From: Hydrolagus affinis | Taxonomy: Eukaryota | Direction: 5' to 3' | Assembly (NCBI GenBank): GCA_012026655.1 | Contig: JAAILG010000007.1 | Location: 124,001 to 188,000 of the forward strand | DNA: 64,000 nt | Shown: positions 1-64,000 of the stretch, piece by piece | How the letters are laid out: the number at the start of each line of letters is the position of its first letter | Numbering within the stretch: position 1 is the first letter of the stretch | The notes under the pieces: model-generated | The model's database searches: none | What the model saw: only the letters and a program-made list of their open reading frames with translations | Told to the model about the DNA's origin: nothing | Translations under genes and position numbers: made by a program

Positions 1-192
1 CTCCAATGACTACAAAATGGTTCAAGGACAACAAGGAGTTGATATCTAGTCCATCGTGTTACATTTCAAAGGAAGGATCAACAAGTTTGCTCCAGCTCTT
101 TTCGGCAAGCGTATCAGACACGGGTGACTACACATGCCAAGTCAGCAATGAAGTTGGAACAGTGACATGTGGCGCAAAACTCTTTGTGAAAG
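1..192 (+). CDS. ttn: Titin Ig exon class A (5' part outside window)
   Basis: KWFKDNKEL...DTGDYTC...LFVK; donor AG|GTGTG. Confidence 0.93.
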
Positions 193-1223
193 GTGTGAAT
201 TTTCTCATAGTGTTTCCACCGAACACTGTAAATTTTCTTTGAATTTTATTGCGAAAATCATTGTAACTTCTTCTTATTCCTTCTGTTCCAGTCTGCGTCT
301 ACGTGTTTTGTGCTCTGTCTTTATTTGATTGATTTTGCTTTACACACAAACTGAACAATCTTGGCTTTCATGTTGATGCTATTTGTTGTTGTTCTCAGAG
401 AAAATGGAAAACCTCAATTTTAAGCTGTTGTAAGTTTTTTTGTCATAATTTGATGATGTGCATTTTGAAACGATTTGGTTTAAACTTATAAGGAGATTAT
501 GTAGGAAATTGTCAAATAATATTTTCTAAAGAAAATTTGTTACATTAGAATATGTGACTCATGAGCCCAAAGGGTGAGTGAGTTGTCTCATCTGAAGCCA
601 TAAGGTGGTTCATCTTCGGGTAAGTATCTTATTTGTACCATGGGTGTGGCTTTGCGTCCAGGTATATGGTATAAAATATAATCATATATGTTAGTAACAA
701 GTTAGTTTCACAAATCAAGGATTCCAAATGATTTAAATATAATTGTAACATGTCAAATGATTTTTTTTTAAAAATGGGGGAGGGGGTGGGGGGCAAGTAA
801 TTTTCCTGATATCGTCAAATGATATGTAAAGTCTGTCAAAATGTTTTTGTAAAGTTTTCAAAGGCCACTGACATTTGGATGAACATGCCTTCCTTGATAT
901 TGCAAGGTGCCAGATGTACTCTATTCGATGGCTATTGATATTTGGCATCTATGACTTTAGTTGATGTGGTTTTAACTTTGTGCATCATGTGAGTTCAGTT
1001 CAGGAAGTGAGGAAGTTTTGAGTATAGACAGGTTTAAAATGGAAATTAGATGGACATTTGTTTTCTTAGTGCAACGGTTATGATGGCTTCTCAACACTGC
1101 TTTATTTTAGCAGACGCTTTACTTTCCATGTCTCATCCATTACTGTTCAAATACCTCATCTGAACGTGCGTGATGACCAATTGCTTTTCTTGGGATTAAT
1201 TTTGATACACTTTGCCTTTGTAG

Positions 1224-1505
1224 AACCACCAACCTTCGTTCTGAAACCAGATCCCACAGCATTGCTGAAAAAGGGAGGTTCAGCATCTTTTGAATGCACT
1301 GTAACAGGCACGCCTGATATCAAAGTTACCTGGTACAAGTATGAAACTGAACTTCAACCAACTAACCAGTTCAGAACGTCGTTTGTTGATTCGGTGTCAA
1401 TGCTTGAGATTATCAATGCCAGTGTGGAGGACAGTGGTGAATACATTTGCCAAGCGCAGAATGAAGCCGGGACTGACAGATGCATTGTCACAGTTACAGT
1501 TAAAG
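1224..1505 (+). CDS. ttn: Titin Ig exon class B (282 nt)
   Basis: tag|EPPTFVLKPDP...VTVK|gtctg, phase 1. Confidence 0.95.
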
Positions 1506-1625
1506 GTCTGTGGCCGTGTCTTATTGCGAACAATATGGTACAAGCAATTGCAAGTCATTTTCTTCAGAAATCTTTCCGTTTGGTTGATATCCGAATCCTT
1601 TTGTTGTGTGTCCTTTTTCTTTTAG

Positions 1626-1904
1626 AACCTCCTTCTTTTAGAAAGGAGCTTGATGCAGTTGAGGTGGTAAAAGCCACTGATCTGAGTCTTGAGTGTGAAG
1701 TGGCTGGCACAATCCCTTTCGAAGTCACTTGGTTTAAGGACAATAAGCAAATCCGACCTAGTAAAAAATTCCAGATGTCCGATAGACTCTCCTTAGTCAG
1801 TCTTTACATTCAAAAGATGGATAGCTCAGACGTGGGTGAATACAAGTGCAAAGTAGCAAATGATGTGGGAAGTTGCACTTGCTCTGCCGGAGTTCAATTG
1901 AAAG
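1626..1904 (+). CDS. ttn: Titin Ig exon class C (279 nt)
   Basis: tag|EPPSFRKELD...VQLK|gtcag. Confidence 0.95.
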
Positions 1905-2058
1905 GTCAGTTCAGCAGATGTTTGCAGACCATTCGCTTTTTTCTTTGGGACACTTGCGATTTCACAGTATTTTTGTTAGTTTTCACTTGATTCATGTTGC
2001 AAAAGAATATCCAGTGCACTAACATTTGATTTGTATAACTTTTTGACTTCAAAATCAG

Positions 2059-2337
2059 AACCCCCCTCATTTGTGCAGAAGATTGCGAATGTGATGGCAT
2101 TATCAGGAAACTCAGCCACTTTTGAAGGCTGCGTGAGAGGCTCGTCTCCTCTGTCTGTTACCTGGATGAAAGACAAGGATGAAATCCGAGAAGATGATAA
2201 TATTAAAATTTCTTTTGAGAACAATACCACTGTACTTCAAATTGCTGCTGTTGAACACAGTCACAGTGGAAAGTACACATGCCAGGCCAGCAATGATGCA
2301 GGCATTGAGAAGTGTTTTGCTACCTTGTTAGTTACAG
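2059..2337 (+). CDS. ttn: Titin Ig exon class D (279 nt)
   Basis: cag|EPPSFVQKIA...LLVT|gttag. Confidence 0.95.
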
Positions 2338-2423
2338 GTTAGTATGAGAGGCTATAAGGCTAAATATATAGGTTTATGGTTCATTCTTTGTCACTGAATT
2401 AATTTAACTACAGTTAGTTATTG

Positions 2424-2830
2424 AACAACAACAATACTTTCATTTATGTAGCACTTATGACAGTGTCACAGAGGAAAGCGGGAGGTGACTGGAAGTACGA
2501 TCAAAAAGAAAGGTCTTCAGACGGGATTTAGAAGTAGGGAGTGAGGGAGCAAGGCAGAGAGATTAAGAGAGAGTTCCAGACTTTTGAGGCATAGTGGCTG
2601 AAGGAACTGCCTCCGATGGTGGAACGGAGGGGACGAGGAACAAACAAGAAGCCGGAGCCAGCTGAGCAGAGACAGCGGGTGATGGAGTTGGGGATTAGCT
2701 GATCGGATAGCTAGGGAGATGCGAGGGCGTAAAGGGATTCAAAAATGAGTGAGAGAATCTTAAAATCAATCCGTTCTGTGATTGTGAGCCAGTGGAGCCT
2801 AGCAAGTACTGGTGTGATGCGGGTAAGGAG
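2424..2830 (-). mobile_element. L2-type LINE 3' fragment, degenerate
   Basis: Reverse-complement (CAA)n tail plus 'catttatgtagcac' end and purine-rich body similar to the L2 fragments at 54.7 and 63 kb. Confidence 0.55.
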
Positions 2831-2899
2831 GTTTGAGCTTTAAAGATGCAAATCATCGTTCTTATTTCTTCTAACGAGGTAGTATGATTTTTCTCACAG

Positions 2900-3178
2900 A
2901 ACCCGCACAAATCCTAGAGAAAACAGAACCACTAAGTGTTACTTCAGGAACCACAGCAATTTTGGAATGTGTTGTAGCTGGCACACCCGAACTCAAAGTA
3001 AAATGGTTCAAGAATGGAGAGGAGGTGACATCCAGCAGGAAATATAAAATGAGCTTTGTGAATAAGGTGGCCAGCCTGAAGGTTCTGTCTGTTGATAAGG
3101 ATGACAGTGGAGAGTATACTTTCGAGGTCAAGAATGAGTTTGGACAAGAGAGCTATAAGACGTCTTTGACGGTGCTAG
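2900..3178 (+). CDS. ttn: Titin Ig exon class E (279 nt)
   Basis: cag|EPAQILEKTE...DSGEYTFEV...LTVL|gttgg. Confidence 0.95.
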
Positions 3179-3566
3179 GTTGGTGAATTTGTGCATTGAA
3201 AGCTTTGCTCATACAAAACATGCATTTCAAAAGAAATCATTTCCAGTCTAATTTAATAAATGAAGGCTTGTAAATGCTCTAATGCTCTGGCATCATATCT
3301 GAATATTGGTGTTATCATATTACCTTTTGTAGTAGAAAATATCAATATTCAGATTGAGTCTGGGGTATTCGATTGGCTTGTAGGCATTGAGGATATCATC
3401 TACAACCATAATTATATCCTTAGTTCTTCATGTCCACATTCACCACGCTCATGCTTTGAATAGCTTAAGGGACATTACAAGTACTTTAAGAACAACATTG
3501 CAAACCATTGCAAAAATCTGCTGCTTTCAGCTGACAACCTTTGTTTTATTGCTCTGTGTTGGACAG

Positions 3567-3854
3567 ATCGAATGATTGCTCCATCATTTACAAGAAAGTT
3601 AAAGAAAATGGATGACATATTAGGGGCTTTGATGCACATGGAATGCAAAGTGTCTGGTTCTCATCCAATCAGCATTTCTTGGTGCAAAGATAACAAAGAG
3701 ATAATGGCAAATGACAAATACGCAATATCATTTGAAGACAACACATCAGTGTTGGAGATCGCTCAACTTGAAATCGCGGATGATGGAAATTACTATTGCA
3801 AAGCAACAAATGATGCTGGAAGTTGTGAATGCAGTGGATCCTTATCCGTTAAAG
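3567..3854 (+). CDS. ttn: Titin Ig exon class F (288 nt, 3-residue linker)
   Basis: cag|DRMIAPSFTRKL...LSVK|gtttg. Confidence 0.95.
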
Positions 3855-4139
3855 GTTTGAAGACCACATTACCACCCCCCCACATTCCACTTCTACTTTA
3901 ACATTCATCAAATGCTAATTTTCCAATGATAAAATTCACTGCTTTTTTTTGTTGGCAACTGCAAATATACTGTTTCCATTTCCAGATTTTACTTCGCATA
4001 AATTTGTTTTTGCTAGTTAAATTTTGTTCAATATTAAGATGCTGGAATTGCACATTGAATTTGTTTTTGAAACGATAGCTTTTTATTTTCCTTGCGGCTA
4101 ATTTCACTAATTTTTTTCTTCCTCTTAAATAAATTATAG

Positions 4140-4418
4140 AGCCACCAAGCTTTGTAGAAAAAATAGAATCCCAAGGTAGCATACTTGGATCCACGGTGCA
4201 CTTTAGGAGTGTTGTCACAGGAACTCTTCCACTGTCTGTGAAATGGTTCAAAGGAAGCCGGGAACTGAAACCGGGTACAGCATGTTCCATTTGGAATGAA
4301 GGCTCAACACACTTCATGGAACTAATCTCAACTAAACTGACTGATGCTGGTGGTTATACCTGCAAAGTCAGCAATGATGTTGGTGCAGAAACCTGTCATG
4401 CAGAACTACTCATAAAAG
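4140..4418 (+). CDS. ttn: Titin Ig exon class A (279 nt)
   Basis: tag|EPPSFVEKIE...LLIK|gtgtg. Confidence 0.95.
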
Positions 4419-4653
4419 GTGTGCATGTTTGGAACTCTTATTAGCTAACGATTGAGATTTGTATAACACTCTTTCTTACTTAGTTATGTTGAAAGGTACG
4501 TATCTGTCTGAAGTTCGTTTTTCAGTCTGTTTGTCTGTCGTTTATGTTCTTTGTCTGCAACCAGGTCCTAAATATTAAGAGCGTGGATTGCAATTTCAAT
4601 TACTCTATACCTTTAAATTCAGTGCACTGGTTAATTACATTTCATTCCTCTAG

Positions 4654-4935
4654 AACCTCCAACTTTTACTCAGAAGCCAGCTCCTACAGCAGTATTAAAA
4701 ACTGGAGAGTTTGGACGTTTTGAGTGCAAAATAGTCGGTACACCAGAAATCACAGTGACTTGGTATCGAAATAACAATGAAATTAGAACCAGTGAGAAAT
4801 ACAGGATATCATTTGTAAACTCATTGGCACTGCTGGAAATTGCTGGGATAAGCATGGAAGTCAGTGGCGATTATTCCTGCGAAGCACAGAACGAAGCTGG
4901 TAGCAACGGTTGCAACTTTGTGGTACAAGTTAAAG
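4654..4935 (+). CDS. ttn: Titin Ig exon class B (282 nt)
   Basis: tag|EPPTFTQKPAP...VQVK|gtttg. Confidence 0.95.
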
Positions 4936-5030
4936 GTTTGTAACACAAATACCGTACAGAATTGAGCGTTTTACTGGCTGCATTCTTTATCTTTCCTAGT
5001 AAATCATATATCACTGTGTTTGCTCCTTAG

Positions 5031-5309
5031 AACCACCTATGTTTACCAAGAAGCTTGAATCTGTAGAGGTAGTGAAAACAAACGATGTGCCTCTTGAATG
5101 TGAGGTGACTGGTACAGGTCCCTTTGAAGTTGCTTGGTATAAGGACAGTAAGCACATTCGACCTAGTAAAAAATACCTGATGACTTCTGATGATTCATTA
5201 GCCAGCCTTTGCATTCTAAAATCTGACTTCTCAGATGTTGGTGAATACAAATGTACAGTAAAGAATGATGTGGGCAGTTGTTCCTGTAGTGCTGGAGTCA
5301 GTTTGAAAG
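5031..5309 (+). CDS. ttn: Titin Ig exon class C (279 nt)
   Basis: tag|EPPMFTKKLE...VSLK|gtcag. Confidence 0.95.
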
Positions 5310-5330
5310 GTCAGTTGCAGTTTTACTATT

Positions 5331-5484
5331 ATAATGATAATAATAATAATAATCCTTGCATTTGATGTAGCGCATTATCACATCATCAAGACATCCCAAA
5401 GCGCTCAGAGAGTATATTGTAAAGCGGATTGTCGGTGTATTTTGTGGCCGAAACGTGGCCGCCAATTGCGCACAGCAGAATGTC
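5331..5484 (-). mobile_element. tRNA-SINE 3' half (Deu-like core and (ATT)n tail)
   Basis: Reverse complement of the 3' part of the full SINE copies at 29.9, 31.7 and 35.4 kb. Confidence 0.8.
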
Positions 5485-5601
5485 AAAGTATTTTCTTCTC
5501 CACTGTTTACCATCCGCTTAAAAGTGATGAAGACATTTCAGTGTTGCGGGAGTGAAATATTTTCACATAACCTGAACACATGACTGTTTATTTTAAACTA
5601 G

Positions 5602-5880
5602 AGCCCCCAGGATTTACAAGGAAGTTTGACAATATGACAGTGTTTGCTGGGAAACCCACCGTATTTCAATGCCTGGTAACAGGCTCCAAACCTCTGTATG
5701 TAACTTGGATAAAAGATAAAGATGATGTGAAAGAGGATGGAGATATAATCATGTCATTTGAGAACAATATTGCCACCCTGCAAATAAACGCCACAGGAAA
5801 AAAACATGCAGGGAAATATATATGTCAGGCCATGAACGATGCTGGAGCTGAGAAGTGTTCTGCCACATTGTTGGTAGCAG
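5602..5880 (+). CDS. ttn: Titin Ig exon class D (279 nt)
   Basis: tag|EPPGFTRKFD...LLVA|gtcag. Confidence 0.95.
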
Positions 5881-6047
5881 GTCAGTGGACTAAAAGTTGG
5901 GATAAGCTTTGCTACATCACATGATGTTGCCGACTAAATGTGGATTCTTTATTGATCCAAAGCTTTTTTTTAAAGAGAAGCAAAGCAACATCCTTGCCCA
6001 ACGCCGTGACGTTCTCCTACTGAAGAGAGTTTGTTTCCTTCTCACAG

Positions 6048-6326
6048 AGCCAGCAAAAATAACAGAGCAAGCACATTCGCTTAGCGTGACTGTGGGCGAT
6101 CCAGCCAACCTGGAATGTACTGTCAGTGGTACACCAGAGTTAAACGTAAAATGCCTTAAGGATGGGAAGGAGCTGGTGTCTAGCAGGAAGTGCACCATCA
6201 GCTTTCAGAATAACGTGATCAGCCTAAAGTTTCTATCCGTTTGTAAGGAGGATAGTGGTGATTATACATTTGATGTCAAGAATCAATTTGCGTCCTGCAG
6301 ATGCAAAGCTTCATTGACAGTCCTAG
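6048..6326 (+). CDS. ttn: Titin Ig exon class E (279 nt; core Trp replaced by Cys)
   Basis: cag|EPAKITEQAH...NVKCLKDG...LTVL|gttgg. Confidence 0.92.
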
Positions 6327-6532
6327 GTTGGTGATTTCTTTGTGTGGAACGATTACATGAGTAAAACATGCATTGACAGGCCTAGAGTTGGTAGGAATTA
6401 TCTTTGACAGTGCAGTAATTTGCAAATGGAAAAAAAATAATCCTGGTGACAACTACTATATGAGCCCATTGATGATATAATGCAAAATGTTTAGGTTATC
6501 ACAGAAGATCGATCATTCTTAACGCTGATAGT

Positions 6533-6650
6533 CATTGCATTTGATATAGCCCCTTATTACGTCATTCAGCTTCACAGAGTATATTGTAAAGTGGATTGGC
6601 TGCATATCTTGTGGGCGAAAGGTGACAGCCAATTCTGCGGCGTCCACAAA
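6533..6650 (-). mobile_element. tRNA-SINE 3' fragment
   Basis: 'ttgcatttgatatagc...cttcacagagtatattgtaaagtg...cagccaatt' is the reverse of the SINE 3' end. Confidence 0.7.
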
Positions 6651-7006
6651 ATAGACGTAGATGGAGTGCCCAAATCATTACTGTTACTTTAAATTTAAAT
6701 TTTGAAGGGATTATTACCCCAGTTCATAATTTTTATTTATAATTTTAAGAAACGATTTTGAGTTGCTTAAACTATCGATTTCAATCATTTTGGGAGAGAT
6801 ATTTTAGTTAAAACATAAACTCCACTTTGGATTAATTTAAGGGCTTCAAGAGAGTTTTTTTTATACTCAGTTTTTTTTTCCTTGCTTGTTAGAAATTCCT
6901 ATCAAAGCTAACGCATTGAAGCGTAAAGTTTGGTGAAATATTTCCCCCCTCCCAACATTTGCGGTTGAGGTTGACTGGTTGTGTTTTGTCACTTTGTCTT
7001 GGACAG

Positions 7007-7294
7007 ATCAAACAGTTCCTCCAGTATTTACCAGAACATTAAGGAAAATGGACAGTGTTTTAGGATCTTTTATACGCATGGAATGCAAAGTCTCTGGTTC
7101 TCTTCCAATCAGTTTTTCATGGTATAAAGATGACACAGTAATATCAGCTAATAAAAGATGCAAACTGTCCAGCCAACACAACATGGCGATTTTGGAGATG
7201 ACAGAACTAGAGATTGCAGATGGTGGAATTTACGTTTGTAAGGCAACCAATTCAGCGGGAAGTGACAATTGCAGCAATGTCTTTACTGTAAAAG
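7007..7294 (+). CDS. ttn: Titin Ig exon class F (288 nt)
   Basis: cag|DQTVPPVFTR...FTVK|gtttg. Confidence 0.95.
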
Positions 7295-7656
7295 GTTTGA
7301 GAGATTAACTTATTATATTTCAGTGCGTTCCATAGCTTTGGCAAATCTACCCATTATCTTCACGAATTAAGCTCATTCTCATCACAGATTTGTTCCCATT
7401 TTCATTCTGGCTTTTTAGTTTTCCTCACGTTGATTTAATATAATGATAATAATCATCTTTGCATTTGATATGGCGCCTTATCATGTCATTGAGACGACTC
7501 TTTTGTTGAATTTGCAATTTGTTATGTCTTTTGCAGTAAATTGCAATTCTAGCTTTGCAATTGATTTTTAACAGATATCTTACAACAACAAAAAAGTTCG
7601 GAACAAGAGGAATCTAATTCTATTGAACATTTTTTTTCCCCAAAATACATTTTTAG

Positions 7657-7935
7657 AACCACCAAGTTTTATAGAAAGACCTGTTGCCCAGGAGGTTATT
7701 CCTGGCTCTGCAGTGCAGTTTAGAAGCATTGCGAAAGGATCCTCTCCCCTGACCATCAAGTGGCTGAAGGACGGCAGGGAATTGATGTCTGGAGCTGAAT
7801 GCTTCATTTTAAACGAAGGCTCATCAAGTTTGCTAGAGCTGTTTTCAGCCAAAGTTTCTGACACCGGTGACTATACTTGCGAAGCCAGCAACAGCGTTGG
7901 CAGTGAAACTTGTACGACAAGGCTGTTTGTCAAAG
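7657..7935 (+). CDS. ttn: Titin Ig exon class A (279 nt)
   Basis: tag|EPPSFIERPV...LFVK|gtgtg. Confidence 0.95.
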
Positions 7936-8184
7936 GTGTGCATTTCAGACGGACTCTTTTATTCTTACCAGTTGTCGAACTCTTAAAAATTCGACCCATC
8001 TCTTTATCAATAGCTAAACTTTACAGTGTGTTCGGAAACATTATTTTCCTTCATGTCACGTTGCATGTTCTTTATAATGTCACTCTGTTTGTGTCTTCCT
8101 CGTTCATTATGCCCCTGTGTGTGGTATATCTTTGATTTAGTCTTTTATCTTTATAATAAGCTTACAAAATGTTTTATTCTCCAG

Positions 8185-8466
8185 AACCTCCATATTTTAT
8201 TAAGAAGTTAGACCCAACAACAGTGTTAAAAAAAGGAGAGACAGCACGCTTTGAGTGCAAATTAACTGGCACACCTGAAATCAATGTTACTTGGTACAGA
8301 AATAACTGTGCAATTAGTGCCAGTGGAAAACACAGCATATCATTTATTGATTCTGTGGCAATCTTTGAAATGACTGATGTCAGTCTGGATGACAGTGGGA
8401 AATATTCTTGTGGAGCGCAGAACGAAGCTGGTAGCGAATCTTGCAGCATTGAAGTTACAGTTCAAG
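8185..8466 (+). CDS. ttn: Titin Ig exon class B (282 nt)
   Basis: cag|EPPYFIKKLDP...VTVQ|gtttg. Confidence 0.95.
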
Positions 8467-9010
8467 GTTTGTAAACATTCCTTGTTTCACGTTCCATCTG
8501 AACAATAATGGGATCTTTTGAAAATATCCCATTATTGCTTTATTTGTGATTATGGATTTGGAGGCTAATATAAGCTGATTTAGCTTTGATTTTACTAAAA
8601 TATTTCATTTGGCCAATAAGATTTATAAGTGATTGGTCTTTACTAATTAATTATCCTCACAAATTATTCGCCGTGCGACAATGTCACCATTTAAAAAATA
8701 TTTAATTCCCAAATTTTATTGTTTAGAATCAACTACTCTTGGCCCAAATTAATTTTTTGAGGCATGTAAATGCCTTTGAAAATTGTCATTGAATACAAAC
8801 CAATCTCGATAACATAACTCTGTGCATTTAGTGAAAGAGGGAATCTGACTTGACTCCCATAATCAGCCACCAAGTTGGCCTTCAGGCACAAGCCGCTGAA
8901 ATATTGTTTTCGTGGCTCAAGAATTGTCGATGGGAATCACTGTTTTTTTAAAAAAATGTTTAGTGTCTGGGATTTGTCAATTTGTCACGTTGATGTCTTT
9001 GCTTTTGTAG

Positions 9011-9289
9011 AACCTCCGTCATTTACCAAGAAGCTTGAATCTGTTGAGGTAGTGAAAGCAAGTGATGTGCTTCTTGAATGTGAGGTGACTGGTACGGGTC
9101 CCTTTGGAGTTACATGGTATAAGAACAAAAAACAGATACGCCTTAGTAAAAAATACAAGATGGTCTCTGAGAGATCGCTAGCCAGCCTTTGCATTCTAAA
9201 GTCTGATATTTCGGATGTTGGTGAATACCAATGTACCGTAAAGAATGATGTGGGCAGTTGTTCCTGTAGTGCTGGAGTCAGTTTGAAAG
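9011..9289 (+). CDS. ttn: Titin Ig exon class C (279 nt)
   Basis: tag|EPPSFTKKLE...VSLK|gtcag. Confidence 0.95.
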
Positions 9290-9405
9290 GTCAGTTGCTT
9301 TGTGGTATGAAAAGTCATTGAACGCATCATTTCAATGAATTATATTGAATGTTTTGCGTGTGCTTCTGTACAATAACAGAATGTATTTTGTTCACTTCAA
9401 ACCAG

Positions 9406-9684
9406 AACGACCGTCCTTCATAGAGACAATAGTAAATGCAACAACATTTTCTGGAAATTCTACAGTATTCCAATGTCTTGTTAAAGGATCAACTCCCATA
9501 TCTATAAGCTGGATAAAAGCTGATGCTCGTATCAAAGAAGACGAAAAATTTAAAATGTCCTTTGAGAATAATGTTGCTACATTGGAAATAACTAACGTTG
9601 AAGACAATCATAGTGGAAAATACATTTGTCAGGCAAAGAATGATGCAGGAGCAGCCCAATGTTTTGCTACTTTGACAGTCATGG
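9406..9684 (+). CDS. ttn: Titin Ig exon class D (279 nt)
   Basis: cag|ERPSFIETIV...LTVM|gtcag. Confidence 0.94.
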
Positions 9685-9870
9685 GTCAGTAGGAATTAAT
9701 CAGCATAATACAATTGAAATTGTGTCGTTTTTGTTTTACAATTGATTGAGGATCTCTGTCTCAGAATAGTTGCCGTTTCCACGTGGAATTTATTCTGTGA
9801 AAGTCTCAATCACAGACCAACGTTGCTGCACAGTTGTTCTGACGTGAATGGTGTGATTTCTTTCCCTTAG

Positions 9871-10149
9871 AACCTGCAAAAATCATAGAGAAAACTGAGC
9901 CACTCACTGTGACTATGGGAGATCCGGCCATACTGGAATGCACCGTGGCTGGTACCCCAGAACTCAAAGTTACCTGGTTCAAAAATGAGAAAAAGCTGGC
10001 ATCAAATTCAAAATATAAAACAAGTTTTGCGAATAAAGTGGCCAGGCTAAAGATCTTATCTGTTAAAATGGATGATACTGGGGACTATACATTTGAGGTC
10101 CAGAATGAATTTGGAACAAGTGGCTGCAGTGTCCCTTTGACCGTATTAG
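9871..10149 (+). CDS. ttn: Titin Ig exon class E (279 nt)
   Basis: tag|EPAKIIEKTE...LTVL|gtttg. Confidence 0.95.
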
Positions 10150-10290
10150 GTTTGTGATTCAATTGCATTTTAAAAGGGTTTAATTGTTATATATTTTTTA
10201 AAACACACAGATGTTTCTGAATTCGGCATAAAGTTCACAATGCTTCCCTTTTTGATATTTTACGCTTTTTTTTGTGTATTTCTTGGACAG

Positions 10291-10578
10291 ATCAAATAAT
10301 TCCTCCACTGTTTACAAGGAAATTGAAAGAAATGGACAGTGTTTTAGGATCTTTCATGCACATGGATTGCAAAGTGTCTGGTTCTATTCCCATGACTATT
10401 TCTTGGTACAAAGATAACAGAGAAATAACAGATAGTAACAAATACAAGATGTCATATCAAGACAACGAACTGACTTTAGACGTCGTTGAGTTAGATTTTT
10501 CAGATGGTGGGATTTATGTCTGCAGAGCAACAAATTCAGCAGGAAGGGATGAATGCAGTGGTACCTTAACCGTAAAAG
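10291..10578 (+). CDS. ttn: Titin Ig exon class F (288 nt)
   Basis: cag|DQIIPPLFTR...LTVK|gtttg. Confidence 0.95.
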
Positions 10579-10844
10579 GTTTGAAAGCCTACATTTTAAT
10601 ACATTTAGTTAGCCTTAAAGCAAGTCGCAAATACACATCTTTTTTTCTAACAATTTTCTGCAGTTACTTGGTGTGTATAAGCACAGTAAATTAATATGTT
10701 ACATTACGTTATCTTTATTTTGTTATCAATTTATGTATCAAACAGGACATAATTCAGAACCATGCATTCTTTTACTTGTAATCTCTTAGTGTTTGGAATT
10801 TGGAGCTAATCTCATTGAATAACTTCTTTTCACATCAATTTTAG

Positions 10845-11123
10845 AGCCACCGAGTTTTACGGTCAAAATAACGGCCCAGGAAGTTATACTTGGCTCTACA
10901 GTGCAGTTTAGGAGTGTTGTAAAAGGACATTCCCCGCTGTCTACAAAGTGGTTCAAGGATGACAGGGAATTGACGTCTGGTGTGTCATGTTCCATTTGGA
11001 ATGAAGGCTCAACACATTTCCTAGAGCTTTTTTCAGCCAAAATATCCGATGCGGGCAGTTACAGCTGCCAAGTCATCAATGATGTTGGTACCGACACCTG
11101 TGCAGCAAAATTGTTTGTTAAAG
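10845..11123 (+). CDS. ttn: Titin Ig exon class A (279 nt)
   Basis: tag|EPPSFTVKIT...LFVK|gtctg. Confidence 0.95.
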
Positions 11124-11769
11124 GTCTGCATTTCTGGATTTCTTTACCTCAATCGCGATCTAGCATTGTTAGCTAGCCTTTTCAGCCTTCGAAGATTGGA
11201 TAGGGTTAACATATTTTATCTTTGGGGCGAGTGCAGACCAGTGGTGGAAGGTTAGACTCCTACAAGGGATACAGGGGAGGTGGAGATGAGGGACTATCAT
11301 GCATTCAAATCAGAGTTTGCAGTAACATTCAAAATTGTAATTCTTTGTTCTTCGCTAATCTTTGTTAAGTTGCTTACTTGGCAGCAGAACATCAGACATC
11401 ATTTAACAACAACAACAGCAGCAAAATTACATTCATATAGCACCTTTCACGTCGGGAGGACGTTTAAGAACTGCCTTAGAAGTTGGCCTTTGTTAACTGA
11501 ATACAGAGTAATATTAATTGGTGTTGCTTTGGGAGGGCGGAATCTATAGCCCAAGACAAAGAAATATGATGGAATACAGTAAGATGGAGGAAGATACTTA
11601 AAACCAATTAACAAAAAGAAGTAATTTAACTTTGCTTTTCTGTAGAGCAGAAGAGTTTTTTTTAAATTATAGTTACTTATAAATATCTTTTTTAATTCAT
11701 CGCTATTACTTAAGTCTAGTCGCCTACAGATAACCGTTATATTTAAGATGATTATATTTTGGTTTCTAG

Positions 11770-12051
11770 AACCTCCGAGCTTCATTAAAAAGCTAGATTC
11801 TTCGACAGTGCTGAGGAATGGAGACTCTGCACGCTTTGAATGCATTGTTACCGGCACACCTGAAATCAAAATTACTTGGTACAAAAATGACCATAAAATC
11901 AATGCCGATGACAAATACTTGATGTCGTTTGATGATTCTATGGCAGTTCTTGAGATACTTGGTGTTGATCTGAGTGACAGTACACATTATGCCTGTGAAG
12001 CACAGAATGAAGCTGGTAGTGACAGCTGCAGCACCGAAGTGAAAGTTAAAG
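11770..12051 (+). CDS. ttn: Titin Ig exon class B (282 nt)
   Basis: tag|EPPSFIKKLDS...VKVK|gtctg. Confidence 0.95.
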
Positions 12052-12195
12052 GTCTGTAAAAGTATCATCATCGCAATTTGCTCAGAAACAACCTGTGCAT
12101 AGACAAAGTATTTATTCCCTGATAGTACCAATGAGGTACTATTGTTCTCCGCACTTTGGTTGATATGTATTTCTTTCGTTGTGATTACTTCATAG

Positions 12196-12474
12196 AACCT
12201 CCCACTTTTAGAAGGAAACTTGAGCATACTGAGGTAGTAAAAGCCTGTGAAGTCACTCTCGAATGCGAGGTGACTGGTACAGGTCCCTTTGACGTTACGT
12301 GGTATAAGGAAAACAAACAGATTTCGTCTAGCGAAAAGTACAAGATGATCACACAAAACGCTGTAGTTAGCCTTCTCATTTTGAAGGTGGATGTCTCAGA
12401 TGCCGGTGACTACAAGTGCACGGTTGCAAATGATGTGGGAAGTTGTACCTGTAATTGCGGTCTCAAATTGAAAG
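12196..12474 (+). CDS. ttn: Titin Ig exon class C (279 nt)
   Basis: tag|EPPTFRRKLE...LKLK|gtcag. Confidence 0.95.
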
Positions 12475-12628
12475 GTCAGTTGAAATCCAATAGGATGTTG
12501 TTCTGCGATACCGCAGAATATAGTTTAAATCTCACTCTTAACAGGATCTAGAATCATTTGATTATCATTTGGGAGAAGAAGGGAGCAGAGAGCTTAATTG
12601 TATTTTATGACTCTTTATCTTAAACCAG

Positions 12629-12907
12629 ACCCACCATCGTTTGTAAAGAAGATTGAAAATGTTACAACTTTTGCTGGAAATTCCGCAGTGTTTCAATGCC
12701 TGGTAAAAGGCTCACAACCTTTATCCATAAATTGGATGAAAGATCAGGACGATGTCAAGGAAGATAATAATGTCATAATTTCTTTTGAGAATAATGTGGC
12801 CGCTCTGCAAATTATATCTGTTGAAGCAAAACACGGTGCAAGATACGTCTGTCAGGCCAAAAATGATGCAGGGATTGAGAAATGTTTTGCTACATTGAGA
12901 GTAACAG
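12629..12907 (+). CDS. ttn: Titin Ig exon class D (279 nt)
   Basis: cag|DPPSFVKKIE...LRVT|gttgg. Confidence 0.95.
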
Positions 12908-13044
12908 GTTGGTAGCTGGCACTCAGCTTTATAATTGGACAATGCATGCAAACCAATCATTGGCAAGTTCAAAATTGTTGTACCTCATCTTACTTTGTTT
13001 CATATCATACTTTGTTTCATATCATGCTTTGTGAATTATAGCAG

Positions 13045-13545
13045 TGAATGGCACAGAAAGAGGCTATTTGACCCATCACATCTGTGCTCTCCGACTACAG
13101 CTAATTCCATTCCCTTGCTCTTTCCGCATACCCTTTAATTTTCTCTCTAGTATTTACCCAATTCCCTTGTAAATGCTATATGGACTCACGGTCCAAAAAC
13201 CATTTGCGTGAAATTATATATTTTTAAAACTTTTATCCTCTCATTCTTCTGGTGATAATGCTCAATTTACGTTGAACAGTGGAAAATAGTTGATCATTAT
13301 TTGCCCGATCAAAACCCATTTTCCATCCCATTTTCCACCCAGTTATCATTTTGAAAGCCTCCAGCAGGCCCTCCCTTAATTTTCCCTGTTCTAATAAAAA
13401 TAGTCCCAACTTTTGTAAATCTCCCCACTTTACATATAACCCCTCATTCCCCCTAGTAAATCTCCACTGTACCCTCTCAATGAATTTGATCCCCTTTTTA
13501 TAGTAAGATGCCCCACACTGGATCTAATACTTCCAATTGTGTGTT
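13045..13545 (-). mobile_element. Old CR1-type LINE 3' fragment
   Basis: 'cacagaaagaggctatttgacccatc' reverse CR1-like tail followed by a pyrimidine-rich body; recognised by pattern only. Confidence 0.5.
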
Positions 13546-13647
13546 GCATAAATTTAACATTGCCTCTTCTTTGCTTTTGCATTCAAGAGAAAGCTGCATT
13601 CAAATGTCAAGTATGTGAACATTACAGTGCAATTTCTTTTCAAACAG

Positions 13648-13926
13648 AACCCGCAAACATTATAGAAAAAGCAGATTCATGCAATGTAACTATTGGAAAT
13701 CCGGCAATTTTGCAATGTACTGTGACTGGCACACCAGACTTAAGAGTAAAATGGTTTAAGGATGGAAAGGAACTGACATCCGACAGACATTATACATTGA
13801 GCTTTGAGAAAATGGTGGCCAGTCTAAGGATTATGTCTGTAGAGAAGACGGATAGTGATGAATATACTTTCGAAGTCCAAAATGACTTTGGAGTCAGCAG
13901 TTGCAAAGCTTCATTGACAGCAATAG
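13648..13926 (+). CDS. ttn: Titin Ig exon class E (279 nt)
   Basis: cag|EPANIIEKAD...LTAI|gttgg. Confidence 0.95.
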
Positions 13927-14060
13927 GTTGGTGTTTTTTCCATATATTGGAACATTGGAAAGTTTAGATATAAAAGAAATATAATTGAGACATATTCTTC
14001 AGTGTGTGTTAAAAAAAAGTTGAATTTTGAAGCTGATTGGTTGTGCTTTATGTTGTGCAG

Positions 14061-14348
14061 ATCGAATAATTCCACCAACATTTATGAAAAAATTGAAGGA
14101 TATGAGCAATGTATTAGGGTCTTCCGTTTCTATGGAGTGCAAAATCGCTGGCTCTCTTCCAATGAGCATTTATTGGTATAAGGATGATGCAGAGATATCA
14201 GATAGCACTAAATATAAAATCTCAGTGCAAGATAACATTTCAACTTTGGAGATTAATCAACTTGATATCGCAGGTGGTGGAGTTTATTCTTGCAAAGTAT
14301 CAAATGTGGCAGGAAGCGCTGAATGCAGTGGTGCATTAACAGTCAAAG
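14061..14348 (+). CDS. ttn: Titin Ig exon class F (288 nt)
   Basis: cag|DRIIPPTFMK...LTVK|gttgg. Confidence 0.95.
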
Positions 14349-14596
14349 GTTGGAAATAGTACCTTATTATCTTCCGCTCAATTTTTCTAATGCTTTTAAC
14401 ATAAAAAATGTCAACAATTTATTTTAAATACCCGCTGCTTTAAATACCGGTATCGTTCGAAAGTTTTAAATAATCATTCTATGAATTGCGTTATCGGAAA
14501 TTTATGCCGCTCATAGCATAAGCTTTCTGCAATCCATGGATCTTCGTATGCGCTTCTTCTTTCAATGTGCACAATTTCTCTTCAATGAATTTTTAG

Positions 14597-14875
14597 AACC
14601 ACCAAGATTTGTGGTGAAGCCAATTTCACAGGGAGTTTCTCGTGGTTCAAGAGTACAATTTAAGAGTGTTGTGCAAGGAACGCTCCCGCTCTTTTTCAAA
14701 TGGTTTAAGGATGACAAGGAGCTAACTGCTGCGGCTACATGTATCATTGTGAAGGAAACTTCCTCCAGCTCTATTGAACTGTGTTCAGTGAAATCTTCTG
14801 ATACAGGATACTATACTTGTCACGTCACCAATGATGCTGGCGTAGACACTTGTACTGCAAAACTGTCCGTAACAG
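14597..14875 (+). CDS. ttn: Titin Ig exon class A (279 nt)
   Basis: tag|EPPRFVVKPI...LSVT|gtgtg. Confidence 0.95.
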
Positions 14876-15278
14876 GTGTGGAATTCTGTGTTGTGTTGGT
14901 ACTGTACATGTTATCTGTTGGGTACATGTCCTGTTTGTCCTATCTTTTATCTATTTCTTTATCTTTCTGAGTGTTCTCAGTACATTTGTCTAATTATGAT
15001 ATTCATTACAATAATTTTACATTAGAATCTTAGCGTCTTCATTGCATTCTTTTTTTTATTTGTTCTTTCATATGTTAATCGTTTGTTATGTTATGTTATG
15101 CTAACCACCATTTATTTGGTAATAACAAGTGTCAAACTTAATTTTTTTTTCTCTCACTTGCTGTTTTATTCAGTCTTTCTTGGTGTATTTCTTTCCTGTT
15201 TCATGACTTTAAAGCCATTCCTCAAAAATGGATATATTGGTAAACTTTGCACTAAGTGTATCTCATTTGATTTCCTAG

Positions 15279-15560
15279 AACCTCCATCCATTAGTCAGAA
15301 GCTGGAGCCTACCAGAGTGCTGAAGAAGGGTGAATCAGCACATTTTGAGTGCAGAGTGACTGGCACGCCCGAAATCAAGATCTCATGGTTCAAGAACGAC
15401 AGTGAAATTAGAGCAAGTAACAAATACAGAATGTCCTTCGATAAATCTCTGGCCGTTCTTGAGCTAGCTGAATCTGACGTGCTGGACAGCGGTGATTACA
15501 TATGTGAAGCGCACAACGATGCAGGCAGCGTGAGCTGTAGTGTTGCTGTCACAGTCAAAG
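15279..15560 (+). CDS. ttn: Titin Ig exon class B (282 nt), first domain of the 10-domain super-repeat
   Basis: tag|EPPSISQKLEP...VTVK|gtggg. Confidence 0.95.
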
Positions 15561-15663
15561 GTGGGAATGATTGTTGACAAATTGTGTTTGCCTTTGCCTC
15601 ACAAGGTTCTACAGCTTCTTTGCCATGTACGAATCAATGAAACCAATGAATGTTTTCTTGCAG

Positions 15664-15942
15664 AACCCCCTGCGTTCATTAAAACGCTGGAGTCCGTTCA
15701 CGTACTGAAAGGCACTGACGTCATTCTCCAGAGCACGCTGACTGGCACAGCTCCTTTTGAAGTCACCTGGCACAAGGACAAACGGCAAATCCGAGCCAGT
15801 AAAAAATACAAAATGACTTACGAAAACTATGTAGCATGTCTTCATATTCTTAAAGTGGAAACCTCAGACGTAGGTGAATACCAGTGCATGTCCAAGAATG
15901 ACGTGGGAAGCGACAGTTGTACTGGCACGTTAACGCTCAAAG
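15664..15942 (+). CDS. ttn: Titin Ig exon class C (279 nt)
   Basis: cag|EPPAFIKTLE..KGTDVIL...LTLK|gtttg. Confidence 0.95.
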
Positions 15943-16058
15943 GTTTGTCAATCTTTTTCCAATTTACTTTTCTTACGTTTCTGGTGTGGGACTTGCAAGA
16001 AAAGAGATGCTGAGGTTCGTTCTCCATAAATCTTGCTCTCGTGTCTTTAAATCTCCAG

Positions 16059-16337
16059 AGCCGCCTTCGTTTGTGAACAAACTTTCCAATGCGTCTTCTG
16101 TCCTTGGAGAGTCAGTCACTTTGCAGGCTACCATTAAAGGTTCCGAGCCCATTCATGTCACTTGGCTGAAGGACAAGGAAGAAGTGCGAGATCACGAGCA
16201 CGTGACAACATCCTTTGAACAAAACATTGTCACCTTACACATCGCAAAAGCAAAAGTCATCCATGCCGCAAGTTACACTTGCCAGATCAAAAACGATGCT
16301 GGAATGCAAGAGTCCACTGCTACAGTATCAGTCCTAG
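16059..16337 (+). CDS. ttn: Titin Ig exon class D (279 nt)
   Basis: cag|EPPSFVNKLS...VSVL|gtcag. Confidence 0.95.
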
Positions 16338-16483
16338 GTCAGCAATCTAGAGACAGTTCCTATTCGATGTTTACGGATATCCATAACGTTAAATCCATAT
16401 TTAACAGTTCTCCGGACTACTAGTTGATCATTTCCTTTGCGTATCAAAAGATGTTTGTAACGCAAAGTGTTCTTATCTTACAG

Positions 16484-16762
16484 AGCCAGCCACCATTGTG
16501 GAGAAGGCAGAGTCTGTCAGTGTGACTGCCGGAGATACAACAGTTCTGGAATGTGTTGTGGCTGGGACACCAGAACTAAAAGTTAAATGGTTCAAAGATG
16601 GTAAAGAACTGGTGTCCGGCAGAAAATATAAGATCAGTTTTCAGAACAAGATCGCCAGCTTAAAGCTTCTTTGTGGAGAGAGGGAAGATTCAGGACAATA
16701 TACGTTTGAAGTCCAGAATGATGTTGGTACAGATAGCTGCAAAGCAACAATCAATGTTCTAG
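16484..16762 (+). CDS. ttn: Titin Ig exon class E (279 nt)
   Basis: cag|EPATIVEKAE...INVL|gttgg. Confidence 0.95.
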
Positions 16763-16887
16763 GTTGGGTTCATTGTCATTTATTCTTTATCCTGTTTTTC
16801 TTAAAGATGTTCTTAAATTCTTTATTTTATCTTTTGAAAAGAAAAACTTTTGTAAATCATTGGGCTGTTGGTGTGTCTCACAAACAG

Positions 16888-17175
16888 ATCGCATTATTCC
16901 GCCATCATTCATCAGAAAATTAAAGAAAGCCGATGGTATCCTGGCCTCTCCCATCCTAATGGAGTGTAAATTGTCCGGATCAGCGCCCTTCACCATCTCC
17001 TGGTTCAAAGATGGACAGGAGATTGCACATGAAGCAAAATACGACATCTCATTTGCAGATAACACATGTAATTTAAGAATCAGCACACTGGAAACTTTGG
17101 ATGCTGGCAATTATACCTGCAAAGCAACAAACGCTGCAGGAAGTGATGAATGCAGTGGTATCTTGACGGTGAAAG
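16888..17175 (+). CDS. ttn: Titin Ig exon class F (288 nt)
   Basis: cag|DRIIPPSFIR...LTVK|gtcag. Confidence 0.95.
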
Positions 17176-17834
17176 GTCAGTTGATTTCTCATTGCAGATA
17201 TCAAGGCTTTTCTTTTCATCTCGACGATTCTTATATTCAAATGATTTATTTTTTAATATAACTTTCTGTACTTTTTCATAGTAAGTGACTTATTGGGGCC
17301 TCTCAGTTCACCATGTTGTGTAATGCGCTATTGAGTAATGCAGGTCGGGGAGGTGTCTGGGGGGAATCTCTGGTCTGTGTGGGTTCAGCCTGTCTAAGAT
17401 GGGGCAGGGGTGGGATGCTAAATTAGCTTTGAGTTTGGAAAGGAGAAAAATCAACCAGGGTCCCCTCTCTCTTCTTCACTGGTCAGTAATGCCTGCTAGA
17501 AGTCTACACATGTGAATGTTAAATAGCTGACAAGATGGACTTGTTTGCAATTTCCTCCTTCCCTGTTTAAATACTCCTCTTCCGAAACTCACCATCTTGG
17601 CTACAATTTTTTTTTTAAAAATGGACCATTTGGATGAAATATCAGAGGAATATTGGTGTTCTGTGTAACAATATCCAGGCACGACAAACCACCTTTAGAA
17701 GAGAAGAGGACAAATGTATTTTTTATTTAAAAGGAAGTTTTTTTTAGTTAGAGTGAGAAGATGCAGCTTACTCTTAATGATAATCTCTATCAGTTAAATG
17801 GATGTCTTAATCCATTTTCTTTTGACCCATTCAG

Positions 17835-18113
17835 AACCACCCTCATTTGTGAGCAAACCTGAATCTCAGAAGGTTTTACCTAAATCTACAGCAAGATTTA
17901 CATCTGTTGTTACTGGAACCGTCCCACTGAAGGTTAAGTGGTTTAAAGGTAGCACTGAACTGGTAACTGGAAGAAAATGTCATATTTCTTTGACTGACTC
18001 AGTGGCGGTACTCGAACTACTGAGCGTAGAACCATCTGAAAGTGGAGACTATATCTGTCAAGTTAGCAATGACGCTGGCAAAGATTCCTGCACAACAAAT
18101 CTCTTTGTGAAAG
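17835..18113 (+). CDS. ttn: Titin Ig exon class A (279 nt)
   Basis: cag|EPPSFVSKPE...LFVK|gttgg. Confidence 0.95.
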
Positions 18114-18211
18114 GTTGGTGAAAGTACAAATTGCAAACCATCCCCATAAAAGTTCACATTGTGCTGCTGGGATCGTTTTTGACCACTTTGTTTTTTGTGT
18201 GTCTTTACCAG

Positions 18212-18490
18212 AACCAGCCGTGTTCCAGAAGAAACTAAAGGATTCCAGCATTGAACTGAACAAGTCCGTCTGTCTGGACTGCACCTACTCTGGAAGCCCA
18301 GAAATTAAGGTTATCTGGAAGAAAAATGATTTCGAATTATTTCAATCTGAAAAATATACCATAACCACCACCGATAAGTCTTGCATATTAGAAATTCATC
18401 ACAGCGTTAGTGACGATGGTGGGAAATACACTTGTGAGGTGGAAAATGATGCTGGAGGGGATATTTGTCATGCTGAAGTCACTGTATTAG
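18212..18490 (+). CDS. ttn: Titin Ig exon class G (279 nt)
   Basis: cag|EPAVFQKKLK...VTVL|gtttg. Confidence 0.95.
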
Positions 18491-18659
18491 GTTTGTTAAA
18501 TCTATATTTTTTGTACTTGCCAACTTGCAACTGCATTCTGCTATTTAGCTGATCTAATTTATCTAATCGAAGTGCTACTGTAAGCACTTTAAAATACCTT
18601 GAACATGTGATAAGGTGCTTTATCAAATGTAAAAATTATTATAATTATTGTTATTACAG

Positions 18660-18938
18660 AACCACCAACATTTGTCCATGAATTGGTGCCTTTGGAAGTC
18701 ACACTTGGTGATGCAATATCTCTGTCGTGTATCTTGACTGGAACCCCTGAAATTAAAGTGTCTTGGTACAAAGGAGACACTAAGCTGAGAACAATGCCTA
18801 ACGTTGGGATGGCGTTTTACAACAATGTGGCCACACTGGAACTGAAGAAAACAGCTTTGAGTGACAGTGGAGAATATGTTTGCAAAGCGGAAAATAGAAT
18901 TGGCAGCTGTTCCTCAATGGCCACGCTGACTATACAAG
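18660..18938 (+). CDS. ttn: Titin Ig exon class H (279 nt)
   Basis: cag|EPPTFVHELVP...WYKGDTKLR...LTIQ|gtgaa. Confidence 0.95.
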
Positions 18939-19026
18939 GTGAACGCTGCTTTGCGGTTTGATGTGTTTATGCTAAACTCAATTGTTTGTCTGCACATCTT
19001 AATCTTTTTGTTCTTCCAAAAATGGA

Positions 19027-19412
19027 TGTCAGCTTGGCTCAGTGGTAGCACTCTCACCTCTGAGGCAGAAGGTTGTGGGGTCACAAAGGAAATCATTGTC
19101 TAAGATGTCACTCCAATGTGGCGCTGTTGCATTGCCAGATCTGCCGTCCTTCGGATGAGATGTTAAACATAGGTCCCTGTTCAGGTGGATGTTAACAATC
19201 CCACGGTACTATTAAAAAAAAAAGAAGGGCATTCTTCTGGTGTCTTGACCTACAGTCCCCCAAATAAAATTGGTCATGTTTCATGGCTGTTTGTGGGACA
19301 TTGCTGTGTACACAATTGCCTGCAAATTCACAGTCACTCCATTACACAGTAAATTCTCTGAAGTTCTTTGAGATGTCGTGATAAGGCGCTGTACCAAAAT
19401 GCAATTATTTAT
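19027..19412 (+). mobile_element. Near full-length DeuSINE (SacSINE1/AmnSINE1-like; tRNA head, Deu domain, L2-like tail)
   Basis: Head 'ggctcagtggtagcactctcacctctgaggcagaaggttgtgg', core 'gccgtccttcggatgagatgttaaac...caggtggatgttaacaatccc...gctgtttgtgggacattgctgtg', tail 'gataaggcgctgtacc..aatgcaattattatt'. Confidence 0.8.
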
Positions 19413-19474
19413 TTATAAAATCTCATTAACCCAAGGCTTTTAAAATGCTTACTTTATGACTATCTATTTTGCAG

Positions 19475-19762
19475 AACTTAAAACTCCACCTTCTTTCACA
19501 AGAAAATTGAAGAACATGGAGGAAACCGTGTGTCGGCCAGTGAAATTTGAATGCCGCTTGTCTGGTTCGGCTCCAATTGAAACTTCTTGGTTCAAAGACG
19601 GTGTAAATTTGTCCAGTGGAGGAAATGTAACAATATCTTTCGCAGAAAACCTGGCAACTCTTAATATTCTTAATGCTGGAATGGCCGATGCCGGTGAATA
19701 TACTTGCAAAGCTTCCAACATGGTTGGAGATGCCTCATGTACTTCAACACTAACTATAAAAG
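19475..19762 (+). CDS. ttn: Titin Ig exon class I (288 nt)
   Basis: cag|ELKTPPSFTR...LTIK|gtttg. Confidence 0.95.
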
Positions 19763-19934
19763 GTTTGTTGGGTTAAAACATTACCAATCACCTGCAGATT
19801 TTAGTCTCTATTCTTATCTTTTACCTTTGTCTGGAGTTATTCTATCATGCACCTGTCTTTGCAGTAAGTCAGTCCCATAGAACTGAAGTATTCAATGATT
19901 AGAAATTAATTGTTTTACATGTTGTGACTTTTAG

Positions 19935-20222
19935 AGGCCAGAGTCGCTCCTGAGTTTGACAAAACACTAGAAGCAATGGAAGTCATAGCTGGGGACCCAG
20001 TGGAGCTTGAATGCCATGTAATTGGCTCTACTCCTATCAAAGTGTCCTGGCTGAAGGATAACCGAGAGATCCGATCTGGTGGTATCTATAAGATGACCTT
20101 CGAGAACAATACATCTCACTTGACGATTCTAAAAGCAGAGAAGGGAGATTCTTGCCAGTACACTTGTCAGGCCAGTAATGACGTCGGCAAAACCTCTTGC
20201 TCAGCAGTGGTGACTGCAAAAG
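19935..20222 (+). CDS. ttn: Titin Ig exon class J (288 nt; I77-like)
   Basis: tag|EARVAPEFDK...REIRSGG...VTAK|gtatt. Confidence 0.95.
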
Positions 20223-20364
20223 GTATTGTTCGATAACTCCCATTTATGTCTGTCTTTCTCCAAATGTCTGTCATTAACTAATGAGGTAAAGGTTAAAGAG
20301 TTGCTGTTTAGCCATATGAAAAATCTGTCGGGTGAAACTGCTGGATTAGTCCTTCAACAAGTCT

Positions 20365-20625
20365 GTTGCACTAGTGTGTTCAACAGGACAGTGTTGGGAA
20401 TGTTTAGGATTTTGTTTTATACATTTATCGTTTGAAATGTACCAAAGGCGATACGCCAGAAGTAAAAATGAAATGGTTCAAGGAGAAAAAATGTAATAAC
20501 CTTGAGAATAATGTGCATAAAGTGGCCAGTGTAAATGTTCTATCTAAGGAGAAGGTGGGTAGCGAGTCAGAGGTAAATGTGCCCTTGAGATGTAGAATGA
20601 GAGCAGAAGACTCTTTGACACTATT
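20365..20625 (+). pseudogene. Decayed titin Ig pseudo-exon, class E
   Basis: Translates LKC..GDTPEVKMKWFK...KVASVNVLS; nucleotide matches to exon 2900-3178; internal deletions and donor lost. Confidence 0.8.
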
Positions 20626-20740
20626 TTTGTGATGTCCATATACATCAGATATTCTAAAACAATACATTATTAGTAAGATTTGATGTGAAGTTACAAATAA
20701 TTTCCTGTTTCTGGCTGATAGACTGCACTGTGTTGCACAT

Positions 20741-20999
20741 TTTAAATCATTGCTACATCATTTGCAAAAAAAAAGAATAGACAAGGGGCTTAAGTGTATA
20801 TGAAAGTAAAGAGATTGGTTCTGTTCGTAATACACTGATGAACAAGGGGAGAAATATTAGATAGTTACAGATATCACATGCTGCATTTTCAAGGTAATAC
20901 ATCAGTTGTCGTGATGTCAATCACTAGAAGTCATAGAGCAGGGCATTTATTCTTGAGAAGTGACAAATTGAGGAGAAAATGAAGCATTTACCAAACAAG
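20741..20999 (+). pseudogene. Decayed titin Ig pseudo-exon, class F
   Basis: 'gcactgtgttgcacat|tttaaatcattgctacatcatttgcaa' aligns without gaps to 'gctctgtgttggacag|atcgaatgattgctccatcatttacaa' (exon 3567); acceptor AG>AT, indels and stops. Confidence 0.8.
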
Positions 21000-21514
21000 A
21001 CTTGAAAGATTTCCTTGTCATCTAGATAAATTTCTAAGGGCCTCTGAGGCTAATGAATCAACAAATACAGATACAGATAAATCTTTCTAGGTAGTTTCAC
21101 TTGTTTTTCGTTTGCGTTCTCGGTGAATATCTGTACTCCTCAAGTGGAGATGTTATTGAATGGAACGTTGATTTGATTTTTGTCACACAATTAGTCTGAA
21201 AAAATGCTCCAAACTTGAACACCTTCTACTTTAACCGGGCAACATTTCAATTGATACCCTGACCAACCTTAACAATTTTCTCGGGAAACTGAGAAATTGA
21301 GCCTCTACCAAAAGGGATGAGACTTGCCAAACCCAATTTATGATGAATTCCTTCCTTCAGCATGTAGTCAATCGTACATAGGTTGGATTCATAACCAGAG
21401 GAGAGCAGAGCGTGTGTGAGCACTGTGCCACTAGGGATGTTTCTAAGTTTTTACTCTTCAGAGGATTTCTTTCTTGGAAGAAAAATTCATGTTTGCTGGG
21501 TCTATCTGTTACAG

Positions 21515-21802
21515 AACGTAAAATCCCACCAAGCTTCACGAAAAAGCCCCTTGAAAGTATACAGGATACAGAAGGCAAGGCAGTAAAACTGGAAGCTCGT
21601 ATTTCTGGTTCTCAACCTCTGTCTGTAACATGGTTCAAAGATGAACAGGAGATCTATCAAACTGAACATGAAATATCATTTAAGAATAATGTGGTGCTGT
21701 TGAACATGAAGAAAGCACTTCCCATTGATTCTGCTGTTTATACATGCAAGGCTTCTAATGAAGTGGGATTTGCATCATTTACCGTGTCTGTGCTCATCAA
21801 AG
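21515..21802 (+). CDS. ttn: Titin Ig exon, I78-like (288 nt)
   Basis: cag|ERKIPPSFTKKP..DTEG.AVKLE...VLIK|gttag. Confidence 0.95.
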
Positions 21803-22263
21803 GTTAGTCACCAAAGCAATTATTAATCAATGTGCATGACAACAGTGGGTGGGAATTTTAATCTGTCGAAACGCTGGTGCCTTTTTTATTTCACGGAATG
21901 TCTCTGCAATCTTGATGTATTTCTTTTTAATTCACCTTATTTAATTATTTGTACGCTAAGTATCCGTTCAGTGTGGAAAGAGTTCAAATCACGTGAAACT
22001 AATTTAAATGGATGAAACCTCTTTTTGGGGCATGGTTACCCAAGTTTGGGCAAATTGACTGGATTAAACGGTGTGTGGACGGAGGGAGGTAAGTATTCGC
22101 TTTATTAACTAATCATGCAGTGCTCACTTGGTTTAAAAAAAGAGGAGTTTAGTGTGGGTAAGGGGCAGCAATGGATAGCTTCAAGGCATCTGCATTTTAC
22201 AAAGAGTTTGGCCTCATATGATTTTCACTTGAAATGCTGACCATGTATTTTTCATTGCTCTAG

Positions 22264-22551
22264 AGCTTAAAAAGCCACCTGTCTTCGATGTACCACTCAA
22301 ACCACTGACAGCAACTGAAGGAGAGTCACCTCAGCTTAGCTGTCACGTCCACGGAGGTGAACCTATTAGGATCCAGTGGCTTAAAGACAGAAAAGAAATA
22401 AAAACATCTGACAAATTCCTAATGACCTTCACCAGTGGCACAGCTGCCCTGGATATCAAACAAGTGATTAAGACAGACAGTGGCGACTATCTGTGCAAAG
22501 CCACAAACGAGGTTGGAAGTGACTCTTGCAAAGCCAAGCTAACAGTTCAAG
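22264..22551 (+). CDS. ttn: Titin Ig exon, I79-like (288 nt)
   Basis: tag|ELKKPPVFD...LSCHVHGGEPIRIQWLK...LTVQ|gtatg. Confidence 0.95.
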
Positions 22552-23443
22552 GTATGCAAGCTGACGTAATATATATTATATTGTTGTTCATAGAGGTTTC
22601 TTGCTCACTGTAAGAATAATATAGGGAGAGAACTACCATCTATTTAATGCAATTTCTCCTGGTCACCTGTTTAGGCATTTTGTCCAAACTCCAGTGTGGT
22701 GAGGCAAGCTTTTATATATTTTTTCCTTTCTAGCTAACTATTCTCACTGCCAAATGTGCCCGTGTATGTAAATCCATTTTGTCTACCATGCTTTTGTCCC
22801 TATGTCAGCAGAAGAAAAAAAAATAATGGTTGATCAGGAAATGAGACTTGGGCTGCACAAGGGGAATTTCAGGAGGAAGTATGGAGATGGATAAGAATGC
22901 TTAAACCAAGTGCTTCTGCATGTTGATCAAGTTCCTCTTTTTCAACCATTCAATGATCAATAAAGGCCCTAGTTGTGTGTGTGTCCCACCCCAGTATTGG
23001 GGACTCTTCTCAAGCATAACAGTGAGCGAAAGCACTATATTGATAGATTGTATTTATCGTTTGAACAGGAGTGTTCAACAACAGGTATCAATTAACAGAT
23101 TTTTGAGAAATATAATATTAATTATTCTGAACTAAAATACTGTAATGATCTTTAAAATTAAATTGAACATATTGGAATGCAAACTGAAATGCCAATTGAC
23201 TCTAATTTATTTAAAGTTGTCATGGCAAAAAGCTGATTTTCCATTCCACATGTATCCATAACCAAAAGTTTGCTTAATTAGTAAACAATATATGTGACGC
23301 TCTTTAGATTTTTTAGCTTTTAAATATTGTCAAGGAAACCTTAAGTTACTGATCAATTCCTTATGGAAAATTCCAAACCATGCACATAAGTTAAATGCTA
23401 AAATAGTTGAATTTCAAATAATTTTTTACTTGTTCTGATTTAG

Positions 23444-23536
23444 GAAAAACCATCCCAGCCAAGAAAGTGGCCACTCCATCAGAACCAGGCAACATCTTCT
23501 TCATTGAGGAACCAAAGAATACAACAGTAACAGAAA
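23444..23536 (+). CDS. ttn: Titin N2A exon: linker and start of I80 (93 nt)
   Basis: tag|GKTIPAKKVATPSEPGNIFFIEEPKNTTVTE|gtaag; not in the ORF track. Confidence 0.9.
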
Positions 23537-23608
23537 GTAAGCACACCTCCAAGTATTTTCTTTATTGTTTATTGAGTTAAAGAGACTCGTGTGTGGAAAA
23601 AAAATACA

Positions 23609-23760
23609 AATAATAATAATAATCCTTGCATTTGATATAGCGCTTTTCATGTCTTCTAGACATCTCAAAGCACTTCACAGAATATACTGTAAAGTGAATT
23701 GATTGTATATTTTGTAAGCGAAATCTGGCAGCCAATTGCGCACAGCAGTGTCCTCACAAA
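23609..23760 (-). mobile_element. tRNA-SINE 3' half
   Basis: (TAA)n + 'ccttgcatttgatatagcgcttttc...gcagccaattgcgcacagcagtgtcc'. Confidence 0.82.
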
Positions 23761-23897
23761 TATTTCGAAGGAAGTCTAGTTCGAAGGCAATCTGCGATGT
23801 TGCCACATTTGCCACTAAAACCAGAGGATCAGCAAAAATCGAGAATAAAACGGTAAAGCGTAATTATTATTGATCTTAATGACATTGTGTGTTTCAG

Positions 23898-24180
23898 AGA
23901 GTACGGCAGCGTTCATGGCCAAAGTTGGCGGTGACCCAATACCAAATGTTAAATGGATGAAAGGCAAATGGAGGCAAGTAAACCATGGTGGAAGGTATAC
24001 TGTGCAACAAAAGGGACAAGATGCCAAACTAGAAATCAAAGACGTGGTGAAATCTGATTCTGGACAGTACAGGTGCATCGCATCGAACAAATCTGGTGAA
24101 CTCGAATGCACTGCAAGCGTTGAGGTTGTGGAGAAGAAAGAACTCATCATTGAAGGTGACCTCAGAGCAAAACTGAAGAA
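23898..24180 (+). CDS. ttn: Titin N2A exon: I80 and start of UN2A
   Basis: cag|KSTAAFMAKVGGDPIPNVKWMKGKWRQ...EGDLRAKLK|gtaag (phase 1 to 2). Confidence 0.96.
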
Positions 24181-24735
24181 GTAAGTGTCTTTGCTCAAGT
24201 TGGATTGTTTTTTGATCTGCTGGGTGTCTGACACACGTGGAAACCCATTGCCATGATTACAAACTAGACCTACAAGTGAAAATCCCAGAGGCATTTGTTG
24301 AGCTGGAATATGCACACTCTCTCCCTGGAGGGACACATAATGCTTATCTAATTCCTGGAAACATTCGTCGTGGGTTGGCAAAAGCTAAGACTTGGAGACC
24401 CCAGAGTGTGCGTTTGGGTTAACTGCTGGAGTCTAAGTCTAACCAACTAAAACCCTTTAGCTTGGCATTGAGAGCGCTGTCTGCAAATGTTCCTGCTGCT
24501 TGTCCAGCTAGGACAACCCTACCTATTAGGGCTTTGATTTGCTGGGTTTAATTTGGTTTCTGGGGGCTATTTGAAGGCTTAAAGATGAGGTGTTCATCTT
24601 AGTACACTTTACTCTTGAATTTTATTTCCGGGAGTTGACGAAGAAAATAATTTTTGTGTAGTGTTGTTTCACATTTTTACAAACTTTAGGTTCAGTGATT
24701 ACATTTACGTTGCTCTGTTATTTTTCTTCTGAAAG

Positions 24736-24919
24736 AACACCTTCCAAACAAAAGGAAGAGGAACCAGACAAGGAGATCGATATTGTTGAACTGCTGAGAA
24801 ATGTGGATCCGAAAGAATACGAGAAATACGCCCGCATGCATGGAATCACTGATTTCCGTGGACTTCTTCAAGCTATGGAACAACTGAAAACAAGTAAAGA
24901 AGATGAGACTCACAGGGTT
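24736..24919 (+). CDS. ttn: Titin N2A unique sequence (UN2A) exon
   Basis: aag|TPSKQKEEE...ELLRNVDPKEYEKYARMHGITDFRGLLQA...THRV|gtaag (phase 2 to 0). Confidence 0.96.
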
Positions 24920-25039
24920 GTAAGTTACCCTCACATTCTTTCTCAAAACACTCGTACCGCATGAATTTTTTTTTAAGTGCAAAAATTTCACTTGATTATT
25001 ACGCTCACCGCTGTCATTCACCGGCTGTGTTTTCTGCAG

Positions 25040-25123
25040 GAGATCGAAACGCGTGAGCGACCTGCAGAAGAGGAATTTGATGAACTCATCCATTATATTC
25101 AGCAAAAAATACAGAATGTTGAG
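25040..25123 (+). CDS. ttn: Titin UN2A C-terminal exon (84 nt)
   Basis: cag|EIETRERPAEEEFDELIHYIQQKIQNVE|gtaac (phase 0). Confidence 0.93.
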
Positions 25124-25230
25124 GTAACATGGGTCTGTTTGATGCTTAAATAGCAAACAGCAATGAGCTATATCCACGTGGTTCTGTTTGAAACCTAACG
25201 TTGATGGGTTTTTTTTCCTTCTCTGTCCAG

Positions 25231-25498
25231 CCCGTTGAACTGATCAAGGATATTGAAGATCAAACAGTACGCACAAAAGTGGATGCCATGTTTGAATGCA
25301 TCATAAAGATAAATTACCCGGAAATCAAGCTGTCCTGGTATAAAGGGACCAAAAAGTTGGAATCAAATGACAAGTATGAGATTACCGTGGATGGTGACAT
25401 TCATCGCTTAACGGTCAAAAGCTGTGAATTCAACGATCAAAGCAACATCCGCCTTGTCTGTGGCCCACACATCTCAAGTGCTAAACTAACCGTTGTTG
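25231..25498 (+). CDS. ttn: Titin N2A I81 exon
   Basis: cag|PVELIKDIEDQTV...INYPEIKLSWYKG...CGPHISSAKLTVV|gtaag. Confidence 0.96.
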
Positions 25499-25620
25499 GT
25501 AAGCAGCTCTTAATATAATAATAATTATACTCTTGCGTTGTTAACACTGCGCAAAATATTCCTTGGAAATTATTTTCCCCGTTACTCATGGGATGTCTTT
25601 GGATTTGCTTGTGTCCCCAG

Positions 25621-25881
25621 AACCCATTGTTGAACAACATCTTGAACATCTTTCTGGCAAGGAAGGACAGATCTGTATCATGGTCTGCCAGTTCTCTCTC
25701 CCAAACCTGAAAACCGAATGGTTTAAAAATGGTCGGCAGATCGAGGGACGAGGCAGATATTCAATCCACGTTTCAAACAAAACACAAAAACTGACTATCA
25801 GCGATGTAAAACCCGAAGATCAGGGTAGATTTACCTGCAAGTTTGAACATCTTGAGACATCTGCTGACCTGAGGGTAGAAG
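25621..25881 (+). CDS. ttn: Titin N2A I82 exon
   Basis: cag|EPIVEQHLE..KEGQIC...LETSADLRVE|gtacg. Confidence 0.96.
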
Positions 25882-25977
25882 GTACGTAGTTCTCAGAATA
25901 TTATCTCTGTCCACTTGGATTTGTTGCTGATCAACTGTTGGCAGAGAAGCTAACTTTCCTGTCCTTCTTTCCTGAAG

Positions 25978-26187
25978 CTGAACCGATTGAGTTCACAAAG
26001 GCAATCCAGGATATCGTAGTGAATGAACACGAGTCGGCCACGTTCGAATGTGAAGTGTCTTTTGACGATGCAATAGTAACCTGGTACAAAGACACAATGG
26101 AACTTCGAGAGAGTCCAAAATACAGCTTCAGAAGAACTGGCCGCCATCATTTTATGACTATCCACAATGTTGCCGCTGAAGATGAAG
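25978..26187 (+). CDS. ttn: Titin N2A I83 exon, N-terminal part
   Basis: aag|AEPIEFTK...FECEVSFDDAIVTWYK...EDE|gtacg. Confidence 0.95.
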
Positions 26188-26306
26188 GTACGCTCAGTGC
26201 AGACGCCAAATGTGTTTCTTCTTTTCTACTGCCGCAAAAATTAATTGTCTGCTCCTGAAACAAAAGTGTTTTAATATAAAAGAAATTATAATATTTTATT
26301 TTTCAG

Positions 26307-26384
26307 GTGTCTATTCAGTAATTGCTCAACTTGAGCCAAGAGGTGAGGCTAAAAGTACTGCAGAGCTCTATGTATCGAGCAAAG
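26307..26384 (+). CDS. ttn: Titin N2A I83 exon, C-terminal part (78 nt)
   Basis: cag|GVYSVIAQLEPRGEAKSTAELYVSSK|gtggg. Confidence 0.95.
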
Positions 26385-26490
26385 GTGGGTATGTGTGGAA
26401 TGAATGAACCTCTTAATTATAATTTGAAAATGCTTTAATGATCGTTTCCTTCTATTGGTTTTCATTAACATTAAAATCTATTAATTATAG

Positions 26491-26517
26491 ATGTCGTCTT
26501 GCAGCCAATGGAACCTG
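26491..26517 (+). CDS. ttn: Titin 27-nt micro-exon at N2A/PEVK junction
   Basis: tag|DVVLQPMEP|gtgagt, phase 1, strong donor. Confidence 0.8.
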
Positions 26518-26677
26518 GTGAGTATAGCGTTAAGTGGTAGCCTTAAGAGCCTATTGCCCCCTGTTCAAAATACTTTAATAGTGCAACAAAAAGTACAGGC
26601 CACAAGGTTTTGTTTAGGAGTAGTAAAACCTTAGGACGAACATTCTTTTGAGCATTTTGTACATCACCTATTACGAT

Positions 26678-27000
26678 CCTGGAGGCGTGGAGCCCAGTGG
26701 TTAGAGCACTCGCCTCACAAGCGAAAGACCTGGTTTAGATTCCCAGGAGGGAAAAAATATTAATTTTTCTGAACTAAAAATACAAGTTTCCTTACTCCAC
26801 ACACCTTATGAGAATCCCTCAATAACAATGTGCTCACTCAATCTATGACTGTTTGTGGGACACCGCTGTGCGCAATTGGCTGCATTCCGCCCACAAATAA
26901 ACAGTCAATTCCCTTTACAGTATATTCTGTGAAGTACTTGGAGACGCTTCACAGAAGACATGAAAATCGCTGTTTTAAATGCAAGGATTATTATTATATT
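26678..27000 (+). mobile_element. tRNA-derived SINE (chondrichthyan SINE2-type)
   Basis: A-box-like 'agcccagtggttagagcac', Deu-like core 'ctgtttgtgggacaccgctgtgcgcaattggctgc', (ATT)n tail. Confidence 0.85.
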
Positions 27001-27547
27001 AGCATTAGTATTATTATTATCCTCGCCACCAAAGGGATTTCCTTATGACGCACAACTGAATTTTTAATCCCGTGGTGTTAGAATATGTTTCTACATAATA
27101 TGTCAGAAAGTCAGCAAGCATTTTCTCACAATTGCTTCTCAAAAGTAGAACTTTAAAGAACACCATTCTGTATTTTTTTGGTTTGCGCAATCCAATAAAT
27201 AACAATGTTAAGGATTTGACCTTTAGCAGCAAAAACCTGACTGTGCGAGTGAAAATTCATGTTTCTATTCATGTGAATGAAACAGTGAATAATTAGGTAA
27301 CCCACTGCATTATCTTGCAACATGCTGGTACCAATCACATAATGCTGTGAGTTAATTGGGATTACCAACTCTCTAATCCATGCAGTGCATCTCTCCAAGA
27401 CTTAACTTTGAAATGTGTTAGTAGAGAGTGTAGAATCTGCAAAGGGCCCCTAATTAATTGAACATTGTTAGTATTTTTTTATACTGCTCGTTTTGCTATA
27501 TGTAGAATGCATTTTTGCAAATGGAGCAATTGAAGGGTGCACAATAA

Positions 27548-27720
27548 TAATGAAAATAATAATAATAATCCTTGCATGCGATATAGCACTTTTTTACGTC
27601 TTATAGATGTCTCAAAGCGCTTCACAGAATATACTGTAACGTGACTTGACTGTATATTTGTGGGTGAAACGCGGCAGCCAATTGTGCACAGCAGCGTCCC
27701 ACAAACAGTCGTGGATTGAA
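27548..27720 (-). mobile_element. tRNA-SINE 3' half
   Basis: Reverse complement of SINE core and tail. Confidence 0.82.
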
Positions 27721-28755
27721 ATGAGAAATTAGGTGAGAGAGAGGGGAGAGAATTAGTGGAGAAAAAAATTAGCTAAAGTTTTACACTGGCCACGCATTCC
27801 TTTATTATAAGGAACACTAAAGGAATAATGGGTCAAATGGCCTCCCTCTGTGCTCTAGGATTCTTTGACTATTCAGCTAACGACCTGAGCCAAGGGAATT
27901 GCGAATCAGTGGGACTATCCATGCTATGTTTGAAAAAGTGGTGTGGAGGGTTTCAGAGGCACAAAAAGAACCATTGAGGATGCAGTCAATTCTTGGATCA
28001 ATTTGACAATCAACATCTTATAGAGGAGGAGGAACTCTAGGGAATTAACTAAGCTATGTTCAAGCCTAGTGGTTTCTCTCAATTTTGCTTTCTGAAAGGA
28101 AAAATGCCATCCTACTTTTAAGATTGAGAAAAATTCATAGCATAACATAGCAAAATGGTAAGACACACTCAAAGAGCCAAGCCGTGTGGTGAAATGCTCA
28201 GCAGAATACTCCATCATTATTCCAGAGGAAAGCACTTCCATTCGGACTTTACCTGGAAACAAATCGAAAGGTTTCTGAAGAGATTCTGGAGAGATTGTTC
28301 AGTCGGGAGTAGATAGAGAGTATAAATTTGAACCCAGGGCGTCTCAGAGGAACCCTGTAAGTTTAAAGAGAGAATTGTATCACATCTCTCAATACTTCCA
28401 ATATGGTTGGAAATTAAAAGAATAGTGTCTGACACGACAATATTTCCCTCAACATGTGGGTCATTTGGCATTGTGAGAATGATCAACTCTGATTGATTCT
28501 GCCTTTTATCTGCCTGAGAAATATGGTCCCATTGCTTCGCATGTTGGTAATGCAGTTCCCATATCCTTGGGATTTAAATAATAATTAAGAACTGCTTTGA
28601 AATTGGTCCTCATCGTAAGTATATCACCTCGATCACTTTATTATATGTACTAAACTCCTAGAAGACTGCAGCCTGATGTTTCTGTAATTATATTCTATCT
28701 CTGGATTGTTCGGGATTAGTTGACATAAAATAATTAAGGCTTTTCTATTCTGCAG

Positions 28756-28794
28756 ATGTTCCTGATATTGGAATTTCAACTGAAACAGTACAAG
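28756..28794 (+). CDS. ttn: Titin proximal PEVK micro-exon (39 nt)
   Basis: polypyrimidine-cag|DVPDIGISTETVQ|gtaaag, phase 1. Confidence 0.75.
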
Positions 28795-29058
28795 GTAAAG
28801 ACTCTTAACCTTTGTGTTGAAAATTCTGTAAAATTAATGTTTTGCTAAAATAGTTTGGGGTCAAATAAATCCACAACTTTTAGTAATTACTGTTTATTAG
28901 TCTGAATAATTTGATGTGCCGAATTAATTCATTGACTTATATAATTTGTCAGATGACTATCTGAGATATCTTGGGGACCCATTTATTTTGAATTATATAA
29001 ATTGAAAGCTCTATCTTAATTTGCTATTCATACTTCTGTGTTCGTCCCTATTTTGCAG

Positions 29059-29085
29059 TAGAACAAAAACGCATAAAAGAAGAAG
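29059..29085 (+). CDS. ttn: Titin proximal PEVK micro-exon (27 nt; NAGNAG acceptor)
   Basis: ttttgcag|VEQKRIKEE|gtagg; CAGTAG tandem acceptor. Confidence 0.7.
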
Positions 29086-29434
29086 GTAGGTTACGTTTGT
29101 GCTAAACTCCAGAGCTAAGTATAAAAATGCAGTAAACCAATGAGATGCACCCAACCCTCCTCTACTTAATAAATATTTCATAAAATAGTGTATCTGAAAT
29201 AAATTTTCTTAGCAAAACAAAAACTAATGTCCTTCATGCTAAAAATATCATAATATGCTTCATCATTCTCATTTATCATAATGTAATATTTACATAATAA
29301 TATAATTGGTGGAACACATTACGTTTCTTGCAACAAATGCATACTTTTTTCTTGATTGTAATGCTTGGCTTGTTTCCTTTTGAAATAAAATCTGCTGCTG
29401 GACTTAAACTAATAATATATGAATATTTCAATAG

Positions 29435-29521
29435 TTACAACATATCATGAAGAGATATATGAAGAGACACATGAAGAGTTTTTCTATGAAACACATGAAG
29501 AGGAGATCACAGAAATCAAAG
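29435..29521 (+). CDS. ttn: Titin PEVK E-rich exon (87 nt)
   Basis: tag|VTTYHEEIYEETHEEFFYETHEEEITEIK|gtaca. Confidence 0.82.
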
Positions 29522-29820
29522 GTACAAATTTTGCTTGTAAATCAATGCTTGTTTGAGATGCGTTAAACATGAAAAAATAACAAGTGAACGAAGGGGTATC
29601 AGTAATCACTCCCAAAACAATTGAAGCAATGACATTTTCACCAGTTTCTCACATGGTCTCGATAGCAGGGGGACCATGCATTCTGCCACTAGTCTGTAAA
29701 TACCAGGAGTATCTGTAGGTCAGATCTGTGATCAGTGCTGAGTTTAGCCATGGAAGTAGTTAAGACCATTCTTCTGTACTAGGGAGAGGGTAGGCAATTG
29801 CTTGGGTTCCCACATCCATA

Positions 29821-30230
29821 GGAGCTCCTGTAGCCCAGTGGTTAGAGCACTCACCTTACTCAACACTTATAAGCTCTCACAGTCCCACAGTTATAAGAGG
29901 AGTTAGTTGTGGAGTTAGTTATGGAGTCCTGTAGCTCAATGGTTAGAGCACTCGCCTTGCAAGCATGAGACCTGTGCTTCGAATCCAGGCAGGTCAGGGC
30001 GAAACCTTGGGCAAGTTTCCTTCTTCCACACGCCTAATAATAATCCCTCCAAAAACCACAATAATAAAATTGGTAATTTCAATCCACGACTGTTTGTGGG
30101 ACACTGCTGTGTGTAATTGGCTGCCACGTTTTGCCCACAAATATACAGTCAATTCGCTTTACAGTATATTCTGTGAAGCGCTTTGAGTCGTCAATAAGGT
30201 GATAAGATGTGAAAGGATTATTATTATTAT
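29821..30230 (+). mobile_element. tRNA-SINE with abortive extra head and 65-nt 5' leader
   Basis: A box 'tagctcaatggttagagc', B box 'ttcgaatcc', core, (ATT)n tail; head starts ~29923. Confidence 0.87.
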
Positions 30231-30578
30231 CTGGTTATGCTGTGGTGGCTCATGTTTAGAAAGTATTCAGGCAACGACAGGATCAAACCAAAGCAGTATC
30301 GTTCCCCTCCACGAGCCTCCCCCTTTGCCATTGCATTGAAAACATATCCTATTTCAGCAGGCTTCATTCACATTTTGACATATTTCTAAATATGTTTCGT
30401 GATGCCACCTTGCGTGAAGGATGTTATATAAATGCAAGCTGTTGTTGTAAATATTGTATGTATTGCATCTCAATGCTTTTTGGACCATGGTATATTGGCT
30501 GCAAGGATACGTTCTCATTGCTTTCTTACTGAATTAACAATGCGTTAACTTAAACATTATTCTTTAACATTCCTAAAG

Positions 30579-30647
30579 CTCCCAAGAAGCCTGTATCTAG
30601 ACAGACTGCCCATGCTATTGTTGAAGAAGAAATTTCTACAACCAAAG
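30579..30647 (+). CDS. ttn: Titin PEVK exon with shifted acceptor (69 nt)
   Basis: aaag|APKKPVSRQTAHAIVEEEISTTK|gtaca; ancestral acceptor position (30569) reads ACA. Confidence 0.65.
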
Positions 30648-31319
30648 GTACAGATAGCAAGGCACCTTTGCTTTTTTTTTACCTCTGACAAGTCAAATTC
30701 TTGTTGCCCATAACAAGGTTATTTTTTTAAATGTAATGTACAGTTGCTTGTTTAAATCATTGCTTAATTGTTTAGTTCAGTATCTTTTTCTTTGCCCTTG
30801 TGTTACACAAACTTGTGTCTTTTTGCATTTGTCTATGTTGTTGGACGTCTATTGTTTCATTGTTGAAGAAACTTTGATCCTAATCAATTCATTTGTATGC
30901 AACATATTCTTAAACGTTTTGCCGTTGAGGATTTCATACAGAGCTTTTACATTTTAAGCTGTTAGTTTGACTTTGCTATTCCAGTCGCACTAATTGCAAT
31001 AACCAGTCTAGACTAGAGTTACTTTTATTCTCCGTATCCTTATGCTTTATACCTTCAAATAGTAATTGTATTCTGATTCATTTGGCGATATTATCGATTG
31101 TCAATTCTGGAAACACAATGAAATTACATTAAAATCAGCATCAAATATCAGCTCCACCAAACTGTATTTATTTAACAATGTTTTTGTTTCCATGCTCGGC
31201 TTTTAGACGTAATTTAGGTAAATTGAGAATATTGTGTTTCTGATATACATTGTTAAAGATGTGTAAGTGTCTTCAATATGTAGCCTCTTCATTAGTTAAT
31301 AATAATAATATCTTTACAG

Positions 31320-31409
31320 TGTCTCAAATTAGCAGCAGGACTGGAAAACTACCAGAAAAACTTCCTACAGATAAAGTTCCTATTACAGAGGAGATCATGG
31401 CACAAAGAG
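31320..31409 (+). CDS. ttn: Titin PEVK exon (90 nt)
   Basis: tctttacag|VSQISSRTGKLPEKLPTDKVPITEEIMAQR|gtata. Confidence 0.75.
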
Positions 31410-31612
31410 GTATAATGTGCTTTCAGATTGCCTTACAACAAAGCTCCCTCTGTTAATATTATCATTGGCTTCATTTTATTCCTCTGGTAGCAACTGCTAA
31501 TTGTGTTGTACTGGCCTTGCCTTCTGTTTTGTCTGCCTTTGTGAACAAATGTAATCCTTGCTTATTGTGTGTGTTTGTTTTTATCAAGTACAGGCATATT
31601 GATAAAAAGAAA

Positions 31613-32001
31613 ACTCAACACTTATAAACCCTCACAGTCCCACAGTTATTAGAGGAGTTAGTTGTGGAGTTAGTTATAGAGTCCTGAAGCTCAATGGTTA
31701 GAGCATTCGCTTTACAAGCGTGAGACCTGTGTTCGAATCCAGGCTGGTCAGGGCGAAACCTTGGGCACGTTTCCTTACTCCACACGCCTAATAAAAATCC
31801 TTCCAAAAGAACACAATAATAAAATTGATCATTTCAATCCATGACTGTTTGTAGGACACTGCCGTGTGCAATTGGCTGCTGTGTTTCGCCCACAAATATA
31901 CAGTCACTTCACTTTAAAGTATATTCCGTGAAGCGCTTTGAGACGTCTAGAAGATGTGAAAAAGCGCTATATCAACTGCAAGGATTATTATTATTATTAT
32001 T
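31613..32001 (+). mobile_element. tRNA-SINE with 65-nt 5' leader
   Basis: Leader then 'gtcctgaagctcaatggttagagc...gttcgaatcc', core and (ATT)n tail. Confidence 0.88.
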
Positions 32002-32359
32002 AGGTCAAACATCATTTGTAGATCATCATTGGGGTCAGAGGTTTTTTTGAGTGGGGAAAGACCGCTTCGGACAATAAAAAAAATAACATTTCAAAAGAAA
32101 GTGTCCATTTGGCCCATTTGATTTCATCCTTAGCCTAAAAGAACTGGGTTGTCCCATTAATTCATCTTACTCTTGGGAATACCAATTTTCTATCTTGCTG
32201 TGGCAATGTATATGATGTTATTACGTACTTCTTTTAAGAGCAAAAATAGTCTGTGTTTTGCTTGAAACAGAAGTCTTTTTCATCCAATGGGCTGTTTTCA
32301 TTTTTGATTGACAAGGATAAGCTTGACTTGAAATTTAAAACTTAAAATGCTCTTTGCAG

Positions 32360-32437
32360 TGTCAGAATTGCGTGAGGAACGAATTCTTGAAGAACATATA
32401 AGCATTTCAAGAGAAGAAGAGATTGTTGCAATAACAG
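32360..32437 (+). CDS. ttn: Titin PEVK E-rich exon (78 nt)
   Basis: tctttgcag|VSELREERILEEHISISREEEIVAIT|gtatt. Confidence 0.8.
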
Positions 32438-33196
32438 GTATTAAAATAACAACTCAATCTGAATATATCTTTAGGTAAATATTTCTCTTAATAAATATGC
32501 TGTTGTCCGTCCTTTAAAAATGTTTTGAGTGTTCAAATCCGTCTTTAAAAATAATATTGCTGCATTATTTAATTGTATAGTGCAACTATTTTGTATGTTT
32601 ATTGACTGTTTATTTCTGCTTCACTTAAAATGTTTGCTTTTACTCTAATGCTGAGGAACCATCAAAATATACAGTGGTTCAATGTCATGAAGTAAGCAGG
32701 GATTTTATATTGTGTTGATTAATGAAAAGAAACTTCAACTTAAATATTTCTGCATAGCAAGTATTTTTTCCTGAAAATATATTTCAAACCTAAATAAATG
32801 CCAGAGAATAAATGCCAGGCTAAATTAAAGATGAGAGACAGGCAGGATATCGCTTAAGCAATGAGAGGTTGTTTGGAATAAAACGTTTCACATTAGATGA
32901 TGATTCGCATCGGGCGGAGTGCCTTCTGCCCCAAATCTCCTGAACTTTCTCCCTCAATCCTCTCTTCCCTCAATCCCTCTGCCTTGCCCCCTTCTTCCCC
33001 CCACCACCCAATTTCAAACCCCGCTTAAAGACCTTACTTTTGATTGTTCTTTCAGTCACCTCTTGTTGTTGTTGAATAGCAGCACATAATCCATCCGTTG
33101 GTTGTCTGTTTGCACATTCATGCTGAAATGTTCTCAGTGCATTTAGCGATTGTCGGATTATTTCTCTATAAAAATATGAAACTGTCTTATTTAAAG

Positions 33197-33274
33197 TCCC
33201 GGAGATTCCTCGGAAACCAGTACCTGAAGAAGTGAAACCAGTTCCAACCAAGAAAGAAGTTGCACCTGTGAAAG
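33197..33274 (+). CDS. ttn: Titin PEVK exon (78 nt)
   Basis: ttaaag|VPEIPRKPVPEEVKPVPTKKEVAPVK|gtaca. Confidence 0.88.
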
Positions 33275-33651
33275 GTACAGAAATCAACACATTATTGGTC
33301 AATGCAAACTACATTTTTACCGGTAGTTTTCCTTTGCTGAGTCTTGGAATGCATTTTTGGTTACGTGCTAATCGCATTCTGTGACACTATATATAAGTCT
33401 TTAGTCTTGTGAATTTAACATTTTACACTGGTTGCTGCTGGAAGATATTTTTGAATCTTAAGAAGCTTTTTAAACTAGCAAATGTTATTATCATGAATAT
33501 CTTACGCTTGCTATATGGAAACATTTCTGGTAACCATTGTACTTCAGCGATATATTTTGCGCGCGGAAGAAATTGTCTTGGTGACGAGTCCGCAAAATGC
33601 TTCTGAAGGAAAAGCATTTTTGACTTACAATGCTCACTGCTTCTGGGGAAG

Positions 33652-33682
33652 GTGTGCCTGTGTGTGTGTGTGTGTGTGTGTG
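33652..33682. repeat. (TG)n microsatellite
   Basis: gtgtgcctgtgtgtgtgtgtgtgtgtgtgtg. Confidence 0.9.
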
Positions 33683-33746
33683 AGCTTTGTATAGTGTGAT
33701 TTCCTGTTGGTTTAAATAAATTTTTAATACATATAAATCTTTAAAG

Positions 33747-33812
33747 TGCCAGAGCCGCCAAAGAAACCGGAGCCTGAAATTATTCCAAAGAGAAAAGAAG
33801 TCCAGCCAAAAG
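33747..33812 (+). CDS. ttn: Titin PEVK exon (66 nt)
   Basis: ctttaaag|VPEPPKKPEPEIIPKRKEVQPK|gtaca. Confidence 0.88.
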
Positions 33813-34456
33813 GTACAACTTACACAGTTATGCAGAGCCTATCATTATGTTGCTTTTGGACTTGAAGTGAAACAATAACTAGTCTTCACATTAACTTTCC
33901 AATCCAAACCAGGAGCTTGTCTGTCCCGCTTATTCTACTGTTCGTGAACAGTTGTTGTTCTGTGTCAGTCTTGTTTCAATCTTGTGGTCCTTGTTCATGC
34001 ATTGTACAAGTGCAGATTATGTATGTCACTACAGCAGATATATACATTGTTATATTTTTGTAACACATCAATTAGATTGGAGTCTAGGTATTTTATAGAC
34101 ATTGATTCTAATATCTGTATAAAAAAATACCTACAGTACATTCTGAATCTATTTTTAGTCAACTTTTACAATTTGAATCATGTTAGCTGGAAAAACATGA
34201 AAGACACTAATCAGTGAAAACAATTTCTCTGCTGAAATTTTTTAATATATTCTATTTGATGAAGATTACTGTTGTATCATTGCAAACACATTCCCCCTTT
34301 GGTAAGTTCTTCAAGTTGCCACTTGTACATAAGCAGTCATCTCAGTTTTGAAAGAGGACATGTCTGTCATGCGCATTACCTTGTTGAACAAATGTGTTCA
34401 GTTCTGTATGTTTTCTTCAATGAATCCAATCTTAAAAAAGACTATGTTGCTTTAAG

Positions 34457-34540
34457 TGCCAGAGGTTCCTAAGAAGCCAATTGTTGAAGAACCTAAACCT
34501 GTTAAAGTTGCAAGGAAAGAGGCGGTTGCCCCAGTAGAAG
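34457..34540 (+). CDS. ttn: Titin PEVK exon (84 nt)
   Basis: VPEVPKKPIVEEPKPVKVARKEAVAPVE, AG/GT phase 1. Confidence 0.88.
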
Positions 34541-35392
34541 GTACAAAATATAAAGCAAGATTTCATCCAACATTTAATCTTCTACATTTAATCCTATCTT
34601 CATTTCATCAGAATGAAAGCCAGGCCTCTTCTCTTTATGGCTATTTCATAACCTCTAACCTTGCTCCTGGTGTTTCTTCTGATACAAATATCCGTGTCTT
34701 GCCTTTTAATATTTGTTTATTTGTCTCTAAATGTTGTCTTTCATTGTGTTATGTTGTGGTGGAAATCCATATTCTGGTGGAGTTTCTTAATTACAGGTGC
34801 TCTAACAGTTTAATTTTAATCATATTTTAATAGTTTAATATTAACAGTATAAATAGATTGGAGTTTGATTTGCCATATTTGCATTGCCAAGCATCTGATA
34901 TTTGGAGTCACTTTTTGATGTAATTATTAAAATGTATGAACCAGTTTAAAAACTTTACAATATCACCTCCCATTGTATTTCATATGTGTGAGTCACATCA
35001 TTGTAATTTGATGTTGTCTTTGATGTTAAGTGTGTCAGTGCTTGATTTGAGGGGTAAGGTGGGAATTGAATGGTTCCCACTGAATCATAAATTCTGAACT
35101 GAATCTTAAATTCAGTGAATTTATGAACTGAATCATAAACCCACCAACAACCCTCCATTTCATGCTCAAACTAAATGTTTGCATTTCGGCTAACTCATTC
35201 TTCGTAACTGGGGTTGAGACTATAATTTAATTAAAAACCTCGTAATTTATCCATAAATCATTAAATGTAAATGCAAATAAGTTCTTCAGGTTTTTTTTTT
35301 GCAATGCAATAAGAATCAACTAAATGCAACACAGATATCAATTTGTAGGTGATCTAGTTATTGATAATACTAAACGCTGGTAATAGGTTACA

Positions 35393-35703
35393 GCTCCTGT
35401 AGCTCAGTGGTTAGAGCACTTACAAGTGTGAGACCTGTGTTTCGAATCCAGGCAGGTCAGGGCAAAACCTTGGGCAAGTTTCCGCATGCCTAATAATAAT
35501 TCGTCCAAAAGAAACCACGATAATAAAATTGGTCATTTCAATCCACGACTATTTGTGGGACACTGTTGTGTGCAATTGACTGCCGCGGTTCACCCAGAAA
35601 TATACAGACAATTCACTTTACAGTATATTCTGTGAAGCGCTTTGAGACGTTGATAAGACGTGAAAAGCACTATATCAAACGCAAGGATTATTATTATTAT
35701 TAC
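35393..35703 (+). mobile_element. Full-length tRNA-SINE
   Basis: 'ctcctgtagctcagtggttagagcac...ttcgaatcc' head, core, (ATT)n tail. Confidence 0.88.
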
Positions 35704-35799
35704 AGTTCAGCCTTGAAACAACAACAACAAATTACATTTATATAACACCTTTCACATCAGGACGACATCCCAATGTGGTCAAATTCTAACTCATGGAAG

Positions 35800-35945
35800 A
35801 ACGTAAGAACATAAGAATTAGGAGCAGGAGTATGCCATTCGGCCCTTCGAGCCTGCCCCGCCATTTTATAAGATCATGGCTGATCTTCTGACCTAACTCT
35901 AATTACCTGCCCTATCCCCATATCCCCTAATCCCTCTATTTTTAA
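35800..35945 (-). mobile_element. CR1/HER1-type LINE 3' tail
   Basis: 'aagaacataagaattaggagcaggagtatgccattcggcccttcgagcctgc...gatcatggctgatc' is the reverse of the chondrichthyan CR1 3' end. Confidence 0.75.
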
Positions 35946-36062
35946 AAAAAATCTAAGGAAGGTAGCAATATCTTTTTTAGCAATATCTTAAATGATAAAT
36001 CAAGCACTGATGTTTGCTTTTTTGAAATGTGTCTGGTTTTAAAACAATGATGTTCTTTAAAG

Positions 36063-36143
36063 TGCCAGAGGTTCCCAAGAAGCCAGTTGTTGAAGAAGCT
36101 AAACCAGTCACTGTTGAAAGAAAAGAGATTCCTGCAGCAAAAG
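36063..36143 (+). CDS. ttn: Titin PEVK exon (81 nt)
   Basis: VPEVPKKPVVEEAKPVTVERKEIPAAK. Confidence 0.88.
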
Positions 36144-36961
36144 GTACAATGTGACTTGATGGCTTTTGCATCAGTGTCATTACGCGGTGTGGGAACCTAA
36201 TGAAAGGATTTTTTCTCTTTGTGTTTGTCTCTTTAGTCTGAATCAGACATGGTTTGTGGATGTTTGATGTGATACAAATGTTGTCGCCTTGTCTGCAATT
36301 AACCTTGTGTTTGTATTGCTCTGTGTAAGTGTAATGAGCTCATAGATTCTGTGCCTTTGTTTTTCATACTTACATCTCTTATGTTGTTATATCTGCTTCC
36401 ATTATATAACCAAATAGCACCTTAATATTTTATTCACCATCGCATTCCTTACATTCTTTGAATTCCTTACACAAGAATTCATTTTTGAACATTTGAATTC
36501 ATGCAAAAGTTATTTAAGAAGTTAATATTATTGAATTCAGTAAATATCCTCTTCATGTTTTTTTAAAAAATCTGATTTGATTTCATTATTTTATTGAATC
36601 AGTTATTAAACAATTCAGCTTGGAAAGGAGAAACAATAAATAATATGACCCAATATGACCCAATTTCTAACAAGTTATTTTTGTTATTTGCATTATTCGG
36701 CATTGGGTCTCTATTATTATTAAGCACTTATTATTATGATGATAAGCTCTCTGGGATGCTGCCCCGGTGAAGGGTGCTATACAAATGCAAGCTGTTGTTG
36801 TTGTTGTTGTTGTTATCAGTCAATCTCCAATCATAACATATAATGCACAGAACTAGTCACCCTGTTCATCTAACTGTTGTCATGTGTATGTTTTTTGTCA
36901 TCTTGAATGCTGAATACATTTCTTGAATTACTTTGGTCTTAAACTATACTATTCTTTGAAG

Positions 36962-37045
36962 TCCCGGAGGTTCCTAAGAAGCCAGTTGCTGAAGAGGTCA
37001 AGCCTGCTCTTGTTCCCAAAAAACAAGAGATCCCTCCAGCCAAAG
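36962..37045 (+). CDS. ttn: Titin PEVK exon (84 nt)
   Basis: VPEVPKKPVAEEVKPALVPKKQEIPPAK. Confidence 0.9.
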
Positions 37046-37662
37046 GTAATTCAATAAACCAAATGCTATCTTTCCGTTGTGTGGCATCTGTTCTTACCAT
37101 CAATTCTCTGATCTTGATCAGAATTCAGTGCCATTGGTTTGAGTCGGATCCCAATTGACCTTGAACCAATCATATGTAATATATTGAACCAGCAATTAAT
37201 TAACTGGACTGATCACTTGATAAATGACCATGTATTTAATCTTTGCTTTAGGATGTATCAAGACAGTAAAACAAGAGGATGTGCATTTTAGGGTTGTAAA
37301 GGGCAATTTAGGTCAGATATCGGGACTTTTTTTTACACATTGGGTAACCAATGACTGGAAAGGTTTTCCAGAAAAGATGGTAGAAGCCAGTGTTAATACT
37401 CATTTACAAAAGCAGTTTAATGCAGTGCCTGTAGAGAGGGAGGGATGGGATGAGATGCCTTCTTCATCCAGACTTATCTTGTGATTTTAGTTTTAATGAA
37501 TAGCATTTTTGCTAAATATATTGTCTCATGCTTCAATGTTGTACGTGCCAGTTGCCCACTAAATAACCAACCAAAGCCTCTTGTGTTTAGTTACTTTTTA
37601 AACATCTTCAAAATATATTTTCTTGACTGAATTCTGATCACACTAAATAATATTCTTTGAAG

Positions 37663-37746
37663 TGCCGGAGGTGCCTAAGAAGCCAGTGGCTGAAGAGGTT
37701 AAACCCGCTGGCGTCCCAAAAAGAGCAGAGGTCACACCAGCCAAAG
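37663..37746 (+). CDS. ttn: Titin PEVK exon (84 nt)
   Basis: VPEVPKKPVAEEVKPAGVPKRAEVTPAK. Confidence 0.9.
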
Positions 37747-38516
37747 GTAGAAACTACAGAGAGTTTTACACCCCCTTCATTCTTTGTGATGCAACACCTT
37801 GTTCTTACCTTTTGAGGGTGGAAATATTTTCTGCTTCATATTCAAACCCTGTTTGTCTTTGTCTGATACAAAGGCTGATTTGTCTGATTAATTGTGTTGT
37901 TATCATTTATGTATGGTACATGTTTGTGGTGGAGTGTGTTTGGTATATTCGTTATTCAAATGGCAACTTGATATTCCAAATCTATTCTGAAATTCAAAGT
38001 GCTTCATTAATTTCCTAGAAATATATGCAGATTTTCTTTCCAGAGATCACCAGCTGATCTGAATCACTGCATTTGAATCAATATGAATGTGCCATTTCTT
38101 TTTAAATTATATTGTAATACATCATTAGAAAAGTCCCCCTTTTTAATCAATAACTACCGAAAGTGTTTCATCCGATATTATAAAGCTTTATTAGAGAAAA
38201 GGTGGATCAATGCACATTTTTCTTTCCTCAGGGAAAGTATCAAGCTCATAAGTTTGAACTTTGTTTTCAAAAAAATTTAACTCGTGCCCTGATTTGGAAA
38301 AACAAGACAGATGTTCTTTCTCTGTACACCTGGATATTTAAGATGTTTGTAAATTGTCCCTTTGATCGAACGATTGTGTTGGTTCCAAATGAGGGAAAAT
38401 CTTATTTGTTTTGTCTCTCATGTGTTTTATGTCGTGTTGATTTGTGGTTAAAATCATCAATGTTCTGCACGTATTCTTGTGTGAATCTTTTCTTAAATCA
38501 ATGATGTTCTTTGAAG

Positions 38517-38600
38517 TGCCAGAGGTTCCCAAGAGGCCAGTGGCTGAAGAGATCAAACCAACAGCTGTTCCACCCAAAGAAGAGATTGTGCCAACTAAAG
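38517..38600 (+). CDS. ttn: Titin PEVK exon (84 nt)
   Basis: VPEVPKRPVAEEIKPTAVPPKEEIVPTK. Confidence 0.9.
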
Positions 38601-38805
38601 GTAAAGAAGGGCTTTTAATAGCAAAGCCTAATTCTTGTGTAGAATTGCATCTTGATTTTAACAATTGTTACCGTCATTGTTACCTGTCATGGTTTTGTCC
38701 TGAATCCTAATCCGAACCTTTCTCCTGGTGTCTCTTGTTCGAACGTAGTTCTTCTGTTTAATTGTTTGTCTGTGTCTGCTCTTGTGTTCCAATGTTCTAA
38801 CATCA

Positions 38806-38955
38806 TGACAGGAGTTGCTCCCAGTGTCCTGGCTAACAGTCCCCAGATAACACTGTTCATATTCACTTCATGACCATTTGTGGGGACATTGTTGTATAAA
38901 ATGCAGTAAAAATCTATGAAGGGCTTTAAGACGCCCTTGCTTGTGGGAAAGGCAT
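38806..38955 (+). mobile_element. Degenerate DeuSINE fragment
   Basis: 'caggagttgctcccagtgtcctggctaacagtcccc...ttgtggggacattgttgt' resembles the core at 19230-19320. Confidence 0.55.
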
Positions 38956-39585
38956 TAATTAGATCAAATGTGAAGACTATTTTGGTTAATCTTTATAGCC
39001 ATGTAAACATTGTGTGTATCTTAACAGCAGTACTAACATACATGGAAAATGTGTTTGATTGCAAGACATGAACAATATTGATTAGACTAGAGTATGATCT
39101 TTGCTTGGGAACTATATGGAATGCAGTTTGCTGAGAGTAAAATGAATATTTTAATGAGTTATTATCTTGGATGTTTGTATTGAAGAAAGTATTTATAACA
39201 ATTAATGGGAAACATAACTAACTGCGACATTGGTTAGGGAAGGATCTTACTTTGATTTTTTTTAGTATATTCTTATTGTTATCTTCTGTTACTACCAAAT
39301 GCTGCTTGAATTTTCAATCACTCGTCATTACATAAAAGAAAATGAAAGCGTAAAAGGAAAAAGCCATGTGATAAGTCAAGCCTCCAGAATAGCCCCTATC
39401 ATATATGTCACTATATTACATTGGGTTTTCATTTTATAATTCTGCTTCAGGGGAAATGTCGTCTTTTATTCGTTCAATTTGTCATGTACGTTCCACATTG
39501 TCTTAAGTGTTTCCTCTTCATATCTTGAGGAACACAAATTCACTCTTGAATTGACTTGGTTTTAAAATAATCATATTCTTTAAAG

Positions 39586-39663
39586 TGCCAGAAGTTCCCA
39601 AGAAGCCAGTTCCTGAAAAGGTGAAGCCAGTTACTGTTCAACGAAAAGAAGAGATCGCTCCAG
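39586..39663 (+). CDS. ttn: Titin PEVK exon (78 nt)
   Basis: VPEVPKKPVPEKVKPVTVQRKEEIAP. Confidence 0.88.
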
Positions 39664-40377
39664 GTACACATCTACAAAGGGCATTTAGGCAGACTTTATT
39701 TGCCTTCGTTCTGGGTAGCTCTTGAAATCTCGATTGCAGCCTTGCTTGTTATTGCAGATGCAATATGTACTGTACACCTTTGTGTCCTGAATGTTTGGAT
39801 GGTGTGTTAAAAGTGTTGCAAATCTGTGTGATGTGTTTGCACTCTACCAGGTCATTATCCTGTCATAACACCACCACCACTGAAACATGTTGAATAAAAC
39901 AATTAGTTTTTTGTAAATAACTGACCCCTACAGATTGATTGGAACTATTTATATTTAATCAGATGTTAGAAGGCATATTACTTGAATAGGATACCATTTA
40001 CTGTCAGCGATTTATGGGTGTATTTTGCTAATTTGGTAATTATATGCCAATACAAATCATCAAATTTGCAAAATTAAGAAAATTTATTATTTTTAAACAC
40101 CTTTAATGCTTAGTATTTTAGTGATGTAATATAAGTACAGAAACCATCCTACTATTACTATAGTAATAATTATTATTATCATCAGTTAATGCTCAGTTAC
40201 CCAAAGGCAACACATTACATACATGTACATTGATTGGATTTTAAAAATTTAATTGTTTGTAGAATTAATATGTTCTGTCATGTGTGTGTTATGTTGTTTC
40301 GTTGCTTATGTTTTTTTTTCAAAGTTTGTACATTTTCTTGAGTAAATTTGCTCATAAAAATCTAATATTCCTCAAAG

Positions 40378-40461
40378 TGCCCGAGATTCGTAAGAAACCT
40401 GTGGCTGAGGAAGTGAAGCCAGTTACTGTTTCAAGGAAAGAGGAGCCTGCACCAGAAATAG
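40378..40461 (+). CDS. ttn: Titin PEVK exon (84 nt)
   Basis: VPEIRKKPVAEEVKPVTVSRKEEPAPEI. Confidence 0.88.
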
Positions 40462-41325
40462 GTATAGAAGATGCATATTTATCCAATACTATTCTTATTT
40501 GCTTGCCTCTTTACATCTGTTTCATACAATTGTGCAGTAATAGTGTTGTGAGTTCATGCTGTACATTACATGTGTCTGTCTGTGTTGATGTCGCAGTATG
40601 TTTGACATTGCAAGAAAAACTCTTTTAAATATTGAAGACATCAAAGAGCACCCATAGTAACCAGCCAAATTTCATTAGAAAATGTAATTGAAATGATTCA
40701 CCTATGTGGTTGTACCTTTCATAGAGCATGACTAGCTTTACAACTTTGATAGACAGCACTGAGCTTAGGGAAAGAATTATTGATGTTGATCAATAATTGA
40801 GGGTTTTCAAGGCACAAGAGAGGAATGAAGGCCAAGAAGAATTGAAAAGAAGTTCTAGAAGACATGACATATAGCTTAGTCATCTATAGCAGAACATAGT
40901 GGAGCGGTGGGGGGATGAGCAAAGAGCACTGGACTGTTGGTTATGACCTCTGTGATTACTAAAGTTACGTTTATTTAATTGGAAAATCACCAGAACTTTT
41001 TATTAAAAATTCGAGCAATTTCCCTCAGTCTTTCAATAAGGAATTATTCCTATTGTTGGCAGTTGAAAACCGGATCCTGTAACATATCGAGTGAAACATT
41101 TTGGATTTTAAAAATATATATAATTCAAAGATCAATGCAGATTGAGGGTAAACATTTACATGTAAACATATCTTAACATTATTCACATTATTTACATGAG
41201 TTCTTATCCTTTGGAATTAGTAGTTCCATTGTTTGTTTCATTTGTTGTATACGTGTTTTGCGTGGTCTTATTTGCCTAAATTACATGTTCTTCTTGAACG
41301 ATTGAAACAATAATATTCTTTAAAG

Positions 41326-41409
41326 TGCCAGAGGTTCCTAAGAAGCCAGTGGCTGAAGAAGTGAAACCAGTTACTGTTCCAAGAAGAAAGTTGACCCCTC
41401 CAACTGAAG
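41326..41409 (+). CDS. ttn: Titin PEVK exon (84 nt)
   Basis: VPEVPKKPVAEEVKPVTVPRRKLTPPTE. Confidence 0.9.
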
Positions 41410-41750
41410 GTACAAAACTGGAGAGAAAGATTTTATAAAACCTGAATTCTTCACCAATGTGCTTGTCTGTTCCCAACATGAGAATGAAAACTGTGTTCTA
41501 TATTTCACACTCTTCTCTCAAACTCTATCCAGCATCTCTTTATATTCTTTCTTATTATTCTGGTGGAATTAAATTCCACCGTATTTGTTCATTGGTTTGT
41601 TCTGTATAATGTTGTGATGTTCGATATGTACTGTTATAACTGGTTTTGTCCGTCTTGTTCACATGCCTTGGAGTCACTTGGCTTCTGTATTCCATGTACT
41701 GTGTGTTTTCTTGAGAGAATTATTCACTAAATCACAAATATTCTTTAAAG

Positions 41751-41834
41751 TGCCGGAGGTTCCTAAGAAGCCAGTGGCTGAAGAAGTCAAATCTGTTGCT
41801 GTATCTAGAAGGGTGGAGGCTCCTCCCGCTGAAG
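41751..41834 (+). CDS. ttn: Titin PEVK exon (84 nt)
   Basis: VPEVPKKPVAEEVKSVAVSRRVEAPPAE. Confidence 0.9.
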
Positions 41835-42071
41835 GTACAAATATAAGAGACGTTTTATAAAATCTTTAGTCAGTGTGGCTACAAGTTCCCATCATTAGTA
41901 TGAAAACTGTGTCTACATTTCACAATCGTCTTTTAAACACTGTCCAGACTCAGCTTCTGGTACTTCTTGTTTTGATGGAATTGAACCACGACTGTGTGTA
42001 TTCATCAAAGTTCTGTTGTGGTGCTTCAACTTTATGTTTTACTGTGCGTCTTGTTCATATTGTCTTTAGTG

Positions 42072-42396
42072 AAGTCCTGTAGCTCAGTGGTTAGAGCATT
42101 CGTCACTCAAGAGACCTGGGTTTGATTCCCAGCAGGACGAACCCTTGGCCAAGTTTCCTTACTCCACACACCTGATAATAATCCCTCAAAAATAAACAAT
42201 AACAAATTTGTCACTTCAATCTATGACTGTTTGTGGGACACTGCTGTGCGCAATTGGCTATGCAATTGGCTGTGCGCAATTTACCCACAAAAATATACAG
42301 TCAATTCACTTTACTATATATTCTGTGAAGCACTTTGAGATGTCTAGAAGATGTGAAAGTGCTATATCAAATGCAAGTATTATTTTTATTATTATT
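42072..42396 (+). mobile_element. Full-length tRNA-SINE
   Basis: 'gtcctgtagctcagtggttagagc' head, core with short internal duplication (gcaattggct), ATT-rich tail. Confidence 0.87.
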
Positions 42397-42984
42397 GTCA
42401 TAATTAGCAGATGCAACATGTAGGCAAAATGGACAAATATGTGTATTTAGGGCAGTGCATCCTCTGTCAATTAATGGGATGTTAATCTCTGCACATAAGA
42501 TGGGGTTGCCCAACAGTCAGTACATTTACTGTGAAAACCTACTGACTAGTTGTTGCAACTAAGAAGAGAATAATCCTACAATAAACTCCCATTGTAAACA
42601 TGGAACATCCAATCACTGACCCTATATAACTTAGTTCAGTATAAAGCTGCTTAAAAAATCCAAACAAGTGTTATCAGTAATTCAAATTGACTTGAATCAA
42701 AAATGTGATAATTATTTGTGAAGGAAATAGAAATTAAAGTACATTGAAAATATTTCCTGGTCAAATTGACATTTTACCATTGAATATAACTTATTTCCAA
42801 CTATTGGCAAAGCATCCAGTTTTCTGCTTTCATTTCATGTTTAGAAATATTCATTGTCTTTGTTCAGTCATGTCTTGTGTGTGTCATCATTGTTACTTTG
42901 AGTTCTGACTGGTAATTTATAAATTCTCAAAGTTATATATTTTCTCGAGTCAACATTTTCTTACGATAATAATATTCTTTGAAG

Positions 42985-43068
42985 TGCAAGAAGTTCCTAA
43001 GAGGCGAGTAATTGAAGAAGTGAAACCTGCAATTGTTCCAAGAAGGAAGGAGATTCCTCCAGCTGAAG
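42985..43068 (+). CDS. ttn: Titin PEVK exon (84 nt)
   Basis: VQEVPKRRVIEEVKPAIVPRRKEIPPAE. Confidence 0.87.
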
Positions 43069-43609
43069 GTACAGCATGAGAGAGAGATTTTTTGGCACCT
43101 TCATTCATACTAAGTTTGGCTGTCTGTTTGCACAATTTGACTGAAATTTGTGTCTACATTTTTCAGCCATTTCTCAATCATTGTCCAGATTCCAATTCTG
43201 GTTCATCTTGTTGAGGTGGAATTAATCATCACCATATTCAGTCATCCATGTTCTATTCTGTTACAGTGTTGTGATACCTGCGTGTTTGTGTTTTACGTCT
43301 GTGTGTATCTTTCATACTGTCATATGTAGCAACTACAACACACAGGGGCAATGTTTAGTATATTTCAGTTAACTACTGAAATAGTAGTGGTGCAACACAT
43401 TTCTTGGTCAATTTATTGAGGATGATTTTCCGAACCCCTTTAAATTGGTGACTTTATCGCCAATGGGGTTGGTCACTTAACTTTTCTTCAACAAGGAAAT
43501 TTATACATTGATGTGGTGTCAGCTGGGAGCAGGATTGGACCCGTAACATTCATAAATCTCATTTGATTGTAGTTGGCTCACTGCAATTATTCTTTTAATG
43601 TAATATTAA

Positions 43610-43865
43610 ACAAACAACAAATTACATTTATAAAGTGCCTTTCAATTCGGATGGACACCCCAAGGCCCTGGACAGTTAAGCGATTGCATTCCAGCTGGGG
43701 GATGGAGTCAACAGGAGTGCAGGGCAAGGGGATTGGGTGGGTGGCCAAAGGCACAGTCAAAGAGTCGGGTCTTGAAGGAGGCAAACACGGGGCTGAGGTA
43801 GAGGGATTTGGGGATAGAATTCCAAAACCTAGGGTCAGAAACTCTGAGGGCCCGACCGCCAGTGG
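43610..43865 (-). mobile_element. L2-type 3' fragment, co-duplicated at ~45135-45395, ~46650-46920, ~48175-48450 and partly ~49675-49770
   Basis: 'acaacaaattacatttataaagtgcctttca...gagtcgggtcttgaaggaggc...gagggatttggggat..aattcca' is the reverse of the L2 3' end seen at 63400-63646. Confidence 0.75.
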
Positions 43866-44127
43866 TATAAATTAGAGTAATTTGCAGTCACATTTCTAAC
43901 TTATCAACGCAAAAAGTCCCTGTTAATTTCAGCACCTGTCCAGGGTAGCAACATTTTATGTTGACAAGTGATTTTACTTTTGAATACACTCATGCATTTC
44001 ATGTACCATCAATATGTCGTCTTGAGTACGTTTCCCTGTGATGTTTCTTGTTATCTTGGTTTACGTGACTTCAATGTTATGTGTATTCTTATGTGAATCT
44101 TTTCTTAAACAACGCTATTCTTTAAAG

Positions 44128-44211
44128 TGCCGGAGGTCCCTAAGAAGCCGATGGCTGAAGAAGTCAAACCTGTTACTGTTCTTAGAAGGAAGGTGTCTCC
44201 TCCAATTGAAG
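44128..44211 (+). CDS. ttn: Titin PEVK exon (84 nt)
   Basis: VPEVPKKPMAEEVKPVTVLRRKVSPPIE. Confidence 0.88.
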
Positions 44212-44441
44212 GTACAAACACAATGGGAGACTTTATATATCATATTTTCAGTGTGGCTGCACGTACACACGATTAGATAGAAAACCGTGTCTGTTTCATC
44301 GTCTTCTCACAAACTCTGCCCAGCCTCAGTTTTTGGTTCTTCGTCTGGCGTCAGTTGGTCTTGTCTGTGACGTTAGTGTGTTCAATGTTCTGTGTATTTT
44401 CTTGTATAAATTATTTCCTAAAATGCTAATATTCTTAAAAG

Positions 44442-44525
44442 TGCCAGAGGTCCCTAAGAAGACAATAGTTGAAGAAATGAAACCTGTTACTGTTCCAAGA
44501 AGGAAGGAGATTCCTCCGACTGAAG
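44442..44525 (+). CDS. ttn: Titin PEVK exon (84 nt)
   Basis: VPEVPKKTIVEEMKPVTVPRRKEIPPTE. Confidence 0.88.
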
Positions 44526-45655
44526 GTATAGCACTAGAGAGAGAGATTTTATGACATCTTCATTCATACTCAGTTTGGCTGTCTGTTCCATCACTTGACT
44601 GAAATTTGTGTCTGCATTTTTCAGCCATTTCTCAATCACAGTCCAGATATTGATTCTGGTTCTTCTTGTTGTAGTGGAATTAATCATCACCATATTCAGT
44701 CATCCATGTTCTATTCTGTTACATTGTTGTGATACCTGTGTGTTTGTGTTTTACATCTGTGAATAACTTTCATGCTGTCATATGCAGTAACTGCAACACA
44801 CGAGAAACATTTAGTATATTTCAGTTAAGTCCTGTCACATTGGTGCAACACATTTCTTGGCCAATTTATTGTGAGTGATTTTCTGAACCCCTTTAAATTG
44901 GTGATGTTATCACCAGTGGGGTTGGTTACCTTACTCCATATGAACCAGAAAATTTACAGATTGATATAGTTTCAGCTTGGAGCAGGATTGGACCCTTGAC
45001 CTTCACAAATCTCAGTGTGGGACATCCTCCTGAAGTGAAAGGCGCTATTATACTAAGCATAATTTTGTTATTGTTAGTGACTTTGCCAGTGGTTGCAGTT
45101 GGCTCACTGCATTATTCTTTTAATATAATATTAAACAAACAATAAATTACGTTTCTAAAGTCTCTTTCAATTCAGATGGATGCCCCAAGGCGGTGGACAG
45201 TCAAGGGTTTGCATCCCAGCTAGGGGATGGAGTCGCCAGGGATGGAGAGCAAGGGCATTGGGTGGGTGGCCAAAGGCATAGTGAAAGAGAAATGTCTTGA
45301 GTCGGGGCTTGAAGGAGGCAAATGAGGTCGCGAGATGGAGCGATTTGGGGATGGAATTGCAAGTGTAGAGGCAGAAACGATGAAGGCCCAACTACTGTAA
45401 AGTAGAGTAATTTGTAGTCACATTTCTAACTTATCTAGGCAAAAAGTTCCTATTAATTCCACAACCTGTCCAGGATAATGACATTTTATGTTGACAAGTG
45501 ATTTTACTTTTGAATCACTCATGCATTTCATGTACCATCAATATGTCATCTTGAGTACGTTTCCCTGTGATGTTTCTTGTTATCTTGGTTTACGTGCCTT
45601 CAATGTTATGTGTTTCTTATGCAAATCTTTTCTTAAACCACACTATTCTTTAAAG

Positions 45656-45739
45656 TGCCGGAGGTTCCTAAGAAGCTGATGGCTGAAGAAGTCAAACCTG
45701 TTCCTGAACTTAGAAGGAAGGTGTCTCCTCCAACTGCAG
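45656..45739 (+). CDS. ttn: Titin PEVK exon (84 nt)
   Basis: VPEVPKKLMAEEVKPVPELRRKVSPPTA. Confidence 0.88.
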
Positions 45740-45967
45740 GTACAAGAACATTGAGAGACTTTATAACATTTTCAGTGTGGTTGCACATACGCATCATTAG
45801 ATTGAAAATTGTGTTTATGTTTCACTGTTGTCTCACAAACTGTGTCCAGATTCACTTTCTGGTTGTGCGTCTAGCGTCAGTTGGTCTTCTCTGTGACGTT
45901 AGTGTGTTCAACGTTCTTTGTATTTTCTTGAGTGAATCATTTCCTAAAATGCTAATATTCTTAAAAG

Positions 45968-46051
45968 TGCCAGAGGTCCCTAAGAAGACAATAGTTGAAG
46001 AAATGAAACCTGTTACTGTTCCAAGAAGGAAGGAGATTCCTCCGACTGAAG
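45968..46051 (+). CDS. ttn: Titin PEVK exon (84 nt)
   Basis: VPEVPKKTIVEEMKPVTVPRRKEIPPTE. Confidence 0.88.
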
Positions 46052-47172
46052 GTATAGCACTAGAGAGAGATTTTATGACATCTTCATTCATACTCAGTTT
46101 GGCTGTCTGTTTCCATCCTTTGAACGAAATTTGTGTTTACATTTTTCAGCCATTTCTCAATCACTGTCCAGATATTGATTCTGGTTCTTCTTGTTGTGGT
46201 GGAATTAATCATCACCATATTCAGTCATCCATGTTCTATTCTGTTACAGTGTTGTGATACCTGTGTGTTTGTGTTTTACATCTGTGAATGTCCTTCACAA
46301 CGACAGCAAAACAAAACTACATTTATAGAGCACCTTTCTCATCCAAGGCGATGGCATATCTAGTAACTGCAACATACAGTGGAAATGTTTAGTATATTTC
46401 AGTTAACTACTGTCACATTGGTGCAACACATTTCTTGGTCAATTTATTGTGAGTGATTTTCTTAACCCCTTTAAATTGGTGACGTTATCACCAATAGTTT
46501 TAGCTTAGAGCAGGATTGGACCCTTAACATTCACAAATCTCAGTCGGGGATGTCCTCCTATACAAGCATAATTTTGTTTTTGTTATTGTTAGTGATTTTG
46601 CCAGTGATTGCAGATGGCTCACTCCACTATTCTTTTAATATAATATTAAACAAACAATAAATTACGTTTATAAAGTCCCTTTCCATTCAGGTGGATGCCC
46701 CAAAGCACTAGACAGTCAAGGGTTTGCATCCCAGCTGGGGGATATAATCAACAGTGGGTGGAGGGCAAGTGCATTGGGTGGGTGGCCCAAGGCACAGTGA
46801 AAGAGAAAGGCCTTGAGTCGGGTCTTGAAGGAGGCAAATGAGCTCGCAAGATGGAGGGATTTGGGGATGGAATTCCAAGGGTAGAGGCAGAAACGCTGAT
46901 GGTCGGACTGCCAGTTGTGTAGAGTAATTCGTAGTCACATTTCTAACTTATCAAGGCAAAAAATCCCTGTTAATTCCAGAACTTGTCCAGGGTAACAACA
47001 CTTTATTTTCATAGTAGATTTTACTTTTGATGCACTCATGCATTTCATGTACCATCAGTATGTCGTCTTGAGTATGTTTCCCTGTGATGTTTCTTGTTAT
47101 CTTGATTTACGTGACTTCAATGTTATATGTTTCTTATGCAAATCGTTTCTTAAACAACGCTATTCTTTAAAG

Positions 47173-47256
47173 TGCCGGAGGTTCCTAAGAAGCTGATGGC
47201 TGAAGAAGTCAAACCTGTTCCTGAACTTAGAAGGAAGGTGTCTCCTCCAACTAAAG
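47173..47256 (+). CDS. ttn: Titin PEVK exon (84 nt)
   Basis: VPEVPKKLMAEEVKPVPELRRKVSPPTK. Confidence 0.88.
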
Positions 47257-47484
47257 GTACAAGAACATTGAGAGACTTTATAACATTTTTAGTGTGGCTG
47301 CACATACGCATCATTAGATTGAAAACTGTGTTTATGTTTCATTGTTGTCTCAAAAACTCTGCCCAGACTCAGCTTCTGGTTGTGCGGCTGGTGTCAGTTG
47401 GTCTTGTCTGTGACGTTAGTGTTTTGAATGTTCTTTGTATTTTCTTGAATGAATCATTTCCTAAAATGCTAATATTCTTAAAAG

Positions 47485-47568
47485 TGCCGGAGGTTCCTAA
47501 GAAGACAATAGTTGAAGAAATGAAACCTGTTACTGTTCCAAGAAGGAAGGAATCTCCTCCAACTGAAG
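47485..47568 (+). CDS. ttn: Titin PEVK exon (84 nt)
   Basis: VPEVPKKTIVEEMKPVTVPRRKESPPTE. Confidence 0.88.
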
Positions 47569-48705
47569 GTATAGCACCAGCGGAAGATTTTATGGCATCT
47601 TCGTTCATACTCGGTTTGGCTGTCTGTTTCCATCCTTTGAATGAAATTTGTGTTTACATTTTTTAGCCATTTCTCAATCACTGTCCAGATATTGATTCTG
47701 GTTCTTCTTGTTGTGGTGGAATTAATCATCACCATATTCAGTCACCCATGTTCTATTCTGTTACAGTTCTGTGATACCTGTGTGTTTGTGTTTTACATCT
47801 GTGAATGTCCTTCACAACGACAACAAAACAAAACTACATTTATCGAGTACCTTTCTCATCCAAGGCGATGGCGTATCTAGTAATCGCAACATACAGTGGA
47901 AATGTTTAGTATATTTCAGTTAATTCCTGTCACATTAGTGCAACACATTTCTTAGTCAATTTATTGTGAGTGATTTTCTTAACCATTTTAAATTGGTGAC
48001 GTTATCACCAATAGTTTTAGCTTAGAGCAGGATTGGACCCTTGACCTTCACAAATCTCGATGTGGGATGTCCTCCTGACGTGAAAGGCGCTATAGTAAAC
48101 ATAATTTTGTTATTGTTAGTGACTTTGACAGTGATTGCAGTTGGCTCACTGCATTATTCTTTTAATATAATATTAAACAAACAATAAATTACGTTTATAA
48201 AGTCCCTTTCCATTCAGGTGGATGCCCCAAAGCATTAGACAGTCAAGGGTTTGCATCCCAGCTGGGGGATATAATCAACAGGGGGTGGAGGGCAAGTGCG
48301 TTGGGTGGGTGGCCAAACGCATAGTGAAAGAGAAAGGTCTTGAGTCGGGTCTTGAAGGAGGCAAACACGGGGCTGAGGTAGAGGGATTTGGGGATGGAAT
48401 TCCAAGGGTAGAGGCAGAAACGCTGATGGCTGGACTGCCAGTTGTGTAAAGTAGAGTAATTTGTAGTCACATTTCTAACTTATCAAGGCAAAAAGTCCCT
48501 GTTAATTCCAGGACTTGTCCAGGGTAACAACACTTTATTTTGACAAGTGATTTTACCTTTGATGCACTCATGCATTTCATGTACCATCAATATGTCGTCT
48601 TGAGTACGTTTCCCTGTGATGTTTCTTGTTATCTTGGTTTACGTGACTTCAATGTTATGTGTATTCTTATGCGAATCTTTTCTTAAACAACGCTATTCTT
48701 TAAAG

Positions 48706-48789
48706 TGCCGGAGGTTCCTAAGAAGCCGATGGCTGAAGAAGTCAAACCTGTTACTGTTCTTAGAAGGAAGGTGTCTCCTCCAATTGAAG
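48706..48789 (+). CDS. ttn: Titin PEVK exon (84 nt)
   Basis: VPEVPKKPMAEEVKPVTVLRRKVSPPIE. Confidence 0.88.
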
Positions 48790-49019
48790 GTACAAAAACA
48801 ATGGGAGACTTTATATATAACATTTTCAGTGTGGCTGCACGTACACATCATTAGATAGAAAACCGTGTCTGTTTCATTGTCACCTCACAAACTCTGTCCA
48901 GCTTCAGCTTTTGGTTCTTCGTCTGGCATTAGTTGGTCTTGTCTGTGACGTTAGTGTGTTCAATGTTCTGTGTATTTTCTTGAATAAATCATTTCCTAAA
49001 ATGCTAATATTCTTAAAAG

Positions 49020-49103
49020 TGCCAGAAGTCCCTAAGAAGACAATAGTTGAAGAAATGAAACCTGTTACTGTTCCAAGAAGGAAGGAGATTCCTCCGATTG
49101 AAG
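49020..49103 (+). CDS. ttn: Titin PEVK exon (84 nt)
   Basis: VPEVPKKTIVEEMKPVTVPRRKEIPPIE. Confidence 0.88.
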
Positions 49104-49970
49104 GTACAGCACGAGAGAGAGATTTTATGACATCTTCATTCATACTCAGTTTGGCTGTCTGTTCCATCATTTGAATGAAAATTGTGTCTGCATTTTTCAG
49201 CCATTTCTCACTCACTGTCCAGATATTGATTCTGGTTCTTCGTGTTGAGGTGGAATTAATCATCACCATATTCAGTCATCCATGTTCTTTTCTGTTACAG
49301 TGTTGTGATACCTATGGTGTTTGTGTTTTACATCTGTGTCTTTCATGCTGTCATGTGCAGTAACTGCAACATATAGGGGTGAAGTTTAGTATATTTCAGT
49401 TAACTACTGTGACATTGATGCAACACATTTCTTGGTCAATTTACTGAGGGTGATTTTCTGAACCCCTTTAAATTGGTGACTTTATCACCAATGGGGTTGG
49501 TTACTTTACTCTATTTCAACCAGGAAATTGACAGATTGATATGGTGTCAGGTTAGAGCAGGATTGGACCCTTAACATTCATAAATCTCAATTGGTGACTG
49601 CCAGTAATTGCAGTTGGCTCACTGCATTATTTGTTTAATGTAATATTAAATATTAAATAATGTAATATTAAATATTGAGTCAGGTCTCAAAGGAGGCAAG
49701 GGAGGGAGCAATGCGGAGGGATTCCGAGATGGAATTCCAAAAGCATAGCAGCAGAAACACTGAAGGACCATATAAAGTAGAGTAATTTATAGTCACATTT
49801 CTACGTTATCAAGGCCAAAAGTCCCTGTTACTTCCAGAGCCTGTCCAGGGTAACAGCACTTTATGTTGATAAGTTTTCCTGTGATGTTTCTTGTTATCTT
49901 GGTTTACGTGACTTCAATGTTATGTGTATTCTTATGTGAATCTTTTCTGAAACAACGCTATTCTTTAAAG

Positions 49971-50054
49971 TGCCGGAGGTTCCTAAGAAGCCGATGGCTG
50001 AAGAAGTCAAACCTGTTACTGTTCTTAGAAGGAAGGTGTCTCCTCCAACTGAAG
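49971..50054 (+). CDS. ttn: Titin PEVK exon (84 nt)
   Basis: VPEVPKKPMAEEVKPVTVLRRKVSPPTE. Confidence 0.88.
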
Positions 50055-50280
50055 GTACAAAAACAATGGGAGACTTTATAATATTTTCAGTGTGGCTGCA
50101 CGTACACATCATTAGTTGGAAAACCATGTCTGTTTCATTGTCGTCTCACAAATTCTGCCCAGACTCAGCTTCTGGTTCTTCGTCTGGCGTCAGTTGGTCT
50201 TGTCTGTGACGTTAGTGTGTTCAATGTTCTTTGTATTTTCTTGAATGAATCATTTCCTAAAATGCTAATATTCTTAAAAG

Positions 50281-50364
50281 TTCTGGAGGCTCCTACGAAG
50301 ACAGTAGTTGAAGAAGTGAAACCTATTACTGTTCGAAGAAGGAAGGAATCTCCTCCGACTGAAG
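50281..50364 (+). CDS. ttn: Titin PEVK exon (84 nt)
   Basis: VLEAPTKTVVEEVKPITVRRRKESPPTE. Confidence 0.86.
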
Positions 50365-51164
50365 GTACAAAACAAGTGGGAGATTTTATAAAATCTTTGT
50401 TTGTGCTCTGGTCTGTTCCCACCATAAGAATGAAAACTGTGTCTACATTTCATGGTTGTCTCTCAAAGCTCGGTCCAGTCTTAGTTACTGGTTCTTCTTG
50501 TTGTGTTGGAATTAATCAACACTATATTAAGTCATCGATGTTTGTTTTGTTCATGATACCCATGTGTTTGTGTGTTTTACGTCTGTGTATATCTTTCGTG
50601 TTTATCACATGCAGTAATTGCAACATGCAGAGAAAAGGTTTAGCATATTTCAGTTAACATACTTTCAATTCCATGGAACAAGTTGTTGGTCCATTTTATT
50701 GAACCCCATTAAATTGGTGGCTTTGTCATCAATGGGGTTACCTTACTCTTCTCCAACCAGGAAATTTATAGACTGATATGATGTCACCTTCGAGTAAGAT
50801 TGGACCATTAAAAATAAATCTTAGTTGAAGACTGTCAAATGACTGGTAGAATCAACATATTATTCATAATGTAATATTAAAATGCTTTTTAAAACAAAAT
50901 ATGCTTTATTCATATCATGGGATGAATTATAAATTATAGTCAAATTTCTAATGTATTAGTGCAAATAGCTTTTGTAAAAATTGCTGAGACTGAGCAAAGT
51001 AACAATACAAGTGATTTTGTTTTGAGTTAATATTTTTGATTCACCAATTTATATTGACTTGAGTTCGTTCTCCTGTGATGTTTCTTGTTTTCCTGGTTTA
51101 CTTGCCTTCGATGTTATATATATTCTTGGCTGAATCTTTTCTTAAACAATAATATTCTTTAAAG

Positions 51165-51248
51165 TGCCAGAAATTCCTGAGAAGCCAGTGGTGGACGAAG
51201 TGAAACCAGTTACTGTTCCTAAAAGGAAGGAGGCTCCACCCATTGAAG
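51165..51248 (+). CDS. ttn: Titin PEVK exon (84 nt)
   Basis: VPEIPEKPVVDEVKPVTVPKRKEAPPIE. Confidence 0.88.
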
Positions 51249-52145
51249 GTACAAAAAAAAGGAGATTTTATTTAAAAAAAATCAGTGCAGTGGTCTATTT
51301 TGACCATTAGAATGAAAATTGTGTCCATGTTTCTTGTGTGTTTCTGAAACTCTTGTCCAGTCTTAGCTTCTGTTTTTTTGTTGTGGTGGAATTAATCACC
51401 ACCGTATTCATTAATTGATATCTGTGATACCCGTGTGTTTGTGTTTTTACATTTGTGTATATCTTTCATGTTGTCATATTCAGCAACTACAAAATACATG
51501 TAAAATGTTCAGCATATTTCAGTTAATTATTGTCAATTCCTTGGGCCTAGTTCTTGTTCAATTTATTGAGTGATTTTCTGCCCACGATGAAATGAAATGG
51601 CCACTACCAATATAGGTTAAAAGAAAACACAGAAAGAAATGTAATTTGTGAGACACATTTCTAACAAATCTGTGCGAAAGTTCCCTATTAATTCCAGTTA
51701 CTGTTCAAAGTAACAATAACAGCACTTTGCATTGACAAGTGGTTTCACTTTTGATTTGTTTTTCATTCAACAACATATGTTATCTTCAAGGCTGGCATAG
51801 GCTGACTTAAATCATTGTGTTTACAGAGAGCACAGTAAACGCAGAGTAATTCATAGTCAAATTTCTTCTGTAAAATGCATAAGGTCTGTGTTAGTTCCAG
51901 ATACTGTCCAATATGATGACAGCAACAGTTTATTTTGACAAGTAGTTCTCCTTTTCACTTGGTAATTATCCACAAATGTTGTCTTGGGTATGTTTTTCAG
52001 TGAAATTTCATCTAATCTTGACTTGTGTGCCTTGGCACGTCCTCCAGATGTGAAAGGCATTCTACAAATGTAATTTTGTTGTTGTTGTTCAATGTTACAC
52101 TTACTCTCGTATGAATCTTTTCTTAAACAACTATATTCTTTAAAG

Positions 52146-52226
52146 CGCCAGAGGTTCCCAAGAAGCCAGTGGCTGTAGAAGTGAAACCAGTCGATGTTCC
52201 AGAAAGGAAGAAATCTCCAATTGAAG
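52146..52226 (+). CDS. ttn: Titin PEVK exon (81 nt)
   Basis: APEVPKKPVAVEVKPVDVPERKKSPIE. Confidence 0.87.
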
Positions 52227-52502
52227 GTACAAACAAACCAAGAGGGAGATTTTATAAAATCTTCTTTGCGTGCTGTATTTGTGTGCCCAATTTAGAATGA
52301 AAACTGTGTCAACGTCTCCCATTCATATCTCAAACTCTGTCCACGCTCAGCATTGTGTCCTTTTGGTTTGGGTGGAATTAATCATCTCCATTTCTATTCC
52401 TCAATGTTGGGTTCTGTTGCGATGATAGATTTTGTGTTTCATGTTACCGTGTATTGCTCAAGTTGCCATGGATTGTGGTTGTAAGGTGAATTTATCAAAT
52501 CT

Positions 52503-52700
52503 AACAGTGTAGAAGGAGGCCAATCGGCCCATTGTGCCTGTGCCAGCTTTTTGAAAGAGCTATTCAATTGATTCCACTCCCCCACTCTTACCCCCATTGC
52601 CCTGCATTTTGTTCCTTTACAAATACCCATCCAATTCCCCTTTGAACACCTGCTATCAAATCTACTTCCATCTCCCTTTCAGATAGTACATTCCAGAACA
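52503..52700 (-). mobile_element. CR1-type LINE 3' fragment
   Basis: 'agaaggaggccaatcggcccattgtgcctgtgccagctttttgaaagagc' is the reverse of a CR1 3' end. Confidence 0.7.
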
Positions 52701-53194
52701 TGGTAATTCAGGGAAATATTTAGTTATTTTCAGTTGATGTGTGATAAGGAGCAAATATCTACTGGTGCGCTTTGAATATTTGTGCAACTCATAATGTTTC
52801 ATTAAATACAAAGCCATTAGAAGTAATAAATCCTAATAAAAACAAGCCGACTTGATTCATCATAATAAGTAAAATGGTGTGTGTTTAAAAGAAAGATATC
52901 TTGAGTAAAGCTAATTTCTTTATAAAGAAGGTAAACCTACCAAAAGATCAAATGGATTTGATTTGATATTATCAGTGTAGAAGAAACCTTGCTCTATCCA
53001 GTCACTAAGCAAAAATTGGATCACAAATGGTTATAATATTCCTGTTTTGATTGATTCATGTGACTGTGTTGTCTTTGTCTATCATATGCGTTTTTCATGT
53101 CACCGTAGATTTGTTATTTACATTGTCGCAAACAAATGGCGCATTTCTAGTTTCTTGACCAAATCTTTTCCTAAAACAATGATATTCTTTAAAG

Positions 53195-53269
53195 TTCCTA
53201 AGAGGCCAGTGGCTGAAGAAGTCAAACCCATTTCCATTCCAAGAAGGAAGGAGATACCTCCAGCTGAAG
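53195..53269 (+). CDS. ttn: Titin PEVK exon (75 nt; first 9 nt deleted relative to paralogues)
   Basis: ctttaaag|VPKRPVAEEVKPISIPRRKEIPPAE|gtaca. Confidence 0.87.
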
Positions 53270-53804
53270 GTACAAATTCTAAGAGAAAGAATGTTATAAA
53301 AATCTTAATTCTTACTCAGTGTGGTGTTCTATTCACACTATATGTTTGTCTGAATGGTGTGTTGTCAGCCATGTCTCGAACTATGTCCAGATTCTGCTTC
53401 TGATTCTTCATGTGGTAGAAACAATCTTCGTTGTGCGTTAGTCATAGATGTTCTGTTGCCATGTTGTGCTGTTGGAGATTATGTTTCACATCTGTGACCT
53501 GTTGTTCCATATTGTCACAAACAATAGCTTCCACACATTGGGGAAATGTATAACACATTTCTGATCACTTGTGTGGTCAGTGGGATCATGCACTTGGCAA
53601 TTTTTAAGAAGTAATTCTCCACACATCGATAAAATTTGTGATTTTGGCAGGTTGGGGGCTACCTTATTTTTTGATGATCAGTGTGTTTACTGACCGGTGT
53701 TTTTACCGAGAGGAAGCTCATTCTACAGTAAACTCACACTACAATAAGGAAAATACATTTACTGATTCATATCTCATATACACTACAAAAGTGTTAAAAG
53801 TATG

Positions 53805-53902
53805 AAACAAAAATCGCTGGGAACACTCAGCAGGTCAGGCAGCAAGTATGGAGAAAGGAAAGTGAGTCAACGTTTCGAGTCCACAATCCTTCATCAGATC
53901 TG
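53805..53902 (-). mobile_element. Penelope-like element remnant carrying a degenerate hammerhead ribozyme motif
   Basis: Minus strand reads cagat-CTGATGA-aggattgtggactc-GAAACGTT-gactc...tgctgcctgacctgctgagtgttcccagcgatttttgttt. Confidence 0.65.
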
Positions 53903-54283
53903 CTAAAAGTATATTTTATCTGTATTATAAATTGATTCAAATCATCATTTGGATATTTAAAATTTGAATTCATATAGAGAGGAAACAACATTTTAAAAAT
54001 TACCAGTAACATCTATATTTTATCGACATTGAAAGTGCCACATTTATCCCAAATATTCACCGAACATTCCACATTGTTAACTGATATTAAGTATCATCTT
54101 GAACCAGTTTTATATGCTGTGCGTGTGTTTCATGTTAGTGAGTCTTGTTATATGTTTAAATGTTCCAAGACACTGCCCGCATGAAGGGCGCTTTATGAAT
54201 CCAAGTTGATGTTGTTGTATGTCTACACAGTTATATGTATGTTCTTGAGTCAATCTTTACTTCAACGTTAATATTCTTTGAAG

Positions 54284-54367
54284 TGCCCGAGATTCCTGAG
54301 AAGCCGGTGACTGATGAAGTTAAACCCATCGCAGTCCCTAAAAGAAAGGAAACTCCTCCAACTCAAG
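54284..54367 (+). CDS. ttn: Titin PEVK exon (84 nt)
   Basis: VPEIPEKPVTDEVKPIAVPKRKETPPTQ. Confidence 0.88.
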
Positions 54368-54689
54368 GTACAAAACTAGACAGAGATCTTATAAAACCTG
54401 AATCCTTCTTCAGTGTGCCAGTCTGTTTCCAACATTACAATGGAAAGTTGATCCCCGTTTATCTTGCTCCTCTCTCAAACTCTGCCCAGAATCTACTTCT
54501 GGTGAAATTAATCATCACGCTATTTATTCACAGTAATGTTGGAGTTTCAAGTTTTACATCTTTGTGTGTTTTTTTTCCCATGTTGTTTTAAATAGTGGCT
54601 GTCTTGTATGTGGAACTGTTTGATTTGTTCAGTATTAGCATTATTTGGTGGAGCAGAACTTATATTATTTTCAGAGCCAGTCCAGATCC

Positions 54690-55245
54690 CTGTTGTCTTT
54701 TTGACCCTCAACTGTCCTTTCTGCCCCACCACCATGAACCTTTCTGCCTCCCCCACCTCCACCACTGCCTCTCTCCTCGGGGCCCCCGAGTCCCTCCATT
54801 ACATCTAGGCTCAACTTTGCTAACTACCTGCTTATTGGCATTCCCAGCTCTTTCTTCTGCATGCTGCAGATCATCCAGAACACTGCAGCTCGGGTCCTCT
54901 CCCACACCAGGCTCCCAAGACCCTATCACCCCCAAGCTCGCCCAGCTCCAATGGCTCCCCATCTCCCAGAGGATAGAGATAAAAATCCTTGTCCTCACCT
55001 TCAAAGCCTTCCAAGGGCTTGCTCCTCCCTACTTTTGTGACTTTTTAACTCCATATCAATCTGTCTGCTCCCTCAGCTCAGCAAGCTCCAATCTGCTCCA
55101 CATCCACCACCCAGCCCTCCCCACCATTGACAGTTGGGCCTTCAGCCTCTTTCACCCCATCCTTTGGAACTCCATCCCAATTTCCTTATTGTCCAGTACC
55201 TTGGGACATCCTCCCGACATTAAAGGTGCTATACAAATGTAGCAA
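54690..55245 (+). mobile_element. L2-type LINE ORF2 3' fragment, frameshifted
   Basis: PITPKLAQLQWLPISQRIEIKILVLTFKAFQGLAPPY is the typical L2 ORF2 C-terminus; tail 'aaaggtgctatacaaatgt'. Confidence 0.85.
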
Positions 55246-55490
55246 CAACATTTAATTATCAAAATTAGAGATCTTGTTTCAAATCTATATATAATATATT
55301 ATAACTCTATAAAAATATAACTGCAAAGCTAAAATAATAATCCTTCCATTTGTTGTTGATTCACTTTGTCTTGTTTTAACTAGTTTTGTCTGTCATGTCC
55401 ACATTTCCTTGAGTTACTACTTCTCTGTGTGAAAAGATCTGTATATTTTCCTGAGTGAATCACTCCCTAAAACAATAATATTCTTTAAAG

Positions 55491-55574
55491 TGCCGGAGGT
55501 TCCTAAGAAGCCAGTGGTTGAAGAAGTCAAAACAGTTACTGTTCCAAGAAGAAAGGTGTCTCCACCCACTGAAG
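55491..55574 (+). CDS. ttn: Titin PEVK exon (84 nt)
   Basis: VPEVPKKPVVEEVKTVTVPRRKVSPPTE. Confidence 0.88.
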
Positions 55575-55831
55575 GTACAATACTAAAAAGATAGCATTTA
55601 TAAAAATCTTCATCCTTAGTTAGTGTGATTACAAGTTCCCATCATTAGAATGAAAACTGCGTCTACATTTCACAAGCGTCTCTTAAACTCTGTCCAGATT
55701 CAGCTTCTGGTTCTTCTTCTGATGTTGTTTTCTGTCGGTTTTGTCTGTGACATTTAGTGTTAGTTTGTGTGTTCAACCTTCTGTGTATTTTCTTGAGTGA
55801 AAGTTTCCTAAAATGCAAATGTTCTTTAAAG

Positions 55832-55915
55832 TGCCGGAGGCTCCTCAGAGACCAGTGGCTGAAGAAGTGAAACCAGTTACTGTTCCTAGAAAGAAGGAGG
55901 TTCCTCCGATTGAAG
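55832..55915 (+). CDS. ttn: Titin PEVK exon (84 nt)
   Basis: VPEAPQRPVAEEVKPVTVPRKKEVPPIE. Confidence 0.88.
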
Positions 55916-56384
55916 GTACAAAGCAAATTTTATTGCAGTTACAAGTTCCCATTCTTCTTCGAATTCTTCGTAGAAGGATCTTCATTTCTTGGTAATGGTT
56001 CTAATGGGAATGAGTCAACACCATATTTATTCATTGATGTTCTGCTACAGTCTTTGTGATGTGTGAGTTTATGTTTTACTTTGTCGGTGTTAGAATGAAG
56101 AGTAGTTGTAGCATGATAACATTTTATGATAACTTGTGAAGCAACATATTCTTGCAACGTATTTCAATGTTTGCAGAACTCATAATGCTTCAGTGAATTA
56201 AAAATCCACAAGAAATGATATCCAATATTAATTACAAACTATGAAGGATTATATTTCAAAATGCTTGAACAAAACCAAACTGCAAAATGTATTTTAGTTG
56301 TAAAGAGAGTAGCAATATTCCCAAATCATTTGCTGCTCAATGTGTATTCTCTCAGTGCAGAAGAGTCCCAGTTTTTGTCCAGCT

Positions 56385-56550
56385 AATAATAATATAATAA
56401 TAATGCTCGCATTTGATGTAGCACCTTATCATGTCTTTGAGACGTCTCAAAAGGCTTCACGGAAAAAGTGTAAAGTGAATTGACTGTATATTTTGTGGGA
56501 CAATCTCGGCAGCCGATAGCCCACCAACAGTTGTGGATTGAGTGACCAAA
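56385..56550 (-). mobile_element. tRNA-SINE 3' half
   Basis: (TAA)n + 'gcatttgatgtagcaccttatcatgtc...gtaaagtgaattgactgtatattttgtggg'. Confidence 0.78.
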
Positions 56551-56762
56551 TTTTTTTCTTTTGAACATCACGACACATTATTTTTTAAATAAACTTTTAC
56601 TTTGATGTATTATTCATAGTTTTGGTTCAATGCAGTGTGTTGTCTTCAGTCAGTGTTTGCTCTGTCATGTGTGTCATTTTACTGTGGGATGTTATTTGTA
56701 CGTCTCCTGTTATACATGTTTTCTTGAGTGAATCTATGCTTACACGATAATATTCTTTAAAG

Positions 56763-56846
56763 TGCCGGAGGTTCCTAAGAAACCAGTGGCTGAAGAAGTC
56801 AAACCTGTCACTGTTCCAAGAAGAAAAGAGATTTCTCCTGCTGAAG
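56763..56846 (+). CDS. ttn: Titin PEVK exon (84 nt)
   Basis: VPEVPKKPVAEEVKPVTVPRRKEISPAE. Confidence 0.88.
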
Positions 56847-57098
56847 GTACACAACTAAGAGAGAGATTTCATAAAATCTTCATTCTTAATCAGTGTGACT
56901 ACAAGTTCCCATCATTAAAATAAAAACGTGTCTATACTTCTCTTAAACTTCTGTCCAGACCCCGCTTATGGTTCTTCTTCTGATCTTGTTTGCTGCTGGT
57001 TTTGTCTGTGAAGTTTAAATGTTACTACTTTATGTGTTGAGCTTTCCATATATTTTTTGGAGTGAATCGTTCCCTAAACCGTTAATATTCTTTTAAAG

Positions 57099-57182
57099 TG
57101 CCGGAGGTTCCCAAGAAACCAATGGCTGAAGAAGTCAAACCTGTCACTGTTCCAAGAAGAAAAGAGATTTCTCCTGCTGAAG
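57099..57182 (+). CDS. ttn: Titin PEVK exon (84 nt)
   Basis: VPEVPKKPMAEEVKPVTVPRRKEISPAE. Confidence 0.88.
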
Positions 57183-57434
57183 GTATACAACTAAGAGAGA
57201 GATTTCATAAAATCTTCATCCTTAATCAGTGTGACTACAAGTTCCCATCATTAAAATAAAAACGGTGTCTATACTTCTCTTAAACCTCTGTCCAGACCCC
57301 GCTTATGGTTCTTCTTCTGATCTTGTTTGCTGCTGGTTTTGTCTGTGAAGTTTAAATGTTACTACTTTATGTGTTGAGCTTTCCATATATTTTTTGGAGT
57401 GAATCGTTCCCTAAACCATTAATATTCTTTAAAG

Positions 57435-57517
57435 TGCTGGAGGTTCCTAAGAAACCAATGGCTGAAGAAGTCAAACCTGTTACTGTTCCAAAAAGAAAGG
57501 CGTCTCCGCCAACTGCG
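57435..57517 (+). pseudogene. ttn: PEVK exon copy with 1-nt deletion (83 nt, frame-shifting)
   Basis: VLEVPKKPMAEEVKPVTVPKRKASPPTA ends ACTGCG|gtacaa instead of ACTGCAG|gtacaa. Confidence 0.7.
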
Positions 57518-58470
57518 GTACAAAACTAAGAGAGATTTTAGAAAACCTTGCTCATTACCGAGTGCCCATCTTTAGAAATGAAAACTGTCTCCCCATTTCT
57601 TCGTTCATTCATCTCTCAACTTTTTGTTCTGGTGGAATTAAACACCATTTTTTTAAATTCACTTGTTCTTTATTGTGTGTCAATCTTTATTCATCAAAGT
57701 TGTGTTCTGTTGCAGTGTTGTGATGTCCCATTTTGTGTCCATATCCGTCTGTGTCTTTCATATTCTCATTAAATAGCAGTTGTAACTTTATATTTTCAAG
57801 AGGAAATTGTAATAGGACTACAGGCTTGCCAAGAATTCAACTGAAATGCATTCTAGGACACCAAACGTTCCCACCTGGCCTTAGAATTCCTCCATTTAAG
57901 AAGCATTTTAAAGTGTGCAACATTTGGCAAATTGGTGAATTTAGTCTTAACTTTGAAGTTGATTTTCTTTAGCTCTTAAAACAACTTACACAAAAATTGT
58001 TTCGAAATAGAGGAGGCATTCAAGAATATGCTAAAATGTTGCATAAATAAAGTAAACTGAGACCCAGATTGAATTTTCACCTACTAACTGCCAAGCTCAC
58101 TAAATCTGTAAATAAGAATTCAGCCCCAAACCAATGGACATTATGATATGTTTTTACCAAGTTTTATAAGCCGACCTGCTTTGAAGTTTGGATATTTGGG
58201 TAAATAATTATTATTTGTGACGCTAAACCATTTCAAATAATTCTTGCATCTCATGGATTTACACCCTTTGTTGTATCAATGTTGAAGGGTGCCTATTAAT
58301 TCCAGCTGTCATCCAAAATCCTTGCTATTCGCTCCCAAGACTGCTCACTAAATGTGTCATCTTGAGGGAGTTTTAACTGCTATGTATGTGTGGATCATTA
58401 CTTTTATGTCTACAAAGTTGTTTGTATTATCTTGAGTGGATCTTTTCTTAAACAATAATATTCTTTAAAG

Positions 58471-58554
58471 TGCCTGAAGTTCCTAAGAAGCCAGTGGCTG
58501 AAGAAGTGAAACCAGTTACTGTTGCAAGAAAGAAGGAGATTCCTCCAATTGAAG
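58471..58554 (+). CDS. ttn: Titin PEVK exon (84 nt)
   Basis: VPEVPKKPVAEEVKPVTVARKKEIPPIE. Confidence 0.88.
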
Positions 58555-59232
58555 GTACAAAATTAACTGGAAGTATTCTATAAAACCTTGGTTCTTATTC
58601 AGTGTATTGGGCGGGTCTGTTCCCACCATGAGAATGAAAACTGCATTTATCAGCCATTCCTTAACTCTGCTGCTCATTCTTATTTGTGGCAAAATTAACC
58701 ACCACAATGTTCTGTTCTGTAACAGTGTTTCAAAGTCAGAGTTTATGTTTTCCGTTTGTGTTTCTGTCGTTTGTTGTGCTAGAAATAGCAATAATAATAT
58801 TTTAATGTTAAAAATAGTTGCTTTCAAGTGCAGGCAAGATATTTGCTGAACTTATGAGTTTCATCGAATTTAACGCCAATTTGGCATGTCGTCCAATGAG
58901 TGGAAAATAGTTATTCAATATAATTCTAATATCATTTCAACATGTTTTCAATTGATATATTGTGACACTGCCAAAAAATACTTTCTCTATACTGTATATC
59001 TACACATTCAAGAAGTTTCAAAGGTATGTATATTTTCTCAGCCTCATTTAGTATATTGTGTTACCCTGGGAGTAGGTCATACACTTTCAGAAAATTGCAT
59101 CGAATTAGAGAGGAGTAGGTTTTGTCTGTTGTGAGTCTTTGTTTTTTTCTAGATCTGTCATTCAAATATCATGTAACTTGTGCTTTAATTTCTTGAGTGA
59201 ATCTCATCTCAAAATGTTCATGTTCTTTAAAG

Positions 59233-59316
59233 TGGCCAAGGTTCCTTTGAAAGCACCTGAAGAAGTACCGAAACCAGTCCCTGCCTCAAGGAAGGAAGAG
59301 GTCGCTCCAGTTAAAG
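59233..59316 (+). CDS. ttn: Titin PEVK exon (84 nt)
   Basis: VAKVPLKAPEEVPKPVPASRKEEVAPVK. Confidence 0.87.
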
Positions 59317-59774
59317 GTAAACAATTTTAAAAAAAGACTGCACAAACATTAATACTGCCTACCAAGGCTCCCTCATACTGATCTTCTTTAATCATAGTTA
59401 GTCCATTGCCATCTGCAAAATTTAATTGACTTGATGAGTATTTACGAGATTGTTTTGCATCAAACTGCATTGGAAAAGCAAACAAATAGAATAATTGTGA
59501 AGATGGTAAATTTAAAATAAGATGCAATGAGAAGTATTTGCATATATTCAGCATCCTAATAGCTAATACAATGAAATCTTGATACAGAGGGGACATCATT
59601 CAGTCGTGGTGAATTGTAGGCGCATGGTTTGGGATTTAAGAATGATGTGCTGAAAACCGACTGTTACTTTGTGTTAGTTTTGTTCATCATGTGTGCACTT
59701 CATGTTGTCCAATGTGGTTTTCAAATCGCTTCAACAATTGAGTCTGATTCTTGAATTGCTAATGTTCTTTAAAG

Positions 59775-59858
59775 TGCCAGAGATCCGTAAGAAGCCAATC
59801 GTTGAAGAAAAGAAGTCAATTACTGTTCAAAGAAAAGAGGAAGTCATCATAGTTGCAG
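59775..59858 (+). CDS. ttn: Titin PEVK exon (84 nt)
   Basis: VPEIRKKPIVEEKKSITVQRKEEVIIVA. Confidence 0.85.
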
Positions 59859-60435
59859 GTATAGAAAAAATGCAGAAGAACTTTATACTCTCAGTCTTGC
59901 TGCAGAATTTATGTTTGTAGCATTATAGAGAAATCTACTTCTGCTTTTTATTGCTTTCTTGTGATTCCTAGCCAGACACAGTTTCTGGTGCTGTTTGTTA
60001 AAGTGCTTCTTTTCTGTGATGTTTTGTTGTGTTGCAAAACTAATGTTTTATGTTAAGCTTCAGGTCTGTGTGTGCTGTCATAACTGTAACTTCCAGGGTG
60101 GGTGGGGGAGAGGGAGCTTAACCTTTGCAGTTACGGTATTAACATTTGTGAAGTTAAATTTGCAAATTTCAATTTAAACAGACTTTTTTTAAAAAAAATT
60201 ACCGGCAAAACTGGTAAATAACAATTTGAGTTGTGTTGGCAAAAGGATTCTGTCAATACAATTCATATGGTGTGGTTTTAATATCAAATAGATTATTTAC
60301 CAGTATTACACAGTTGTGTGGTTGTTCTGTTTGTCTTGTGTGTCTCTTCTTACCCTGATTGTTGTTTCTAAGCATCATTGCTGTTTTATTGGAGTAAGTC
60401 TCGTCTTTATAAAATCGTGCACTTTAAACACCCAG

Positions 60436-60513
60436 CTCCTCATAAGAAGCCAGTTGTTGAAGAACCTAAACCAGTTTCTGTGCTAAGAAAAGAAGAGGTC
60501 ACTGAAGTACAAG
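60436..60513 (+). CDS. ttn: Titin PEVK exon with shifted acceptor (78 nt)
   Basis: ctttaaac(AG lost)acccag|APHKKPVVEEPKPVSVLRKEEVTEVQ|gtaca. Confidence 0.65.
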
Positions 60514-61408
60514 GTACAAAATTTGCAGAGAATTTCATGTGTTCAATGTAGTTGCTGCATTCTTGCCACATGTTACATTCTTATCTCACCATTTTACTGT
60601 AAACCATGTCTGTTTTCCATGTTTGGCCCATACAGAATAATCAGAACCTTGTTTCTGGTGCAGTGTGCAATCAAAGTGCTATTTGTCTTCTCTATATTGA
60701 AGTCAAAGCACAACATTCACACTAAACCCTGAATGTGCCCTGTCTGTAACACTGTAGTGTCATAACTTGTTTTATGGCAGTATGTAGCATCGAAACCATC
60801 AAAACAGTAGCCCCGTCGTGATTTTACATCAAGGATGTTTCAGCGTTTTATTGAAATGATCATTTGAGTTTGGAGTTCTGAACCTTTATTGAAATTAATA
60901 TAAATTTGATGGAACAAAATTGAGATCTGAGAATTTCCTTCTTCCATTTCCTCCCCCTCCTAAGCTGAAGGTGTTAATTTGTCCGAGGATACAATTCCAA
61001 AAGCATTGACTCCCATTTGAAACCTTGTTGAAGTAAAATAATTTTTCACATGTGATGCCTGACAATGATTGTCCAGATCACATAGCAAGAATTGTCATGG
61101 GGGCAGATGTGGTCAAAGCGAATTCCAACACCGGCTTCACTCATGATTTGTTGAATTGGTAAAATCAAAATGATGTTGGCTGATTTATTCAAAGATCCCC
61201 ATTATTAACTGCTACTGTTTTGTTGTCAAAATGAAGATATTGCCCTTTTTGTTACCAATTGTCTTTGTTAAGTGACCTCATCACTTTGTGTTTGTTAAGT
61301 GTATCGGGTTCATGTGTTTGTTCTGTCTTAATTACTTTGAAACCATTCGGGAATTGCTTGCGCTTTCTTGAATGATTTGTATCTTAAACAAAATAATATT
61401 CTTCAAAG

Positions 61409-61492
61409 TGGCGGAGTATCACGAAGAGTTTTATGCAGAAGAATATCAAGAAGTCATCGTTCAAAGCAGAGAGGAAGTTTCTTCAGTGAAAG
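61409..61492 (+). CDS. ttn: Titin PEVK E/Y-rich exon (84 nt)
   Basis: cttcaaag|VAEYHEEFYAEEYQEVIVQSREEVSSVK|gtata. Confidence 0.85.
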
Positions 61493-62095
61493 GTATAAAA
61501 TACCCAGGATTTCCTGTCAGCTTTTTAACTGCACCACTTTCTTACTGTTGGGAGTGAAAATAATCTCTTGAATGGTGCTTCTTCTTATCCAAACATTATT
61601 TGTTGTCTCTGCATTTGTCTATTATTGTGTGTTCATTTACTCTGACATCCAGATTATCTTTGAAGTTTGCATACACCATAAGTGCTATAATGCCACTAGC
61701 CTTATCTATTAGGCTAATAAAAATAATAACTTTTAATATAGCAACACACTGTCAATTAGAAGATGACTTGTAGCAGTTATTTAATGTATTACTAAACCAT
61801 CAAAACTGGAATCATTTGCTGACGTGATCATTGCATTTACTAAATTAACTGTATAAATAGTGGGAAAATAATTCATTTACAGCAAATGATATTGAGATAA
61901 ATAATCAATTACTGCAGAAATATCTTGATTTTTACCAGTTACTGCACATTGGCAACAATTGACAAGTACAGGTTCAGGAATTTCATTGAGAAATAGTACT
62001 TTGTGCTGGTCATATAGGTTTCATATCATCTTCATATATTGAAATATTCTAAAAACTGAACGAACCTTATCTTAAAATAATATTGTTCTTTGAAG

Positions 62096-62173
62096 TGCCA
62101 GTGCCTTCTAAGAAGCTGGTAGCTGAAGAAGAGAAACTAGTCACTCTAACGAGAAAAACCACTGCTGTAAAAG
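62096..62173 (+). CDS. ttn: Titin PEVK exon (78 nt)
   Basis: VPVPSKKLVAEEEKLVTLTRKTTAVK. Confidence 0.83.
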
Positions 62174-62721
62174 GTAAAAGGATTTCCTAGGCATATTTGT
62201 ACTTACCATACATTCCAGCTGAAAACATTTCATTTGTAACCCATTACACAGCTCTGGCACTTATTCAATGCAACATCCTCCTCCATATTCATTCACCTAA
62301 TTGTGCTACTCTTCTATGTTTGGTTTCAATTCATGTGCGTTGTTCATGCTTTTCCAACAATAGCCTTTTTATATTGTATGAAAGAAACAAGTATTCCTTG
62401 TCAAATAGCATGCAACTAATTTAAAGGAGATTTGATCTTATAGTAACTAAAAATTATACAGATGACACAGAAAAAATTAACACGTAAATAATTATATTAT
62501 TTAATGGTTGCAGAAATGTGCCCACTATTGCTAATTGCTCAATCATGAGTTACATCACATCAAGGGCTTTCAGTTTTAATTATATTTTTTCAAGAATGGA
62601 TGTCATGTTGTACTAGTTTTGTCTATTGTGTGCTTTTATGTGTTGCCTTGGTTTGTCTAAATGGCTTCAATCTGAACTGTCCTGAATGTATCTCATCTTA
62701 AACCAATAATCTTCTTTGAAG

Positions 62722-62802
62722 TGCCAGAGGTCGCTAAGAAACCAGTTCCTGATAAACCTAAACTAGTTCCTGTGCCAAAGAAAGAAGCTGAACCAGCCAA
62801 AG
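62722..62802 (+). CDS. ttn: Titin PEVK exon (81 nt)
   Basis: VPEVAKKPVPDKPKLVPVPKKEAEPAK. Confidence 0.9.
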
Positions 62803-62971
62803 GTACAACTACACACTCGGATTGATCTAAATCTCGTATTGTGCCATCTTTGCCAAGTTTCTACACTCATAGTCTTTACATCAATCATAGCCAGAAATGA
62901 TCTTCTGGTGCTTCTTTCATTCTTGCCATTCATATCACTATCTTTCCCTGTGTTTGTTTGTTGTCATGTGC

Positions 62972-63646
62972 AGCTCTGCCTTCCCTCACCTCCGCAACGT
63001 TGCCCGACTCCGCCACAATCTCACCCCTCAGGCCGCTGAAACCCTCATTCATGCCTTCATCACAACCGGGCTCGACTATGCCAATGCCCTGCTTGTCGGC
63101 CTTCCCAATTCCTCCCTCCATAAGCTGCAACTCATCCAGAACTTGGTGGCCCGTGTCCTCTATCGCTCCAAGCTTGGTGACCCCATCTCCCCCATTCTCG
63201 CCTGACTCCGTCGGCTCCCCATCACCCAGAGGATTCAATTCAAGATCCTGCTGTTCACCTTCAAAGCCCTCCATGGCCTCACCCCACCCTACCTTTGTAA
63301 CCTTCTAACCCCTTAATAACCTGCCCGCTTCCTCTGCTCAGCAGCCTCCGGCCTGCTCCATGTCCCCCGACCCACCCGCCCCACCATATACCGGCGAGGC
63401 TTCAGCCACTCTGCCCCCAACCTATGGAATTCCAGAGTCCCTCCACTTCACCTCTTCCTAGCCTCCTTCAAGTCCAGCCTCAAGACCCTCCTTTTCGACG
63501 GTGCCATTGGTCACCTAAATCCTCTCCTTTCGTTCCACCTTCCCCGATCCTGACCCCCAGCTCGCGTCTGAAACATTGATTGTCCGGTGCTTTGGGACGT
63601 CCTCCCAATGTGAAAGGCGCTATACAAATGTAATTTTGTTGTTGTT
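62972..63646 (+). mobile_element. L2-type LINE, 5'-truncated (ORF2 C-terminus plus 3' UTR and tail)
   Basis: AFPHLRNVARLRHNLTPQAAETLIHAFITTGLDYANALLVGLP...LQLIQNLVARVL...RIQFKILLFTFKALHG; tail 'gtgaaaggcgctatacaaatgtaattttgttgttgtt'. Confidence 0.9.
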
Positions 63647-63767
63647 AATTGCCAGTTATTCATTTGTCATCATTGTTCATCTAATCACATTGTCATCCAG
63701 TTGTTCAAATTTGTTACGTGGACTTTTATGAAATAATCTAATGTTAAGACAATAATCTTCTTTAAAG

Positions 63768-63848
63768 TGCCAGAGGTCGCTAAGAAACCAGCTCCTGACA
63801 AACCTAAACCAGTTATTGTGCCAAAGAAAGAAGCTGAACCAGCCAAAG
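63768..63848 (+). CDS. ttn: Titin PEVK exon (81 nt)
   Basis: VPEVAKKPAPDKPKPVIVPKKEAEPAK; paralogue of 62722-62802. Confidence 0.9.
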
Positions 63849-64000
63849 GTACAAAACTACACACACGGATTGATATAAATCTCGTATTGTGCCATCTTTT
63901 TTCTTTTCATGATAAGTAACACAAGTTTCTATGTTCATAGTCTTTTCATCAATCATAGCCAGAAACCATATTCTGGTGCTTCTTGTCATTGTTACCATTC

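Follow-up and report, generated by a model that had tools for sequence, protein, structure and literature searches.

What does the intron between the equivalents of the titin domains I77 and I78 contain in a chimaera, which part of the gene did its contents come from, and do they still play a role? The locus lies in the window analysed here, a stretch of 64,000 nucleotides of Hydrolagus affinis DNA, whose content, according to an exon scan, is the I-band part of the titin gene on the + strand. Intact Ig exons were defined by a scan for phase-1 AG/GT exons, which recovered 36 of them between 1224 and 22551: four 6-Ig repeats (B-C-D-E-F-A) are followed by one 10-Ig repeat, ending with exon 19935-20222, and by two closing Ig exons (21515, 22264), downstream of which lie the N2A and PEVK exons. 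The exons of the window are 85-96% identical to titin fragments of Callorhinchus milii and 55-83% identical to ray/shark fragments. Numbered via the C. milii protein P0059, the 6-Ig repeats of the window are repeats 3-6; repeats 1 and 2 lie upstream of it and were compared as Callorhinchus protein only. According to the main text of PMC12241362, elephant shark titin has six 6-Ig repeats and one 10-Ig repeat and whale shark titin eight and one, the repeats being followed directly, in both, by two domains matching human I78-I79; the four layouts published there have nothing between I77 and I78.

Two decayed Ig exons in the I77-I78 intron

The intron between the two equivalents is made up as follows:

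19935..20222, + strand: intact Ig exon, last of the 10-Ig super-repeat and I77 equivalent, whose donor starts the relic-bearing intron (exon scan; RNA depth 10-14)
20223..21514, + strand: 1292-nt GT-AG intron with the relics, removed whole (13 junction reads; zero RNA depth within)
20223..20430, + strand: intron stretch upstream of relic E, without a significant class D remnant (profile and shuffle searches)
20431..20625, + strand: relic class E Ig exon, with its first ~61 bases and acceptor unrecognisable, internal deletions, an 8-nt insertion and the donor lost (nhmmer E=6.2e-10; alignments)
20626..20740, + strand: former E-F intron of ~115 nt, whose acceptor at the 3' end is mutated (AG to AT at 20739-20740; alignments)
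20741..20999, + strand: relic class F Ig exon, interrupted by several frameshifts and stops; its donor GT is AC at 21000-21001 (nhmmer E=3e-11; alignments)
21515..21802, + strand: intact Ig exon, I78 equivalent (exon scan, RNA)

For detection, the window was searched with DNA profiles of classes A-F (nhmmer) while the 36 intact exons were masked. The class E profile matches 20431-20600 (33.0 bits, E=6.2e-10) and the class F profile 20726-20977 (37.5 bits, E=3e-11); these are the only significant matches in the middle-Ig introns of the masked window, two others at E<0.01 (25291, 25958) being real, unmasked exons of the N2A region. The top scores among 300 shuffles of the intron were 5.0 bits (E) and 4.3 bits (F), which rules out chance resemblance. 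No profile matches the reversed intron, and on the real intron classes A, C and D gave no match and class B 2.2 bits. In pairwise comparisons with 40 dinucleotide shuffles, all five E exons aligned better to the intron (z 5.5-14.6), as did four of the five F exons (z 8.6-26.6), the exception being F16888 (z 0.8). The intron between the I77 and I78 equivalents holds two decayed titin Ig exons in the native order, E then F. This was the claim of the initial annotation, which would have given it up if class E/F exons aligned no better than shuffled controls; both relics clearly exceed the shuffles.

The two are recognised as pseudo-exons by their homology to exons of the host gene on the same strand and by disabled splice sites and reading frames, all four sites being broken or lost. 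Only E and F are detectable of the whole six-exon unit B-C-D-E-F-A. In relic E, the first ~61 exon bases are missing and the acceptor is not recognisable, and the donor, described initially as a deleted AG|GT, has gone through a 3-nt deletion at the junction. The stretches TPEVKMKWFK and KVASVNVLS were found as described, and the relic is crossed by a 74-codon stop-free frame, its second codon positions being 82% identical to those of E2900. Relic F aligns without gaps across the acceptor of exon 3567, with the change of AG to AT that had been pointed out, and ends at 20999 as proposed; the gap between E and F, put at about 115 nt, is the spacer 20626-20740. Two details of the earlier description fared less well. 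Of the motifs said to be peculiar to exon 3567, NTSV is unique among the F domains listed, whereas IA and GA are also present upstream of the window, in Callorhinchus repeat 1, and, in Mobula, in the orthologue of 3567. A supposed class D 3' end at ~20263-20320 is attributable to chance (p = 0.10, 0.87, 0.78, 0.55 and 0.048 for five D exon ends, uncorrected); for D5602, the middle of the exon matches at p=0.003, uncorrected for the 36 exons compared.

The inner sequence of the spacer does not significantly match any single one of the intact E-F introns, and the ends of the relics show no informative repeats and no target-site duplication. The similarity between 20341-20419 and the intron 19831-19917 (one of 180 comparisons; p=0.0007, ~0.13 corrected) was dismissed as noise, the level of which is illustrated by the equally strong resemblance of the spacer to an unrelated A-B intron (p=0.0017). 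In three DNA runs, a single further contig each matches 20529-20547 and 21168-21185 exactly, over 19 and 18 nt and ~53 nt apart; these matches are probably due to chance.

Transcripts skip the relics. In one single-cell polyA library (run X13, organism B, tissue unknown), of which ~27% was read and 173 reads aligned, splicing of the three introns of the stretch is seen in 8, 13 and 6 reads, respectively; the second set, with 11 starts, joins 20220 to 21513, i.e. I77 to I78, and RNA depth is zero in 11 of 11 bins across 20256-21432. The check for splice-junction reads suggested at the outset has been carried out in this library, with none found on the relics. At the DNA level, the relics recur at ~1-2% difference in runs of three close relatives, organism A covering the whole stretch and B and C parts of it. 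At least three frameshifting indels lie within the 573-nt relic, at 20486 (B), 20766 (A and B) and 20830 (A), the first being a 1-nt deletion that breaks the stop-free frame through relic E, while the variants listed for A and B include no indels in intact exons. In run X7, a loose end at 21389 continues into exon F10291. A second insertion was considered and rejected in favour of a probable proximity-ligation junction, because GANTC is joined to GATC there; most other X7 contig ends are of the same kind, and one shows a doubled GATC.

Which repeat supplied the block

The intact E-F pairs of the window most relevant for the search for a donor are the following:

2900..3854, + strand: E-F pair of the third 6-Ig repeat, intact (E 2900-3178, F 3567-3854), with the highest identity, candidate donor (identity, trees)
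13648..14348, + strand: E-F pair of the sixth 6-Ig repeat, intact, with the top whole-block score (147), sister on the MAFFT alignment (local scores, trees)
16484..17175, + strand: intact E and F of the adjacent 10-Ig repeat, farthest from relic F, disfavoured as donor (identity, AU tests)

In the profile alignment both relics are nearest to 2900/3567, with identities of 66% for E and 64% for F compared with 58-63% and 53-60% for the others. The trees comprised only E-F pairs with both domains at full length, the relic being read through with gaps at its breaks; in the DNA tree, the relic goes with 2900/3567 (65% identity over 409 columns, support 76/76). At first and second codon positions, 182 of 263 sites match 2900/3567, compared with 162-171 for the other four copies. 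The relic has 11 of 31 private states in common with 2900/3567 and 25 of 216 with the other four (Fisher p=0.0015); 2900/3567 also has the shortest branch. No excess likeness to this pair is found at third codon positions (71, 66, 73, 71 and 63 of 131 for the five copies) or in the flanking introns, which single out no repeat as the donor. Third-position identity among the intact 6-Ig copies themselves is 65-80 of 131, like that of the relic. The top whole-block local score is obtained with 13648/14061 (147 vs 129, 112, 63 and 56), the donor context of relic E is most like that of E9871, and the DNA AU test rejects none of the five candidate donors.

In protein trees, the four 6-Ig E-F pairs of the window cluster with a pair from a devil ray (93/93); elasmobranch orthologues with starred support exist for repeats 3 and 5 (97/81, 100/99). 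As a side observation, two different fragments from Mobula hypostoma, P0277 and P0267, both group with the fifth repeat of the window (96/80 with each other), which suggests either that this repeat was duplicated once more in rays or that the two gene models represent related copies. The relic falls among the 6-Ig repeats of cartilaginous fishes in all four protein trees, never with a star (82/93, 79/93, 71/37, 54/23), the two lowest supports having been reached with more rows. Its sister is repeat 3 on one alignment and repeat 6 (13648/14061) on the other, and it lies outside the starred pair of 2900/3567 and the Mobula orthologue in both trees that contain this orthologue. Since the relic is a long branch, which a starred clade can wrongly exclude, its placement is tentative. 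Sisterhood with 16484/16888 has AU p of 0.02 and 0.03 on the profile alignment, and of 0.10 and 0.12 on the MAFFT alignment; for a position with the 10-Ig clade or the upstream repeats, p ranges from 0.07 to 0.39, apart from one value of 0.043 that did not recur. Judging from these comparisons, the relics tentatively resemble the 6-Ig repeats more than the adjacent 16484/16888, and a copy of the 10-Ig repeat is disfavoured. The initial annotation had set the adjacent pair aside, which is borne out on the profile alignment and less clearly on the MAFFT alignment. It had also taken 2900 and 3567 for the closest intact paralogues; this holds as to nearest identity, whereas the third positions, the shifting sister and the AU tests do not sustain it as to the donor.

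The layout in other vertebrates bears on the same question. An I78-type domain directly follows an I77-type domain in nine bony-vertebrate proteins (two bonefish, cichlid, arowana, sturgeon, halosaur, alligator, elephant and one more), and none of the proteins parsed (20 of 120 and 12 of 43 of those listed) has an E-F pair at this junction, where a few gene models leave domains out. A further scan comprised 147 proteins, of which nine were listed. For sharks and C. milii, the I77-I78 layout was taken from the main text of PMC12241362.

Two specific donors may be weighed against this background. A long-range copy of the 2900/3567 pair, made later in the chimaera lineage and dead on arrival, corresponds to the first option of the initial annotation; it would account for the highest identity of both relics, for the match at first and second codon positions, for the shared private states and the NTSV motif, and its AU p values are 0.22 and 0.26. 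Such a copy should, however, stand out at third positions as well: in simulations of dead-on-arrival 2900/3567 copies with ages of 0.2, 0.25, 0.3, 0.35 and 0.41, an excess as small as the observed one had P=0.000, 0.001, 0.026, 0.12 and 0.38, so that ages of 0.2-0.3 fit poorly (P 0.000-0.026) and only ages of at least 0.35, close to that of the expansion itself, are compatible with it (P 0.12-0.57). As the flanking introns do not favour the 2900/3567 repeat, the donor context best matches E9871, and IA and GA are common to other repeats, we consider a late copy unlikely. Less probable still is that E and F are the only survivors of a second 10-Ig super-repeat, which could have arisen by local tandem duplication like the mammalian triplication or have been inherited from the jawed-vertebrate ancestor. 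In tetrapods (alligator, elephant, turtle), another B-C-D-E-F run does come after an I77-type domain, and AU p for placing the relic with the 10-Ig clade is 0.07-0.26. Yet relic F is farthest from F16888 (53%; 48% leave-one-out; z 0.8), sisterhood with 16484/16888 fares as described above, no trace of B, C, D or A accompanies the relics, and E-F is absent at this site from the bony-vertebrate proteins examined.

Route, age and present role

The reading that we prefer, with a probability of roughly two in three, is that the two titin Ig pseudo-exons stem from a DNA-level duplication of an E-F block of 6-Ig type, the copy of which came to rest beyond the 10-Ig repeat, away from the tandem array. 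The duplication was presumably genomic rather than a retroposition, since the E-F intron and the splice-site contexts came along: the 115-nt spacer and these contexts are at their native places. The simplest route would be that unequal crossing-over duplicated a large stretch in tandem and that most of the copy was then deleted; ectopic insertion is an alternative route that would look the same. The block was probably born at about the time of the early 6-Ig expansion of cartilaginous fishes, as one more lineage among repeats 3-6. It was possibly coding for a time before its splice sites were lost. This loss would have cost nothing, because all exons are of phase 1 and I77 is in frame to I78; it would have restored the in-frame I77-I78 joint, after which the block decayed.

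As to the dates, the 6-Ig expansion is older than the chimaera-shark split, because repeats 3 and 5 have elasmobranch orthologues. Fourfold-site distances among the 6-Ig repeats are 0.72-0.94 in five of six pairs and 1.47 in one, and 1.09-1.22 relative to the 10-Ig repeat. The calibration spans 410-450 My, with the chimaera-shark date as its lower end. A repeat-split date of 450 My is given in the main text of PMC12241362. With the repeats split 410-450 My ago, the rate would be ~1e-9 per site per year, and the decay of the relic, 0.30 substitutions per site (bootstrap 0.20-0.41; 165 columns invariant in the five intact copies), would place its death ~200-400 My ago, as an order of magnitude only, given that constant rates are assumed and that saturation, rate change, gene conversion and column-picking alignments intervene. 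The third-position distances suggest that birth is older than death, and the block may therefore have coded for a time; the upper bound of the decay also allows for death at birth.

A bolder version is that in early cartilaginous fishes the 10-Ig repeat was followed by an additional block of 6-Ig type, long expressed, a layout found in no living species examined, and that its E-F core has stayed legible for at least 300 My, possibly because the intron was recruited to splicing control next to N2A. We regard this as rather unlikely. If true, the relics would be among the oldest readable pseudo-exons in a living gene, would be shared with sharks and rays, and would provide a marker for dating the lengthening of the titin spring.

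The relics presumably do nothing now, no function being indicated. If they were dead as coding sequence and kept recognisable by weak selection as a splicing or transcriptional element, for which regulatory exonic remnants, as described in the accessible part of PMC2831330, would be a precedent, they should diverge slowly. In organism A, 5 of 573 relic sites differ compared with 17 of 525 in the neighbouring introns (Fisher p=0.008), among the 40 of 78 variants listed. But the whole relic-bearing intron is equally slow on the same 40 of 78 variants (16/1292 or 1.2% vs 17/525 or 3.2%, p=0.006), and the remainder of that intron shows no difference from the relic (11/719, p=0.32; again 40 of 78 variants listed). 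Counts from contig pieces of organism B show no dip (6/449 in relic F, 8/334 after it, 6/496 in I78 and the next intron), and the three indels lie inside the relic. Rfam yields no family at its threshold in the relic region; a weak mir-15 match (RF00455) and a hairpin were rejected, the match reaching 21.7 bits against a gathering threshold of 57.3 and the spacer folding no better than its shuffles (z=-0.52). A slow lineage rate suffices to account for the survival of the relics; weak selection is quite improbable, and a regulatory role has low odds. Hardly credible at all is a rarely used alternative exon, to which the 74-codon frame of relic E and the 82% identity of its second positions to E2900 might point, given the zero RNA depth, the missing donor and the 1-nt deletion in organism B that breaks the frame; the same goes for chance resemblance, which the bits of the relics exclude against the best of the 300 shuffles. 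The duplicated E-F block of 6-Ig type, decayed behind the 10-Ig repeat, is the reading retained below.

Surroundings, precedents and meaning

Several other features of the window deserve mention in their own right. An interspersed repeat of up to ~140 nt, 73-84% identical and in both orientations, occurs in six introns of the Ig region:

5339-5478, 6528-6634, 7436-7495, 18578-18656, 19324-19377 and 23603-23748, both orientations: copies of the interspersed repeat

It is probably a SINE-like element and of interest since transposons have been proposed as drivers of block duplications. Further downstream, at 42938-50881, PEVK exons and introns form tandem blocks of ~1.5 kb that share 76-85% identity along stretches of up to 4.7 kb. 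This series of duplications is much younger than that of the Ig repeats; at 56716-57557 lies a shorter one with 92% identity. Open frames in PEVK introns at 54592-55239 and 62891-63576 are presumably decayed fragments of LINE reverse transcriptases. Among the intact repeats, 1217-2344 and 11763-12914, as well as 9869-10586 and 13646-14356, align across short introns at ~65% identity. In E6048 (6048-6326), a Cys replaces the conserved Trp of the Ig-fold core, and its branch is longer than those of the other 6-Ig E-F pairs; the domain is possibly relaxed or destabilised.

The relics resemble several described systems without being identical to any. The 6-Ig expansion of cartilaginous fishes (PMC12241362, main text) concerns the same gene region, with its 6-Ig repeats, one 10-Ig repeat and two closing Ig domains, and involves duplication of multi-exon blocks as well; it covers live exons only, whereas the relic is a dead two-exon fragment behind the 10-Ig repeat and outside the array, and the main text contains no wording for pseudo-, remnant, degenerate, lost or vestigial exons. 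In the mammalian 10-Ig triplication (main texts of PMC12241362 and PMC12198301), a B-C-D-E-F run directly behind an I77-type exon occupies the position of the relic; these copies are whole, live and of 10-Ig type, whereas the relic resembles E and F of 6-Ig type. Introns that carry copies of exons from the same gene are common and have been described as a class: the accessible part of PMC9013439 reports 4,027 intronic homologues of annotated same-gene exons in human genes, with obscurin as a case study. Those tandem-exon-duplication copies were found, as here, by similarity to annotated exons of the same gene, but they have at least 80% identity and some are expressed, while the relics have ~65%, no splice sites and a place apart from their closest paralogues. 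Exonic remnants that act as cis-regulatory elements (PMC2831330, accessible part) are likewise old exon sequence outliving its coding function; they followed whole-genome duplication and are under constraint, as opposed to a duplication within one gene. The literature searched, which consisted mostly of papers free of subscription, at the level of listings and abstracts, and which included the main texts of PMC12241362 and PMC12198301, makes no mention of titin Ig pseudo-exons.

The relics are real, apparently unreported and ordinary in kind; they are notable for their age and for their place outside the array. They leave the titin protein unchanged. They show how long dead exons stay readable in slowly evolving chimaera genomes, and they offer a presence/absence marker for assemblies of sharks, rays and chimaeras. 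They also extend what has been published on the history of the middle-Ig segment by one step: the titin spring lengthened by trial and loss as well as by tandem gain, with at least one block that came to lie outside the array and died there.
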